Positions 1-64,000 of a DNA stretch of 64,000 nucleotides are shown here, piece by piece (within the stretch, counting starts at the first letter, position 1; the number at the start of each line of letters is the position of its first letter). Both the position numbers and the translations under genes were made by a program. The DNA is taken from positions 18,687-82,686 of the forward strand of contig JADJVF010000011.1 in NCBI GenBank assembly GCA_016716705.1, given 5' to 3'. The notes under the pieces are model-generated. The model searched no databases, had not been told where the DNA came from, and worked only from the letters and a program-made list of their open reading frames with translations. The DNA is from Holophagales bacterium (GTDB lineage Bacteria > Acidobacteriota > Thermoanaerobaculia > UBA5066).

Positions 1-132
1 CGGCCGGGGCTCTGGAACGGCGCCATGGCCTTCTGGAACACGCTCTTCGTCGAGGTGCCGATCGAGACCTTCGCCCCGGTCAAGAGCGTCCTCGACCTCC
101 TGCGGCCCGAGCACCGTCCCGGGCCGGAGTAG
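1..132 (+). CDS. 3' end of an unidentified gene (partial, enters from the left edge)
   Basis: Open frame from position 1 to TAG at 130-132. It translates to a non-repetitive C-terminus (...AMAFWNTLFVEVPIETFAPVKSVLDLLRPEHRPGPE). No start codon is visible. Confidence 0.25.
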   Translation, partial: RPGLWNGAMAFWNTLFVEVPIETFAPVKSVLDLLRPEHRPGPE

Positions 133-138
133 CCGGCC

Positions 139-852
139 TCAGGGCGGCGACGGCGTCGGGGTGCGGCGGAAGAGCCACTCCTCCCGGCGCCTCTCGTCGG
201 CCGTGCACGGGACGCCGAAGGAGGCGTCGAAGGCGCAGCCGGGAAGGCGGGGACCGGCGAGGTCCGGGCCCGGCGGGCGAACGAGCACCGGGTCGAGGAG
301 CGCCAGGAAGTCCTCGGAGTAGAAGGCGAGGTCGGCGATCGGGAGCGCCGGCGCGAGGCCCCTCAGCCGGGCGAGGAACTCGGGGGAGACGACCCCGGAG
401 GCGCGGTGCCTGAACGAGGACGCGTCCTTTCCAGAGAAGGCCGAGAGAGGCGCGGCGAGCCTTCCGCGGGAGCCGTCGAGGACGAGGCAGGCGTCGGGTG
501 GTTGGATGGCGGCACATTCCGGAGCGTTCGGCGGAGGAACGTTCGCGAGAGTTCGCGTGACGGTTTCACCGAGGGCGGGGAGCGTCACCTCCTCGCGGGT
601 CCCGGAGCCCACGGCGGGCTGCGTCGACCGGAGGGTCCAGCGTCCGGCCGGGGTCTCGACGAGGAGGCGGGTCTCGTCCTCGCCCTCGGTCCGCCGGAAG
701 AGGACGGACCATCGAACGCGCGGAGGACCGGGGACCTCGTAGTGCCACCGGCCGCGAGGAGTGAGTGCGCGGCCGGCAAGCGCGGGAGCGGAGACCTCTC
801 CCGCCGCGACCAGCGGGAGGAGGGTCGCGAGCAGGAGCGCCGCGCCGGCCAC
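139..852 (-). CDS. hypothetical secreted protein (about 237 aa)
   Basis: GTG start at 850-852 (RC) followed by a hydrophobic signal-like segment (VAGAALLLATLLPLVAAGEVSAP). Its start lies 3 nt after the stop of the upstream HD-GYP gene (stop 855-857), so the two look like an operon. No recognisable domain. Confidence 0.4.
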   Translation of the reverse strand: MAGAALLLATLLPLVAAGEVSAPALAGRALTPRGRWHYEVPGPPRVRWSVLFRRTEGEDETRLLVETPAGRWTLRSTQPAVGSGTREEVTLPALGETVTRTLANVPPPNAPECAAIQPPDACLVLDGSRGRLAAPLSAFSGKDASSFRHRASGVVSPEFLARLRGLAPALPIADLAFYSEDFLALLDPVLVRPPGPDLAGPRLPGCAFDASFGVPCTADERRREEWLFRRTPTPSPP

Positions 853-854
853 GG

Positions 855-2726
855 CTAGGGGTGACCCGCGGGCACCCAGATCTTCTCGCTGACGAAGACG
901 GTCACGAGCCAGGGGTCGAGGAGGCCCGCGCGCCCCTCGTCTTCGAGGATGCGGAGGGCCTTCTCGCGCGGGACGGCGCGCTTGTAGGGGCGGTCGGCGG
1001 CCGTCAGGGCGTCGTAGATGTCGCAGACGGTCATGATCCGCGCGGGGACGGGGATCCGGTCGGCCCGGAGGCCGCGCGGGTAGCCGGTGCCGTCGAGCTT
1101 CTCGTGGTGGGCGTGGGCGATCTCGGGGACCCGGGCGAGGTCGGCCGTCCACGGGATGGACGAGAGGAAGCGGTAGGTGTGGGAGACGTGGCTCTCGATC
1201 TGCGTCCGCTCCTCGACGGACAGGCTCCCTTTGCGGATGGAGAGAAGCTGGAACTCGTAGTCGTCCAGGAGCGGCGTCATGACGCCCCGCCGGTCGCGGA
1301 AGGAACGGGTGAGGAGGCGCCGCAGGGTTCCCCCCGCCTCTTCCGGGAGGACGGTCGGCTCGTTGGCACGCCGCACCTCCTCGAACATCTCCTCCAGCTC
1401 CTGCGCGCGGTCCCACCGCGCCAGGTCGAGGTGGCGGACGTCCTCCGCCGAGGGCGGGACGCCCGCCTCGAGCAGCTTGAGGAGAAGCTCCCGGCACTCC
1501 TGCGCGTCCTCGGCCTCGAGGGCGAAGTCGAACCGGTCGCGAATCCGGAGGACCTCCTCCTCGTCGAGCTTCTTCGCCTTGACGAGCACGCGTTCGGGGA
1601 TCGAGATCTTTCCGAAGTCGTGGAGGAGCGCCGCCGTCTGCAGCTCGCGAATCTCCTCCCGCGAGAAGGCGACCCGGGCGTAGGGCCCGTCGGCGGCGCG
1701 GTCGACGACGCGGGCGAGCGCCACGGAGAGGTCGGCGACGCGGTTGCTGTGGCCGGCGGTCGTCGGATCCCTCAGCTCGACCGCCATGATGGCCGCGCGT
1801 GCGAAGTCCTCGAAGAGGCGCCGGATCGAAGCCGTCAGCTGGTTCGCCTTCACCGACACGGCGGCCTGCGTCGCCAGGGAAAGCAGGAGCGGCACGAGGT
1901 CGGTCGGGTAGGGGCTGTAGGCGCCGTCCGGCAGGCGCCGGTTCATGAGCTGAAGGACCCCGACGAGGGCGCCCGTATGGTCGCTCATCGGGACGACGAT
2001 CATCGATCGAGTCCGCCAGCCCGTCTGTTCGTCGAATGCGGTGTTGTGCCGGTACGGGGCGCCGGCCGGTACCGCGTAGGCGTCGTCGAGGTTCACCGGC
2101 TCGCCGTGCCCGGCCACGTAGCCGGCGAGGCTCGCGTCGTCGACCGGCATCGTCCTCTCGGAGAAGGCGAACCTCACCGCGTCGTTCTGCGCGAGCTTGA
2201 AGCGGAGCCGCATGCCGTGCGGCCCCTCCTCGAGGAGGTAGAGGCTTCCCGCTTCCGACCCCGTGAACCGGCGGGACTCGGTGAGGATCTTCTCCAGGAG
2301 GCGGTCGAGGTCTCGCTCGGCGGAGAGGGCGATCCCGATCCTGTTCAGCGCGGAGACGCGCTCCTCGGCCTCGGAGAGTCGGCGGGCGAGCGCGGCGGTC
2401 GACGCGCGGGCGGAGGCGACCTCCGCGGCGGCCGAGAGAATCGCGGTGAGGATGGTTGCCGGAGCGTTGCGGGGAAGGGCGAAGGCCGGAAGGAGCCCCT
2501 CCGGCGCCGTGCCCCACCGGACGAGAGCTGCGGGGGCGTCCGCGGGGAGGAGGCCGGAAAGAGCGTCCTGCCAGTGTTCCGTCGCGAGATAGAGCGCGGG
2601 TCCGTCACCCGGCGCGGGCGGTCCTTCGATCGACGGCCGGTCGTCGAGTCCCGCCGCGCGTACGGCCTCGTCGAGAGCATCCGGCAGAGGCTCCGCCGGC
2701 CGGTGGAAGACGACGCGCTCTCTCAT
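855..2726 (-). CDS. GAF domain / HD-GYP domain c-di-GMP phosphodiesterase
   Basis: ATG at 2724-2726 (RC). The HD-GYP signature HHEKLDGTGYPRGL is in the C-terminal half, with HD motifs (HDFGK) and an upstream GAF-like region. Stop at 855-857. Confidence 0.8.
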   Translation of the reverse strand: MRERVVFHRPAEPLPDALDEAVRAAGLDDRPSIEGPPAPGDGPALYLATEHWQDALSGLLPADAPAALVRWGTAPEGLLPAFALPRNAPATILTAILSAAAEVASARASTAALARRLSEAEERVSALNRIGIALSAERDLDRLLEKILTESRRFTGSEAGSLYLLEEGPHGMRLRFKLAQNDAVRFAFSERTMPVDDASLAGYVAGHGEPVNLDDAYAVPAGAPYRHNTAFDEQTGWRTRSMIVVPMSDHTGALVGVLQLMNRRLPDGAYSPYPTDLVPLLLSLATQAAVSVKANQLTASIRRLFEDFARAAIMAVELRDPTTAGHSNRVADLSVALARVVDRAADGPYARVAFSREEIRELQTAALLHDFGKISIPERVLVKAKKLDEEEVLRIRDRFDFALEAEDAQECRELLLKLLEAGVPPSAEDVRHLDLARWDRAQELEEMFEEVRRANEPTVLPEEAGGTLRRLLTRSFRDRRGVMTPLLDDYEFQLLSIRKGSLSVEERTQIESHVSHTYRFLSSIPWTADLARVPEIAHAHHEKLDGTGYPRGLRADRIPVPARIMTVCDIYDALTAADRPYKRAVPREKALRILEDEGRAGLLDPWLVTVFVSEKIWVPAGHP

Positions 2727-2827
2727 GTCGGGATTCTGTCGGTTGTTCGCCCGCGGGGTCAACGCAGGCGTCGATAGAGACCGAGGGGGCGGAGAAGGGG
2801 AAGAGCCGGCCCGAGGCCGGCCGCACG

Positions 2828-3814
2828 TCACTTCGGGCCGATGAGCGCAGAGAAGACGAGGTAGGGGTTCACGACGAGGCCCTTCCACGGACTCGGGGAG
2901 TCGGTATCGCGGAAGATGGAGAAGTGGAGGTGCGGGCCGGTGGAGCGGCCTGTCGAGCCGACCTCGCCGATCTTCTGTCCCCGCGCCACCCTGTCGCCGA
3001 CCTTGAGTCCGGGAGCGTAGCGGGAGAGGTGGGCGTAGTAATAGACGAACCGTCCCGTGGCGTCGCGCAGGTAGATGACGATGCCGCCACGGCGGTCGCG
3101 GCCGAGGCGCTCGATCGTCCCGTCATTCACCGCCACGATCGGCGTTCCCTTCGGGGCGCCGAGGTCGATCGCGTGGTGTTTCCTGTGGCGGCCGCGCGAG
3201 GCGTCGAAGGTGTCGCGCAGCTTCTCTTTCGGGAAGGACTCGATCGGAAGCGGGAAGTCCGTGGCGAAGAGGGTCGCCAGCTCCTCCTCCGGGATGGAGG
3301 CGGGCCTGCTGTCCTTCTTGCTCACGACGAGCCCCTTCAGCGTCCGTCCGAGGTTCTGCCAGAAGGATTTCTGCTCGTCGGAGAGGGAGGGGAGTACGGC
3401 CGGGACGACGGATCCACGGGAATAGAGGCCGTCTTCCATCGGCTCGTCCCCGTCGGGGTCTTCCTCGAGCGGGAGGTCGTCGGCCTGCTCGCGGGCCGCG
3501 GCAAGAATGGCCGGGAGACCGGGCGGAAGCGCCACGTGGCGGCTCTGGGGCGCCTGGTTTCCGCGCGTGATCCAGGCGAGATCGGCCTCGTCGGCCGTCC
3601 GATAGCAACTGCCGTCTTCGGGATCGCGGACAGGGCACGGATTCACGGAGCCGGGGGCGGGGGCGGACTTCTCGGCGCCGGGTGCGAACGAGGCCGTCGC
3701 GTCGGCCGGAGCCGAGCCGCCCGGGGCTCCCGCAGCGGAAGCGGACGCGGAGACAGCCGCCGCGAGGGCGAGCCCGAAGAGGGCCGCGGCCCCGGAAAGC
3801 GCGGGTCTCGTCAG
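2828..3814 (-). CDS. M23 family metallopeptidase (secreted); start codon unresolved
   Basis: M23 motifs HHAIDLGAPKGTPIVAVNDGTI...GSTGRSTGPHLHFSI. A signal peptide LTRPALSGAAALFGLALAAAVSASASAAG sits at the 5' end of the frame. No ATG, GTG or TTG precedes it, so the only candidate is a CTG (RC of 3812-3814) overlapping the efp stop. Confidence 0.7.
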   Translation of the reverse strand: MTRPALSGAAALFGLALAAAVSASASAAGAPGGSAPADATASFAPGAEKSAPAPGSVNPCPVRDPEDGSCYRTADEADLAWITRGNQAPQSRHVALPPGLPAILAAAREQADDLPLEEDPDGDEPMEDGLYSRGSVVPAVLPSLSDEQKSFWQNLGRTLKGLVVSKKDSRPASIPEEELATLFATDFPLPIESFPKEKLRDTFDASRGRHRKHHAIDLGAPKGTPIVAVNDGTIERLGRDRRGGIVIYLRDATGRFVYYYAHLSRYAPGLKVGDRVARGQKIGEVGSTGRSTGPHLHFSIFRDTDSPSPWKGLVVNPYLVFSALIGPK

Positions 3815-4371
3815 CCTGCCCTCTCCAGGTAGGAATCGTCGCGGGTGTCGATCCGGATGACCGTTCCCACGTCGACGAATTGCGGGACCATCACCTGAAG
3901 GCCGGTCTCGAGCTTCGCCGGCTTGTAGGAAGCGGTGGCCGTGGCACCCTTCATTCCCGGGTCCGTCTCGACGATCTTCAGGGCGACCGTCGTCGGGAGC
4001 TCGACGGAAATCGGGTTCCCTTCGTAGAAGTCGACGTCGATGACCGTCTCGGGAAGGAGGTACTTCATCGCGTCGCCCACGATCTCGTCCGTCAGGCGGA
4101 TCTGGTCGTAGGTCTCCTGGTTCATGAAGTGGTGCCCCTCGCTGTCCGAGTAGAGGTACTGCATCTCGTGCGTGTCGAGGCTCGCCTTCTCGATCTTGTC
4201 CTCGGAGCGGAAGCGGTGCTCGTTCATCGAGCCGGACTTGAGGCTGCGGAGCTTGGCCTGGACGAAGCCGCGGAGGTTCCCCGGCGTCTTGTGGACGACG
4301 GAGTGGGCGCGGTGAAGCTCCCCGTTGTGGACGACGATCATGCCGGCTCGAAGTTCGGTAGCTGAGATCAT
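3811..4371 (-). CDS. efp: translation elongation factor P
   Basis: 186 aa beginning MISATELRAGMIVVHNGELHRAH, typical EF-P length and N-terminus. ATG at 4369-4371 (RC), stop TGA at 3811-3813 (RC). Confidence 0.9.
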   Translation of the reverse strand: MISATELRAGMIVVHNGELHRAHSVVHKTPGNLRGFVQAKLRSLKSGSMNEHRFRSEDKIEKASLDTHEMQYLYSDSEGHHFMNQETYDQIRLTDEIVGDAMKYLLPETVIDVDFYEGNPISVELPTTVALKIVETDPGMKGATATASYKPAKLETGLQVMVPQFVDVGTVIRIDTRDDSYLERAG

Positions 4372-4475
4372 TCCGCGTCCTGGTACAGCCCTTCCGCTCA
4401 GCACAGCTTTCGCCGGACGATCCGGTCTCCTGCGGCGCCAAACGCGTGGAGGGTAAACCGACTACGCCTCCCAAA

Positions 4476-4508
4476 GCAAGCGGGACCGCCCGAAGGCGGT
4501 CCCGCTTG
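4476..4508 (-). terminator. rho-independent terminator candidate downstream of the SGNH-hydrolase gene
   Basis: Perfect 14-15 bp stem (gcaagcgggaccgcc / ggcggtcccgcttg) with a cgaa loop. On the minus strand it is followed by CUUUGGGAGG. It lies 23 nt past the stop at 4531. Confidence 0.4.
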
Positions 4509-4530
4509 GAAGCTATTTGGCTGGAATGGC

Positions 4531-6009
4531 TTAGTCGATGAGACTCACGCGCGGGACGCGAGGTGCCACCGGGATCGGGAGTTCGCCGTTGCCGTCTCCG
4601 AGGACGAGGCCCCTCGACTGGGTCGAAACGCCCATCGTCTGCCAGAAGTTCTCGAGGACTTCCGGCGTGAAGTACGCCGCGGCGTACTCGATGATTTCCT
4701 GCTGGCTCGGAGGGCCGTAGGAGCTGGTCGGGAAGCCGCCGGCCGACGTATTGCCGTTGAAGAGATACGCCGACATGTCGACCCGCGGGAGGCTCGTCCC
4801 GTAGTTCGCGTTCACGAACTGGACGAGGGCGTCCGCGACGATCGCGTAGCCCGTGGCGCTCGGGTGGACGCCGTCGTAGGAGAAGACGCCGCCCGAGAGG
4901 TAGTTCGACGTCAGTGTGATTCCGGCGAAGTCCCGCCCGTGGACGGCGATGTCGACCAGGAGAGCGGCGGCGTCGAACACCTTGTAGCCGGCCGCTTCGG
5001 CCAGGGTCCTGATCTGCTGGTTGTACTCGGTGCCACGGGCCTGCAGGAGCGACACCTCGCTCGGGTAGAGGAGGCCTGGTACTGCGGTGCCATTGATGAC
5101 GGTCCCGTTGTCCGGCAACGGGGTGTTGCACTTGGGGAGCGTGGGGGCGACAGCGCAAGGAATCCCGTACCCGGCCTTCATCAGGGCGCCGAGAGGCAGC
5201 GGCACGTAAGTTCCAAACGGCACCGGGCACGCGGGTACGCCCGCCGGGCAGCCCGTCGGCCCGAGGACGTAGATCGGAGCGCCCGTCGAGGGGTTGACAC
5301 CGAGGAAGGGCCCGACGGCCGTGAAATACGGAAGGGTCAAGACGTTCGGGATCGTCATCACGATTCCCTTTCCGGTGCCACCCTGAGCCGCTTTCATCGT
5401 GTCGACGATGGTCTTGTACGAGGCCGCGTAGGCCTCCTTGGAGATCAGCGTCACGCCGTCGATGACGGTGCCCGAGGTCGCCGGTCCGAGGAGCTCGTTG
5501 CCGAGGACGCCGATCGCGAAGAACGTCGGCTTCAGCGAAGCGGCCTGCTGGAGGACCGTGGCCCCGCTGCCCCGGAGGACGACGTCGATCAGGGCGTTCT
5601 TGCACGGCACGGTGCCGGTGTTCGTGACGCAGTTGACGACGCTCGCCCCGAGGTAGCCCGGGATGGCCAGGTTGTTGTAGGGGGTGGGAAGAGTGAGGTT
5701 CTCGGGCTTTCCGGTGTTCGGCGCGTAGCTGAAGGTCGGCGCCAGGCTCGTGAGGATCTGGCAGGGGCCGAGGCCCGGCTCGCCGATGATCGGCTGCTGG
5801 AAGCCGGAGACGCCCGCCTGGCGGGCGAAGATCGCGGGCCAGGAGTCCGTCTGGCCGTGCTTGACCCAGCAGCTGTCGATGAACCCGGCGTCGACGGACG
5901 CGCCGACGGCGACGAACTTGGTGAAGTCAGCCTGCGCGGCGGCCGGGGAGGCCGAAACCACGAGGGCGAGCGCGAAGGCGACGAGGAGGGTGTTCTTCAT
6001 GGTCTTCAC
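4531..6009 (-). CDS. secreted SGNH/GDSL-like hydrolase (lipase/esterase family)
   Basis: GTG start at 6009 (RC) with a GAGGGGG SD that overlaps the fadL stop. Signal peptide (V/M)KTMKNTLLVAFALALVVSASPAAAQA. N-terminal block VAVGASVDAGF and C-terminal block DGVHPSATGYAIVADAL fit the SGNH fold. Confidence 0.55.
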   Translation of the reverse strand: MKTMKNTLLVAFALALVVSASPAAAQADFTKFVAVGASVDAGFIDSCWVKHGQTDSWPAIFARQAGVSGFQQPIIGEPGLGPCQILTSLAPTFSYAPNTGKPENLTLPTPYNNLAIPGYLGASVVNCVTNTGTVPCKNALIDVVLRGSGATVLQQAASLKPTFFAIGVLGNELLGPATSGTVIDGVTLISKEAYAASYKTIVDTMKAAQGGTGKGIVMTIPNVLTLPYFTAVGPFLGVNPSTGAPIYVLGPTGCPAGVPACPVPFGTYVPLPLGALMKAGYGIPCAVAPTLPKCNTPLPDNGTVINGTAVPGLLYPSEVSLLQARGTEYNQQIRTLAEAAGYKVFDAAALLVDIAVHGRDFAGITLTSNYLSGGVFSYDGVHPSATGYAIVADALVQFVNANYGTSLPRVDMSAYLFNGNTSAGGFPTSSYGPPSQQEIIEYAAAYFTPEVLENFWQTMGVSTQSRGLVLGDGNGELPIPVAPRVPRVSLID

Positions 6010-6020
6010 TGGTCACCCCC

Positions 6021-7343
6021 TCAGAAGGACGTCCGGAGGTTGAGGACGGTCAGGTTCGCGTGGTTCTTGTACCGCCCGTTGAAGTTGTCGTCGTTTGTCG
6101 TGACGGACCGCTCGTTGAAGAAGAGGAAGAGGTTCGAGGCGTCGACCCAGACGTTCTTCATCATCTTCCAGCTGAAGCCGATGGAGTAGCCGTTGCGGTT
6201 CATGTCGGGGAGGAGCGGGCCTACGTCGCCGTCGGGCTCGGGAGTCTGGTCGTAGACGTAGCCGGCCATGAGGTCGAACTTGTCGCTCGCCTGCCACTTC
6301 GCGCCGAAGCGGAACGCCCAGGCGTTCTCCCAGTCGTGGGGAAGGTTGCTCGTCGGGATCTGCTTTCCGTCGACCGCCTCGAACTCGAGGACGGTCGTGT
6401 CGAAGGCCGACCACTCCGTGTAGGTACCGGCCGCCTCGACCGTGACCTTTCCGAAGTCGTAGGAGATGCCCACCTGGGTCATCGCGGGCGCCTGGATCGT
6501 CGTCTTCACCGGGACCGGCTTGCCCAGCGGGACCTTCGCGGCGAAGGCGGCGTCGAGGTCGGCGTAGCCGGTCCCGAGCTGGTAGAACATCGCCTCGCCG
6601 TCGAACTTCGCGTCGACCGCACCGTGGTAGGAGGCGCCGATCGAGAGCCTCGGGGTCGGCGTGATCTTGATGCCGGCGCCGAAGGTGACGTCCATCTCCA
6701 TGTCCGCGCGGATGTCGGTGTGCGCCGCGTCGACGACGCGGTTCGTGTAGGGGTTGAAGAGCGGGATCTTCCGCTGGAGCTTCACGTCGGTGAAGCGGAA
6801 TTCCGGGCCGACGCCGACCGCGAGGTAGTCGTTGATCTGCCAGGCGACCTGGAGGCCGGCGGCGTACTGCTTCAGGTCGACGTAGGTGGAGAGGTAGCGG
6901 CCGCGCCAGTCCGGCTCGCTCCACCTCGTCGCGAGGCCGAAGGGGAACCAGGTTCCGAAGGAGAGGCTGACGCACTCGCTGAGGCCATAAGATGCGTAGA
7001 AGTTCGGCGGGAAGAAGAACTGGTCGTGCATCTTGCTCGAGTAGCCCTGGCCCGGGTAGGGGTTGTAGCCCTCGGCGAGCTCGGACGTCGGGACGATGAG
7101 GGTCACCCCGACCATCGCCTTCAGCTCACCCTTCTTGACGTACTTGGCGAGACCCGCGGGGTTGTAGAACATGGCGGACAGATCGTCTGCCTGCGCTACG
7201 AACGCCCCGCCCATGGCCGTGGAACGGGAGCCTGCTTCAAAGATCGAGAACCCCGCGGCGGCCGCCGGGCCTGCCGCGAGCAACATGGCGGCCAGAAGGA
7301 GCGATAGCCCTCCAAGTCCGTACCGGGAACAGCCTCTCAACAC
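6021..7343 (-). CDS. fadL: FadL/TodX/OmpP1 family outer-membrane long-chain hydrophobic compound channel
   Basis: GTG start at 7343 (RC) preceded by GGAGGG. Signal peptide RYGLGGLSLLLAAMLLAAGPAAAAG, then FSIFEAGSRSTAMGGAFVAQADDLSAMFYNPAGLA, typical of FadL. C-terminal Phe is typical of an OMP. Confidence 0.8.
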   Translation of the reverse strand: MLRGCSRYGLGGLSLLLAAMLLAAGPAAAAGFSIFEAGSRSTAMGGAFVAQADDLSAMFYNPAGLAKYVKKGELKAMVGVTLIVPTSELAEGYNPYPGQGYSSKMHDQFFFPPNFYASYGLSECVSLSFGTWFPFGLATRWSEPDWRGRYLSTYVDLKQYAAGLQVAWQINDYLAVGVGPEFRFTDVKLQRKIPLFNPYTNRVVDAAHTDIRADMEMDVTFGAGIKITPTPRLSIGASYHGAVDAKFDGEAMFYQLGTGYADLDAAFAAKVPLGKPVPVKTTIQAPAMTQVGISYDFGKVTVEAAGTYTEWSAFDTTVLEFEAVDGKQIPTSNLPHDWENAWAFRFGAKWQASDKFDLMAGYVYDQTPEPDGDVGPLLPDMNRNGYSIGFSWKMMKNVWVDASNLFLFFNERSVTTNDDNFNGRYKNHANLTVLNLRTSF

Positions 7344-7427
7344 GAATCCCTCCTCTTCCGCGTAAACGCGCCGTGTAACAAGACTCCAGGAACGGGGCGA
7401 TTCTCTCTCCCGGCTGTCCAGAGTCAA

Positions 7428-7461
7428 GGCCCCTCCCGGACGGTGTCGTCCGGGAGGGGCC
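7428..7461 (-). terminator. terminator hairpin downstream of gcvPB
   Basis: 15-bp perfect stem ggcccctcccggacg / cgtccgggaggggcc with a gtgt loop, 22 nt after the gcvPB stop (7483-7485). Confidence 0.45.
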
Positions 7462-7482
7462 TGAGGGTGCTCGGAAGAAGGG

Positions 7483-9015
7483 CTAGGAGCGGCGAACCGG
7501 CGCCCGGAGAACCGGGGCGAAGTTCCCGGGCTTCGAGGCTTCACGTGCCAGGAGGGCCTCGTCGACCCGGCCGACCGGGGTGACGTGGGGCGCCGAGGTG
7601 ACGAGTTCGGGGCTCTCTTCGGCCTCCCGGGCGATGGCGATCATCGCGTCGGCGAAGGCGTCGAGCTCCTCGATCGGCTCGGACTCGGTCGGCTCGATCA
7701 TGAGCGCGCCGTGGACGATGAGGGGGAAGGACATCGTCGGCGGGTGGAAACCGTAGTCCATCAGGCGCTTGGCGACGTCGATGTTGTGGACGCCCTTCGC
7801 CGCCTGGAGGGTGTCGTCGAAGACGACCTCGTGGTAGCTCGGGGCGTCGTACTTGAGGTGGTAGAACGGGGCGAGCTTCTTCCGGAGGTAGTTCGCGTTC
7901 AGGACGGCGTTCTCGGCGACCTCGCCGATCTCCTGGCCGTACGACAGGATGTAGGTCAGGGCGCGGACGAGGACGCCGAAGTTGCCGTAGAAGGTCCGCA
8001 TCCGGCCGATCGAGTCGGGGCGGTCGAAGTCGAGGCGGAAGCCCGTTCCCTCGGGCTCGATCGTCGGGACGGGGAGGAACGGCACGAGCGCGGCGCCGAC
8101 GCCGACCGGGCCGGCGCCCGGGCCGCCGCCGCCGTGGGGCGTCGAGAACGTCTTGTGCAGGTTCATGTGCATGACGTCGACACCCATGTCGGCCGGCCGG
8201 ATCTTCCCGACGAACGCGTTGAAGTTCGCGCCGTCGAGGTAGACGTAGCCGCCCTTCGCATGGACGATCCGGGTGACCTCGAGGATGTTCTCCTCGAAGA
8301 CGCCGAGCGTGTTCGGCACCGTGATCATCACGGCGGCGACCTCGTCGGTCATCATCTTCTCGAGCTCGGCGGGGTCGAGAGTCCCCCGGGGCGTGGAGGC
8401 GAGCTCCTTCACCTGGTACCCCGCGAAGTGAGCGCTGGCGGGGTTCGTGCCGTGGGCAGAGTCGGGGACGAGGACGTACTTCCTCGGGGCTCCGGCCTTC
8501 ACGTGGGCGGCGCGGATCATCAGGCAGCCGGCCAGCTCGCCATTGGCGCCGGCGGAGGGCTGGAGCGTGACGCGCGCGAAGCCGGTGAGGGCGATCAGGG
8601 CCGCCTCGAGGCGGGCCATCAGCTCGAGCGCCCCCTGGGAGAGGTGCCCGGGGGTGTACGGGTGGACGTCGGCGAAGCCGGCGAGCCGCGCGATCTCCTC
8701 GTTGATCCGCGGGTTGTGCTTCATCGTGCACGACCCGAGCGGGTAGAGGTTCGCGTCGATCGAGAGGTTCTTCTGCGACAGCCGGGTGAAGTGCCGGACG
8801 GCGTCGACCTCCGACGCCTCCACCTCTCCCTCGACCTCGGTCCGGTGGAGCGCACCGAACAGCGCCTCCGGGTCCGCCCCGGGGACGTCGAGCGGCGGGA
8901 GGAGGACGCCCCGCCGTCCGGGACGGGAGGCGTCGAAGATGGAGGAGGCGCCGCGACGGCGGTCGAGCCGCGCGGCGTCGGGAGCGGGGTTCGTGAGGTT
9001 TCCGTGGTCGCTCAT
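7483..9015 (-). CDS. gcvPB: glycine dehydrogenase (decarboxylating) subunit 2
   Basis: 510 aa with a PLP-dependent glycine decarboxylase C-terminal-subunit pattern (…GSCTMKHNPRINEE…HLNLHKTFSTPHGGGGPG…). Confidence 0.9.
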   Translation of the reverse strand: MSDHGNLTNPAPDAARLDRRRGASSIFDASRPGRRGVLLPPLDVPGADPEALFGALHRTEVEGEVEASEVDAVRHFTRLSQKNLSIDANLYPLGSCTMKHNPRINEEIARLAGFADVHPYTPGHLSQGALELMARLEAALIALTGFARVTLQPSAGANGELAGCLMIRAAHVKAGAPRKYVLVPDSAHGTNPASAHFAGYQVKELASTPRGTLDPAELEKMMTDEVAAVMITVPNTLGVFEENILEVTRIVHAKGGYVYLDGANFNAFVGKIRPADMGVDVMHMNLHKTFSTPHGGGGPGAGPVGVGAALVPFLPVPTIEPEGTGFRLDFDRPDSIGRMRTFYGNFGVLVRALTYILSYGQEIGEVAENAVLNANYLRKKLAPFYHLKYDAPSYHEVVFDDTLQAAKGVHNIDVAKRLMDYGFHPPTMSFPLIVHGALMIEPTESEPIEELDAFADAMIAIAREAEESPELVTSAPHVTPVGRVDEALLAREASKPGNFAPVLRAPVRRS

Positions 9016-9025
9016 GGTCGCCTCC

Positions 9026-10384
9026 TCAGAAACCCTTCAGGACGTCGAGGAACCGGTCGAGGTCCTCGCGGCGGATCCGCTCGGTCGTGGCGACGAGGAG
9101 GAGGTCCTCGTGCTCGCCCGACCCGGGGGCGAGGCGGGCGAACGGCACGCCGCCGAGGATCTGCGCCTTCTCGAGGGCGGAGAGGACCTCGTCGACGGGA
9201 GGACCGCACCGGAGGGCGAACTCGTTGAACGTCGCCCCGGGGAAGGCGACGGCGAACTTCCCGTTCCCCAGCTTTCCGATCCCCGCCTTCAGGTACTCGG
9301 ACTTCGAGAGGCAGAGGAGGGCCGTCTCGCGCAGGCCGTGCTTTCCGAGGGCGGTGAGGGTCATCGTCGCCGCGAGGGCGAAGAGCCCCTGGTTCGTGCA
9401 GATGTTCGAGGTCGCCTTCTCGCGCCGGATGTGCTGCTCGCGCGTGGAGAGGGTCAGCGCGAAGACGGGGCCTTCCGGGGTCTCGAGCCGGCCGGCGAGG
9501 CGCCCCGGGATCTGCCGCTTGAAGCCGTCGCGGCAGGCGAGGAAGCCGACGAGCGGGCCGCCGAAGGATGCGGGGAGGCCGAAGGAGGCCGCCTCGCCGC
9601 AGGCGATGTCGATCCCCGCCGCGCCCGGCGGCTTCAGGAGGGCCAGCGAGAACATCTCGTTGACGACGCCGATGGCGAGGGCCCCCTTCGCGTGCGCCGC
9701 CTCGGCCGCGACGGACCAGTCCTCGACGAGGCCGAAGACGTTCGGCGACTGGACGGCGACGGCGATCGTCTCGTCGTCGACGGCCGCCGCGAGGGCCGCA
9801 GGGTTCGTCACGCCATCCTCGCCGGCCGGAACCTCGACGATCTCGAGCCCCAGGTTCGCGAGGTAGGTGCGAAGCGTCGTGAGGTACTCGGGGTGGATCG
9901 TCTTCGAGACGACGATCCTGGTCCGCTTCTTCGTCAGCCGTTCGGCCATCAGGACCGCCTCGACGAGGGCCGAGGCCCCCTCGTAGACCGAGGCGTTGGC
10001 GACGTCCATCCCGGTCAGGAGCGCCACGTGCGACTGGAACTCCCAGATCGCCGTGAGCGTCCCCTGCGAGACCTCGGGCTGGTAGGGCGTGTAGGACGTC
10101 AGGAACTCGCCGCGCAGGAGGAGCTGCGAGACGAACGCCGGCGAGTGGTGGGCGTAGAGGCCGGCGCCGAGGAAGGATGCGAAGCAGGTGGCGGCGGCGT
10201 TCTTCGCGGCCATCGCGCCCAGCTCGCGCCTCAGCTCGATCTCCGACATCGGCGGGGCGAGAGGGGGCGGATCCTTCCGGAAGACCTCGCGCGGGACGGT
10301 GGCGAAAAGGTCGTCGACGGAGGCGACGCCGACCTCGCGAAGGAGGGCCGCCTGCTCGGCGGGGCTGCTGGGGATATAGCGCAT
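9026..10384 (-). CDS. gcvPA: glycine dehydrogenase (decarboxylating) subunit 1
   Basis: 452 aa with a GcvPA-type sequence (…YTPYQPEVSQGTL…). Sits 10 nt upstream of gcvPB. Confidence 0.9.
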   Translation of the reverse strand: MRYIPSSPAEQAALLREVGVASVDDLFATVPREVFRKDPPPLAPPMSEIELRRELGAMAAKNAAATCFASFLGAGLYAHHSPAFVSQLLLRGEFLTSYTPYQPEVSQGTLTAIWEFQSHVALLTGMDVANASVYEGASALVEAVLMAERLTKKRTRIVVSKTIHPEYLTTLRTYLANLGLEIVEVPAGEDGVTNPAALAAAVDDETIAVAVQSPNVFGLVEDWSVAAEAAHAKGALAIGVVNEMFSLALLKPPGAAGIDIACGEAASFGLPASFGGPLVGFLACRDGFKRQIPGRLAGRLETPEGPVFALTLSTREQHIRREKATSNICTNQGLFALAATMTLTALGKHGLRETALLCLSKSEYLKAGIGKLGNGKFAVAFPGATFNEFALRCGPPVDEVLSALEKAQILGGVPFARLAPGSGEHEDLLLVATTERIRREDLDRFLDVLKGF

Positions 10385-10466
10385 GCGGGATCTCCCGGGC
10401 GTCCGCGCGGACGCGCGGGCCCCTCGTCTTTAGCTCTCTACGCCGCGATCCGGGGGCGGATGGGGG

Positions 10467-10862
10467 TCAGGCCTTCGCCTCTTCCTCGACGAACTTCTCG
10501 TACGCGGCCGCGTTCATCAGGCCGTCGAGGGCGCCGTCGGAGCTGACCTTCACCTGAACGAGCCAGCCGTCGCCGTGCGGGTCCTCGTTGACGGCGTTCG
10601 GCTCGTCGACGAGGGTCTTGTTCACTTCGACGATCTCGCCCGCGACGGGAAGGAAGAGCTCCGAGACGGCCTTGACCGACTCGATCGTGCCGAACTCCTG
10701 GCCCTCGTCGAAGATCTCGCCGAGGTCCGGCAGCTCGACGAAGACGACGTCTCCGAGCTCCTTCTGGGCGTGGTCGGTGATGCCGATCGTCGCGGTCTCG
10801 CCCTCCACGCGGATCCACTCGTGGCTCTTCGAGTAGAGGCGGTCGTCGGGATAGCTGCTCAT
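10467..10862 (-). CDS. gcvH: glycine cleavage system H protein (lipoyl carrier)
   Basis: 131 aa MSSYPDDRLYSKSHEWIRVEG…; the lipoyl-lysine motif ESVKAVSEL is present. Confidence 0.9.
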   Translation of the reverse strand: MSSYPDDRLYSKSHEWIRVEGETATIGITDHAQKELGDVVFVELPDLGEIFDEGQEFGTIESVKAVSELFLPVAGEIVEVNKTLVDEPNAVNEDPHGDGWLVQVKVSSDGALDGLMNAAAYEKFVEEEAKA

Positions 10863-10888
10863 GGCTTTCGACTCCTGGCGAAGACGTC

Positions 10889-12004
<1,116 letters not shown>

Positions 12005-12097
12005 AGGCCCGGCCGGGCACGATACGGCTGCCGCGGGAGGTCGTCAACCGCGGGAAGGGCCGGCGAGGCAAAACCTCGATAGACTCTCTTCCGCCCC

Positions 12098-13027
12098 ATG
12101 ACCGACACCTCCTCCCGCGACGTCTCCGTCCTCTCGGAAGGGCGGCTCCTCATTCCGCTCGACGCGGACTCTCCGATGACGGACGGGTCCGACGACGTCT
12201 ACCTCCTCGCCGAGGGGGAAGTCGTCGCGAACGTCCTCACCCCTTTCGGCCCTCACCCCGTCGGCACACCGCGGGCCCCGTCGTTTCTCTCGCTCCACGG
12301 CGCCCTCACGGGGGCCTACGATCTCTGTCGCTACGACCCTCGCTCCGGGGCCGGCATGTACGTCTTCTCGGGGACCGAGGCCCGTCAGCACCTCTTCGAC
12401 CCGTCGCCCCTCGGGGCCTCATTCCGGCGCCTCGCGCTGGCGAGCGTGACGACGGCCCTGCGCGAGGTCAACGCCTCGCTCGTCCGGTTCTTCGACGACG
12501 TCGTGCCGGACCCGGGCTGGAAGCCGAGGCCCGCGTCCCCGGCAGCCGAATCGCCCGCGGGCTCCCCGGCCGATCCGCGGCGCGTGCAGGACCTCTTCGA
12601 CGCCGCCGGCCTCGATCCGACGACCCTCCCCGACCTCGGCCTGACCGAGCGGCGGATTTCCGCCGGCAGCCGTCTCCTCGCGGCGGGCGATACGGGAGAA
12701 GAGGCCTACGTCGTCGCCGAAGGCCGGTTGCGCGTCTCCGTGAGGATCCCCGGCGTCGGCGAGGAGGCTCTCGCGTTCCTCGGCCCGGGCGAGGTCGTCG
12801 GCGAGATGGCCCTCGTGGACGATTCCCCGCGCTCGGCCGACGTCGTGGCCCAGGACGGGCCGGTCACCGTCTTCGCCCTGCCGCGGGAAGTGTTCCGACG
12901 ACTCCTGACCGATGGAACGCCGGAAGGGGCGCCCCTTCTCGGCGGCATCGTCGTCGCCCTCGTCCGCCGGTTCGAGGAGTCGGTCCGCAAGGCGGCCACG
13001 TTCCGGGTCCTCGCCGGCCCCTTCTAG
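12098..13027 (+). CDS. cyclic-nucleotide-binding domain protein
   Basis: ATG at 12098. The C-terminal third carries a cNMP-binding fold (…LAAGDTGEEAYVVAEGRLRVSV…FLGPGEVVGEMALVDDSPRSADVVAQ). Divergent from gcvT, with only a 93-nt shared intergenic region. Confidence 0.6.
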   Translation: MTDTSSRDVSVLSEGRLLIPLDADSPMTDGSDDVYLLAEGEVVANVLTPFGPHPVGTPRAPSFLSLHGALTGAYDLCRYDPRSGAGMYVFSGTEARQHLFDPSPLGASFRRLALASVTTALREVNASLVRFFDDVVPDPGWKPRPASPAAESPAGSPADPRRVQDLFDAAGLDPTTLPDLGLTERRISAGSRLLAAGDTGEEAYVVAEGRLRVSVRIPGVGEEALAFLGPGEVVGEMALVDDSPRSADVVAQDGPVTVFALPREVFRRLLTDGTPEGAPLLGGIVVALVRRFEESVRKAATFRVLAGPF

Positions 13028-13034
13028 GCGGGAT

Positions 13035-15040
13035 TCAGGGCTTCCGGAGCTTCTCCCGTACGATGGCCCGTTCCTTTCCCGTAGAGGGGGAGACGAGGAC
13101 GCGGACCGTCCGGGGCAGGTAGCCGGGCGCCGTCAGGACGACGTCGTAGACCCTCTGTTCCCTGAACTGCATGTCCTGCGCCTGGAACCGCGACGCGGGG
13201 CCCATGTCGTTCCCGTCCACGAACACGGTCGCGGAGGGGGGCTCCACTTCGACCCGGACGAGGCCGACGGTCTGGTAGTCGGGTCGCGAGATCTTTCCGC
13301 CGGGGCCGGTCGGTCCGTCGGGCGACCCCTTCTCGAGCGAGCGATCGATCTCGACGCGGTCTTCCCCGACGCTCGCCGCGACGACGACGTCGACGTTCAT
13401 GTCCTTGCGGCCGGGGTAGGTCAGCCGGATTCGCTGCCGCCCGTCGGACGTGAAGGTCAGCAGGGATCCGCCTCCGGCGTCGTCCCAGTCGTCCGCAATC
13501 CCGACATAGCGGCCGTTGATGAAGACGCGGGCCTGGGAGGGCGACACGTTCATCTTCACGGACCGGCGGGTGATGTAGGTCTTGTCCGCGGGGATGACCG
13601 GTTGAGGCGTCGGTGTGACCGTGGGCGGCGTCGTCGGCACGGGAGTGGCGGTGTCCGTCGGCTTCGGTCGGGGCGTGCGGGTCGGCACGGGGGTTCGGCC
13701 GCCGGGCGGAGCAATCCCAGCTGTGGCCGGGGTCGCCGTGGGCTCCGGAACGGGGGTCGTTCCCGGCGCGATCGGGGGCGTGACGGGAGCCGTCCCGGGG
13801 TCGGAGCGAGATCCGCACCGGCCTCGGGAGTCGCGGTGGCCGTGGGAACGGGAGCGACCGCGGGGGGAGGGCCGCCCCGCCCGAAGAGGCCCTGTGAGCG
13901 GAGGAAGAAGAAGCCGCCGACGACGATCCCCGCCAGGACGAGCCCTCCGGCGGCCGCCCCGGCCATCGCCGCAGGGCTGTGCTGCGAAGAGGTCGTCGAG
14001 GTCCTCCCGCCGGTCCTCGTCATTCGCCGCGACCCGGAGACGTCGGTCGGAGGTCCGCCGGATGCCGAGACCTGAGTGCCGGTGAGCGCGCGAGGGGACG
14101 TCCCCGCCGGCATCTGCATCGTCGGGGGGGCCGCCACCGCCGCCACCGCGGCCTGCTTTCGCGCCCGGCCGACCTTGCTCTCGGTGAGCCCCGACGTCGA
14201 GACGAGAGGGACGATCCCGATGACGGCCCGGAGGTCGTCGGCCAGCTCCGCTGCGTCTCCGTAGCGCTGCTCGCGGTCCTTGGCGAGGCACTTCAGGGCG
14301 ATCTCGGTGATCTCGGGAGGGAGCTCGCCGTTGTGCACGAGCGGGTCGTCGGGCTCGTTGTTGAGGATCTGGTAGACGAGCGTCGTCAGCGTGTCGGCCG
14401 GGAAGGGCTTCTTCAGCGTCAGCGTCTGGTAGAGGACGACGCCGAGCGAGAAGATGTCGCTCCTCACGTCGAGCTTGTCGCCCCGGATCTGCTCGGGGGA
14501 CATGTAGGCCGGCGAGCCGACCATCTGCCCGGTCGACGTCAGGTCGGTGTCCCCCGTCAGGAGCTTCCCGATTCCGAAGTCGGTCACCTTGGCGACGGAG
14601 GCCTCGGTGAGGAGGATGTTCGCCGGCTTGACGTCGCGGTGGATGACGCCGCGCTGGTGGGCGTGGGCGAGCGCGTCGGCCACCTCGGAGAGGATCCGGA
14701 TCCGCTCGGGAATCGGGAAATCGAGGCCGTCGGTCAGGCGCTGGTTGAGAGCCCCTCCCGAGATGTACTCCATCGCGAGGTAGAGCACGCCCTCGTCCTC
14801 GCCGACGTCGAAGACCGTGACGATGTTCGGGTGCTGCAGCCGCCCCGAGATCTTCGCTTCCTTCAGGAAGCGGGCCTTGGCCTCGGAGACGCTGAAGCTC
14901 TGCGACGGCCCGTCGAACCGGACGGTCTTCAAGGCGAGAGTCCGTTCGATCTGTGGATCGCGCGCGAGGTAGACGACACCCATCGCCCCCTTCCCGAGGG
15001 GGCGCAGGATCTCGTAGCGACCGATCCGGGCTGGATTCAC
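13035..15040 (-). CDS. Hanks-type Ser/Thr protein kinase with TM segment, Pro/Thr/Ala linker and two C-terminal PEGA domains; apparent frameshift near 13780-13808
   Basis: Kinase subdomains (GKGAMGVVY…HRDVKPANILL…DFGIGK…SPAYMSPEQ) in frame 13556-15040. TM helix GGLVLAGIVVGGFFFL. The PEGA-like repeats (KMNVSPSQARVFINGRYVG; RVEVEPPSATVFVDGNDMGP) continue in the +1 frame (13035-14291). The junction is at a C4/G3 homopolymer. Confidence 0.7.
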
Positions 15041-15059
15041 GCCGATTCTGGAATTCTAG

Positions 15060-15392
15060 TCAGTTCGACCCGTTCTCGGTCGGGTCGATCTCGGCGGGGC
15101 CTTCGTCGGTCATGAGGGTCGCCTCCCCCTCGGTGGCCGAGGCGAAGTCATCGTCGCGCTTCTCGAGGCTGGCCGACGCCTCCTCGAAGCGATCCGAAGG
15201 GACCGCGACCTCGATGGCGGCGAGGTCCTCGTCGGCCGGGACGGGGTTCTGCGAGAAGCTCTTGTCGACGAGGCGCGTGGGGATGCCGCGGCTCTCGAGG
15301 AACCCGACGATGAAACTGGCCTCGGACTCCGTCCCGACGGACGCGACCCCGCTCCAGTCCTGCCCGGTGGTTTCCTTCTGCTCGTCGCTCAT
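15060..15392 (-). CDS. DUF2007-like small acidic protein (putative signal-transduction protein)
   Basis: 110 aa. SEASFIVGFLESRGIPTRL…AIEVAVP…FEEA matches the DUF2007 pattern. Confidence 0.4.
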   Translation of the reverse strand: MSDEQKETTGQDWSGVASVGTESEASFIVGFLESRGIPTRLVDKSFSQNPVPADEDLAAIEVAVPSDRFEEASASLEKRDDDFASATEGEATLMTDEGPAEIDPTENGSN

Positions 15393-15551
15393 GGCTCACC
15401 TCGTTCCGCGGAACCGGCCCGCGCCGTGCGTCTGGAGCTGACCGGCTGCCGCGGCTCCAGTATCACCCCTTCCGGGCGGGTCCGAACGCAAAGTTCCGGT
15501 GCGCTCACGGGCCCGGACCCCTCCGGGTCAGGGCTGCAGGCGCACCGCCCG

Positions 15552-15836
15552 TCAGAAGTCCGTCGACTCGAACGCCCGGGAGAGCTGCCTCATCACCGCG
15601 TTCGTCGCCAGCCCGGCGGCGGCCGCGGCGATCGCCTTCCCGCGGTGCCGGCCGATCCAGAACCCGAGGGCGGCGGCGCCGAGCAGGCACGGGACGGGGT
15701 ACTTCCGGACGACGTCGAGGGCGACGTTCTGGAGCTCGAGCCCCCGCTCGAACGCGAACGGCGCCTCGGCCCCCCCGACGGGGCCGTCCGGCGACGCCCC
15801 GTGCGGGGCGGGCGGGCGGATCGTCGGCTCCGACAT
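15552..15836 (-). CDS. small membrane protein (YqjE/DUF1469-like?)
   Basis: 95 aa MSEPTIRPP… with one hydrophobic segment, YPVPCLLGAAALGFWIG. Its ATG (15834-15836 RC) overlaps the upstream stop in an ATGA arrangement. Confidence 0.35.
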   Translation of the reverse strand: MSEPTIRPPAPHGASPDGPVGGAEAPFAFERGLELQNVALDVVRKYPVPCLLGAAALGFWIGRHRGKAIAAAAAGLATNAVMRQLSRAFESTDF

Positions 15837-16114
15837 CAGTCGTCGCTCCGCCGGCGCAGAAGGAGCCCGAGCGCGAAGCCGACGCCGAGGGCGATCGCGA
15901 GCGACTTGCCGGGGTTCTGCCGCACGTAGTCGGTCGCCTTGTCGGTGACCTCGTCCCAGTCCGTGTCGCGGATCTTGTCGCGCAGGGCGCCCGCGCGGCT
16001 CTTCACCCCGTCCGCGACCTCGCCGATCTTCTCCTTGACGCGTCCGCCAAAGCCCTCGCGGGCGGCGTCGATCTTCTCGTCGACCATCTTCGCGGCGTCG
16101 ATCGTTTCGGCCAT
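15836..16114 (-). CDS. DUF883/ElaB/YqjD-family membrane-anchored protein
   Basis: 92 aa with an N-terminal coiled-coil region and a C-terminal anchor, NPGKSLAIALGVGFALGLLLRRR, characteristic of ElaB/YqjD. Confidence 0.55.
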   Translation of the reverse strand: MAETIDAAKMVDEKIDAAREGFGGRVKEKIGEVADGVKSRAGALRDKIRDTDWDEVTDKATDYVRQNPGKSLAIALGVGFALGLLLRRRSDD

Positions 16115-16220
16115 ATGGACCTCCCTTACCAGTAGTCGGAGCTGAATCTTCGCACGGCGGGCAGGCCCCTTCCATCGCGAACGGACGCCCCGGGGCTACG
16201 ATGGAGGGAGGAGGACCCCG

Positions 16221-17609
16221 ATGAAGATCGGCTTTCACGGCGCGGCCCGGACGGTGACCGGCTCGAAGTACCTCCTCACCCTCGACCACTACCGCCTCCT
16301 CGTCGACTGCGGCCTCTTCCAGGGCGGCTTCGAGATGCACCAGCGGAACTGGAGGCCGCTCGCCTTCAGCCCCGCCTCCGTGGACGACGTCCTCTTCACC
16401 CACGCGCACATCGACCACACCGGCTACTTTCCCCGCCTGGCCGCCGACGGCTTCACGGGGCGGGCTCTCGCGACCCCTCCGACGAAAGCCCTCCTCGGGG
16501 TACTTCTCCCCGATTCCGGCGGGCTCCAGGAAGAAGAGGCCCGGTTCGCCAACAAGAAGGGCTTCTCCCGGCACCAGCCTGCGAAGCCCCTCTACACCGA
16601 GGACGACGCGAACCGGTCGCTTCAGCTCCTCCATCGCATGGAGTTCGACCAGGAGACGACGCTCCACAAGGGGCTGAAGGTCAAGCTCCACCGGGCGGGG
16701 CACATCCTGGGGGCCTCCTTCGCCGAGATCCGCTACCGCGACCCGGAGGACGACTGGAAGACCGTCGTCTTCTCCGGCGACCTGGGGCGCCGGGCCGTCC
16801 CGATCCTCCACGACCCCGCCCCGCTCCCCGCCTGCGACGTTCTCGTCTGCGAATCGACGTACGGCGACCGGCTCCACGAGGCGACCGACCCGAAGGAACA
16901 GCTCCGGCGGGAGCTCTCCGACTCCTTCCGGCGCGGCGGCTTCACCGTCATCCCCGCCTTCGCCGTCGGGCGGACGCAGGAGATCCTCTACCACCTCTTC
17001 GAGCTCTTCGAGGAGGGGCGCCTCCCGAAGGTCCCGGTCTACGTCGACTCGCCGATGGCCAACTCCGTCGTCGAGCTCTACTGCCGCTACCGCTCCGAGC
17101 ACGACGTCGAGATGCAGGAGCTGGAGGACAACGTCGGCTCTCCGCTTCAGACGCCCTACTTCACGGTCGTGAGAAAGCGGGACGAGTCGAAGAAGCTGAA
17201 CGACCTCCCCGGACCCGGCATCGTCATCTCCGCCTCGGGCATGGCCACGGGCGGGCGCGTCCTGCACCACCTCCTCCACCGCCTGCCCGACGCGCGGAAC
17301 ACCGTCCTCTTCGTCGGGTACCAGGCCGAGGGGTCGCTCGGGCGGCGCCTCCTGGAAGGGGAGACCGACGTGACGGTCCTCGGCGAGGGTCTCACCGTGA
17401 AGGCGGCGATCAAGAAGATCCCGGCCCTCTCGGCGCACGCCGACGCCAACGAGATCATCGCGTGGATAAAGTCCGCGCCGACGCCGCCGAAGCGCGTCTA
17501 CCTGACCCACGGCGAGCCGGCCGCGCAGGACACCTTCGCCGCCCGCCTCCGGTCGGAGCTCGGCCTTCTCGTCCACGTCCCCGAGCCCGACGACGTCGTG
17601 GAGGTCTGA
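16221..17609 (+). CDS. MBL-fold beta-CASP ribonuclease (RNA-metabolising metallo-beta-lactamase)
   Basis: ATG at 16221 with GGAGGGAGGAGG just upstream. Metallo-beta-lactamase motif HAHIDHTG, then beta-CASP motifs. Confidence 0.8.
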   Translation: MKIGFHGAARTVTGSKYLLTLDHYRLLVDCGLFQGGFEMHQRNWRPLAFSPASVDDVLFTHAHIDHTGYFPRLAADGFTGRALATPPTKALLGVLLPDSGGLQEEEARFANKKGFSRHQPAKPLYTEDDANRSLQLLHRMEFDQETTLHKGLKVKLHRAGHILGASFAEIRYRDPEDDWKTVVFSGDLGRRAVPILHDPAPLPACDVLVCESTYGDRLHEATDPKEQLRRELSDSFRRGGFTVIPAFAVGRTQEILYHLFELFEEGRLPKVPVYVDSPMANSVVELYCRYRSEHDVEMQELEDNVGSPLQTPYFTVVRKRDESKKLNDLPGPGIVISASGMATGGRVLHHLLHRLPDARNTVLFVGYQAEGSLGRRLLEGETDVTVLGEGLTVKAAIKKIPALSAHADANEIIAWIKSAPTPPKRVYLTHGEPAAQDTFAARLRSELGLLVHVPEPDDVVEV

Positions 17610-17691
17610 CCTGGGCCGCGGGACCGGGGCCTTCCCCGTCCGCGCCCCCGAGCTGAAGGGGATCGGGCGGGCGATCGCGCTCGCCTGGGTC

Positions 17692-19068
17692 GTGCTTCGC
17701 AGGAGCGTGAAGTCGTTCCTCGACGGACGCGGCGTGGGGCTCGCCGCCGGCCTCGCCTACTCGTCGCTCCTCTCGTTCATCCCGCTCGTCGTCGCGGTCA
17801 CGGTCCTCACCTCGACCTTCTTCGGCGAGCGGGGGACGGGCTTCTTCAGGCTCCTCCGCTTCTTCGTACCCGGCACCTCGCGCGAGGTCCTCAGGGGCGT
17901 GGAGGCGCTCGTCGACGAGGCCCAGGCGGCCTCCTGGGTGGCGACCGCGCTCCTCGTCCTCACGTCGCTGCGCGTCTACTTCGACGTCGAAGGGGCCGCG
18001 AACCACCTCTGGGGAACCCTCCGGCCGAGGCGGGTGAGCCAGCGGTTCGCCCTCGCCGTCCTCGTCGTCGTCTTCGGGCCGGTGGCCCTCGGGGTCGCGA
18101 CCTCGTTTCTCCTCGAAGCGGGCGTCCCCCTGACGCAGCTCCACCTGCGCGGTCTCTTCGCGTCGATCTTCGCCCTGACCCTGATCTACAAGGTCGTCCC
18201 GTCGGCCCAGGTCCGCTGGGGCGCGGCCGCAGCGGCCGGTGTCCTCGCGGGCGCAGGGCTGACCGGACTGAGGCAGCTCTTCACCCTCGGGTTCGTCGCC
18301 GCCGCCGGCGCCGCGAAGGTCTACGGCACGATCAGCGCCATCGCCGTCTTCGTGACGGCCACCGGCTTCGCCTGGACGATCCTCCTCTTCGGCTTCTCGT
18401 TCGCGCACGCCGTCCAGTTCCGCGACGAGCTCCTCGCCCACGACGCCCCGCCGCCCGCGGCGAAGAAGCCGGGGGCGCTCGAGGAGGCGGTGCAGCTCCT
18501 CCTCCGCCTCACCGAGGCGTGGCACGCGGGCGTCTCCCTGGACATCCCTTCTCTGGCCCAGGCCTGCGGCCGCGCCGCCGACGACCTCAGGTCCCGTCTC
18601 AAGCGCCTCGGCACCGCCGGGCTCGTGGACGTGACGGGCGAGAGCGTCCGCCTGGCGCGTCCTCCCGACACGATCACCCTTTACGCCGTGGCCCGCGCCG
18701 TCGGCGAAGCGGCGCCGCGTGCGGTCCCCACGGGTTCCGAGCCGGCCGCAGCGATCCTCCGCGCCCTCTACATGCGCGCCGACGCCGAAGAGCGGGGCGT
18801 CCTGCAGGGAACCAGCCTCGAGGACGTCTATCGCCCGCACGCCCGCCGTCGATCCGAAAGCGAAGATGCCAGCGACCTTCGTCTCGGTCCGTCCGAGGCG
18901 GCGCAGGTCCGGCGAGGGACCGGGCACGGGGCGGGGCACGGCTCCGGGGTTCACCCCGTCAGCCCCGCGAGTCCCGAGAACGGAACAGCTCTCTGTACGG
19001 ATGACGGTGGCGACGGGAAGCCGGTGGACGGCTCCACTCCGAACGGCTCCCCAAACGGCTCCGATTGA
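17692..19068 (+). CDS. YihY/BrkB family inner-membrane protein
   Basis: GTG at 17692. N-terminal GLAYSSLLSFIPLVVA and six or more TM segments typical of YihY/BrkB, plus a long hydrophilic C-terminal tail. Confidence 0.7.
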   Translation: MLRRSVKSFLDGRGVGLAAGLAYSSLLSFIPLVVAVTVLTSTFFGERGTGFFRLLRFFVPGTSREVLRGVEALVDEAQAASWVATALLVLTSLRVYFDVEGAANHLWGTLRPRRVSQRFALAVLVVVFGPVALGVATSFLLEAGVPLTQLHLRGLFASIFALTLIYKVVPSAQVRWGAAAAAGVLAGAGLTGLRQLFTLGFVAAAGAAKVYGTISAIAVFVTATGFAWTILLFGFSFAHAVQFRDELLAHDAPPPAAKKPGALEEAVQLLLRLTEAWHAGVSLDIPSLAQACGRAADDLRSRLKRLGTAGLVDVTGESVRLARPPDTITLYAVARAVGEAAPRAVPTGSEPAAAILRALYMRADAEERGVLQGTSLEDVYRPHARRRSESEDASDLRLGPSEAAQVRRGTGHGAGHGSGVHPVSPASPENGTALCTDDGGDGKPVDGSTPNGSPNGSD

Positions 19069-19108
19069 CGAATCCACCCGTACCGGCTAGATTCTCCGCC
19101 CCCACGGT

Positions 19109-19184
19109 GGGGCTGTAGCTCAGCTGGGAGAGCGCTAGAATCGCACTCTAGAGGTCGGGAGTTCGATCCTCCTCAGCTCCACCA
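19109..19184 (+). tRNA. tRNA-Ala (anticodon CGC)
   Basis: 76 nt GGGGCTGTAGCTCAGCTGGGAGAGCGCTAGAATCGCACTCTAGAGGTCGGGAGTTCGATCCTCCTCAGCTCCACCA. The cloverleaf folds. The G3:U70 Ala identity pair is present. Anticodon loop AT-CGC-AC. CCA is encoded. Confidence 0.9.
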
Positions 19185-19202
19185 TTTATTTCGAAGAGCA
19201 CA

Positions 19203-19233
19203 GGCCGCGGGTCTCCCCCCGCGGCTGTTTCGT
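19203..19233 (+). terminator. rho-independent terminator after tRNA-Ala
   Basis: Stem gccgcggg / cccgcggc, loop tctcc, then TGTTTCGTT. Confidence 0.6.
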
Positions 19234-19316
19234 TCAGGGCCTGAGGTTGCGAGGTCGGAATCCCTCCCGCCCGGGCGGGCCGGAGGACCGGCCCGCCTTC
19301 GGCGCGAGGGCGGTTT

Positions 19317-21389
19317 TCAGAACGTCGCCGCGGCCCCCATGGCGAACGTCCGTCCCTGGCCCGGGAAGCCCGCTTCGCTCTCGTAGTCGGCGTCGAGGAG
19401 ATTCCGAATCGCCACGTGGGCCCGAATCCCCTTCACCACCTCCTGCGTGACCTTCGCCCCGAGGAGGACGTAGCCGTCGATCTCCTTGACGGGGTCGTTC
19501 GGGTAGATGGGCGACGGGAGGCTCGTGTACATCGACCCGACGTAGACGGCGTCGAGGTCGAGGAGCGTCTTCGGACCCGGCACCGTGTACGACGCGAGGA
19601 AGCCCGCCTTGTGGGCAGGAACGTTCGTCACGTCGTCCGTGACGCGCCCCTCGCTCTGGTCGGCGGAATGGACGTAGGTGTAGTCCGCGCGCAGGGTGAG
19701 ATCCGGGACGGGGGTGACCTCGACGACCGTCTCGAAGCCGGCCATCCGGACCTGCCCGATGTTCTGGTAGATGTTCAGGCTGCCCGACCCGTTCCGCGAG
19801 ATCAGGTTCCGGACGTCGTAGTAGAAGCCGCCGAGCTCCAGCCGCACGGTCGCCCCGAGCGGATGGGAGACGCTGACGGTCGTGTTGAGGCTCTTCTCGG
19901 ACTCGAGCGCCGTGTTCCCGTTCTTCGTCGAGTAGAGCTGCGAGAGGGTCGGGAACCGGCTCTTGCGCGCGATCGCGGCGTTCACGACAGTCCCGGAGGT
20001 CCCACGCCAGACGAGTCCCGCCATCGGGTTGACCTGCGAGTCGCTGGGCGTCGCGAGCGGGTCCTGGCGGACGAAGTCACCGGTCGAGCCGTCCGTCACG
20101 TTGCGGTTCGCGTTCGAGACGTCGAACCAGTCGAAGGAGACGCCCCCGACCGCCGAAAGACCCTTCGAGAAGGTCATCGCGTCCTCGAGCCCGACCGATC
20201 CGGTGATCGAGCTCGACTCGGCGAACGGAAGGTAGGCGTCGTCGCGCTCGCGGTGCGTGTCGTCCTTCAGGTGCGCCGAGAAGCGCAGGGTGTTCGAGGT
20301 CGCCACCTGCCACTCGCCGAGGAGGTTGCCCCCCGCGAGAGTGTCGTCGTAGCGGCTCACGGCGATCTGCTCGCGGTGCTCCGCGTCCTTGTACGAGACG
20401 AGGTCGTCGACGTGCTCGTGGTAGAAGCCCTTCGCCTTGAGCGTCAGTCCCGGGGCGAGCTGGTGCCTGCCGTCGAGATCGACACCGAGGTCGCGGTACG
20501 TCGGGATCTCGTTGAACTGGGAGAACGCGGGCCGCTTCAGGAAGACCTGCACGCTGTCGGTCGAAGGGGGGACGCCCTTGTCGCGGTCGAAGTAGTGGAG
20601 GTTGAGGAAGAGCGCGGACGCGGAGGAGGGCTCCCAGCCCACCTTTCCCCAGGCGTTCAGCGACCGGGTGTCGGAGCTCTCCCGTTTCCCGCCGTCCTCC
20701 AGGACCGCCGGAGTCGTCTTGCTCGGGTTCTTCTGGACGATCGTCCCGACCTTCGGCTCGTAGGAGCCGGAGACCGGCGTTCCGCCGCTCGTCTCCCCCG
20801 AGACGTTCAGCCAGTAGCTGAGCGCGCCGTGCCGCTGGCCGTGCGTCGCGGAGAATCGGCCGGTGGCCCAGTCGCCTCCCTCGGCCCGGATCTCGGTGTG
20901 CGGCGTCGTGCCGGCGGTCTTGCTGATGATGTTGATGGTTCCGCCGAGGGCGTTCGCGCCGCTCAGCACCGAGGCGGCCCCCTTCGTGATCTCGATCCGG
21001 GCGACGTTGTCGGTCGGGATCTGCGCGAGGTCGAGCTTGCCGTAGTTCGTCTCGTAGTACGGGACGCCGTCGATCAGGACCTGGACGCGGCTCTGGTCGA
21101 AGCCGTGGACGTAGACCGTCGGCTCGTTCTTCCGGCCGGTCGAGACGCGGAGGCCCGGGACGTTCGCGAGCGCCTCGGCGACGTTCTTCGCGTTGCGGGC
21201 CGCGATCTCCTCGGCCGTCACGGCGACGGTCAGGGCGGTCTCGTCGACCCTGTCCGCCTCGGCGGTCACGGTGACGCGGGCGAGAGCGTAGGCCTCGTAG
21301 CTCGGGGTCGGGTCCTCCGCCCGGGCGGACAGCGAGGAAAGGCCGATGCACGGCAGGAACAGGACGAGGAGACGGTATGCCTTGTTCAC
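19317..21389 (-). CDS. TonB-dependent outer-membrane receptor
   Basis: GTG at 21389 (RC) with GGAGGA 4 nt upstream. Signal peptide VNKAYRLLVLFLPCIGLSSLSARA. Plug-domain motifs (…TGRKNEPTVYVHGFDQSRVQVLIDGVPY…). Beta-barrel with a C-terminal aromatic (…GAAATF). Confidence 0.85.
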   Translation of the reverse strand: MNKAYRLLVLFLPCIGLSSLSARAEDPTPSYEAYALARVTVTAEADRVDETALTVAVTAEEIAARNAKNVAEALANVPGLRVSTGRKNEPTVYVHGFDQSRVQVLIDGVPYYETNYGKLDLAQIPTDNVARIEITKGAASVLSGANALGGTINIISKTAGTTPHTEIRAEGGDWATGRFSATHGQRHGALSYWLNVSGETSGGTPVSGSYEPKVGTIVQKNPSKTTPAVLEDGGKRESSDTRSLNAWGKVGWEPSSASALFLNLHYFDRDKGVPPSTDSVQVFLKRPAFSQFNEIPTYRDLGVDLDGRHQLAPGLTLKAKGFYHEHVDDLVSYKDAEHREQIAVSRYDDTLAGGNLLGEWQVATSNTLRFSAHLKDDTHRERDDAYLPFAESSSITGSVGLEDAMTFSKGLSAVGGVSFDWFDVSNANRNVTDGSTGDFVRQDPLATPSDSQVNPMAGLVWRGTSGTVVNAAIARKSRFPTLSQLYSTKNGNTALESEKSLNTTVSVSHPLGATVRLELGGFYYDVRNLISRNGSGSLNIYQNIGQVRMAGFETVVEVTPVPDLTLRADYTYVHSADQSEGRVTDDVTNVPAHKAGFLASYTVPGPKTLLDLDAVYVGSMYTSLPSPIYPNDPVKEIDGYVLLGAKVTQEVVKGIRAHVAIRNLLDADYESEAGFPGQGRTFAMGAAATF

Positions 21390-21476
21390 GGGTCCTCCGT
21401 TCGAATTCGGCGTCCGCGCCCGCCCTTCGGATTCCGCCGGGAACCTGCGAAACTGGCGCGTCGCCGTGGAAGTGAC

Positions 21477-21866
21477 GTGTTGAAGCCGTCGAAGAAGCCG
21501 GGAACCGAACGCCCGGCCCCGAGCCCCGCCCGGCTGAAGCCGAGGTTCCGGGTCCTGCGGGACGGCGAAGTCCTCGTCGGACCGGGGATGGTGGAGCTTC
21601 TCGAAGCGATCCGGCGCACGGGGAGCCTGCGGGTCGCCGCCAGCGAGCTGCAGATGTCCTACATGCACGCCTGGGGCCTCGTGAAGACGATGAACCAGGC
21701 GTTCCGGAGCCCGCTCGTGGAGCTCTCGCGCGGCGGCGCCCAGCGGGGAGGCGCCCTCCTCAGCGCGTGCGGCGAGGAGGTGCTCGCCCTCTACCGGGTG
21801 ATGGAGGCCGAAGCCCAGCGCGCCGTAGCGAGGCACTGGCGGCGCCTGAAGCGCCTCCTCTCCTGA
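21477..21866 (+). CDS. ModE N-terminal-domain-like winged-HTH regulator (short; no TOBE/Mop domain)
   Basis: GTG 21477 or TTG 21480. GPGMVELLEAIRRTGSLRVAASELQMSYMHAWGLVKTMNQAF…GGAQRGGALLSACG aligns with E. coli ModE residues about 20-90 (GSISQGAKDAGISYKSAWDAINEMN…GGKGGGGA). Ends at 21866. Confidence 0.6.
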   Translation: MLKPSKKPGTERPAPSPARLKPRFRVLRDGEVLVGPGMVELLEAIRRTGSLRVAASELQMSYMHAWGLVKTMNQAFRSPLVELSRGGAQRGGALLSACGEEVLALYRVMEAEAQRAVARHWRRLKRLLS

Positions 21867-22064
21867 CCCCGGAAGGCCCGACGACTCCTCCGCGACGAAC
21901 GCCAAGCCGATCTATTCTATAGAAGATATCGGAGCCGGGGCCCCGCGCGGTCGAGGCGAGAACGGGCGGAGGGCGAAGGCCCGGTCTGCCCCTCCCCGCC
22001 TCGTTCTCCGGACTGAAACAACCGCCTCGTTGCGAGTTTCGCCACTCCTCGGCAAGATGGCGCG

Positions 22065-23129
22065 ATGAGAAGTCTCGTGGTCCTGCCTCTCCTCGTCGGC
22101 ACCCTCCTCGCCGGTTGCTCGAAGCCTTCCGGGGGGGAGAAGGGTCCGGCGGCCCTCGTCGCGACGCAGGACCCGAAGGCGGTCGTGGCCCGCGTGGACG
22201 GCTCTCCCATCACCGAGGGCGAGCTGATGGTCGAGGCGAGGGCGTCGATGGCGGCGGCCGAGAAGCAGTTCCTCGAGGCGGTCCACGCGCAGAAGGTCCG
22301 CGCGCTCGACCGGCTCGTGGAGAAACGGCTCCTCGAGACCCGGGCGAAGAAGGAAGGGATCACGGTCGAGGTACTCCTCGACCGTGAGGTCGTCCGCAAG
22401 GTCCCCGAGCCCGCCGAGGCGATCCTGCAGGCGGTCTACGACCAGACGAAATCCACCGGGCGCCCGCTCCCGCCGTTCGCCGAGGTGAAGGCCGAGATCG
22501 CCGCCTTCGTGAAGGGACAGTCGGCGCAGGAGACCCACCAGGGGTTCATCGCGCGGCTCCGCGCCGAGTCCAGGGTCGAGAGCCTCCTGCCCCCCCTCCT
22601 GCTCCCGAAGGTCGTCTTCACGGCGGACGGCCCGTCCCGCGGCGCGGCCGGGGCCGCGGTGACGATCGTCGAGTTCTCGGACTACGAGTGCGGGTTCTGC
22701 GGCCAGGCGGAAGAGGTGGTCCGCAGGGTGATCGCCGAGTACAAGGGGCAGGTCCGCCTCGTCCACCAGGCGTTCCCGCTGGCGGGGCACCCTCGCGCCC
22801 CCAAGGCGGCCGAGGCGGCGCTCTGCGCCGGAGAGCAGGGCCGGTACTGGGAGATGCACGATCTTCTCTTCGCGGGCCAGGGGGCGCTCGGGATCGACGA
22901 CCTGAAGGGGCGCGCCCGAACGCTCCAGCTCGACGCGCCGCGGTTCGACGCCTGCCTCGACTCGGGCCGGATGGCGCCCGTCGTCGAAAAGAGCCGGAAG
23001 CTCGGAGAGGGAATCGGGGTGGACGCCACCCCGGCCTTCTTCGTCAACGGCCGACCCCTCTCCGGGATGCAGCCGTTCGAGCGGTTCAAGGAGCTCGTCG
23101 ACCACGAGCTGGCGAACCCGGGCCGCTGA
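22065..23129 (+). CDS. lipoprotein: SurA-N-like chaperone domain fused to DsbA-family thiol:disulfide oxidoreductase
   Basis: ATG at 22065. Lipobox LLAGC. N-terminal SurA_N-like segment. Thioredoxin-fold active site EFSDYECGFCGQ and a cis-Pro region VDATPAFFVNG, typical of DsbA. Confidence 0.7.
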   Translation: MRSLVVLPLLVGTLLAGCSKPSGGEKGPAALVATQDPKAVVARVDGSPITEGELMVEARASMAAAEKQFLEAVHAQKVRALDRLVEKRLLETRAKKEGITVEVLLDREVVRKVPEPAEAILQAVYDQTKSTGRPLPPFAEVKAEIAAFVKGQSAQETHQGFIARLRAESRVESLLPPLLLPKVVFTADGPSRGAAGAAVTIVEFSDYECGFCGQAEEVVRRVIAEYKGQVRLVHQAFPLAGHPRAPKAAEAALCAGEQGRYWEMHDLLFAGQGALGIDDLKGRARTLQLDAPRFDACLDSGRMAPVVEKSRKLGEGIGVDATPAFFVNGRPLSGMQPFERFKELVDHELANPGR

Positions 23130-23302
23130 CGCAGGAGCCGGATTCCCTTTCGCCGGGAAGCCGGCCCTTGCTGGTCCTCAATTTGCGCACCTGTCTCACC
23201 TCGGGGCACCGAGGGGAATTTGCTTTCCGTACGTGCGGAAACGCGTGATAGCGGACTAGAATCGGCCGCTTCACATTTCCTCAAGAGGAGGGCTTCGTTT
23301 AC

Positions 23303-26300
23303 ATGAGAGAAGAGGCAAGAGGACATTCCCGGGGCATCGTCCCCATCGCGGCAGCGGCCCTGGGAGCGGCGCTGCTCATCGGGGCCGGCACCGCCCAGGC
23401 TGGCGTCAAGTATCTCGGTGACGGGGCCGTCCAGAACGCCCGCGGAGGCTGGGACCTTCCCAAGCAGGGAGCCTGCCCGGCCGACCTGACGGCCAAGACC
23501 CGTCCCGACTGCGTTGCGCGCCGGTTCGTCGCCAAGGACTCGGCGGCCTGCACGGCGCTCGGCGCCAGCGGCGCCTACTCCTGGAGCACCGGCGTCTGCA
23601 ACGACCTCGTCAACAAGACCGAGGCCGCCTGCAAGGCGTCCACGGACCGCTACTGGAACGCCGCCGCCAGCGTCTGCGCCGTCGTGATGCAGGACGACGA
23701 CCGCAACGCGATCAACTGCGCCCAGCACGGTGGCACGTGGGTCACGGCCGGTAACTGCACGGCCGCGTGGGTCATGCCGGCCCGGGACGACTCGTCCTAC
23801 GGCGCAGGCGGGCTGCTCACGTCCAACGGCGCGGGCGACCAGTGCCTTCGCTGCCACAACACCGTGACCCAGTACAACGGGCCTCGCGTCCGCGACACGA
23901 ACTTCACGCTGATGCAGGGCCACAAGAACATGGCCCGGCCCGTCGACGCCGCCTTCAAGCCCTGGGGCGGGCCGCCGTTCTCCTGCACGGGCAAGGCGAC
24001 GGCCACCGACGAGCACGAGTGCGTCGCCGCCGGCGGGACGTGGGACCCGACGATCTACCCCGCCGACGACTCCGGGAACACCATCAACTGGACCAAGAAC
24101 ACCATCACCACGAGCGCCGGGACCTTCGACCTCAAGTGGATCTACGGCGACTGGCTCGGCCCGCTCCCCCGCGCGATCTACACGGGGGCCACGCTCAACA
24201 ACATGAGCTACTCGTGCGGCCGCTGCCACACGACCGGCTGGACGAGCGACGCGGGGACGACCCCGAACGCGAAGAAGCACCCCGAGCTGGACTTCCCGGG
24301 CATCACCTGGAACGGCACCGGGACGACCGGCCAGGTCAAGCTGGGCGGCGGCGTCGCGGGCGACAAGAACGTCATGTCCTCGTGGGACCAGTGGGGCATC
24401 ACCTGCTCGCGCTGCCACAGCAGCGCCGTCGACGACGCGACCTCGGGGCCGCCCTACAGCGCCCCGGCGGGCATGTCGACCCACCACAACGCCCTCACGA
24501 GCCCGAACGCCAACAACGGCGCCTGTACCGACGTCCGCTGGTCGAGCGCTCCCTCGGGCTCCACTCTCGAAGCCGCCTGCAATTCCACCGGCGGCACGTT
24601 CCTGACGGCCTGCAGCGTCAACCCGACCCCGGGTGTCTGCACGGCGGCCGCGAATACGAAGGACAAGTGCACGGCGGTCGCCGGCACCTGGGTGGCCGCG
24701 AAGGCCGGCTGGTGCAGCAACGCGTTCTACGGCGACTCGGCGAGCTGCACGGCGAACAAGTACACGTGGACCGACGGCTGGTGCAAGACGGCCGACGCCC
24801 AGGCCGCCTGCACGGGCGGTACCGGCGACGCCGCCAAGACCTGGCGCGCCAACGGCAGCCAGGCTTCATGCCAGGTGGCCGGCGCGGCCTGGACCTTCTC
24901 GAAGTGCACGGTCGAGGGCTACTGCAGCGCCGGGACCTGCAGCGACGTGAAGTACACGAACCAGAGGGACTGCACCGAGGCGGGCAAGACCTGGTGGGCC
25001 ATCCGGTCGAAGTCGGCCTGCGACACGGTCGGCGGTCAGTTCGCCTACGCGACCGACGTCGTCACCTGCGGTGACGCCGGCGGCCGGTGGTTCGGGAACA
25101 ACACGAACCGCGGCCAGATCATCACGTCGGTCTGCATGGACTGCCACCGCCAGGAGACGAGCGGCCTCCCGAACACGAACGGCAGCTGCAGCGACGGCAA
25201 GACGACGACGCAGGGCGCCTGCGTCGCCGCCGGCGCGACCTGGACCGAGACGGGTAACGGCCTGCCGGTCACGGTCGGCCCGTACCACAACACCGTCACG
25301 TTCCCGAGCCACCCGGCCGGCAACCAGTTCCTCAACAGCCCGCACGCCAAGTTCAGCGGCAAGTGGAGCGATATCGCGTCGGGCAAATACGACGGCTCGT
25401 CCGCCGGCAAGTACCAGAGCTCCTTCATGGCCCTCGGCGAGGCCTCCGGCACGGGCAACGGCTGCACGGGCTGCCACGAGATCCACACGAGCATCGTGGT
25501 CGGCGAGAAGCCCTTCCGCGAAGAGTGCAACACCTGCCACCACGTGAAGAACCTCGAGCACCTCATGCACCCGGCGGGCCACGGAACGCCGCTCGAGAAG
25601 GCGGAAGAGGACCCGATGGAAGCCTGCGTCATGTGCCACATGCCGGAGGGGCAGCACCTCTTCCGGATCAGCACCGACGCGGCCTACTCGACCTTCCCGC
25701 CCGCGCAGGCGATGACCGCCAACACGTCGGCGAACACCGCCCCCGACGGCAGCTACACGAACGCCGTCTGGGTCGACCTCGACGCCGCCTGCGGCCAGTG
25801 CCACGGCGGCGGCGCGGCGAACGCGAAGACGACCGGCACCATCGCGACGGGCTCGGCCGCCCTCACGGTCGCGAGCACGACCGGGCTCGCCGTCGGCGAG
25901 CGGATCAACGTCGCCGGAGCGGGCGCGTTCGCCAAGTCGGGCTCCTGGTACGACCTCCACACCTACGTCAAGGCGATCGCGGGCAACGTCGTCACGCTCG
26001 CCGGCACCGCGACCCACGGCGTCACGAACGCCGCGGTCACGCAGAACCCGACGACGAACGGCGCGAGCTACGTGACCAAGGCGAACCTCGCCGTCCTACG
26101 CGAAGGGAATCCACAACGACAGCCCGGAGGCGAGATTCACGGTGAAGCAGGGAGCCAACGAGCTGACGGTCGCGGTCGATGCCTCCGGTACCAAGTGCCG
26201 CGGCAGCGCCGCGAACTGCGGCGCCTTCGACTGGAACTGGGGCGACAACACCGCGCACGGTTCCGGCAAGACGGCGACGCACACCTACGCCGCTCCGGGC

Positions 26301-26678
26301 AACTACACCATCACCCTGACGGTCGAGGACGAGGAGACGGGCACGGGCAGCGCCACCCAGACCTTCGCCGCCAAGGCGATCCCCGGGGCGCCCACCGTGA
26401 CCGGCACCTGCACGCCCGACTACCCGAAGGCGAGCGTGAGCTGCGCGGTGACCGTGCCCACCGGGGGCTACGCGAGCGTATCCGTCTACTTCGGTGAGGG
26501 CTATAACGTGGACAAGGTCAGCAACCCGGCCGCCGGAACGCTGACCATGACCCACACCTACCAGCAGTTCGACAACTACACGATCATGGCGACGGCCACC
26601 AACGCCGCCGGCCAGTCGACGACGGCTCCGATCGGGTTCATGGCCCGGGGCCTGTTCGTCAACGACAAGAACAGGTAG
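23303..26678 (+). CDS. secreted multihaem c-type cytochrome (8 CxxCH) with a Cys-rich GGTW repeat array and C-terminal PKD domain; apparent frameshift near 26076-26141
   Basis: ATG at 23303, RBS AAGAGGAGGG. Signal peptide. Haem motifs CLRCH, CGRCH, CSRCH, CMDCH, CTGCH, CNTCH, CVMCH, CGQCH. The PKD motif FDWNWGDNTAHGSGKTATHTYAAPGNYTITLTVED lies in the +1 frame, which opens after TGA 26073-26075. GGAGG lies 11 nt before GTG 26142, so a separate PKD ORF is possible. Confidence 0.7.
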
Positions 26679-26962
26679 ATCGTCACGGGGAGGGGCCGGC
26701 GGGGACTCCCGCCGGCCCTCCATCGCAATCCAAGGGGTTCAGGGGCCGCAATCGCGGCCCCTTCTTTTCGGTGCAGCCGCCCGACCTGTCGGAATAGGGC
26801 AGTAAGCAGGCCCGCCCCTCGAGAGCCCTCGAAAGTTCTTGCGTGGGATCTCGAGAGGAGCGACACTACCGTGTAACAGGACCATTTCGGGCCGCATTTC
26901 ACCGGCAAAAGGTGTATGCGGCCCGAAGTGTTTTCAGGGTGCCTAACGAGAAGGAGGGTCAT

Positions 26963-28926
26963 ATGCGGGTACGGCTGATCGTGTATTTCGGGGTGGTTCT
27001 TGCGGTGCTCCTCCTGGCCCTCATTCCGGGCGCGGCGGTCTCCCCCACGGGGTGGACCGTCGTCGCCTGGAACAACCTCGGGATGCACTGCATGGACGCC
27101 GACTTCAGCGTCTTCGCCATCCTGCCGCCCTACAACACGATCCAGGCGCACGTCGTCGACGCTTCCGGAAAGCTCGTGAAGAGCTCGTCGTCCGTCACGG
27201 TGACGTACGAGGCCGTCGCCGACCCGACCGGCTCCATCAACACGACGTCGCAGGGCAAGACGAACTTCTGGGACCACGTCGTGGCGCTGTTCGGCGCGTC
27301 GCTACCTGTCGACGCGGGGCTCGCGGGGAAGGACATGCCGGGGTCCTCGAACGCGCCAAAGCCGATGACGTTCGATGCCTCGAAGAACTGGTTCATCGCC
27401 GAGGGGATCCCGATCACCCCGTACGACGACGCGGGGAACAAGAATCCCTACCCGATGATGAAGGTGACGGCCCGTGACACCTCGGGCAACGTCCTCTCGT
27501 CCACTCGCATCGTCCTTCCCGTCTCCGACGAGATGGACTGCCGGACCTGCCACGCCTCCGGCTCGCCCATCGACGCCCGGCCGGCCGCGGGCTGGGTCTT
27601 CGACCCGGACCCCGAGCGGGACTACCGCCTGAACGTCCTCCGGCTCCACGACGAGGCGGCCGCCTCGAGCCCGGCGTATGCGCCCGCCCTCGCGGCGGCC
27701 GGGTACGACCCAGCGGGCCTCTACGCCAATGTCACGGTCCGGGGAAAGCCGATCCTCTGCGCCGCGTGCCACGCCTCCGAGGCGCTCCCCGGCAGCGGCC
27801 AGGCCGGCATCCCGCCGCTCACCCAGGCCGTTCACGCCCGGCACGCGGGGGTCAACGACCCGACGAACGGGCAGCCCCTCGGCTCCTCCACGAACCGGTC
27901 GGCCTGCTACCGCTGCCACCCCGGCTCGGAGACGAAGTGCCTGCGCGGGGCGATGGGAGCGGCGACGGCGGCCGACGGCTCGATGCTCATGCAATGCCAG
28001 GACTGCCACGGCCTGATGGCGGCGGTCGGTGCGACGACGCGCACGGGCTGGTTCGACGAGCCCACCTGCCAGCAGTGCCACACCGGTACGGCGACGAAGA
28101 ACTCCGGCCAGATCCGCTTCACGTCCGTCTTTGACGGGGACGGCAATCCCCGCGTCGCCGCCGACGCGCGCTTCGCGACGAACGTCGACACGCCCGCCGC
28201 GGGCCTCTCTCTCTACCGGTTCTCGAAGGGGCACGGCGGCCTGCAGTGCGCGGCGTGCCACGGATCGACGCACGCGGAATACCCCTCCTCCCACGTGAAC
28301 GACAACCTCCAGAGCCTCGACCTGCAGGGGCACGCGGGGACGATCGGCGAGTGCGCCGCCTGCCACGGCGGGAACGTCCCGCAGACCGTCTCCGGGGTCC
28401 TCACGGGATGCACCCGGTCGGCTCGTCGTGGGTCGACAGGCACGAAGACGCGGCCGAGGGCAGCCTCGCCTCCTGCCGCACCTGTCACGGCGCAGACGAT
28501 CGCGGGACCGTCCTCTCTCGCGGGTTCGCCGAGCGGACCCTGAAGACGAGGGCCGGTACGAAGACCTTTGCCGCCGGCACGACGTTCGGCTGCTACACCT
28601 GCCACAACGGACCGGACGGCGAGGGGAACCCTCCGGGCGGTGGAACGCCGACCCCCACTCCGACCCCCCGCGTGACCGCGACGCCAGGTCCTACGACCAC
28701 GCCGACCGTCAGGCCCACGAGGACCGCGACCCCGGGCTGGACTTCGACGCCCACCCGGACGCCGACCCGGACTCCGACCGTCCGGCCGACGAGGACACCG
28801 ACGCCTACCCGCCCTCCGCGGTCGACCGCCACCCCCACGCCGACCCGCCGGCCGCGACACGACGGGGACAGCCCGCTCCCCGTGGGTGACCCGGGAGTCG
28901 CGGGACCGGTCCCGATCCGGCGCTGA
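26963..28926 (+). CDS. secreted multihaem c-type cytochrome (7+2 CxxCH) with C-terminal Pro/Thr-repeat tail; apparent frameshift near 28376-28415
   Basis: ATG at 26963 with AAGGAGGG. Signal peptide [27 protein letters not shown]. Haem motifs CRTCH, CAACH x3, CYRCH, CQDCH, CQQCH in frame A. CRTCHGA and CYTCHNG, then (T/R)PT repeats, in the -1 frame, which ends at 28926. Confidence 0.7.
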
Positions 28927-28955
28927 GGGCCTCTCTCCCGTCGTTTTCGCCGCGC

Positions 28956-29525
28956 TCAGCCGAAGCTGAGCGCGGCGAGAACGAGGCAGGCCGACAGCCG
29001 GGCGGCGATGGCCCGGACGGTGGTGAGGTTCCGGAACGTGGCGCGCAGCCCGAGCGCCTTCTCGAGCTTCCCTCCCGAGAAGTCCGAGTCGGACGAGCGG
29101 ATGCGGCAGAGCCACCAGACTTCGCGCCCGCTCACCGCGAGCTCGTCGGTCGGCGTCCGGAACCCGTGGACGAGGGCATGCTGTTCGGGGCTCGGCGGTT
29201 CCTTCAGGAACCCGACGTAGACCCCCTGGGCCTCGCCGACGTCCTCGGCGGCGAACGGCTCGTGCGCGGCGACGGCCGAGAGCTCGGCGGGCGTGCGGAG
29301 GAACGTCGCCACCTCCCAGCCGAGCGCCGCCTCCAGCCTCTTCTCGATCTTCGCCTCGAGCGTCGCGGCCCGTCCCCGTCCCGCCGTGAAGAGGACGTTC
29401 CCGCTCGCGATGTGGGTCGAGACGCCCGTGAAGCCGGTCTCCTCGAAGAGCTGCCGCAGCCTCTCCATCTTCACGACGCGGCCGCCGACGTTCACGGCGC
29501 GGAGGAAGGCGGCGTACCGGGGCAC
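28956..29525 (-). CDS. DUF1697 family protein
   Basis: 189 aa MPRYAAFLRAVNVGGRVVKME… matches the DUF1697 N-terminal signature. A 29-nt hairpin (28948-28976) overlaps its stop codon. Confidence 0.65.
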   Translation of the reverse strand: MPRYAAFLRAVNVGGRVVKMERLRQLFEETGFTGVSTHIASGNVLFTAGRGRAATLEAKIEKRLEAALGWEVATFLRTPAELSAVAAHEPFAAEDVGEAQGVYVGFLKEPPSPEQHALVHGFRTPTDELAVSGREVWWLCRIRSSDSDFSGGKLEKALGLRATFRNLTTVRAIAARLSACLVLAALSFG

Positions 29526-29579
29526 GGCCCGATTATAGGGTCAGGTCTTGATTTTCTATTACAGCGCCTGGTTTCCGCA

Positions 29580-30302
29580 TCAGCCCGCGGCGCCGAAGAG
29601 CATCCCTGCCGCCGCCGTGACCGCCATGGCGACCGCCCCCCAGAACGTGACCCGTCCCGAGCCGACGAGGACGGAGGCTCCGCCGACCCGGGCCGCGAGG
29701 GCGCCAAGCCCCGCCAGGAGAACGAGAGTCGTGCCGACCATGACGGGGACGAGCTGGGCCCGCGGAACCAGGGCGACCGTGAGGACGGGAAGGGCGGCCC
29801 CCACCGCGAAGCTCGCGGCGGAGGCGAGCGCAGCCTGGAGCGGCCGGGCGGCGGTGAGGTCGTGGATCCCGAGCTCGTCGCGGGCGTGCGCGCCGAGGGC
29901 GTCGTGCGCCATGAGCTGCTCGGCGACCCGGGCGGCCAGCTCGGAGTCGAGGCCGCGGGCGACGTAGATGCCGGCCAGCTCGGCGCGCTCCCCGTGCTCG
30001 TCGGTGGCCAGCTCGCCGCGCTCGCGCTCGAGATCGGCCCGCTCCGTGTCGGACTGGGAGCTGACCGAGACGTACTCGCCGGCCGCCATCGACATCGCGC
30101 CGGCCAGGAGGCCGGCGACGGCCGAGACGATGATCGATTGGGGAGCGGCCCCGGCCGCGGCGACGCCGACGACGAGGCTGGCGGTGGAGATGAGTCCGTC
30201 GTTCGCCCCGAGGACGGAGGCGCGGAGCCATCCGATGCGGTCGCTTCGGTGAAGCTCGCGGTGGCGCGAATACCGGGCCGGTGTGAAGGACGAGGCGTGC
30301 AT
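29580..30302 (-). CDS. VIT1/CCC1 family iron/manganese transporter
   Basis: WLRASVLGANDGLISTASLVVGVAAA signature, an acidic helical cytoplasmic domain and five TM segments. Confidence 0.8.
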   Translation of the reverse strand: MHASSFTPARYSRHRELHRSDRIGWLRASVLGANDGLISTASLVVGVAAAGAAPQSIIVSAVAGLLAGAMSMAAGEYVSVSSQSDTERADLERERGELATDEHGERAELAGIYVARGLDSELAARVAEQLMAHDALGAHARDELGIHDLTAARPLQAALASAASFAVGAALPVLTVALVPRAQLVPVMVGTTLVLLAGLGALAARVGGASVLVGSGRVTFWGAVAMAVTAAAGMLFGAAG

Positions 30303-30346
30303 CCCCCGACGATAGCGCTGTTCGGGGGCTAGACTTCTCCTCGACG

Positions 30347-31873
30347 GTGCCGGCGTTCACGCCTTCTCCCTCGTCCGATCCCCCGGAGGGACGTCTCTCC
30401 GAGACGGAGCTGCGCTTCGAGAGACGACGCAGGAAGGCAGGGCTCGTCCTCGGCCCGGTCGCGTTCGCCCTGCTCCTCGCCTTTCCTCCGCCGAGCCTCG
30501 GGTCCGGGGCCGGTTGGCTCCTCGCGGTCGTCGCCTGGGTCCTCGTCTGGTGGATTACCGAGGCCGTCCCGCTGCCGGTGACGGCAGTCCTCGGGCCGGC
30601 CCTCACCGTCGTCCTCGGAGTCGTTCCAGTCCGGGAGGCGTTCGCGCCGTTCGGCGATCCCATCATCTTCCTGTTCCTGGGCTCGTTCCTCCTGGCCCGG
30701 GCGATGAGCGCGCACGGCCTCGACCGGCGCCTCGCGCGGGCGGTTCTGGCGATCCCGGCCGCGAGCTCTTCCCCGCGAAGGGTCGTCTGGACGTTCGCGG
30801 CGCTCGCCGCGGTCCTATCGATGTGGGTGTCCAACTCCGCCACGACGGCCATGCTCTTTCCCATCGCGCTCGGGGTGCTCGGGACGATGGACGGGGAGAG
30901 GGGACGGTCGACGCCCCTCGCGCGGTCGCTCCTGCTGGCGTGCGCCTACGGCGCCTCGGTGGGTGGCATCGGGACGCCCGTGGGCTCTCCCCCGAACCTG
31001 GTCGCCATCGGGCAGCTCTCGTCCCTGGCCGGAATCCGGGTCGGGTTCGTGCCGTGGCTCCTCGTCGCCTTCCCCGTGATGCTGGCGATGATCGGCGTCG
31101 CGGCCCTGGTCCTGGGCGTGCCGCTCCGGGGTGTCGGGGCGACCGGGCGGACGGGGCCGGCACTCCCGGCACCCGCCGCGCCCGCGGGGGCGATGACCGC
31201 CGGAGAGCGAAGCGTCACTGCCGCGTTTCTCTTCACCGTCGCGCTCTGGGTGGCTCCGGGAATCGTGTCGCTCTTCCTCGGCTCCGGCCATCCGGTGTCG
31301 ACCGCGCTCGGCCGCGCGCTCCCCGAGGGGGCGGTCGCGGTTCTCGGGGCGGCCCTCCTGTTCGTCCTGCCGGGCGGTGGAAGCGAGCGCCGGTGCGCGC
31401 TCACCTGGGGCGAGGCGACACAGATCGACTGGGGAACGCTTCTCCTTTTCGGCGGAGGGCTCTCGCTGGGCGGCGCGATGTTCCGCCTGGGCCTCTCGGA
31501 GGCCCTCGGGCACGGCCTCGTTTCGGCGACCGGCGTCTCGTCGACGGTGGGTCTGACCATCGTCTTCACCGTCTTTTCCATCTTCTTCACCGAGGTCACC
31601 TCGAACACGGCGGCCGCCACGATGCTCATTCCCCTGGCCATCGCGAGCGCGCAGGCCGCGGGCGCCTCTCCGCTCGAGCCGGCCCTCGGCTGCGCCCTCG
31701 GTTGCAGCATGGCCTTCATGCTCCCCGTGGCGACGCCGCCGAACGCGATCGTCTACGGCTCAGGCCTCGTCCCCATCGGCACGATGGCGCGCGCCGGCAT
31801 GTGGATGAACCTCGCCGCCTGCGTCGTCATCCCGGCCGGCGTTCTGATCCTGGTGCCGCTCGTCCTGAAGTAG
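30347..31873 (+). CDS. DASS (SLC13-like) family anion:sodium symporter
   Basis: Polytopic membrane protein with the duplicated hairpin motifs SNSATTAM and PVATPPNAIV characteristic of DASS/ArsB-NhaD-superfamily transporters. Confidence 0.75.
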   Translation: MPAFTPSPSSDPPEGRLSETELRFERRRRKAGLVLGPVAFALLLAFPPPSLGSGAGWLLAVVAWVLVWWITEAVPLPVTAVLGPALTVVLGVVPVREAFAPFGDPIIFLFLGSFLLARAMSAHGLDRRLARAVLAIPAASSSPRRVVWTFAALAAVLSMWVSNSATTAMLFPIALGVLGTMDGERGRSTPLARSLLLACAYGASVGGIGTPVGSPPNLVAIGQLSSLAGIRVGFVPWLLVAFPVMLAMIGVAALVLGVPLRGVGATGRTGPALPAPAAPAGAMTAGERSVTAAFLFTVALWVAPGIVSLFLGSGHPVSTALGRALPEGAVAVLGAALLFVLPGGGSERRCALTWGEATQIDWGTLLLFGGGLSLGGAMFRLGLSEALGHGLVSATGVSSTVGLTIVFTVFSIFFTEVTSNTAAATMLIPLAIASAQAAGASPLEPALGCALGCSMAFMLPVATPPNAIVYGSGLVPIGTMARAGMWMNLAACVVIPAGVLILVPLVLK

Positions 31874-31882
31874 ACGTCCGCC

Positions 31883-32794
31883 TCAGAAGATCGACAGCGC
31901 CGTCTTCGTCGTCAGCAGCTCGAGCGCCATCGTCCCGGCGAGCGAGTTCCCTTTCTCGCTCAGGCACGGCGACCAGACGGCCGCCACGAACCGGCCGGGC
32001 ATCACGGCCACCACTCCGCCTCCCACGCCGCTCTTGGCCGGGAGGCCGACGCGGTAGGCGTAGTCGCCCGCCTCGTCGTAGACGCCGCAGGTCAGCATCA
32101 CGGAGTTCACCCGTTTCACCTGACGCGCCGTGGCGACCTGCTCGCCGCCGGCAGAGAGCCCGGACGTGGCCAGGTACTGGAAGGCGGCGGCCAGCTCGGC
32201 GCAGCTCATCGAGAGGGAGCAGAGGAGGAAGTAGGCGTCGAGGACCCGGTCCGGGTCGTTCCTCAGGTTCCCGAACGACTTGAGGAAATGGGCGAGCGCG
32301 CGATTCCGGTGTCCCGTGGCCCGTTCCGCCTCGGCGACCGAGGTGTCGTAGCCGACGGAGGGGTTCGCAGAGGCGCGGCGGACGAAGTCGAGGACGAGGT
32401 CCTGCCCCTGGGCCTGATGGCTCAGGACCATGTCCAGAACGACGAGCGCGCCCGCGTTGATGAACGGGTTTCTCGGAATTCCGTGCTCGACCTCGAGCTG
32501 GACGAGCGAGTTGAACGCCGTGCCGGACGGCTCGCGGCCGACCCGCTCCCAGACGGTATCCCCTTCCAGCCGCATCGCGAGCGTCAGGCTGAAGACCTTG
32601 GCGATGCTCTGGATCGAGAAGCGCTCCTCAGCGTCCCCGACGGAGAAGACCTCGCTGCCGATCGTTCGGACGACCATTCCGAAACGGCCGCGCGGAACGT
32701 CGGCCAGCGGGGGGATGTAGTCGGCGATGCGGCCCCGCCCGACGAGCGGCCTCACCTCGTCGGCGATCTCCCGGAGGGTACGCTGGTAGTCCAC
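31883..32794 (-). CDS. glsA: glutaminase
   Basis: 303 aa with glutaminase motifs (…QSIAKVFSL…GVGGG…). Confidence 0.85.
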   Translation of the reverse strand: MDYQRTLREIADEVRPLVGRGRIADYIPPLADVPRGRFGMVVRTIGSEVFSVGDAEERFSIQSIAKVFSLTLAMRLEGDTVWERVGREPSGTAFNSLVQLEVEHGIPRNPFINAGALVVLDMVLSHQAQGQDLVLDFVRRASANPSVGYDTSVAEAERATGHRNRALAHFLKSFGNLRNDPDRVLDAYFLLCSLSMSCAELAAAFQYLATSGLSAGGEQVATARQVKRVNSVMLTCGVYDEAGDYAYRVGLPAKSGVGGGVVAVMPGRFVAAVWSPCLSEKGNSLAGTMALELLTTKTALSIF

Positions 32795-32937
32795 GACCCA
32801 ATGTTACCGGCGTGGCGAGGGCGGAGCCGGCGGAGATGCCAGAAACGAGCGTCACCGGCTGATCCGGACCGATGGGAAGAGACTGCGGAATCTCCGGCTC
32901 CCTCCTTTCCCTTGACTTGCGCCCAGCGCCGACCCAC

Positions 32938-32972
32938 ATTAGTAGTTGCTGTGGCTACTACTAGTGACGACA
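32938..32972. promoter_or_regulatory. AT-richer imperfect palindrome (TAGTAGTTGC-tgt-GGCTACTACTA) overlapping the TrmB-family regulator start; candidate auto-operator
   Basis: A local drop in GC and an inverted repeat, AGTAGTTGC / GGCTACTACT, centred on GTG 32951. Confidence 0.3.
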
Positions 32973-33823
32973 ATTTGTCTAAGGCACTGCAGGGGCTTGG
33001 TTTCTCAGAGATCGAGGCGCTCGTTTACGCCTTCCTGGTGGGGAGGGAACCCGCCACCGGCTACCGCATCAGCCACGGCATCGGCAAACCGACGGCGAAT
33101 AGCTACAAGGCCATTGCGTCGCTGGTTCAGCAAGGAGCGGTGCAGGTGGACGAGGGCGGGAACAGGCTGATCCGGGCCGTCCCTCCCGACGAATTTCTCG
33201 CGGGCTTCGAGCGCCGCGCCAGGGAGAAGCGCGAGGCCGCCCGTGCCGCACTCGCCGATCGGAGCGTCGACGTCGCGGACGACCGGGTCTACACCCTTCG
33301 CGGCCGCGACCAGGTCCTCGAGCGCGCCCGGGCGATGCTGGGACGGGCGCGGGAGATCGTCCTCGGCGACCTTTTTCCGGGTCCGCTCGAGGCGCTCGCC
33401 GCCGATCTTGCCGCCGCCGCCGCGCGCGGCGTGCGCGTCGTCGTGAAGGTCTACTCCCCGCTCGACGTCCCGGGAGTCGCGGAGGTGCCGGAGGCCGACG
33501 CGGCACGGGCTCTGTCCGGGTGGCCCGGCCAGCAGCTCTCTCTCGTCGTCGACGCCGACGAGCATCTCCTCGCCCTGTTCGATGCCACCCTCGCGAACGT
33601 CCACCAGGCGGTCTGGAGCCGCAGCACCTTTCTCTCGTGTCTCCACCACAACCACGTCGCCATGGAGATCCTCCACACGGCCTGGAAGGGGCGAGGCTCC
33701 CTCGCCGGTGCCGACTCCCTCGTCGGCATATCGCTCCTTTCGAGTCGGCCCGCGGGCCTGCGCCGCCTTCAGAAGCTCACCGGTGGAGCCATTTCCCCGG
33801 AACCCGATGGAGAAGACAGATGA
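32951..33823 (+). CDS. TrmB-family transcriptional regulator
   Basis: N-terminal winged-HTH LSKALQGLGFSEIEALVYAFLVGREPATGYRISHGIGKPTANSYKAIASLVQQGAV typical of TrmB, with a C-terminal effector domain. GTG 32951, or alternatively TTG 32912. Confidence 0.6.
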   Translation: MATTSDDNLSKALQGLGFSEIEALVYAFLVGREPATGYRISHGIGKPTANSYKAIASLVQQGAVQVDEGGNRLIRAVPPDEFLAGFERRAREKREAARAALADRSVDVADDRVYTLRGRDQVLERARAMLGRAREIVLGDLFPGPLEALAADLAAAAARGVRVVVKVYSPLDVPGVAEVPEADAARALSGWPGQQLSLVVDADEHLLALFDATLANVHQAVWSRSTFLSCLHHNHVAMEILHTAWKGRGSLAGADSLVGISLLSSRPAGLRRLQKLTGGAISPEPDGEDR

Positions 33824-35685
33824 ACCACGCATCCGCCCGCATACACCGGCCCCTCGCCTTCCTCGTCGGCGTGGCCACGCTGCTCGGCTCGCCGGCGCCC
33901 GCCGCGGAGCCCGCGGTTCCGCACGACGTCGCAGCCCTCATCGAAAAGCACGTCGGGTGGCTCGGCGGGTGGGAGGCCCTCGGCGCCGTTCGGGACCTGA
34001 CCCTCGCCGGGACGATCCGGGTCTCGGGTCTTTCGGGCCCCCTCGCCGTCCGCACGCGCCGCGACGGGAAGCAGAGGACGGAGGTCGACCTGAAGGTCAT
34101 GAAGGGTGTCGAGGCGCTCGCCGGCGGCGGCGGCTGGGAGCAGAACGCGAGCGGGCAGGTGGAGGAGATGGGGCACGACAAGGCCGCCTCCGAGCGCCGC
34201 GCTCTCGACCGCACCTTCGGCCGGCACTTTCGCGGTGACGGGGTGATCACGAGCCTTGCAAGCCGTGAGGAGAAGGGCGGGCGAGCGTGGACGGTCGTTC
34301 GCTTCTCCTACCCCGACGGAGATACGTACGACCTGCTCGTCGATCCGGAGACGGGAGAGTCGACGTGGTCGCGGTCCGTAGCCGACGGCCGGACGACCTG
34401 GACGAAGCTCTCCGACTTCCGGGTCGTGAACGGCCTCCGGTTCCCGTTCCGCCAGGAGACGGAAGGCGAAACGGCGCGTCAGGCGCAGACGGTGTCGTGG
34501 GAGAAGGTGACGGTCAATGCCGGTCTCGACGACGACCTCTTCGCGCGGCCGTCCACGGGCGCCTCGGTCGTTCGCCTTCCCTCGGGCCGGAATGCGACCG
34601 AGTGGCTCGCGGTCGACCTCTACCAGAAGCGCTGGGTCTATCTCCGCGGCGAGGTCAACGGCGTTGCCACCGACATCGTCCTCGATTCGGGCGCGGGAAT
34701 GACCGTTCTCGACAGCGCGCTCGCGAAGAAGCTGGGGCTCCGCGTCGAGGGAGAGCTCGAAGCGCGGGGCACCGGGGGGAACGTCGGCGCCGGAATCGTC
34801 TCGGGGGTGACGGTGAAGCTCGCGGGGATGGAGATCGGCCCGCTCTCGGCGGCCGTCATCGACCTCGCCGGCGTGGGGAAGCGGGTCGGCCGGCCCCTTC
34901 CGCTCATCCTCGGCAAGGAGCTCTTCCACGCCCTCGTCGTCGACCTCGACTACCCCGGCTCGCGCATCCGCTTCCTCGACGCCGCGACGTTCCGCTACGA
35001 CGGCCCCGGACGGAAGCTCGACCTCATCCCCGCCGAAGACGGCCACAAGAGCCTGAAGCTCGCCATCGAGGGAGGCGAGCCGGTCGTCGTGGGCCTCGAC
35101 ACGGGGCAGGGAGGCGCCCTCTCGGTCTATCGGCACTACGCCGACGAGCGGGGCTTCCTCTCGGGCCGTCCCGTTTCCGAGCGGCGATCCGGCGGCGTCG
35201 GCGGCGCCACGACGATGAAGGTCGCGACCCTGCGCTCGGTGACGATCGCGGGGTACGAGCTTCGGAACGTGCCGTCCGCCTTCCAGGCGAGCGACGTCCG
35301 CGGCGCGTTCGACACGAAGCGGCAGGAAGGGAACCTCGGCGCGGGCGTCCTTTCGCGATTCCGCGTCGTCTTCGACTACTCCCGCTCCTGCCTCTGGCTC
35401 GAGCCCGGCCCGGCCCTCGGCGCGCCGTTCCCGAAAGACAAGAGCGGTCTCGCCCTCCAGTGGGCCGAAGGGGTCCTCACGGTGGAATTCGTCGCGCCCG
35501 CAAGCCCGGCCGCCGAGGCCGGCTGGAAGGAGGGCGAACGCCTCGCCGCCCTCGATGGCAAGCCTGCCGGCGAGGACTGGTGGAAGACCTTTACCGGGTG
35601 GGCAGAGGCGAAGGCGGGTACGGAGGTTCGACTCACCCTGGCGGACGGGACGGAGCGGAAGCTGGTGCTGAAGGAGTACTACTGA
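33820..35685 (+). CDS. secreted protein with two retropepsin-like aspartic protease domains and a C-terminal PDZ domain
   Basis: ATG at 33820 overlaps the TrmB stop (ATGA). Signal peptide. DIVLDSGAGMTVLDS and VVGLDTGQGGALSV are clan-AA D(S/T)G motifs. C-terminal PDZ-like segment GVLTVEFVAPASPAAEAGWKEGERLAALDGKP. Confidence 0.65.
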   Translation: MNHASARIHRPLAFLVGVATLLGSPAPAAEPAVPHDVAALIEKHVGWLGGWEALGAVRDLTLAGTIRVSGLSGPLAVRTRRDGKQRTEVDLKVMKGVEALAGGGGWEQNASGQVEEMGHDKAASERRALDRTFGRHFRGDGVITSLASREEKGGRAWTVVRFSYPDGDTYDLLVDPETGESTWSRSVADGRTTWTKLSDFRVVNGLRFPFRQETEGETARQAQTVSWEKVTVNAGLDDDLFARPSTGASVVRLPSGRNATEWLAVDLYQKRWVYLRGEVNGVATDIVLDSGAGMTVLDSALAKKLGLRVEGELEARGTGGNVGAGIVSGVTVKLAGMEIGPLSAAVIDLAGVGKRVGRPLPLILGKELFHALVVDLDYPGSRIRFLDAATFRYDGPGRKLDLIPAEDGHKSLKLAIEGGEPVVVGLDTGQGGALSVYRHYADERGFLSGRPVSERRSGGVGGATTMKVATLRSVTIAGYELRNVPSAFQASDVRGAFDTKRQEGNLGAGVLSRFRVVFDYSRSCLWLEPGPALGAPFPKDKSGLALQWAEGVLTVEFVAPASPAAEAGWKEGERLAALDGKPAGEDWWKTFTGWAEAKAGTEVRLTLADGTERKLVLKEYY

Positions 35686-36331
35686 ACCCGGCGAGGGCCT
35701 CGACGGCCTGCGCGTAGGTTGCGGCGACCTCGGCCTCGCTCGTGCCGGTGATACCGAGGTCCTCGAGGAGGCCGTCCTCGATGCCGTAGATCCAGCCGTG
35801 GACGGCGAGCGACTGGCCGCGCGCCCAGGCGTCCCTGACGACCGTCGTGTTCGTCACGTTCAGGACCTGCTCCACGACGTTCAGCTTGCAGAGGCGGTCG
35901 TGCTCCTCCGCCTCGGTTCCGCGCGGCGCGAGGCGCGCCCGGTGCTTGTCGCGCACGTCGCTGACGTGCCTCAGCCAGTTGTCCACGAGGCCGTGCCGGT
36001 CGCCCCGGAGCGCGGCGAGGACGCCACCGCAGCCGTAGTGACCGCAGACGATGACGTGCGAAACGCGCAGGACCGCGACGGCGAAGTGGAGGGCCGACAG
36101 GGCGTTGAGATCGCTGTGGACGAAGACGTTCGCCACGTTCCGGTGGACGAACATCTCGCCCGGCATGAGGCCGACGATCTGGTTCGCCGGGACGCGGCTG
36201 TCCGAGCAGCCGATCCAGAGGTACGACGGCGCCTGCTGGCGCGAGAGACGGGTGAAGAACGCAGGGTCGTTCCGGAGCACCTCGGCGGCCCAGGCCCGGT
36301 TGTTCTCGAAGAGGCGGGGAAGGTGTTTCAT
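35633..36331 (-). CDS. beta-class carbonic anhydrase
   Basis: CSDSRV…HxxCGG motifs. ATG at 36329-36331 (RC). Its 3' end overlaps the convergent protease gene by 53 nt. Confidence 0.8.
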   Translation of the reverse strand: MKHLPRLFENNRAWAAEVLRNDPAFFTRLSRQQAPSYLWIGCSDSRVPANQIVGLMPGEMFVHRNVANVFVHSDLNALSALHFAVAVLRVSHVIVCGHYGCGGVLAALRGDRHGLVDNWLRHVSDVRDKHRARLAPRGTEAEEHDRLCKLNVVEQVLNVTNTTVVRDAWARGQSLAVHGWIYGIEDGLLEDLGITGTSEAEVAATYAQAVEALAGFSSTPSAPASAPSRPPG

Positions 36332-36442
36332 CGTTCTCCGGGTGGCCCCCCGGTGATCAGAACATACCGTTCTCGTTGACGGAGGTCCCGGGCTCGGCCC
36401 GGGTCAGGAGGCCGATCGCCCTCTCGCGAAGCGAGGAGCTCG

Positions 36443-36892
36443 TCATCGGACGAGCGGTGGAAGGTCCCAGCCCGGCGTGAGGACGTCCGGCTTCTTCGGG
36501 GGAATGTTGAGCACCGCGAGGAGGGTCCGGGCGACCGTGTTGCTGTTCGGCCCCGTCGGCCTGTAGCCGATGCCCATGAACGTGATGGTCTGGCAGGCGG
36601 CGACCATCTTCTGGTAGCTCTCCTGCCTGTAGCCGGTGGCGACGGTGACGGACTTCGCGGCGGGGTTGTAGTCGATCGACCCAGGAACGTAGGGACCCCA
36701 GAGGCAGTGGATCGCCTTGAAACCCATCGAGTCCTCGTCGAGCGGGCCGAGCTTCGGGTTGCCGGGCCCTCCGCGAAGGAAGATCTCCTTGCCGTCCTCT
36801 CCCATCCAGATGATGAAGAGGTGATGGGCGCCGGCAAGGTCCGCCACGCCTTGAGGAATGGGTACCGCGCGGACGTCGATGCGGGTCTGCAT
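36443..36892 (-). CDS. hypothetical protein (149 aa)
   Basis: ATG at 36892 (RC) with AAGGAG 8 nt upstream. No recognisable domain (MQTRIDVRAVPIPQGVADLAGAHHLFIIWMGEDGKEIFLRGGPGNPKLGPLDED…). Confidence 0.5.
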   Translation of the reverse strand: MQTRIDVRAVPIPQGVADLAGAHHLFIIWMGEDGKEIFLRGGPGNPKLGPLDEDSMGFKAIHCLWGPYVPGSIDYNPAAKSVTVATGYRQESYQKMVAACQTITFMGIGYRPTGPNSNTVARTLLAVLNIPPKKPDVLTPGWDLPPLVR

Positions 36893-37003
36893 TTTCCGTA
36901 CTCCTTGTGACGCGCGGTTTAGCACGTCCGGAAAAGGCCCGGCCGTGTCGCCCGTCACCGGTCGTCCGGGGGAAAGGGGGCCGGTTCCGGGCCTGGACCC
37001 GGG

Positions 37004-37480
37004 TCAGGGGGGGCTCGAGAGGGCGCAACGAGCCTGATCGAGCCTCGACCCGGGCTTCCCGGCGGCGCGCTCGTCGAAGCACGTGAGCCGGTGCTGCCCG
37101 GGAGCCACCTGGAGGACGAGGGGCGAGCACTCGACCTCGGCGAGGTGAAGGCGGGGGCCGAATCTGGAGGAGCGCGTTTCGGTCTCGGGCTCGGTGCGGA
37201 TCGTCAGGAGACGGCCGTCGGCGGTTCGAAGGAAGACGGTTTCGCTGGCGGCATCGCAGCCGCACCCGCCGTACCGGACCCAGAAGGGGACCCCACGCTC
37301 GTAGGCCGACAGCGCACAGGCGTCGGCCGCCGACGGGTCCGCGCCCGGGGCGACGGTGCCGCACGCGACGGCCCCGGGTCCCGTCCAGGTCCGGACGCGT
37401 CCGGCAACCTCCGTGCCCGTGGCGCAGCCAACGGTCGAGAGGAGGGCGAGCCAGGACACGAGGCACTTCAAGGAGACCAA
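37004..37480 (-). CDS. Cys-rich lipoprotein, hypothetical
   Basis: Signal peptide and lipobox LSTVGC, then 9 further Cys (GCGCD, VECSPL, LTCF, ARCAL). Confidence 0.45.
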   Translation of the reverse strand: MVSLKCLVSWLALLSTVGCATGTEVAGRVRTWTGPGAVACGTVAPGADPSAADACALSAYERGVPFWVRYGGCGCDAASETVFLRTADGRLLTIRTEPETETRSSRFGPRLHLAEVECSPLVLQVAPGQHRLTCFDERAAGKPGSRLDQARCALSSPP

Positions 37481-37568
37481 CCCACGAGAAGAGTGACCCG
37501 GCTCCTCGCGACCTAACGTCGCGCCGGCGATCCCGGGAAGAACCCTCGCCCGATCGCCTCCCTGCCGG

Positions 37569-38606
37569 TCAGGCCCCCTCGAAGCCGTCCAGGACGTTCG
37601 CCGCGTTCACTCCCAGCTCCTTCGTCGCGTAGCCGCCCTCGAGCACGAGAACCGTGGGAAGGCCGAGCCGTGCGAGGCGGGTACCCAGGCGGCGGAAGTC
37701 CGTCGCATGGAGCGCGAATTTCGAGATCGGGTCGTCCGCGTAGGTGTCGAGGCCGAGCGAGACGACGAGGGCGTCGGCCGCGAACTCCAGGATTCGGTCA
37801 CGAGCCACTTCGAGAGCGGAGAACCACTCGTCGGCCGTCGTGCCGGGGGGCAGGGGCAGGTTCAGGTTGAAGCCGGCGCCGGGTCCCTCGCCGGTCTCGT
37901 CGGCGTGACCGAGGTAGAAGGGGTACTCGGTGCGCGGATCGCCGTGAATGCTGGCGAAGAGGACGTCGGAGCGGCGATAGAAGACGCTCTGCGTTCCGTT
38001 TCCGTGGTGGTAGTCGACGTCGAGGATGGCGACCCGGCCGCAACCGCCGGCCCGGAGCGCCTCCGCCGCGATCGCGGCGTTGTTCAGGAAGCAGTAGCCG
38101 CCCATGAAATCGGCTCCCGCGTGGTGGCCCGGAGGCCGCGTCGCGCAGAAGGCGCTTCGCGTGCCCGAGCCGACGAGCGCGGCGGCGCTGGCGGCCGCGT
38201 CGGCGGCGGCCTTTGCCGCGGCCCAGGTGCCCGCCACGAGCGGGGTCCCGTTGTCCATGGAGTAGAGCCCGAGCCGGGCGGTGAAGTCGGCCGGCTCGAC
38301 GTCGCTGCGCAGCGACCGCACGGGCCACACCGAAGGGAACGGCTGGACGGCCGCGTTCGCGCTGTCCGCCTCCAGCCACTGGCTCCAGGCGGTTTCCAGG
38401 AAGTCGAGATACCGGCGGGCGTGGACCCGAGGGAGGAGGGGGGCGCTGTCGTGCGCCGGCGTCCGCAGCTCGTGGCCCCGCGCGACCAGCTCGTCGCGAA
38501 CGAACGCCGCCCGCGCGGGAACCTCGAAACAGGGAACGCGCGCACCCCGGAAGAACTCGAACTCCGGAGCGTGGCGTTCGTGAAGGGTCGAGAAGAACGT
38601 GATCAC
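37569..38606 (-). CDS. histone-deacetylase-family (AcuC/AphA-like) amidohydrolase
   Basis: HDAC fold motifs RPPGHHA…GFCFLNNAAIA…LDVDYHHGNGTQ…GGY. Confidence 0.8.
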   Translation of the reverse strand: MITFFSTLHERHAPEFEFFRGARVPCFEVPARAAFVRDELVARGHELRTPAHDSAPLLPRVHARRYLDFLETAWSQWLEADSANAAVQPFPSVWPVRSLRSDVEPADFTARLGLYSMDNGTPLVAGTWAAAKAAADAAASAAALVGSGTRSAFCATRPPGHHAGADFMGGYCFLNNAAIAAEALRAGGCGRVAILDVDYHHGNGTQSVFYRRSDVLFASIHGDPRTEYPFYLGHADETGEGPGAGFNLNLPLPPGTTADEWFSALEVARDRILEFAADALVVSLGLDTYADDPISKFALHATDFRRLGTRLARLGLPTVLVLEGGYATKELGVNAANVLDGFEGA

Positions 38607-38680
38607 GGGACCATCTTAGTGTGGCCCCGGCGGGAGGACGGGCTGCCACGGTCTCCGCCGATGAGGCAGACTCCGACGCG

Positions 38681-39487
38681 ATGGGCCGGAGCGGGACGAT
38701 CGCCGTCGTCGTGGCCGTCGAGGAGGAGTTCGCGCCGTATCGCGGCCTCTTCCCGGGCCTGGGGCCGCTGAGGGAAACGGGTCCGTGGGAGGTCTACGAG
38801 GCCCGGGCCGGCCGGCGCCGCGTCCTCCTCGTTCTGTCGGACTGCGGACCGGCGAACGCAGGGGCGGCCACCGAGCGGGTCATCGGCCATTTCGCCCCGG
38901 CGATCGTCCTGAACGGCGGCTCGGCGGGCGCGCACGACCGCGACCTGCTCCCGGGCGACGTCGTCGTCGGCTCCCGGTACGCGATCCTCTTCCCGCCGTC
39001 CGGCCAGGAGAGGCTCGGTGGCGGCGCGGAGCGGAGCTTTCGCAAGGGGATTCGCTTCCGGAAGGGTGGCGCGAGGGTCCACCTCGACGAGTGCCGGGCG
39101 AACCCGGAGCTGCTGCGCCTCGCGACGGCGACGGCGCGGCGTGTCGTCCCGGCGCTCGGAAGCTGGGCGGCGCCGGGCTGGCCTGCCGGCGTCGAGCCCC
39201 GCACCGGCACGGTGACGGAAGGGCTGATCGGCTCCACGGATGTCTGGACTTCGGACCCCGATGAAGTGGCTACGCTGCGCGTGCTCTACGGAGCGAGGTG
39301 CGAGGACATGGAGAGCGCGTATGTCGCCCAGGTATGCGCGCTGCACGACGTCCCGTTCCTCGCGGTTCGCGTCATCTCCAACAACGAGGAGGCCTGCCCG
39401 GTCGGCGAGGCGGACGTGCCGCGGTCGATCGCCGCCGCGGGCCATCGAGCGGCGGCCGTGATCGCCGCCCTGGCCCGCGAGCTCTAG
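38681..39487 (+). CDS. PNP/UDP phosphorylase-family nucleosidase (MTA/SAH nucleosidase-like)
   Basis: ATG at 38681. GTIAVVVAVEEE… is the characteristic N-terminus of Pfs/MTAN-type nucleosidases. Confidence 0.6.
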   Translation: MGRSGTIAVVVAVEEEFAPYRGLFPGLGPLRETGPWEVYEARAGRRRVLLVLSDCGPANAGAATERVIGHFAPAIVLNGGSAGAHDRDLLPGDVVVGSRYAILFPPSGQERLGGGAERSFRKGIRFRKGGARVHLDECRANPELLRLATATARRVVPALGSWAAPGWPAGVEPRTGTVTEGLIGSTDVWTSDPDEVATLRVLYGARCEDMESAYVAQVCALHDVPFLAVRVISNNEEACPVGEADVPRSIAAAGHRAAAVIAALAREL

Positions 39488-39508
39488 CGTTCGCGGTTGG
39501 TCCGGGAC

Positions 39509-41245
39509 TCACGCCAGCGGCGAGACGAAATCGAAGGCCTTCACGTCCACCAGCCCCCTGTCCGTCAGCTTCAGCTCAGGGATGACCGGCAGCGCGAGGA
39601 AGGCGAGCGTCATGAAGGGGTGGTCGACGGAGGTGCCGAGGGTGTGGGCGGCGGCGTTCGCCCTGCGCTCGGCGAGGTCGACGTCTTCCATCCGCGAATT
39701 GGACATGAGCCCCGCGACGGGAAGGGCCACCTGGGCGAGGACCTGTGCGCCGTCCGCGATGACGATGCCGCCGCCGATCTCGGCGGCCCTTCGGACGGCG
39801 GTCTCCATGGAAGCGTCGTCGCATCCGACCACGACGACGTTGTGGGAGTCGTGGGCAACGGAAGAGGCGATGGCGCCTCGGGCGAGGCCGAAGCCGCGCG
39901 CGAAGGAGACGCCGACGTTGCCGGTGCCGCGGTGGCGCTCGACGACGGCGAGCTTGGCGAGGTCGCGCGAGGGGTCGGCGGCTGCCGCGCCGTCGACGAC
40001 GCGGGCCTCGGCGGTCGCGGAGCCGGTGGCGAGGGAGCCGGGGTGGACCTCGATGACGCGAATGTGCGCGCCCGGCGTTGCGGCGAGGCGGAAGCGCGTC
40101 GCGTCGAATCCGTCGAGGCGGAAGGACGGCCCCTCGGAGATGCCGCGCGAGGGGATGTCGACGAGGAGCTTGCCTCCCTGCGCGACACGGCGCCCGCCGA
40201 GGACGACGAGGTCGGGGCGGACGTCCTCGAGCGCGGCGAAGGTGACGAGGTCGGCGCGGAAACCGGGGGCGATGGCGCCGCGGTCGCGGAAGCCGTAGTG
40301 CCGCGCGCACGACCAGGACGCGAGGCGGAAGGCGAGGACCGGGTCGAGGCCCATCGCGATGGCGCGGCGGACGTGGTGGTCGACGTGGCCGTGGGTGAGG
40401 AGGTCCCACGGGTGGCGGTCGTCGGTGGCGAAGGCGAAGCGCTCGGAGTTCGTCGCGGTGACGAGCGGGAGGAGGTCGTCGAGGTTCTTGGCGGCGGTCC
40501 CCTCGCGGATCCAGATCGACATGCCGCGGCGGACCTTCTCGGTCGCCTCGTCGCGGCCGAGGCACTCGTGGTCGGTCCGGATCCCCGCGCCGATGTAGGC
40601 GTTGAGGTCGAGGCCGGTCAGGAGCGGCGAGTGGCCGTCGATGGGGAGAGAGCGGGAGACGGCGTCCTCGATCTTGGCGCGGACGCCGGGGTCGCCGAAG
40701 AGGAAGCCGGGGACGTTCATCATCTCGGCGAGGCCGAGGACGTTCCTGCGCCCGTAGAAGGGGGCGAGGTCGTGGGCGCCGAGCGTCGCGCCGGCCGTCT
40801 CGAGGTGCGTCGCCGGGACGCACGAGGGGAGCATGACGTGGATCTCGACGGGAAGATCCGCCGCGGAGGCGAGGAACGCCTCGAGCCCCTCGGCACCTCG
40901 GACGTTCGCGATCTCGTGCGGGTCGGTGACGACGGCAGCCGTGCCGTGGACGGCGGCGAGGCGCGCGAAGACGGGAGGGGTCGTCATCGTCGACTCGATG
41001 TGGATGTGGGCGTCCCAGAAAGCGGGGGCGAGGAAGGCGCCCTTCAGGTCGATCTCATTCTCGGGGCGGGCCGCGCGGTAGGGTCCGAAGCCGAGGATCC
41101 GGTCTCCCGCGACGCCGACCGTCTCCTCGTGGATCTCGCCCGTCAGGACGTTGACGACCCGGGCGTTCCGGAAGACGAGGTCGGCGGGGACCGTGCCGCG
41201 GGCGGCGTCGACGAACGCGGAGAGGGGGAGCTTTCCAGAGGGCAT
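39509..41245 (-). CDS. ade: adenine deaminase
   Basis: ATG at 41245 (RC) with GGAGG upstream. Amidohydrolase metal motifs (…AFWDAHIHIES…) and an adenine-deaminase C-terminal domain. Confidence 0.8.
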   Translation of the reverse strand: MPSGKLPLSAFVDAARGTVPADLVFRNARVVNVLTGEIHEETVGVAGDRILGFGPYRAARPENEIDLKGAFLAPAFWDAHIHIESTMTTPPVFARLAAVHGTAAVVTDPHEIANVRGAEGLEAFLASAADLPVEIHVMLPSCVPATHLETAGATLGAHDLAPFYGRRNVLGLAEMMNVPGFLFGDPGVRAKIEDAVSRSLPIDGHSPLLTGLDLNAYIGAGIRTDHECLGRDEATEKVRRGMSIWIREGTAAKNLDDLLPLVTATNSERFAFATDDRHPWDLLTHGHVDHHVRRAIAMGLDPVLAFRLASWSCARHYGFRDRGAIAPGFRADLVTFAALEDVRPDLVVLGGRRVAQGGKLLVDIPSRGISEGPSFRLDGFDATRFRLAATPGAHIRVIEVHPGSLATGSATAEARVVDGAAAADPSRDLAKLAVVERHRGTGNVGVSFARGFGLARGAIASSVAHDSHNVVVVGCDDASMETAVRRAAEIGGGIVIADGAQVLAQVALPVAGLMSNSRMEDVDLAERRANAAAHTLGTSVDHPFMTLAFLALPVIPELKLTDRGLVDVKAFDFVSPLA

Positions 41246-41375
41246 GGGAGCCTCCGGCCGTAGCCTAGACCGGGACGGGTCCGGAGGCGAAATCGAGCGC
41301 CGCCCCCAGCGGAAATGCGGAAACCCGGGGCTGTCATTCGCGTAGGATGAGGACACACCAAAAGGAGGGTTCCCC

Positions 41376-42176
41376 ATGTCCGAGCGCACGGAACTGCTGC
41401 CGGGTTCTTTCTGCTGGCCCGAGCTGGCCACCCCCGACTCCACGAAGGCGAAGGCGTTCTACGCCGGCCTCTTCGGCTGGGCCGCCTTCGACGTGCCTTC
41501 GGCCGGAGGCGCCTACACGCTCTTCCAGCTCCGCGGGCTCGACGTCGCGGCGTGCCGGACGCTGAGCGAGGACGAGAAGGCGCAGGGGATCCCGTCCTAC
41601 TTCATGACGTACATCTCGACGGCCTCGACGGACGCGTCGGCCGCGAAGGCGGCCGAGCTGGGCGGGAAGGTCCTCTTCGGGCCGTTCGACGTCGAGGGGA
41701 TCGGCCGGATGGCGGTCGTCATGGACCCGGGCGGCGTCGTCTTCGCCCTCTGGGAGGCGCGGGGGCACATCGGTGCACGCCTCGTGGGCGAGGAGAACAC
41801 ACTCTGCTGGACCGAGCTCGTCACGAAGGACGCCGACGGCGCGAAGGCGTTCTACGGCGGCCTCTTCGGCTGGACGTGGAAGGAGTCGGAGGTCAGCGGT
41901 CCCGCCGAATACCACGAGATCCACCGCGACGGGCAGGCGATCGGCGGAATGCTGCCGATGAAGGGCCAGTGGTGGGGCGACGTTCCGCCTCACTGGATGC
42001 CCTACATCTTCGTGTCGGACTGCGACGCGTCCGCCACGAAGGCCGCCGAGCTGGGCGGTGCGGCGGTGGTGCCGCCGACGGACATCCCGCACGTCGGCCG
42101 CTTCGCGGTCCTGCACGACGACCAGGGGGCGCACTTCTCGGTCATCGCGATGGCGCCGATGCCGGTGACCGCCTGA
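41376..42176 (+). CDS. tandem VOC (glyoxalase/bleomycin-resistance/dioxygenase) domain protein
   Basis: AAAAGGAGGG RBS. Two repeats of CW(P/T)EL…T(P/K)D…AK(A)FY(A/G)GLFGW. Confidence 0.75.
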   Translation: MSERTELLPGSFCWPELATPDSTKAKAFYAGLFGWAAFDVPSAGGAYTLFQLRGLDVAACRTLSEDEKAQGIPSYFMTYISTASTDASAAKAAELGGKVLFGPFDVEGIGRMAVVMDPGGVVFALWEARGHIGARLVGEENTLCWTELVTKDADGAKAFYGGLFGWTWKESEVSGPAEYHEIHRDGQAIGGMLPMKGQWWGDVPPHWMPYIFVSDCDASATKAAELGGAAVVPPTDIPHVGRFAVLHDDQGAHFSVIAMAPMPVTA

Positions 42177-42265
42177 GTCAACGGGAAGGAGCGGGACGGC
42201 AACCCGCCGTCCCGCACCGCCGCGTCCTCGCGGCGGTGCTACCGTCCTCGCCGGAGGCGAAGCGG

Positions 42266-43309
42266 ATGCGCGCGATCGACCTGAGGAGCGACACGGTGAC
42301 GCGGCCGTCGGCCGCGATGCGGCAGGCGATGGCCGAGGCGGTCGTCGGCGACGACGTCTTCGGCGACGACCCGACGGTCCGGGAGCTGGAAGAGGTCGCG
42401 GCGGAGCTGCTCGGGAAGGCCGCGGGGCTCTACCTGCCTTCGGGGACGATGTCGAACCAGGCGGCGCTCCTCGCGTGGACGGAGCGGGGCGACGAGGTCT
42501 TCCTCCACGAGCGGAGCCACATCCTCCTCTACGAGCAGGCGGGCGCGGCGGTCATCGGGTCGCTCCAGACGCACACCTTCGCCTCCGAGGACGGGATGCT
42601 CGACCCGGAGACGATGGAGGAGTTCGTCCACTCGGGGGAGGACCCGCACAACGCGCCCACGCGCGTCGTCGCCCTCGAGAACACCCACAACCACTGCGGA
42701 GGCCGGGTCCTCGATCCCGCGGGGATCCTGGCGGTGCGCCTCTTCTGCGACCGCCACGGCCTCGCCCTCCATCTCGACGGCGCGCGGGTCGCGAACGCCG
42801 CGGTCGCGAGCGTTCGCTCGATGGCGGAACTCGCCGCGCCGTTCGACTCGGTGAGCCTCTGCCTCTCCAAGGGGCTCGGAGCGCCCGTCGGGTCGGTCCT
42901 CGCCGGCCCGGCGGAGTTCGTGAAACGGGCGCGCCGCGCGCGGAAGATGCTCGGCGGCGGGATGCGCCAGGCCGGGATCCTCGCCGCGGCGGGGCTCTAC
43001 GCACTCCGTAACAACGTCTCCCGCCTCGCGGAGGACCACCGTCGTGCCCACGCCCTCGCCGAGAGGCTCGCGACGGTGCCGGGCCTCGCGGTCGAGCTCC
43101 GCTCCGTGGAAACGAACATGGTCTTCGTCTCCACGCGGCCCTCGGGCCGCCGCGCCGCCGAGGTCGCAAGACTCTTTTCCGAGGCCGGGGCCCTCTGCCT
43201 CGCCGAATCGCCGTGGAGGATCCGTTTCGTCACGCACCTCGACGTGGACGACGCGGACGTGGAGGAAGCGGGCGAGATCGTCGCGCGGACGATGGCCGCC
43301 CTCGTGTGA
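42266..43309 (+). CDS. ltaE: low-specificity L-threonine aldolase
   Basis: MRAIDLRSDTVTRPS… is the beta-eliminating lyase/threonine aldolase N-terminus; PLP Lys region SLCLSKGLGAP. Confidence 0.8.
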   Translation: MRAIDLRSDTVTRPSAAMRQAMAEAVVGDDVFGDDPTVRELEEVAAELLGKAAGLYLPSGTMSNQAALLAWTERGDEVFLHERSHILLYEQAGAAVIGSLQTHTFASEDGMLDPETMEEFVHSGEDPHNAPTRVVALENTHNHCGGRVLDPAGILAVRLFCDRHGLALHLDGARVANAAVASVRSMAELAAPFDSVSLCLSKGLGAPVGSVLAGPAEFVKRARRARKMLGGGMRQAGILAAAGLYALRNNVSRLAEDHRRAHALAERLATVPGLAVELRSVETNMVFVSTRPSGRRAAEVARLFSEAGALCLAESPWRIRFVTHLDVDDADVEEAGEIVARTMAALV

Positions 43310-43328
43310 AGAGGAGCCTGCCGCTTCC

Positions 43329-44549
43329 GTGAGCCGGGTGCCGGGGCCTGCGGGCGCGTCCCCTTCCGCGACGGGGCGCGAGCTCTTCGCCGCCGGCTTC
43401 GTGACCTTCTCGCTCCTCTACGAGACGCAGCCGGTCCTGCCTCTCATCGCCGGAACGTTCGGCCTCTCGCCGGCAGGGGCCAGCCTCTCGCTCTCGGCGG
43501 CGACCTTCGCCCTCGCGCTCGGAATGGTCTTGGCGGCGCCGCTCTCCGACGCGAAGGGCCGGGTCGGGGTCCTGCGGGTGGCGCTCGTCCTCGCTGCGCT
43601 CCTCGGGCTCGTCGTCCCGTTCGCGCCGACGTTCTCCCTCCTCGTGGTCCTCAGGGCCGTCCAGGGGCTCGCCCTCGCGGGCGTGCCCGCGGTCGCCATG
43701 GCCTATCTCTCCGAGGAGGTCGAACCGAAGCGGGCCGGCGCCGCGATGGGGCTCTTCATCGCGGGGAACGCGGTGGGCGGGATGGTCGGGCGCCTCGTCG
43801 TGGGGCTCCTCTCCGCACACCTCGGCTGGAAGGGAGGCCTGTGGGGGCTCGCCCTCCTCGACCTCGCGCTCGCGGCGTGGTTCGCTCGGAACGTCCCGCC
43901 GTCGCGACGCTTCCGTCCGCGCCCCTTCGAGCGGGCCGCGATTCTCCGGGGGCTCGTCGCGAGCGGGCGCGACCCGGTCCTCCTCGGGCTCTGCGCGATG
44001 GGGTTCCTCGTCATGGGGAGCTTCGTCACGGTCTACAACTACCTGGCCTTCTCGCTCGAGGGGCCGCCCTGGCGGCTTTCGCCGTCGGTCGTCTCGTGGG
44101 TCTTTCTCCTCTACACGGTCGGGGTCTTCACCTCGCCGCTCGCCGGGCGCCTCTCGGATCGCGTCGGAAGGCCGCGGGTCCTGATGGCCGGGGCGCTCCT
44201 TCAGCTCGCTGGGGCGGCCGCGACGCTCGTCGTCCCGCTGCCGCTGAAGCTCCTCGGGCTCGCCGTCTTCACGCTCGGCTTCTTCACCGCCCACGCCGTC
44301 GCCTCGACCGGCGTCGCCCACCGGGGCGGCGCGGAGAAGGCGGCGGCGTCCGCGCACTACCTCCTCGCCTACTACACGGGCTCGAGCGCGGTCGGTACGC
44401 TCGGCGGGCTCGTCTTCGCGCGCGCCGGGTGGAGCGGCGTCGTGGCCCTCGTCTCGGCGCTCCTCGCGCTGGCGGTCGCCGTGGCCCTGGCGCTCGGAAG
44501 GACGGCGCGGGGAGCAGGGCGGGCGGCCCCCCCCGCTCCGGCCGGCTAG
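43329..44549 (+). CDS. MFS transporter
   Basis: GTG at 43329. Twelve predicted TM segments and the MFS motif GRLSDRVGRPRVL. Confidence 0.7.
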   Translation: MSRVPGPAGASPSATGRELFAAGFVTFSLLYETQPVLPLIAGTFGLSPAGASLSLSAATFALALGMVLAAPLSDAKGRVGVLRVALVLAALLGLVVPFAPTFSLLVVLRAVQGLALAGVPAVAMAYLSEEVEPKRAGAAMGLFIAGNAVGGMVGRLVVGLLSAHLGWKGGLWGLALLDLALAAWFARNVPPSRRFRPRPFERAAILRGLVASGRDPVLLGLCAMGFLVMGSFVTVYNYLAFSLEGPPWRLSPSVVSWVFLLYTVGVFTSPLAGRLSDRVGRPRVLMAGALLQLAGAAATLVVPLPLKLLGLAVFTLGFFTAHAVASTGVAHRGGAEKAAASAHYLLAYYTGSSAVGTLGGLVFARAGWSGVVALVSALLALAVAVALALGRTARGAGRAAPPAPAG

Positions 44550-45553
44550 AACCTCCCGGAGTCGACGTCCCGGAGGAACCGGAGGAGCCCCTCGAAGTAG
44601 CTCTTCTGGTCGTCGTAGATCGCCAGGTGGCTGCCGTCGGGGCAGTGGTGGTACCGGCCGCGTGCGAACGCCCCCGCCATCCACTCGAGGTGCGCGGGGT
44701 CCATCGTGTCGTGCCGGGCGCCGAGGACGAGCGTCGGGACGGTGATCGACGAAAGGTCCTTCGTCCGATCCCAATCGACGAGCTTTCCGGAGGCGCCCAG
44801 CTCGCTTGGCCCCTGCATCGGCACGTAGACCTTCGGGTTCAGGTGACGGAACGCCCGGCTCACCGGCTCGGGCCACTCGGCGGCGGGGATTCGGAGAACG
44901 TGGTGCTCGTAGTGGTGGGGGACGAGGAGCTCCATGTAGCGCGGGTGCTCGTGGTTCCCCTCGGCCTCGAGCCGCTGGATCTCCTCGAGCGCCTCCGGTG
45001 GCATCGCCGGCATGAGGACGTCCCGCGCGTAGGCGTTGTAGGCCGGGATGCTTGCCATCATGTTGGAGACGATGAGACCGCGCAGGTGCTCCTGGTGCTT
45101 CAGGGCGTACTCGATGGCCAGGATGCCTCCCCACGACTGGCCCAGCAGAAAGAAGCTCCGCCGGTCGAGGCCGAGTGCCGCGCGGACCTGCTCGACCTCG
45201 TCGACGAACCGCGGGAGCTCCCAGAGCTCGGGAGCCTCGGGCTGGTCGCTGTAGAAGGAGCCGAGCTGGTCGTAGTAGTAGTACTCGACGCCGGCGCCGG
45301 GGAACCAGCTGTCGCACGCTTCGAAGTACTCGTGGGTGACGCCAGGTCCGCCGTGGAGAAGGAGGACCTTGACGCGCGGGTTGTTCCCCACCCGCTTCGT
45401 CCAGACGCGAAACGTTCCGGCGGGCGTTTCGACCGGGATCACCCGGACGCCGCCCGTGAGCGCGTCGGCGCGGCCCGAGGAGTCGAGGTAGCTCGCGAGC
45501 GACACGCCCCCGACGGGCTCGACTGCGTCAGCGCGCGACACGTCCTTCGTCAT
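44546..45553 (-). CDS. pip: proline iminopeptidase (alpha/beta hydrolase)
   Basis: ATG at 45553 (RC) with GGAGG. HGGPG oxyanion motif, GQSWGG nucleophile elbow. Confidence 0.85.
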   Translation of the reverse strand: MTKDVSRADAVEPVGGVSLASYLDSSGRADALTGGVRVIPVETPAGTFRVWTKRVGNNPRVKVLLLHGGPGVTHEYFEACDSWFPGAGVEYYYYDQLGSFYSDQPEAPELWELPRFVDEVEQVRAALGLDRRSFFLLGQSWGGILAIEYALKHQEHLRGLIVSNMMASIPAYNAYARDVLMPAMPPEALEEIQRLEAEGNHEHPRYMELLVPHHYEHHVLRIPAAEWPEPVSRAFRHLNPKVYVPMQGPSELGASGKLVDWDRTKDLSSITVPTLVLGARHDTMDPAHLEWMAGAFARGRYHHCPDGSHLAIYDDQKSYFEGLLRFLRDVDSGRF

Positions 45554-45742
45554 GAAGCCTCCTGTGCCGGTGGAGAACGCCACCGGCCGGCAGGGCGGGC
45601 GGCGAGGAAGTGAACGTCGAAGCGGTTGGCGGCAGGACTTTACGGCAGGAACGGCCGGAATGCGACGCCCACGCGGGACCGCTCGTCCGTCAACTATCCT
45701 CGTGCGGTCGTCGGCGACCGAACTGGCGGCCGGGAGAGAGAG

Positions 45743-46774
45743 ATGAGCCACCTCCGGGGAGCGTTCGCGGTATTCACGCTTGCTGTCCTTCCCCTGGCCG
45801 GTTGCGCCACGGGCACGAAGAGGGCGGCGTCGTTCGCCGAGGCGGTGAAGGCCCGGCCCGACGTGACGATCGTCGTCACCGACTCGGGCCTCGGCGGTCT
45901 CTCCGTCGTCGCCGACCTGGCGGCGCGGCTCCCGCAGAGCGGCATCGCCCGCTCGGCGCGCGTCGTCTTCGTCAATGCCCTTCTCGACGACGCCATCGGC
46001 TACAACGACCTGAAGGACGAGGCCGACAAGGTCCGCGTCTTCGACGCCGCCCTCGCGGCGATGGAGAGCCGCTACCGACCCGACCTCGTCCTCGTCGCCT
46101 GCAACACGCTCTCGGTCTTCTACGAGAAGACGGAGCACGCCCGGCGGGGGACGACGGAGACAGTCAGCATCGTCCCCATGGGGGCGGAGCTCATCGAGCG
46201 GACGCTGAAGGAGACGCCGGACGCCACCGCGATGATCTTCGCGACGAAGGGGACGATCGACTCCGGGGCCCACCGCCGCCTCCTTCTCGGCAACGGGGTC
46301 TCCGGCGCGAGGATCGTCGGGCAGGCGTGCCCGAAGCTCACCGGCGCGATCGAGAGGGGTGCGCACAGCGAGGAGACGGCCGGCCGGATCCGAGGGTTCG
46401 TGGAGGAGGCGATCGGGAGTCTCCCGGAGAAGAAGGGCCCGCTCGTCGTGAGCCTCAACTGCACCCACTTCGGCTACGCCCGGCCGCTCTGGGAGGAGAC
46501 CTTCGAGAAGCTCGGCTACCCGGGGGTGAAGGTCCTCGACCCCAATCCGCTCATGACCGACCTCGTCCTGCGGGAGGGTGGGGCGAAGCGCTACCCGGAG
46601 ACGAAGGTGACGGTCGAGGTCGTCTCGAAGACGCCGATCACGCCCGACGTGAAGGCCGCCCTCGGCGCCCTCCTCCGGACGACCTCGCCCGCGACGGCGG
46701 ACGCGCTCGAGAAGTACACGCACGCCCCGGACCTCTTCCACGTCGCGATCGAGCCGTCGGCGCTCGTCCGCTGA
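45743..46774 (+). CDS. Asp/Glu/hydantoin racemase-family lipoprotein
   Basis: ATG at 45743 with GGGAGAGAGAG upstream. Lipobox LPLAGC. VVTDSGLGGLSV…LVACNT resembles the glutamate-racemase Cys motifs. Confidence 0.55.
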   Translation: MSHLRGAFAVFTLAVLPLAGCATGTKRAASFAEAVKARPDVTIVVTDSGLGGLSVVADLAARLPQSGIARSARVVFVNALLDDAIGYNDLKDEADKVRVFDAALAAMESRYRPDLVLVACNTLSVFYEKTEHARRGTTETVSIVPMGAELIERTLKETPDATAMIFATKGTIDSGAHRRLLLGNGVSGARIVGQACPKLTGAIERGAHSEETAGRIRGFVEEAIGSLPEKKGPLVVSLNCTHFGYARPLWEETFEKLGYPGVKVLDPNPLMTDLVLREGGAKRYPETKVTVEVVSKTPITPDVKAALGALLRTTSPATADALEKYTHAPDLFHVAIEPSALVR

Positions 46775-46910
46775 GGCGTGCCGGGGAGCAGCCCCGACGA
46801 GGCGGACGGGTTCGACGGGGGGCGGGATCGCCCCTGCCGGAAACCTGCCGCGACGCAGCGCGTACCTCGGAAAGGTGCCCCTCCGCAGAGGTCGGTCCGA
46901 GGAGGAACGG

Positions 46911-48389
46911 ATGAGAAGAATCGTTCCTGCCGCAGCGGCTATCGCGGCTTTTCTTGCTCTTTCCGCCGCGCCTGCCCTGGGCCAGGAGAAGCCGCGCGCC
47001 TTCGCAAGCTACGCAGAGATGCGCGCGGAGGCGGGGCGCCTTTCGAACGACGAGAAGTACGCCGAGGCTGCGGCCATCCTCGAGAAGGCGATCGACGCGT
47101 ATCCCGATCGGCTTCGTGCCAACACGTACAACCTCGCCTTGATGCGCGTGAGGCTCGGGGAGCCGGAGAATGCGGCAGAGGCTCTCGAGCTCGGTCTCTC
47201 CCGCGGGGCCTGGTACGGCAAGTTCGATTTTTTCGCCGAGCTCTGGGCTCCGCTGAAGGCGCTACCGCGCTTCGCGGAGATCGAGAGGCGCTGCGAGGCG
47301 CGCAGGGCCGAGGCCGAGAAGCTCCTGAAGCCGCGACTGGACGTCGCCGTTCCCCCCGGCGCCAGGGCGGGTGCGAAGCTCCCGCTCTTCATCGCGCTTC
47401 ACGGCGGGGGCGAGAACGTCGACGCCTTCCGCCCGCACTGGACCTCTCCGCTTCTCGAGCAGGGCTTCGTCGTGGCCTACCCGCAGTCGACCCAGCTCGT
47501 CGCGCCCGACGGATACGACTGGATGCAGGACGCCCCGCGCACGCTCCGCGAGCTGAAGGACGTCTACACCAGGCTCGTCGCGGATTACCCGGTCGACGCG
47601 TCCCGGGTCGTCGTCGGCGGTTTCTCGTCGGGCGGGGCGGCGGCCCTCGAGGTGGTCGCCGCCGGGACGTTCCCGGTGTCCGGTTTCGTCTCCCTCTGCC
47701 CGCCGAGACCGCCCGGCCTCACGGCCGAGAAGGCCCGGGCCGCGGCGTCGCGGGGCGTGAAGGGGACGCTGCTCACGACCGAACGGGATGGGCGTCTCGC
47801 CGACCAGAAGGAGATGGCCGAGCTGATGCGGGGCGCGGGGCTCCTCGTCGATTTCGTCGTGACGCCCGACATCGGCCACTGGTACCCCGCGGACCTCGCC
47901 GCGAGGATCGATTCCACTCTCCGGGCGGTCGTTCCGCTCGGGCTGCCAGGAGCGGCGGGTGAGAGAGCCGTGGTCGAAGCGGCGATCCGCGACTCCATCG
48001 GCTGGGCGCTCGGGAAGGACAGGGCGCGCCTGGAGAGCATCCTGACGCACGACGACGACCTCTTCATCTTTCATCCCGACTCGAAGTCGAACGTGAGTGG
48101 GTGGGCCGCATTCTCGAAGCTTCTGGACGGGTTCATGGATCCCCGCTTCGTGGCGACCCGCTTCGAGGTGAGAGACCTCGCCATCACCTTCTCCCGCGGG
48201 GGAGACGTGGCCTGGTTCTCGACGCTTCTGGAGGATTGCGGCACCTGGGAGGGGAAGGAGTCGTGCTGGAAGGACACCCGCTGGACGGGGGTCCTCGAGA
48301 AGCGGGGCGGAACCTGGAGGATCGTCCAGATGCACTTTTCGTTCGCCAGGGACAAGGTCCTCGCGGAGTGCCCTGTCCCCGCGGCTTAG
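46911..48389 (+). CDS. secreted alpha/beta-hydrolase (esterase) with C-terminal SnoaL/NTF2-like domain
   Basis: ATG at 46911 with GAGGAGG. Signal peptide. Nucleophile elbow GGFSSGG. C-terminal 130 aa NTF2-like. Confidence 0.6.
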   Translation: MRRIVPAAAAIAAFLALSAAPALGQEKPRAFASYAEMRAEAGRLSNDEKYAEAAAILEKAIDAYPDRLRANTYNLALMRVRLGEPENAAEALELGLSRGAWYGKFDFFAELWAPLKALPRFAEIERRCEARRAEAEKLLKPRLDVAVPPGARAGAKLPLFIALHGGGENVDAFRPHWTSPLLEQGFVVAYPQSTQLVAPDGYDWMQDAPRTLRELKDVYTRLVADYPVDASRVVVGGFSSGGAAALEVVAAGTFPVSGFVSLCPPRPPGLTAEKARAAASRGVKGTLLTTERDGRLADQKEMAELMRGAGLLVDFVVTPDIGHWYPADLAARIDSTLRAVVPLGLPGAAGERAVVEAAIRDSIGWALGKDRARLESILTHDDDLFIFHPDSKSNVSGWAAFSKLLDGFMDPRFVATRFEVRDLAITFSRGGDVAWFSTLLEDCGTWEGKESCWKDTRWTGVLEKRGGTWRIVQMHFSFARDKVLAECPVPAA

Positions 48390-48435
48390 CCGCCCTCGAC
48401 GGGAAGGACGCGTCTTCGGCTAACCTCAGCGGGAG

Positions 48436-49586
48436 ATGCCGTTTCGCTCCCGGACCCTCCTGGTGCTCTTCCTCCTCGGGCGGCCGCTCGTCGCTGCCGA
48501 ACCCCCGTTCGCGACGGAGCTGGCGATCGGGTTCGGGTACGAGGGGAGCGCGATGCAGCGACCCGTCGTCGTTCTCGACGGGACCCCCTCGTCCGCCTAC
48601 GAGTACTCCGCCGACGGAAGGGCGCACACGGTCGACGTCGCGGCGACGCGCTGGTTCTCGCCGGTCGGCGACGACGACCGGACTCCCTTCGCGCTTCTGC
48701 CGTACGTCGCGCGGTCCTCGAGCGCCACGGCGCGCTTCGCCCTGACCGGGACGAGCCGCGACTCGTTCGGGAGCTTCTCGGGGCAGGAGTCGAGCCTGGA
48801 AGTTCGGCTCGCGGGAGACGGATCGCTCCGTGAGGCGGACCTTTCGGCCGAGTGGTTCTTCGGGAGGAGCCTCGCCGTGCGCGGGAGCTTCGAATACGGA
48901 AACGAGCGGGAGACGGCTGCGTCGACCGGCGTGGAACGCCCCTCGGGCCGGGCCGACGTCTCGACGGCCGGGACGCGCTCGTCGAGCGCGACGGGCTCGC
49001 TCGGCCTCGCCCTCCGCCTCGGCGAGCACGAGGTGAGCGCTACGGGGAGCTACGGTGAATCGGACCAGACGCGCGACGACGCGAGCGCTTTCACCGGGAG
49101 CGCGCAGCCCTTCTTCTCGACCCTGACCTCGGAGGGGATCGTCCGGCGGGCGACGCTCGGCACGCGCCTTCTCTTTTTCGATCGGCGCCTCGCCGTCGAC
49201 GCCTCGGCGAGCACCGCCGAGACGACCTCCTCCTCGGACCTCGCGACGGCCCTCTCCGGCCCCTTCGTCCAGGGGCGGGCATCTCGAGGATCGCGACCGT
49301 CGAGGCGACCTGGTTCGCGACGCGCCGCCTCGGCCTCTCGGCCGGCTTCGGGTTCGGCTCGCAGGACGTGTCCTCCGGCTCGCCCGGGCGGCTCCGGCCG
49401 TCGCGGTCGGAGACGGCACGAACGTTCTCCGCGAGCCTCCGGTGGTTCGCGTCGGAGCGGGTCTCCGTCGTCCTTTCGGCGTCGCGGACCCGGAGCGAGG
49501 AGATCACGCCTCCCGATTCGAGCACCTACCAGCGCTTCGAGGAGACCGTCGACCGTGTGACGCTCGGAGCGGCGCTGAGGTTCTGA
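48436..49586 (+). CDS. putative outer-membrane beta-barrel protein; apparent frameshift near 49265-49290
   Basis: Signal peptide MPFRSRTLLVLFLLGRPLVAAEP. Alternating beta-strand pattern with a C-terminal …VTLGAALRF. The C-terminal 100 aa are only coherent in a second frame. The stop at 49584-49586 lies 1 nt before the kefC GTG. Confidence 0.45.
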
Positions 49587-49587
49587 C

Positions 49588-51571
49588 GTGCACGGGTCGG
49601 TCTTCCTCCGCGATCTGGCGTGGGTCCTCGCGGCCTCCCTCCCGGTGCTCTTCCTCTTCCGGAAGCTGAAGGCGCCCGCCATCGCCGCGTTCCTCGTGAC
49701 GGGAATGCTGATCGGCCCGCACGCGCTCGGTCTCGTGGAGGACCCGGCCCGCGTCAGCGGGATCGCCGAGCTCGGCGTGGCGCTCATCCTCTTCTTCGTC
49801 GGCCTGGAGTTCCCGCTCGCCCGGCTCAAGACGATGGGGCGGTCGGCGCTCGTCGGGGGCTCCCTCCAGATGGCCTTCGCCGCGGCCGCGACGGCTGCCG
49901 CGCTACTGGCCTTCGGCGTCCCCGCGCGCGAGGCGGTCTTCGCAGGCATCCTCGTCTCGGTCTCCTCGACCGCCGTCGTCCTTCCGGTCCTCGCGGCGCG
50001 CGACGAGCTCGGCGGACCTGCTGGCAAGCAGTTCCTCGGCGTCGCGCTCTTCCAGGACCTCGCCGTCATTCCCCTCGTCCTCCTCCTCCCCGCCCTCGCG
50101 CCGCAGGGAAACGGGGCGCCCGACCTGGGACCGCGTGCTGACGAAGGTCGGCGTCGCCGCGGTCGGAACGGTCCTCCTCGTCGCCGTCGCCCGCTTCCTC
50201 GTACCGAGGGTCCTCGACCGATTCGTCCGCGTGGCGGGGCCGGAGACCTTCACGGCCGCGGCCCTCGTCGTCGTCCTCGGCATCGTCGCCCTCGTCGAGA
50301 CCGCGGGCGCGTCGGCGGCGATGGGTGCCTTCGCGGCGGGGATCGTCCTGGCCGAGAGCGAGTCGATCGCCGACGTCTCCTCGACGTTCGCGCCGTTTCG
50401 CGACGTCCTTTCGAGCCTTTTCTTCATCTCGGTCGGGATGCTCTTCGACCCGCAGTTCCTGGCCCATCACCCGGGTCTGGTCCTCGCCGGCGCGGCGTTC
50501 GTCGTCGGGGCGAAGCTGCTCACGGCCTACCCGGCGCTGCGGATCGCGAGGGCCGTCCCGAAGACGGCCGTCCGCGCCGCGCTCGCCCTCGCCAACGTCG
50601 GCGAGTTCTCGTTCGTCCTCGCGCTCGCGGGCGGGAAGCTGGGGCTCCTCGGCGCGTCGGGGCAGCAGCTCTTCGTGGCCGTCGCCGTCCTGACGATCCT
50701 CCTCGTGCCGTTCGTGATCGGCGCCGGGCCGGCGCTCGCGGCGCGGCTCCCCGACGTGCACACCGACCGTGAGCCGGTCGCCTCGGAGCTGCGCCGCGGA
50801 CACGTCGTCGTCGTCGGCTACGGCCTGAACGGGAGCAACGTCGCGCGCGTCCTCGGAGAGACGGGGCTGAAGACGGTCGTCGTCGAGGCGGACGCGGACC
50901 GCGCCGACAACGCGCGGCGCGACGGCGTGGCGGTGCTCCTGGCGGACGCGACGGGCGTCGAGGGGCTGTTGATGGCGGGCATCGTGCGGGCTCGAGCCGT
51001 CGTCGTGACGATTCCCGACCCGGGAGCGAGCCGGAAGGTGGTGCGGATCTGCCGGTCGCGCAACGCCGACGTGCGGATCATCGTCAGGACGCGGTACATC
51101 CGGGAGGTCGAGGAGCTTCGCCGCGCGGGAGCGGACGAAGTGATCCCGGAGGAGTTTGAGACGTCGATCGAGATCGTCGCGCGGGTCCTCCGCTCGCTTC
51201 ACGTCCCGGGGAACATCATTGCGACGCAGGTCCGCATCCTCCGGGACGAGGCGTACAGGAAGCTCCGCGACCCGCAGGCGCGGCCCGAGGCGGGTCGGCG
51301 GCTGTCGGCGCTCATGGCCGCCGGCACTTCGGACCTCGTCCTCATCCTCCCGGAGATGGCGGCAGCGGGGAAGACGCTCGGTGAGCTCCACCTCGAGGAG
51401 GAGCACGTCGCCGTCCCGGCGCTCCTGCGAGACGGCGTGCCGCTCGCGCCTCCACCTCTCGACGTCCCGATCGAGGCGGGCGACACGCTCCTGCTCGTCG
51501 GCGCGCACGAGGATCTCGTCCACGCCACGAAGCGGCTGGAGGGGAGCGGGCCGGAAGAACCGGTGCGGTGA
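49588..51571 (+). CDS. kefC: KefB/KefC-type CPA2 K+/H+ antiporter with RCK (TrkA-N/TrkA-C) domain; apparent frameshift near 50105-50135
   Basis: Aligns with E. coli KefB across the junction ([21 protein letters not shown]…DWDRVLTKVGVAAVG versus [39 protein letters not shown]). Rossmann motif VVVVGYGLNGSNV. Two frames: 49588-50100 and 50135-51571. Confidence 0.8.
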
Positions 51572-51599
51572 GCGGGACGTAGGGCGGTCGAAGGACGAG

Positions 51600-52989
51600 C
51601 GCTCTGATCATCGCGACGGCGGCCGCACTCGTAGCCGCTTCGCTCTGGCTTTCGGCCGGGCTGCCCCTCGTCGCGCTGGCGGACTTCGTTCACGAGGACG
51701 CCCTCTCGGCGCCCTCTGGCTGACTCGCGAGGAGGGGATCTGGATCGTACCGGCCGTCGGGACGCTGCTCGCGGCGACGGTCGTTCGCACGGCGATCACC
51801 CATGGAAGGACGCGCCCCGTGGGCGAGGCGGCGCTGGTGGCGTTGCTCCCGGCCGGAGTCCTCGGAACCGTCCTCGTCGTGGTGGCCTTCGTGAACCTCC
51901 GGGTTTACGGGTCGTTCTCGGTGCGCGAGTCGTCGAGCGAGCCGTTCCTGTCGGCTTACGGCTCTCTCGTCCGCATCCGTTCTCTTCCGCCGGTTCCCCG
52001 GGTTCCCGCCTCGCGCGAGCTGCGTCTCCGTGCCTACGCCCAGAGCCCGGCCCTGCGGCCCCTCGAGCCGCATCTGGAAGGAGAGGTCGGGCGGAGGTTC
52101 ATCGCCTCGAGCGAATGGCTGATCCCTGAGGCGAAGGGCGAGATCACCGCCGGATGGCTCCAGTTCGCCCTTCGCGAATCGGCGGCGAGGACCGGGCGCT
52201 ACCGCGACGCCCGAACGGCCGCGGGGTTCTGGAAGCAGGTCGCGCGAGAGCTGGACGACGCCTGCGACCGGGGGCGGCTTGCGTGCGGGCCGAATCCACG
52301 GTCGATGACGCCGGCGGACGCGACGGCGCAGCTCCCCGCCGTCTTCGCGGACCTTCCCCGGACCCTCGCGTTCCTGGCCACTTCGGTGGACTCCGCCCCG
52401 GCGCTGCGGAATGCCGCGTGGAGCCGGGGGTCGAGGGAGTCCCGCATCGTCTTCGCCCGTACGACACGCGAGCGGCTGGCTCCCGCGGCGGACGAACCCC
52501 GCTGGTTCCGCGTCTTCGGCTGGGCCTTCCAGCGAGGGGGGGCTCCCGTCGCCTGGAGGGTTCTCGGTCCGGACGGCGCGCCGGTTCCCTCTGGCGTCCG
52601 CCACCTGGCGAGCGGGGACGTCGCCGCCGCGACCCGGTGTCTCCGGGCGAGAGGCTCGGGCCCCCCCGCGAGCGCTCGAGCTGAGCATCGTTGCCGTGCA
52701 GGTCGCGCCGCCCCCGACGGGGCCAGGAGAGTACGAGCGGAACGAGACGCGATTGGCCGCGCTGAGGGGAATCGCTGGCGCCTACCGGCGAATCCTGACA
52801 CCGGGCCTCCCGGTGGCCATCGTGCTCTTCGCCCTCGCGGCGGGTGTCGCGGCACTTCGCCGTCGGGGCGGCCCCGGCGTGGTCGTCGCAGGCGCACTCC
52901 TCGCCGGAGTCGTGGCGCGCGTGGCGCTGCTCGCCCTCATCGACCGGCTGTTCCGCCGTGAAGGCCACGGGTCCTCAGGCGCCCTCTAA
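51600..52989 (+). pseudogene. decayed N-terminally truncated paralogue of the downstream polytopic membrane protein (frameshift at a C7 run, 52661-52667)
   Basis: 51711-51755 is near-identical to 53586-53630 (gctctggctgac[t/c]cgcgaggaggggatctggatcgt). The protein matches copy-2 residues about 190-700 in two frames (51156-frame and 52411-frame). No start codon, and a stop at about 51720 in the N-terminal frame. Confidence 0.45.
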
Positions 52990-53013
52990 GCTCGGGTAGG
53001 AGCGCGCCGGGGA

Positions 53014-55122
53014 GTGCCTGCTACGCTCGCCGCCGTGACCACCGCGCGCCGGGCGGCGACACCCCGCGGCCCCTTCGACCGCTTCCCGGCCCGGTTTGGT
53101 TGGATTTTCGCCGGGGCGCTCCTGGCGCTGCTCGCCGCGTGGATCCAGTCGGTTCTCCCCCTGACGGCGATCGGCGGCGCCAGCGCGGACGACGCCCTTT
53201 ACGTGAGGCTCGCCGAATCCGCCGCGCGGGGAGAGTGGCTCGGCCCCTACGACGAGTCGACGCTCAGCAAGGGGCCGTTCTTCCCCCTCTTCGTGGCGGC
53301 GGCCTTCCGCGCCGGGGCTCCGCTCTTCGACGCCGAGCGGGCGCTCTACGTAGCGGCCTGCGCGCTCTTCGTCCTGGCCGTCGCTCCGGTCGTGCGCACG
53401 GAGTGGGGGCGACTCCTCCTCTTCTCGCTCCTCGTGTTGAACCCCGTCGTCGTGACGCGCGCGGTGCGGGAGGGGCTCTACCCCGCGTTGACCCTCCTCG
53501 TCCTCGCGGGAGGCGTCGGCGTCCTCTGCTGGCTCCCCACGTCGTACCGGCGGGCGGCGGCCTGGGCGGGCCTCTGCGGCGTTTCGCTCGGAGCGCTCTG
53601 GCTGACCCGCGAGGAGGGGATCTGGATCGTCCCGGCGGTGGCGCTGCTCCTCGGGGCTGCCGTCCTCCGCGCGGCGACGGACTCCGCGGCGAGGCATCGC
53701 CTGCTGCGCGCCACGGTCCTCGCGCTCCTGCCGCTCCCGATCGCGGCGGTCTGCGTCCAGGCGGTGGCACTCCGGAACCGGGCGGCTTACGGCGTCCCGA
53801 CGGCGTGCGAGTCGACGGACCGCCCGTTTACCTCAGCATACGGGGCGCTCGCGCGGATCGTCCCGTCCGACAGGAAGGCGAAGGTCCCGGTTCCCGCGGA
53901 TGTCCGGCGAAAGGCGTACGGGCAGAGCGAGGCCTTCCGGCATCTCGAGCCCTTCCTGGAGGGAGCGGTCGGGGCCGGCTGGTCGGCGATCAGCGCCGCG
54001 AACCTGCCGGAGACGGCAGGCGAGATCGCGGGCGGCTGGTTCCAGTTCGCGATTCGCGAGGCCGCCGCGAAGGCCGGCTTCTATCGGGACGCGACGACGG
54101 CCGCCTCCTTCTGGCGGCGCGTCGCCTCCGAGCTGAACGGAGCGTGCGCGGCGGGGAGACTCGATTGCCTTCCGGAGAGGCACACGCTGACGCCCGTGGG
54201 GGCGCTCGCGCTGGCGCCGACGCTGCTCCGCGGCGTGCCGGAGAACTTCGCCCTCCTCTGTTCCTCGATCGACGCGAGCTCTTCCCGGAACCTCGGGTCG
54301 AGCAGCGGCCCTCCGGGCGCTCGCCTCCTCTTCGCGCGGGTCACGCGCGAGCCCCTCGCGCCGGGGGCCGAAGACCGCCGCTGGGTGACGATCCGCGGCT
54401 GGGCGTATCGCTCCGGCGCGCCTCCGCTGGAGTGGAGGGCTCGAGCGCCGGATGGGACCCCGCTTCCGGTGGCCCAGAGCTGGTCGCCGAGCGGCGACCT
54501 CGTCGAGTGGTTCTCCGACCCTTCCGCGAGCCGGGCGCGCTTCCGCCTCGAGGCGTCTTGCCCCGGACCGTGCGCCGTCGAGCTGACGGAGGCGGGGTCC
54601 GTCCTCCTGCGCTTCGAGCCTTCGGCGCCGGACGAGAGGAGCGGACCGATGCCCGCCGACCTGAAGCTCTGGCTCGACACGGTGAAGGTCCGGCCGCCCG
54701 AACGTGCGGGCGACCGCTGGGGATTGGACGACCTGCGGCGCGGAGCCCTCGACCGGCTCGCGTCGGCCTATGCCCGGGGCCTGGGTCTGCTCCTACCGGC
54801 CGCGGTCGTCCTCTTCGGCGCGACGGCGGCGTGGGCACTCATCCGCCGACGGGCGCCGGTGCCGGTTCTCGTCGGGGCCGCGCTGCTGGGAGCCGTCGTT
54901 TCCCGGATCGTCCTTCTCGACCTCGTCGACCGGACCTCGTTCCCGGCGCTCCACCCGCTCTACTTCGCGCCGGCCTACCCGCTCCTCTACGCCTTCGTCG
55001 TCCTCGCCTTCGTCTCCGCGGCCGGGGCGCTGGGGCGCGTCCCGGCCGCGGAGCGGCTTTCGGCCTACCTCTGGACGAAGGCCACGACCTTCGGCTTCAC
55101 GAGGCGTTCGAAGTCCGAGTAG
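53014..55122 (+). CDS. large polytopic membrane protein of unknown function (N-terminal TM bundle, about 350-aa soluble middle, 3-4 C-terminal TMs)
   Basis: 702-aa ORF with GTG at 53014. Hydrophobic segments at both ends. No motif I can name. The architecture is reminiscent of GT-C-type integral-membrane glycosyltransferases, but that is conjecture. Confidence 0.6.
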   Translation: MPATLAAVTTARRAATPRGPFDRFPARFGWIFAGALLALLAAWIQSVLPLTAIGGASADDALYVRLAESAARGEWLGPYDESTLSKGPFFPLFVAAAFRAGAPLFDAERALYVAACALFVLAVAPVVRTEWGRLLLFSLLVLNPVVVTRAVREGLYPALTLLVLAGGVGVLCWLPTSYRRAAAWAGLCGVSLGALWLTREEGIWIVPAVALLLGAAVLRAATDSAARHRLLRATVLALLPLPIAAVCVQAVALRNRAAYGVPTACESTDRPFTSAYGALARIVPSDRKAKVPVPADVRRKAYGQSEAFRHLEPFLEGAVGAGWSAISAANLPETAGEIAGGWFQFAIREAAAKAGFYRDATTAASFWRRVASELNGACAAGRLDCLPERHTLTPVGALALAPTLLRGVPENFALLCSSIDASSSRNLGSSSGPPGARLLFARVTREPLAPGAEDRRWVTIRGWAYRSGAPPLEWRARAPDGTPLPVAQSWSPSGDLVEWFSDPSASRARFRLEASCPGPCAVELTEAGSVLLRFEPSAPDERSGPMPADLKLWLDTVKVRPPERAGDRWGLDDLRRGALDRLASAYARGLGLLLPAAVVLFGATAAWALIRRRAPVPVLVGAALLGAVVSRIVLLDLVDRTSFPALHPLYFAPAYPLLYAFVVLAFVSAAGALGRVPAAERLSAYLWTKATTFGFTRRSKSE

Positions 55123-55529
55123 TGGAGCTTCATCAGCTCGGTGTGGGAGCCGGCGTTGAACGCGATCTCGGCGTCCTCGGACAGCCTCGGCGCGACGTAG
55201 ACGTCCATGCCGTAGAGGTTGCCGAACGGGGGCATCGCTCCGGCCTCGCAGTCGGGGAAGAGCTCGCGGAACTCGGCCTCGCTCGACAGGACGACGACCC
55301 CTCCACCGGTGACGTCGCGCAGGACCTGGAAGTCGACGCGCTGCGAGGCCGGCAGGACGACCATCACCGGCTTGCCGTCGACCTTCACCATGACGGTCTT
55401 GGCGAGCTCCTTTCCTTTGACGTGCGCGGAGGCGGCGATCTCCTGCGCCGTGTAGGCCGGCGAGTGGACGATCGATACCCAGCGGACGCCGTTCTGGTCG
55501 AGGAATTCCTTCAGCTTCCGGACGGGCAT
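55065..55529 (-). CDS. YbaK/EbsC-like aminoacyl-tRNA deacylase-domain protein
   Basis: ATG at 55529 (RC) with AAGGAGGG. About 154 aa. Resembles the YbaK fold (…VVLPASQRVDFQVLRDV…GAMPPFGN…). Confidence 0.55.
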   Translation of the reverse strand: MPVRKLKEFLDQNGVRWVSIVHSPAYTAQEIAASAHVKGKELAKTVMVKVDGKPVMVVLPASQRVDFQVLRDVTGGGVVVLSSEAEFRELFPDCEAGAMPPFGNLYGMDVYVAPRLSEDAEIAFNAGSHTELMKLHYSDFERLVKPKVVAFVQR

Positions 55530-55778
55530 GGGGCCCTCCTTTCCGGCCGAACGGGGCACGCCCCGGCCGGCCCGTACGCGGGCGCTCGGGTCGTCTCGGT
55601 GTGGTGCGGCGCGCTCATGCCGTCACCTCCGAACCGGTTGGGTGGTTCGGTAGAATTCTATTCCCGCAACGCAGCCGACGCGCGCTGCGAAGCAGCGTAG
55701 CGAGGCCGCGTCGCGGGTCGCCGAAGGATCCACCTGGAAGAGGACCGCACCGGGACCGACGCTGGTCCGGTGTCCGGT

Positions 55779-57017
55779 TCAGTCTCCCCTGGACAGCGTC
55801 TCCGCATTCCTCCCGAACCGTTCGAGCTGGATCTCCTCGAGGACGGCGGCGAGCTCGGGGCGCTGGGCCAGGAGGGCGAGGAGGTCGGGACCGGAGAGCC
55901 AGAGGAGCTCCGTGTCGGTGACGGCGGCGACGCTCGCGGTCCGGGGGCGCGATCGCACCGTGGCGAGATCACCGAAGAACTCGTGAGGCGTCAGAAGTGC
56001 GAGTGCGACGTCGCGTGGTCCCCGTCTCACCGTCACCCGGACGGCCCCGCGCCGGACGAGGTAGATACCGGCGTCGCTCGCCCCTTCCCGGATCACGACC
56101 TCCCCCGGTTTCGCGGCGACGGGTTTCAGCCGCCGGGCGAGAGCGTCGCGATCGGGGCGTGGCAGGTGGCCGAAGAGGCGGGAACGCGCGAGGACGCCGT
56201 CGAGGACCCTCTCGGCGAAGAGCCGCGAGAGGGCATCGGCCACGTGACGGTGCTTCTTCACGAGCGGGGTGAGCGCGTTCCGGTCGAGCTCGAGGAGGTC
56301 GACGCGTGTCCGCGCCTGGACGGTGGCCGTGCGCGGGACGCCGCTGAGGAAGGAGATCTCGCCGGCGACGTCGCCCGGGCCGAGGATCCCGAGGAGGACC
56401 GTCGCGCCGCCGTCGCCCTTCGCCGAGACGACGAGCTCCCCGGCCGCGACGAAGGAGAGGGAGCTCCCCTCGTCGCCCTCCGCGAAGAGCCTCTCCCCGG
56501 CCGCGAGCGTCCGGAGGTGGATCTTCTCGAGGACGAGCTCGAAGAGAAACGGCGGGATGTCCTTGAGGAGCGGGATCTCCTTCCGCAGGGCGTGGACCTT
56601 TTCCGACTTCCTTCGCCGTTCGGCCATCTCGGCGGGCGGCGGGGCCGCGGGCCCGTCGACGGCTGGCGCTTCCGACTCCGCCTTCGCTTTCGCGGTCGCT
56701 TTTGCGGTCGCCTCGAGGATCTTCTTCAGCTCGATCTGCGAGAGGAAGCTGGACGTGACCTCGGCCTTCGGATCGAGCTCCTCGACCTTCTTGTAGACGG
56801 CGATCGCTTCGACGAGCTTCCCGGACTTCTGGAGCCGCGGTCCGGCCCGATTGAGGACCTGGACAGCCTCCCGGGAATCGCCGCCCGACGCGAGGGCGTC
56901 GGCGAGACGGAGGACCGCGGCCGTGTCGCCCGGATCGTCGCGCAGCCGGCGCCGGCACTCCTCGACGGTTTCCTTCAGGCGGGCTTCACCGCTCGTCCGG
57001 CCTTCGAACAGGGTCAC
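55779..57017 (-). CDS. TPR-like N-terminal domain plus two cyclic-nucleotide-binding domains
   Basis: GTG at 57017 (RC). Helical TPR-like 80 aa, a Lys/Ala-rich linker, then two cNMP-binding folds (…FAEGDEGSSLSFVAAGELVV…GEISFL…; …IREGASDAGIYLVRRGAVRV…FFGDLA…). Confidence 0.65.
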   Translation of the reverse strand: MTLFEGRTSGEARLKETVEECRRRLRDDPGDTAAVLRLADALASGGDSREAVQVLNRAGPRLQKSGKLVEAIAVYKKVEELDPKAEVTSSFLSQIELKKILEATAKATAKAKAESEAPAVDGPAAPPPAEMAERRRKSEKVHALRKEIPLLKDIPPFLFELVLEKIHLRTLAAGERLFAEGDEGSSLSFVAAGELVVSAKGDGGATVLLGILGPGDVAGEISFLSGVPRTATVQARTRVDLLELDRNALTPLVKKHRHVADALSRLFAERVLDGVLARSRLFGHLPRPDRDALARRLKPVAAKPGEVVIREGASDAGIYLVRRGAVRVTVRRGPRDVALALLTPHEFFGDLATVRSRPRTASVAAVTDTELLWLSGPDLLALLAQRPELAAVLEEIQLERFGRNAETLSRGD

Positions 57018-57139
57018 GGACTCATCGTACGACGGGAGCGGCCTCGCGGCAGACCGCCATCCGGCTCGGGCATTGCTGCATTGCAGTAAGATCGGGAGAG
57101 GACAGGGTGGCCCATCCCGGGGCCCCCGAGGAGGCCGAA

Positions 57140-57328
57140 ATGAAAGCCGAGCCCCGCTCCTCCAGCCGAGAAGCCGTGATCCTGGTGGAGGAACCGGCGA
57201 CCGCCTGCACCAACTGCCCGGTCTGTGGAAGCGAGGAGTGCCTGATGCTCGAGGAGCTCGGGACCTACTGCTCGACGATGACGGCCACGAGTCTGGCGAA
57301 CCGGGAGGCGGACCGGACGCGGCACTGA
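57140..57328 (+). CDS. small Cys-rich protein (62 aa; CxxCxxCx4C…C)
   Basis: ATG at 57140 with GAGGAGG 5 nt upstream (57128-57134). MKAEPRSSSREAVILVEEPATACTNCPVCGSEECLMLEELGTYCST…. Lies between the cNMP-binding protein gene and the GGDEF gene. Confidence 0.4.
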   Translation: MKAEPRSSSREAVILVEEPATACTNCPVCGSEECLMLEELGTYCSTMTATSLANREADRTRH

Positions 57329-57377
57329 GGAGCGCCGGGAGGGACGGGAGCCGCCGGACGCGCCTATCATCGCCCCG

Positions 57378-58610
57378 TTGCTCTCCGCAATCGTCCTCCT
57401 GTCGGCAGCCCCCGGGCGGGGCCCGGCCTTCGAGAGCGTTCGCGCGCCGGCTCCCGGGGTGACGGAGCTCCTGCCGGCTCTCGTGATCCCGGCCGCTTCC
57501 GCCGTGGCGATCGCCACGCTGGGTCTCGTCGCCCTCCTCTTCTTCGGCCGCGACCGGAGCCGGCGTGACCTTCTCCTCTACGCCCTCCTCGCGGCGGGCC
57601 TCACGACGTATCTCGCCGCAGGTCTGCCTCTGTGGTCGAACGACCCCGGGAGACTTCGTGCCGCGCTCGCCCTCCTTCTCCCGGCTCTCGCCTATCTCCT
57701 GCTCCTGCGTTTCCTCGAGCTGCCGCATACCCGCGTCCGGCTCGCTCTCCTCGCCCTCCCGGCCGCGGGCCTCGTTCTCGTGATCGCGGTCCCGTCGGCG
57801 GGGCGGGTGTCGGGATGGCTGGAAGCCGCCTCTCTGATCGTCTTCGGGGGGGCAGCCCTCCTCGATCTCGCGAGACTCCACCGGCCCGACGGCGCCCTGC
57901 TCTTCGCGGCGACGGCGGCCCTCCTCCTCGCCGCGCTCTTCGACGCCGCCGCCTCGCGGGACGTCCTCCTTCCCGGCCTCTCCCCGCCGCCCCTCGTCGG
58001 CCCCGCGTTCCTCCTCTTCACGGCGCTTCTCCTCGTGGCCGTGGCGGACCAGGGGCGGATGATTCTCGAGCGGGCGACGACCGACTCCCTGACCGGGCTC
58101 CCGAACCGGGCGACGTTCCTCGATCGGGCCCGGCGGGAGCTGGCCCGCGCGGAGCGCAGCGGCAGCTCCCTCGCCCTCGCGATGCTCGACATCGACCGCT
58201 TCAAGCGGTTCAACGACCGCTACGGCCACCAGGCCGGCGACCGGGTCCTGGCCCAGGCCGGCCGGGCCGTCGCCGGGGCCGTACGCGGCATCGACATCGC
58301 CGGGCGTTACGGAGGCGAGGAGCTCGTCCTCGTCCTCGTCGACGTGGAGGCGGACGCGGCCGTGGCCGCGGTCGAGCGGGTCCGGGCCGCCATCGCCGAG
58401 GTTCGTCTCCCGAACGTCCAGGAGGCCGTCACGGCGTCGGCGGGAGTGGCGCTGCATCACGGCGCATTCGACAGCGCGGACGTCGCCGGGCTGATCCGGA
58501 GGGCGGACCAGGCGCTCTACCAGAGCAAGGAGGAGGGCCGCGACCGGACGACACTCGAATCGCGAGGGCCTGATCACCCGACGTCGCCCGCAGAAGTCCG
58601 CTACCGCTGA
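57378..58610 (+). CDS. membrane-anchored diguanylate cyclase (GGDEF)
   Basis: Six or more N-terminal TM helices, then a GGDEF domain with an active-site RYGGEE and an I-site RGID five residues upstream. The TTG start at 57378 is uncertain. Confidence 0.8.
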   Translation: MLSAIVLLSAAPGRGPAFESVRAPAPGVTELLPALVIPAASAVAIATLGLVALLFFGRDRSRRDLLLYALLAAGLTTYLAAGLPLWSNDPGRLRAALALLLPALAYLLLLRFLELPHTRVRLALLALPAAGLVLVIAVPSAGRVSGWLEAASLIVFGGAALLDLARLHRPDGALLFAATAALLLAALFDAAASRDVLLPGLSPPPLVGPAFLLFTALLLVAVADQGRMILERATTDSLTGLPNRATFLDRARRELARAERSGSSLALAMLDIDRFKRFNDRYGHQAGDRVLAQAGRAVAGAVRGIDIAGRYGGEELVLVLVDVEADAAVAAVERVRAAIAEVRLPNVQEAVTASAGVALHHGAFDSADVAGLIRRADQALYQSKEEGRDRTTLESRGPDHPTSPAEVRYR

Positions 58611-58728
58611 AGCGGCTCCCGGGCGCTGGGCCGGTGGCCTCGCTGATCACGACTCGACGGACGGGAACCCCGCCAGGCGTACGGAGCGTTGCCTGCCCTC
58701 CGGACTCCGCTGGTAAGATGCGATTTCG

Positions 58729-59211
58729 ATGTCCGCCGACACCGGAATTCGCGATGTGGTGACGGGGCTCTACGTCCGCGAGTATTTCGACGACGTCATC
58801 GCGCGCGAGCTGGAGCGGTCGCGCCGCCACGAGATCCCGCTCTCGGTCGTGTCGGTCGTGATCCGCGACTTCGAGTCCCTCGAGGCGGCAGGCGAGGAGG
58901 CCACCGTCTCCGTCCTCGTGGAGATTGCACGGGAGCTGGGACGGAACGTTCGCGAGACGGACCACCTCTTCCGGTGGGAGGCCGACGAGTTCCTCCTCCT
59001 CCTGTTCGGGGCCGACGGGGCCGCCTGCGAACAGAAGGTGCAGCAGCTCGACCAGCTCTTCAGGCCCTGGCGGGACGGCGACGGGCCGGTGCCGGTCGGA
59101 GTCCGGATCCGGGTCGGCGGCGCCACCCACGAGAGCGACATCGTCTTCGCGTCGGTCCTGCAGGCCGCCCGCGCGATGGCCCGGCCGGGCGTCGCCGCGG
59201 TGCCGGGCTGA
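58729..59211 (+). CDS. stand-alone degenerate GGDEF domain protein (RWEADEF) retaining an RxxD I-site
   Basis: 160 aa. The GGDEF fold with the signature replaced by EADEF, preceded by RETD at the canonical I-site spacing. Confidence 0.55.
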   Translation: MSADTGIRDVVTGLYVREYFDDVIARELERSRRHEIPLSVVSVVIRDFESLEAAGEEATVSVLVEIARELGRNVRETDHLFRWEADEFLLLLFGADGAACEQKVQQLDQLFRPWRDGDGPVPVGVRIRVGGATHESDIVFASVLQAARAMARPGVAAVPG

Positions 59212-59230
59212 ACGATCCTAGAGTAGAAAA

Positions 59231-59794
59231 TCAAGACCTGACCCCAAGGCTCCGGACGAGGCGGAGGGGGAGGCCGATGACGTTGGAGGGGGTCCCGGAG
59301 ATCCGCTCCACGAAGAGCCCGCCGAGGCCCTGCAGGGCGTAGGCGCCCGCCTTGTCGGCCGGCTCGCCGGAGGCGACGTAGGCGTCGACCTCGTCGTCGG
59401 TCATCGAGGCGAAGACGACCTCGGTCGTCTCGCGCCCCGACACGAGAACCCCGTCTCGAGCGAGGGCGACCCCCGTGACGACGTCGTGCGCGCGGCCGCG
59501 GAGAGCGCGGAGCATCCGCCGGGCGTCCTCGTCGTCGCGAGGCTTCCCGAGCGCCATGCCGTCGAGGACGACGATCGTGTCCGCGGCGAGGACGACGGTC
59601 CCCGCCGGTGCCGAGGACGCCACGGCCGAGGCCTTGGCGCGGGCGAGCCGCTCCGCGGCATCGTGGGCGTCCTCGCCCGGGAGCAGCGACTCGTCCACGT
59701 CGGCCGGCCGGACCTCGGGCTCGAGCCCGAGGGCGCGGAGGAGGTCGAGGCGGCGGGGTGAGGACGAGGCGAGGAGGAGACGCGGTCGGCTCAC
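59231..59794 (-). CDS. maf: Maf-family nucleoside triphosphate pyrophosphatase
   Basis: …[15 protein letters not shown]… N-terminal Maf motif. GTG at 59794 (RC), 12 nt after the upstream gene's stop. An alternative ATG at 59878 would overlap that gene by 72 nt. Confidence 0.7.
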
Positions 59795-59805
59795 GGCGGC
59801 TGAGT

Positions 59806-62800
59806 CTAGGGGTAGTAGCCGCTGATCGTCCGCGCCTCGAGGTTCGTCGGCGTCATCTTCACCTCGATCTTCCGCCACGCCGATCCCTTCCTCGCCGGGG
59901 GCGTGTAGGTGAGGAGGTACTGGCTCCGGAGCTCCTCGTCGATCTCCTTGTAGACGCCGGACAGCCCCTTGGCCGAGTCGACGTAGTAGACGGTGCCGCC
60001 GGTCTCGCGCGCCATCCGGTTGATCTTCGTCCTCACGTCGAACTGCGTTCCGCCGATCTTCAGCCCGATGAAGTAGATCGCCACGCCGGTCTTGCGCGCG
60101 TAGTCGAGGGCCGCCTCGAACGTGAACTTCGAGGCCCGGTCGGCGCCGTCGGAGAGGATGACGTAGGCCTTGCGCCCCTTCGTCCCCTGGTACTGGTAGA
60201 GGCCGTAGACGACGGCGTCCCAGAGCGAGGTCGAACCCTGGGCCCTGAGCCCCGCGAGCGCCTGGGCGAGGCGCTCGCGGTCGGTCGTGAAGCGGGAGAC
60301 GAGCTGCGGCTCGTTGTCGAACGTGACGAGGAAGGTCCGGTCGCGGGGCGTCATGATGCTCCGGAGGAAGTCGTTCGCGGCCTTCTGCGCCTCGGGCAGG
60401 GTCTCCTCCATCGACCCCGACGTGTCGACGCCGACGCCGAGGGAGAGCGGGAGGTTCGTGACGACCTCGAAGGCGTCGACCTCCTGGGGGGCGCCGTCCT
60501 CCAGGATGCGGAAGTTCGTCTTCGAAAGCCCCGTGACGGGGCGCCCCTTGGCGAAGACCGAGGTGTAGAGCTCGACCGCCTGGACGTCGACCTCGGAGAG
60601 GTACTTCGGCGCGTTGATGTAGCGGACGTCCTCGGTGACGTCGCCGTCCTCGAGGGTGGCCACGACGCGGAGGAAACCGATCTCGCTGCGGCGCGGGACG
60701 TCGACGACCTGCTGGAAGGGGGGCTGGAAGAGCGTCGCGGCGCGCGTCTCGTTGACGAAGATCTCGAGCTTCTGGAGCTTCTTCGTCTCGGGAACGGCGA
60801 GGTCGGCGACGACGCGCACCGGACCGAAGATGCTGATCCCCTTCTCCGGCGCCGTGATCTTCACCCGGAACGCTTCGCGCCCCTCGTTCAGCACGACCTC
60901 GTCCTCGGAGAGCATCTTGCCGTCCCTCGAGAATCCGGTGACCTTGATCGTCCGCTTCCGCGGGAGCTCGCCGAGGTCGAGGTCGGCCTCGAAGGGAGGC
61001 CGCCGGTCGGTGACGATCTTCCGGCCGTCGAGGTAGAACTCGGCGAAGGCGATGTCGTCGGAGCTGGCGCGCGTCTCGAATTTCACGACGCCGGTCGCGA
61101 ACTCGCGCGCGATCGGCAGGAGCGTGAGGACACCTCGCTCGTTCGGAGAGGAGACGAGCCGCGCGAGAGCGGCCTTGGCCGACTCGCGGGCCGCCTTTTC
61201 TTCGGGGGAGAGGAGCTGGTCGGGCGACTCGGGGACGACGACCTTCTCGTCGATGAGGGCGGCGGCGTTACGGTTCGAGTCGGCGATCTTCACCTTCAGG
61301 CGGTACTCGCCGGGGTAGAGGAAGCGCTCGAGGTTGAGGGGGAGGAAGGCCCCCTTCACCGTCGAGGCGGGGAAGTCGAAGCGATACCGGAAGTTGTCGA
61401 CGAGCTTGCCCCCCTTGACGATCTCGCCGACGACGTCGAGGTCGTAGAAGGTCTCCTCGCCGAGAGCCTTGGTCCCGAGGGTCGCGCGCTCGAGGAGGAC
61501 GGAGATCTCCATCCGGATCTTGCTCGCGACCATCTCGGGAAAGCGGAGGACCCGCTGGACCGGGAGCTTCGCCGCGGCCGGGTCGACGTCCGTCGTCATC
61601 AGGAGGATCTTGTCGACGCCCTCCACGTCCGGCTTCGGCCCCTCCTTCAGCTCGTCGATCAGCCTCTGGGCGCCCATCGTCCCGAAGAGGCCGGTCGCGG
61701 ACGCCATCGCGCTGTTGATCTCCCTCCACTCGCCGCAGCGCGTGACGTCGACCGTTCGGCCGGTGCCGATCCCCGCGAGGCCGGCGATGCCGCCGACGAG
61801 GAGCGCCTGGGGGCCTTCGAGCGGCGTCCAGAGCCGAAAGTCTCCCGTCCCGAAAGGCTGGTAGAAGAGGAGCGAGACCTTGCTCATCCGGAGCGTCTCG
61901 AGGCGCTCGTAGAACCAGATCTCGAGCGGGTTGTAGATGTCCTGGCAGTCGATGCGCCGGAAAGCGTCTGGCGGGCCGTTGATGAGGAAGATCCTCCCCT
62001 GGTCGGTGTTGACGTTCCGGAACCGCTCCTTGACCGTCTGGAGTCTCAGCTCGTAGATCTCCCGGAACGCGACCCTCTGCCCGTCCGAATCGACCGAGCG
62101 CCGCTTCCAGAAGTCCTCGATGAAACGGTCCCGCTGGTAGTCGGAGGCGAGGCGGAGGAACGTCGCCTCCTCGACCTCGGCGAGGATCGGCTCGACGTCG
62201 GACAGGAACTGCCTGTAACGGTCGGGCAGGGCGGCAATCGCCTGCTTGCGCTCCTTCCCCGAGAGCTTCTTCGCCGAAAGGACGAGGGGCGCCGCAGCCC
62301 CGGCCGGGGCCGAGGCCGTCGGTCCGGAGAGGGGGACGGCGAGGGCGGCGCGCTCGCGCAGGCCTCCGGCGGTGTCGGCCTGGCGGGAGGAGATCGCCCG
62401 GTAGGCGGCCTGGACGAGAGTGGTGTCGGCGCAGCCGAAGGCGCTCTCCGTGAGAGCGTCGAGCGGCTTGTCGGCCTGGGACTTCGGCGCGAGGAGCACC
62501 GATTCGCCGTCGATGACGGTCCAGTAGCGGGAGATCCCGGTCCCCGGCTCGGGGAAGAACAGCATCCGGACGTTCGTACCGAGGAGGCGGTGAGTGAGGT
62601 AGGTCCAGACCTCGACCCGGGCGAAGAGGTTCGGGCAGGAGACGATCCGGCGGGCGTCAGGCCCCCCCCCGGAGGCGACCCACACGGAGGCACGATCGTC
62701 GTCGAGACGGCCGAAGAGGGTCATCGCCTCGGCCCGGAGCGACTGGATCGGGTCTGGTTCCTGGCGGGTGACCTCGACGCCCTTCGAGGCGTCGGCAGGG

Positions 62801-62886
62801 GTGGCAGGAGGCGCCTGCGCGGGCGCGTCGGCTGCGAGGAGAGCCGAAGCCACGAAGGCGAGCCATCGAGCCTGGTTCCGGACCAT
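59806..62886 (-). CDS. 1026-aa secreted GWxTD-domain protein with C-terminal von Willebrand factor A domain
   Basis: ATG at 62886 (RC) with GAGGAGG. Signal peptide [25 protein letters not shown]. GWxTD-like block [25 protein letters not shown] motif VDTSGSM near the C-terminus. Confidence 0.8.
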
Positions 62887-63018
62887 GGACGTTCCTCCTC
62901 GGCACCCGCCTCCCGACCATGCAAGATGGGGACCGTATCCGAAGTGTACGGCGCGCACCGGGAAGGGTTCGTGAGGGAGGGCACGGGCCCCGCTCGGTCC
63001 TCACTAGAATCCTCCGGA

Positions 63019-64000
63019 ATGCCTGTTCGCCGCCCGGTCTACGCCGATCACCACGCCACGACACCCCTTCGTCCCGAAGCGCTCGAGGCGATGCTCCCGT
63101 GGCTCACCTCCCTCGCGGCGAATCCTTCCTCGATCCACGCCCCGGGCCGGGCGGCGAGAAAGGCGGTCGAATCGGCGCGCGAGGCGGTGGCGTCCGCCCT
63201 CGGCGTCCTGCCGGACGAGATCGTCTTCACCTCGGGTGGGACGGAGTCGGACGTTCTCGCCGTCAGGGGCGCGGCCCTGGCCGCTCGCGAGCGGGAATCG
63301 GGGCGGAGCCGCGTCGTCTTCTCCGCCGCAGAGCATCCTGCCGTCCGCGAGGCGGGGCTCTCCCTGGCCGGGGACGGATTCGAGCCGGTCGAGGTGCCGG
63401 TCGACCGGGACGGGCTGCCCGACGAGGACGGACTCGCGTCCGCGCTCGACGCGAAGGCGGCGGTCGTGTCGCTCATCCTCGCGAGCAACGAGACGGGCGC
63501 CGTGAACGTCCTGATGCCGGATGCGGCCAGGATCGCGCACGCGGTCGGCGCCGTCGTCCACACGGACGCCGTCCAGGCCGTGGGAAAGGTCCCGGTCCGG
63601 CCCGGAGCGCTCGGGGTCGACCTGCTTTCGTTCACCGGGCACAAGTTCGGCGGACCGAAAGGGGCGGGGGGGCTCTGGGTGAGGAAGGGTGTCCGCCTCC
63701 GGCCGCTCTTCAAGGGCGGCGGACAGGAACGAGGTCGTCGGGGGGGGACGGAAAACGTCCCGGCCATCGTGGGGCTGGGAGCGGCGCTGACCGCCGCGGT
63801 CGCCGGAATGGATGCGGAGGCCCTGCGCGTCGCAGCGCTGCGGGATGCCTTCGAAGCGGAGCTCCTCGTCCGGGTTCCCGGCGCGCGGATCAACGGGCCC
63901 GGGGCGGTGCGGGGGGAGCGCCTTCCAACGGTCAGCTCCGTCACCTTTCCGGGCGCCGACGGCGAAACCCTCCTGGCGGCGCTCGACCTCGAAGGGGTTG
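63019..64000 (+). CDS. cysteine desulfurase (NifS/IscS family), 5' part (runs off the right edge)
   Basis: ATG at 63019. Class-V aminotransferase motifs (…FTSGGTESD…SFTGHKFGGPKGAGGLWV…). No stop before 64000. Confidence 0.75.
   Translation, partial: MPVRRPVYADHHATTPLRPEALEAMLPWLTSLAANPSSIHAPGRAARKAVESAREAVASALGVLPDEIVFTSGGTESDVLAVRGAALAARERESGRSRVVFSAAEHPAVREAGLSLAGDGFEPVEVPVDRDGLPDEDGLASALDAKAAVVSLILASNETGAVNVLMPDAARIAHAVGAVVHTDAVQAVGKVPVRPGALGVDLLSFTGHKFGGPKGAGGLWVRKGVRLRPLFKGGGQERGRRGGTENVPAIVGLGAALTAAVAGMDAEALRVAALRDAFEAELLVRVPGARINGPGAVRGERLPTVSSVTFPGADGETLLAALDLEGV

Follow-up and report, generated by a model that had tools for sequence, protein, structure and literature searches.

The A–D gene neighbourhood of the 64-kb window (the whole stretch of Holophagales DNA that was analysed) is a real, yet fairly ordinary, second-messenger locus. 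The best explanation of it, which rests on observed domains, motifs, fold, conservation and synteny, is that it forms a lineage-specific c-di-GMP signalling unit built around an older gene, D, a reading to which we give about an even chance of being correct. The features concerned are:

55779..57017, minus strand: gene A, encoding a 412-aa soluble protein with an N-terminal TPR region, a low-complexity linker and two CNB domains
57024..57029, minus strand: TACGAT, possible -10 element of A, 6 nt before its GTG start
57074..57092, plus strand: near-palindrome TGCTGC-N3-GCAGTA, conserved and overlapping a -10-like TAAGAT
57128..57134, plus strand: GAGGAGG, Shine-Dalgarno element of B as read from the sequence, 5 nt before the ATG
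57140..57328, plus strand: gene B, encoding a 62-aa Cys-rich microprotein, C23-x2-C26-P-x-C29-GSEE-C34-x9-C44
57378..58610, plus strand: gene C, encoding a predicted 410-aa membrane diguanylate cyclase
58711..58719, plus strand: TGGTAAGAT, extended -10-like element, 9 nt ahead of the D ATG
58729..59211, plus strand: gene D, encoding a GGDEF protein of 160 aa, single-domain and catalytically degenerate

All four ORFs are present where the first-pass annotation had placed them, each with a coding GC3 signature (0.88-0.93; 0.89 for B) in a genome of ~70% GC, and Pfam searches agree with its domain calls for A, C and D. Thus A, described as a TPR plus two cNMP-binding domains, matches cNMP_binding in two stretches (132.7 bits, E=4.8e-39) and TPR_19 (E=1.2e-7); C, described as a GGDEF enzyme with intact motif and I-site, matches GGDEF at 146 bits (E=1.1e-42) and reads RGID-x5-GGEEL, i.e. 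with L rather than F as the fifth residue; and D, described as a GGDEF domain degenerated to EADEF with RETD retained, scores 57.9 bits against the GGDEF (PF00990) gathering cut-off of 23.8, its translation reading RETD-x5-EADEF. The label 'Cys4' for B is acceptable, four of its five Cys residues being invariant family-wide. Two further genes that it had pointed out are also as described, i.e. an HD-GYP gene (855-2888, minus strand; GAF and HD/HD_5 domains, HD, HHE and GYP motifs, with a Met at the proposed 2726 start) and another encoding a cNMP-binding protein (12098-13027, plus strand; one cNMP_binding domain); these lie 43-55 kb away, outside the conserved block. No other GGDEF domain was found in the window with an ad hoc GGDEF HMM. 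A reading of the region as a CBASS-like defence system was set aside, there being no cyclase/effector architecture of that type at the locus.

The predicted structure of D (AF2; pLDDT 90, pTM 0.85) is that of a GGDEF domain, the top Foldseek matches being GGDEF domains, with TM scores of 0.75-0.8 to GGDEF structures; as a candidate GGDEF_2 (PucR-type) member D falls below threshold (19.7 versus 24.5 bits). The features of an active diguanylate cyclase are missing from D, in that its signature is EADEF (ExDE[FL] family-wide) and, in a profile alignment to DgcR, V44, E49, L51 and V60 stand, respectively, in place of the Mg-binding Asp, the Lys, and the Asn and Asp that bind guanine. On sequence grounds, the former active site of D is predicted to be unable to bind GTP or Mg. 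The I-site of D, R75-E-T-D78, is followed by HLFRW and then EADEF, such that RxxD stands exactly five residues ahead of the former signature, and the A-site hairpin reads F-R-W-E84-A-D86-E87-F. R75, D78, F81, R82, W83, D86 and E87 are invariant in an alignment of 19 D homologues (A1) and conserved in at least 90% of the loci of a further comparison. Across the 40-95% identity range, at least 90% of loci retain RxxD, nearly always as RxTD, and in A1 its R and D are invariant; among the 72 clusters of D homologues examined, 68 have RETD, one has RESD and two gave no match. By both position and family conservation D has the RxxD expected of a degenerate-GGDEF I-site and, because this inhibitory site is kept, D most likely binds c-di-GMP, making it plausible that it is an I-site c-di-GMP receptor, like PssE or CdgA. 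Against this, going by our own alignment with the PleD sequence, the position equivalent to the intra-domain helper R390 of PleD does not appear to be Arg in D, an invariant K103 being nearby.

That the former A-site hairpin, FRWExDEF, is conserved to the same degree as the I-site hints at a function for D beyond that which I-site binding alone explains. No output domain was found in D, nor a conserved co-transcribed partner indicating a target. It may be that D functions without c-di-GMP, e.g. by binding another nucleotide or a protein via its ExDEF hairpin, possibly with a tie to the convergent Maf/MazG pyrophosphatase gene. The invariance of D86/E87 is consistent with this proposal, as is the convergent D-Maf pair, with 3' ends touching or overlapping, which is the most persistent feature of D loci across the class, Maf being replaced by MazG, another NTP pyrophosphohydrolase, in a lineage that lacks B. 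However, convergent genes share no common transcript, the base-binding and Mg-binding residues of D are gone, and invariance of RxxD is the classic I-site signature, so we consider such a function very improbable.

The C protein has an N-terminal region with ~7 hydrophobic/TM helices (residues ~27-230, by hydropathy), apparently a sensor module of unclassified type, followed by its GGDEF domain. No Pfam or NCBIfam family accounts for the ~7-TM module, homologues of which are confined to this clade. When C is aligned with SiaD, GcbC and 3IGN, the elements DxLTGLxNR, DIDxFKxxNDxxGHxxGD, RxxD-x5-GGEE and KxxGR are all intact (in C itself, DSLTGLPNR, LDIDRFKRFNDRYGHQAGD, GGEEL and KEEGRDR), i.e. 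so far as an alignment can show, the catalytic site of C is complete for an active diguanylate cyclase, and cyclase activity is predicted. Of 65 C homologues retrieved with the N-terminal domain, 64 have RxxD and GGEE[LIVMTF], the fifth signature residue in C homologues being L/I/V. C is below every NCBIfam equivalog cut-off, including those for SiaD (the best, at 166 bits versus 290), DgcA, PleD and YfiN; only the generic GGDEF model TIGR00254 passes (157 bits). The GGDEF domain of C is similar to those of product-inhibited cyclases that have membrane sensor modules, e.g. GcbC, YfiN/TpbB and SiaD, in that it aligns end to end with the catalytic elements and RxxD present; unlike these enzymes, C has the clade-restricted ~7-TM module and GGEE[L/I/V] rather than GGEEF.

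Cyclases require GGDEF homodimers, a requirement that makes a catalytically dead monomer an obvious competitor. D may therefore be a regulatory pseudo-subunit that heterodimerises with the GGDEF domain of C, or with those of other cyclases, to give a non-productive pair, so tuning output; the C-D pair might be cross-linked by c-di-GMP through both I-sites, C likewise having an RxxD motif. Retention in D of the whole GGDEF fold and of the invariant FRWExDEF hairpin favours this proposal, as does the existence of two distinct arrangements in which D adjoins a GGDEF enzyme. Of 50 species-level D loci, 29 have a further GGDEF-domain gene no more than ~5 kb away (C in 14 and a GAF-PAS-GGDEF-EAL gene, another conceivable partner, in 15), and no GGDEF gene was found elsewhere in the window or in the flanks. 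This enrichment near D also speaks for the preferred reading of a signalling unit built around D. On the other hand, ~21 D loci have no GGDEF enzyme within the flank available, and the proposal overlaps with the receptor model rather than opposing it; taken on its own, we regard it as unlikely, at perhaps one chance in five.

The phosphate-binding cassettes of A, GEISFLSGVPRTATV in domain 1 and FGDLATVRSRPRTASV in domain 2, fit the PF00027 pattern (GE...RTA and GD...RTA, respectively), both carrying the Arg; in the orthologues from a sister sublineage that lacks B (L011-type) the domain 1 cassette is degenerate (GV...HPD). No HTH and no enzymatic output domain were found in A with Pfam. A shares CNB domains with CRP/FNR-type proteins, though it has two of them and differs in having no HTH, and because of this it is not considered a CRP/FNR transcription factor; its NCBIfam matches (CRP, Pat and similar) cover CNB parts only and are far below the cut-offs (CRP, 68 versus 266 bits). 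The TPR plus two-CNB architecture suggests that A is a scaffold. Since the TACGAT element (T-A-C-x-A-T being invariant in the intergenic alignment, A4) is only 6 nt before the GTG, the sequence suggests that the A mRNA may be leaderless.

B belongs to a small family, with homologues in 50 clusters (57-100% identity, all 51-86 aa) among which the core CxxCPxCGSEECLxLEELGxYCxTM is invariant; five Cys are present in this clade, and C23, C26, C34 and C44 are invariant across the wider family. At 50% identity the family has only 22 clusters among 1.84 billion representatives. B has no Pfam or NCBIfam family (DUF7567, 16.8 bits versus a cut-off of 27) and AF2 gave no confident fold (pLDDT 52). B can be classed as an orphan family that probably has a metal site. 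The Shine-Dalgarno element of B is invariant in A4, and the near-palindrome upstream of it is invariant within an otherwise variable intergenic region, making it a candidate operator and promoter of a B-C transcript. The palindrome is unique in the window (0.01 copies expected by chance); the 14 B-bearing loci compared have exactly one copy each, and the B-less loci have none. A variant, TGCTGCATTGCGGTAGAAT, lies ahead of a B homologue of 44% identity (locus L064), which has a C-like N-terminus encoded downstream, i.e. both the adjacency of B and C and the promoter palindrome are still seen where B identity has fallen to 44%. A sigma-54 promoter at this motif was rejected, since the GG-N10-GC spacing is lacking and conservation does not extend to the upstream part. 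B is absent from one sublineage (L011/L058-L061) and is therefore dispensable. More distant B-like microproteins are not always beside GGDEF genes, one adjoining a BlaI-type gene and another feoAB.

B, C and D lie on one strand, the gaps between them being 49 and 118 nt. No terminator-like hairpin was found between C and D, and the predicted folding of the C-D gap RNA is no stronger than that of shuffled sequence (z = +1.8), giving no sign of a structured element or terminator. A sigma-70 consensus scan returned no promoters and no relevant terminator, and the promoter-like elements described here were detected solely by comparative alignment. In the window's sequence there is no Shine-Dalgarno element before the D ATG. 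CTG[GA]TAAGAT is invariant upstream of D in the window's clade, deeper relatives having TAGGAT, TAACAT or TACAAT at the matching position, and the most distant D relatives have GATAAACT together with a GGAGG Shine-Dalgarno element. It is thus probable that D is transcribed from its own promoter, as a leaderless or near-leaderless mRNA.

In a comparison set of ~60 related loci, the D family was found to be class-wide in, and restricted to, Thermoanaerobaculia/Holophagales (40-95% identity). The usual neighbours of D are Maf (convergent) and adenine deaminase (divergent), with ~35 species-level genomes so arranged and having none of A, B or C. By contrast, A, B and C are confined to one subclade, which includes all the A-C-D genomes and in which D is at least 68% identical. 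This distribution indicates that D predates the cyclase C and is not dedicated to it; since D mostly occurs where A, B and C are missing, and carries a promoter-like element of its own, a dependence of D on C is excluded. The earlier view of D as the 'dedicated' receptor of a 'cognate' cyclase is therefore not sustained, the D family being both older and wider than C. The related proposal of a self-contained signalling module holds in part, in that A, C and D are contiguous across three flank contexts, but D is not dedicated to C and B is dispensable. The suggested coupling of cyclic-nucleotide sensing to c-di-GMP synthesis likewise finds no mechanistic support.

The A(-)C(+)D(+) arrangement is contiguous in 13 species-level genomes and in additional metagenome contigs, the flank contexts being tRNA_edit|ABCD|Maf-VWA, GH1|ACD|MazG and radical-SAM|ABCD|Ser/Thr kinase; in the B-less lineage the C-D gap is down to 32 nt. 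Because A, C and D are contiguous in three different contexts, their linkage is probably under selection, although, because all the A-C-D genomes are within one subclade, conservation could still in part reflect shared ancestry. Taken further, it may be that there is no functional module, adjacency being synteny inherited in one close clade, with the proteins acting independently on global cNMP/c-di-GMP pools. Such a view accommodates the flanking tRNA_edit, Maf and VWA genes, which are equally syntenic in most relatives, the separate promoter-like elements of D and A, the greater age of D than of A, B and C, the loss of B in one sublineage, and a locus (L021) in which 5 kb, including a sigma-54 activator gene, separates C from D. 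It does not readily explain why both breakpoints fall exactly outside A...D in the three flank contexts, or why every C orthologue seen is beside A, wherever the upstream flank is visible, and no more than 5 kb from D. We consider inherited synteny alone to be an improbable explanation, of similar weight to that of a regulatory pseudo-subunit.

In the preferred reading, i.e. a lineage-specific unit built around D, D would be an ancient single-domain pseudo-cyclase of the Thermoanaerobaculia/Holophagales class that binds c-di-GMP via RxxD, probably as an intercalated dimer as with PssE, and either relays the signal by protein-protein contact or acts locally, as a sink or adaptor. Directly upstream of D, one subclade would have acquired a B-C operon together with a divergent A gene, with C being a 7-TM GGDEF cyclase that may be product-inhibited via its own I-site. 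The subsequent retention of A, C and D together through rearrangements suggests that C may supply c-di-GMP locally to D. B (perhaps via a metal or redox state) and A (perhaps via cAMP or cGMP) would be accessory inputs, with possible contacts of B with C and of A with C or D. A bolder version is that the D family represents an undescribed minimal c-di-GMP receptor/adaptor, with a bare 160 aa, class-wide conservation and a leaderless mRNA, beside which c-di-GMP enzymes of different types were recruited on more than one occasion (upstream, 7TM-GGDEF; downstream, GAF-PAS-GGDEF-EAL), and that B is a new Cys4 metal-binding microprotein acting as a redox/metal input subunit of C. We regard that combination as decidedly unlikely, somewhat more so than inherited synteny alone.

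Degenerate-GGDEF receptors that bind c-di-GMP via the I-site and work with particular cyclases include PssE and CdgA (PMC4125290, PMC3271064). PssE (Lmo0531) of Listeria monocytogenes, the isolated GGDEF domain of which binds two c-di-GMP per protein, has an N-terminal portion before that domain (residues 107-285 were used as GGDEF) and is encoded by the last gene of an exopolysaccharide operon, so revealing its target (PMC4125290). D resembles PssE in having a degenerate signature with RxxD five residues upstream, but the two are not specifically related in sequence beyond sharing the GGDEF fold, and D consists of a lone 160-aa domain, with a promoter-like element of its own and no target-revealing operon. 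CdgA (Bd3125) of Bdellovibrio bacteriovorus, an enzymatically inactive protein of the degenerate-GGDEF kind, has a Kd of about 2 uM for c-di-GMP and has been placed in the pathway of one cyclase, DgcB (PMC3271064). D is shorter than CdgA and single-domain; the logic of CdgA-DgcB is the same as that of the C-to-D pairing, though the former was inferred genetically whereas the latter is proposed here from gene adjacency. Re-use of a dead-GGDEF I-site as a ligand-binding site also occurs in PelD, PopA and SgmT-type receptors, all of which are multi-domain (TM-GAF, REC-REC or histidine kinase). PelD, PopA and SgmT are not named among the PDB sequence matches of D at E<=0.001, which are mostly named/active-type cyclases, led by DgcR, DosC and SiaD.

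The present results do not overturn current understanding: receptors that use the I-site of a degenerate GGDEF domain are an established concept, as is the pairing of such receptors with particular cyclases. Acidobacteriota are abundant in soil and wastewater and, to our knowledge, their second-messenger biology is almost unstudied experimentally. With B and C, the partnership of a microprotein and a membrane cyclase can be put to the test. Were D to bind c-di-GMP, the class would have in common an I-site receptor that is very small and easy to purify, and C and D together would lend themselves to work on how a cyclase signals locally to its receptor.

The window has a GC content of ~70%; spurious long ORFs are therefore frequent, and for this reason the reality of ORFs was judged by codon-position GC. 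By this measure (GC3 0.88-0.93, with low GC2) the four ORFs of the cluster, A to D, are real, and the coding signature is absent from the antisense ORFs overlapping them. The domain content that the first-pass annotation gave for A, C and D is matched by Pfam, and the motifs it quoted are present in the translations (RGID-IAGRY-GGEEL in C, RETD-HLFRW-EADEF in D).

Genes A to D and their flanks in the window
55065-55559, minus strand: tRNA_edit (YbaK-type) gene, flanking A-D
55779-57017, minus strand: gene A, Pfam TPR and two cNMP_binding domains
57140-57328, plus strand: gene B, 62-aa Cys-rich microprotein; no Pfam family, DUF7567 below threshold
57378-58610, plus strand: gene C, 410-aa membrane protein; Pfam GGDEF, E=1e-42
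58729-59211, plus strand: gene D, 160-aa degenerate GGDEF protein; Pfam GGDEF, 57.9 bits
59231-59878, minus strand: Maf gene, flanking A-D
59806-62958, minus strand: large VWA protein gene, flanking A-D

Two more distant genes assigned to cyclic nucleotide signalling are likewise real, i.e. an HD-GYP gene (855-2888, minus strand; GAF plus HD/HD_5, with HD, HHE and GYP motifs) and a second cNMP gene (12098-13027; a single cNMP domain). A purpose-built GGDEF HMM found no GGDEF domains in the 64-kb window additional to those of C and D. The homologues of B, C and D derive from MAGs of Holophagales and Thermoanaerobaculia (Acidobacteriota), and a protein 100% identical to B carries the name IPL90_10475 ('Holophagales bacterium').

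The AF2 model of D, made from a 20-sequence alignment, has a pLDDT of 90 and a pTM of 0.85, and its top Foldseek matches in the PDB are GGDEF domains without exception (TM 0.72-0.81); PDB matches by sequence are mostly named or active-type cyclases. In a profile alignment with DgcR, V44, E49, L51 and V60 of D lie at the positions of the Mg-binding Asp, Lys, and the guanine-binding Asn and Asp, respectively, and the Gly-Gly of the GGDEF signature is replaced by E84-A85. Since the catalytic and Mg/guanine-binding residues and the Gly-Gly are all replaced, D, as judged from its sequence, cannot be a cyclase. Even with homologues down to 40% identity included, three segments of D are kept in at least 90% of the loci, i.e. 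R75-x-T77-D78, F81-R82-W83-E84-x-D86-E87 and an N-terminal IRD..G...R..FD..I.RE.ER..R segment. The former active-site hairpin is thus conserved as strongly as the I-site, which is compatible with the alternative in which D would act on GGDEF enzymes as a pseudo-subunit, either dominant-negative or cross-linking, a role that we regard as unlikely.

The use of a degenerate GGDEF domain with a retained RxxD as a c-di-GMP receptor is a well-established concept, with PelD, PopA and SgmT among its examples. The GGDEF domain of PssE binds two c-di-GMP (PMC4125290), and CdgA, which has been assigned to the DgcB pathway, binds c-di-GMP with a Kd of ~2 uM (PMC3271064). At the sequence level D has the features of the class to which PssE, CdgA, PelD, PopA and SgmT belong, without specific kinship to any of them; it differs from all five in consisting of a single domain only and in lacking an operon that would point to its target.

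The predicted membrane cyclase C has approximately seven hydrophobic helices (residues 27-230, by hydropathy) with the GGDEF domain directly after them. When C is aligned with SiaD, GcbC and 3IGN, cyclases of solved structure, all of the catalytic and substrate elements are seen to be present, together with an RxxD I-site; among 65 C homologues, a set recovered with the N-terminal domain, 64 have RxxD and a GGEE whose next residue is L, I, V, M, T or F. C belongs with the generic GGDEF cyclases; it scores under every equivalog cut-off and adds an unclassified 7-TM module, which is without a family match in Pfam or NCBIfam and is confined to this clade (64-89% identity).

The distribution of these genes was compared over 51 species-level genome loci around D relatives, plus metagenome contigs, by placing the window proteins with tblastn and clustering the called ORFs. 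D occurs class-wide, and in ~35 loci, where it is 40-61% identical, A, B and C are not in its immediate neighbourhood; there D lies between a divergent adenine deaminase gene and a convergent Maf gene, usually with the VWA gene next. The adenine deaminase gene of the window (39509-41443) is found 17 kb upstream of D, and ~17 kb including A-B-C therefore parts genes that are adjacent elsewhere. This stretch, which appears to be a lineage-specific insertion or rearrangement, also holds glyoxalase, MFS, racemase, SnoaL-domain, Na/H exchanger-TrkA and tRNA_edit genes and that of a 702-aa multi-pass membrane protein (53014-55122). This protein matches no family in Pfam; its gene runs 58 nt into the 3' end of tRNA_edit (55065-55559), which is convergent to it, and the protein is 53% identical to part of 1454-aa YfhO-family proteins in two of the relatives' loci (L001, L002).

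A and C are restricted to loci whose D has an identity of at least 68%; in these loci A (minus strand), C and D (both plus strand) are contiguous, in three flanking contexts.

Flanking contexts of the A-C-D block
Window type: tRNA_edit / A-B-C-D / Maf-VWA
Sublineage without B (L011, L058-L061): GH1 / A-C-D / MazG, with a C-D gap of 32 nt
One further locus (L016): radical-SAM / A-B-C-D / Ser/Thr kinase

Both rearrangement breakpoints lie just beyond the edges of the A-C-D block, which is the best evidence for selected A-C-D linkage; the alternative that the adjacency of genes A to D is only inherited synteny is considered unlikely. The exception is L021 (1-6474), in which a C orthologue is ~5 kb from D. 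The sequence in between carries a sigma-54 activator gene, with AAA+ and a weak match to REC, as well as other ORFs that match nothing in Pfam; the cluster may be present here in an intermediate or expanded form. Overall, the proposal of a self-contained module stands in two respects: in one subclade A-C-D linkage is module-like, and D has receptor-like features; that D is a dedicated receptor beside its cognate cyclase is contradicted by the wider, older and independent distribution of D.

In 15 distant loci (L026, L028, L029, L037, L038, L040, L043, L046, L047, L049-L052, L054 and L056; at ~7-10 kb in locus coordinates) a GAF-PAS-GGDEF-EAL gene (~1050 aa) separates Maf from VWA, at a distance of one gene from D, and is a second, independent association of D with a GGDEF enzyme. 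In total, a second GGDEF-domain gene lies within ~5 kb of D in 29 of the 50 D loci, with none elsewhere in the flanks of the loci or in the window. This pattern, the outcome of no more than two or three evolutionary events, suggests that D is tied to c-di-GMP enzymes in general. In almost all loci D also converges on a gene for a house-cleaning NTP pyrophosphatase, the 3' ends touching or overlapping (59211-59231 in the window; 10489-10492 in L001); the partner is Maf in most genomes, and MazG in the sublineage without B. The persistence of this arrangement raises the alternative that D has a role outside c-di-GMP, linked to the pyrophosphatases, which we consider highly unlikely; the convergent pairing may be coincidence.

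Both phosphate-binding cassettes of A have the key Arg in the window genome (GE...RTA and GD...RTA); in the sister lineage without B, domain 1 is degenerate (GV...HPD) and domain 2 is conserved. A is, like the CRP/FNR regulators, a CNB protein, yet it is not one of them, and searches of Pfam and NCBIfam found neither an HTH nor an enzymatic output domain. The proposed coupling of cNMP sensing to c-di-GMP goes beyond the evidence.

In fifty clusters of B homologues (51-86 aa, 57-100% identity) the core CxxCPxCGSEECLxLEELGxYCxTM is invariant. When 1.84 billion representatives were searched exhaustively with a profile, only 22 clusters were found, small proteins throughout, in which C23, C26, P27, C34, L40, G41 and C44 are invariant; four of these residues are Cys. 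AF2 gave no confident fold for B, as expected of a metal-dependent microprotein. B, which has a strong Shine-Dalgarno, forms a conserved pair with C, preceding it in each of the 14 B-bearing loci that were fetched, and the B-C order recurs on a contig where B is only 44% identical. Two remoter B-like proteins (L063 190-414, L062 1402-1653) have unrelated surroundings: feoAB, to which the one is convergent, and a BlaI/Penicillinase_R-type repressor gene, from which the other is divergent. These neighbours hint that outside c-di-GMP signalling the family has a role related to metals or stress.

Candidate promoters and operators were sought by comparison of alignments. The A-B intergenic region is variable save for the near-palindrome TGCTGC-N3-GCAGTA overlapping a -10-like TAAGAT (57074-57092), a motif that occurs once in the window (0.01 expected), once per B-bearing locus (14 fetched) and never in loci without B, with a variant in L064; for B-C this motif is a putative operator plus promoter. 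In the window's clade an invariant CTG[G/A]TAAGAT, with the extended -10 consensus TGnTAAGAT, lies 9 nt ahead of the ATG of D, which has no Shine-Dalgarno there. Deeper relatives have TAGGAT, TAACAT or TACAAT at this position, the most distant a -10-like box plus a GGAGG Shine-Dalgarno, and most related loci class-wide (L007-L056) a -10-like box at a similar position. D hence seems to be transcribed from a promoter of its own as a leaderless or near-leaderless mRNA (58711-58731), and such a promoter fits with D being a stand-alone gene in most genomes. As no terminator-like hairpin was found between C and D, read-through from C may occur. A is possibly also expressed from a leaderless or near-leaderless mRNA, with TACGAT 6 nt ahead of its GTG (57015-57029) and no Shine-Dalgarno.

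Elsewhere in the window, a 1064-aa ORF without a Pfam match adjoins a multihaem cytochrome gene (Cytochrome_C7, MtrC/MtrF-like matches) at 23303-28543, where numerous high-GC3 antisense ORFs suggest unusual or repetitive composition, and one ORF (17692-19068) unusually fuses a BrkB/YihY membrane domain to a C-terminal Rrf2-like (iron-dependent regulator) domain.

In the mechanism that we favour, C would be an active, product-inhibitable membrane cyclase, and D a catalytically dead GGDEF domain that would bind c-di-GMP via its preserved I-site and exert its effect by contacts with other proteins, whether as receptor, adaptor or local sink. In the window's subclade the nearest supplier of c-di-GMP to D would be C, with B and A as accessory inputs, of which B would be dispensable, because one sublineage is without it.
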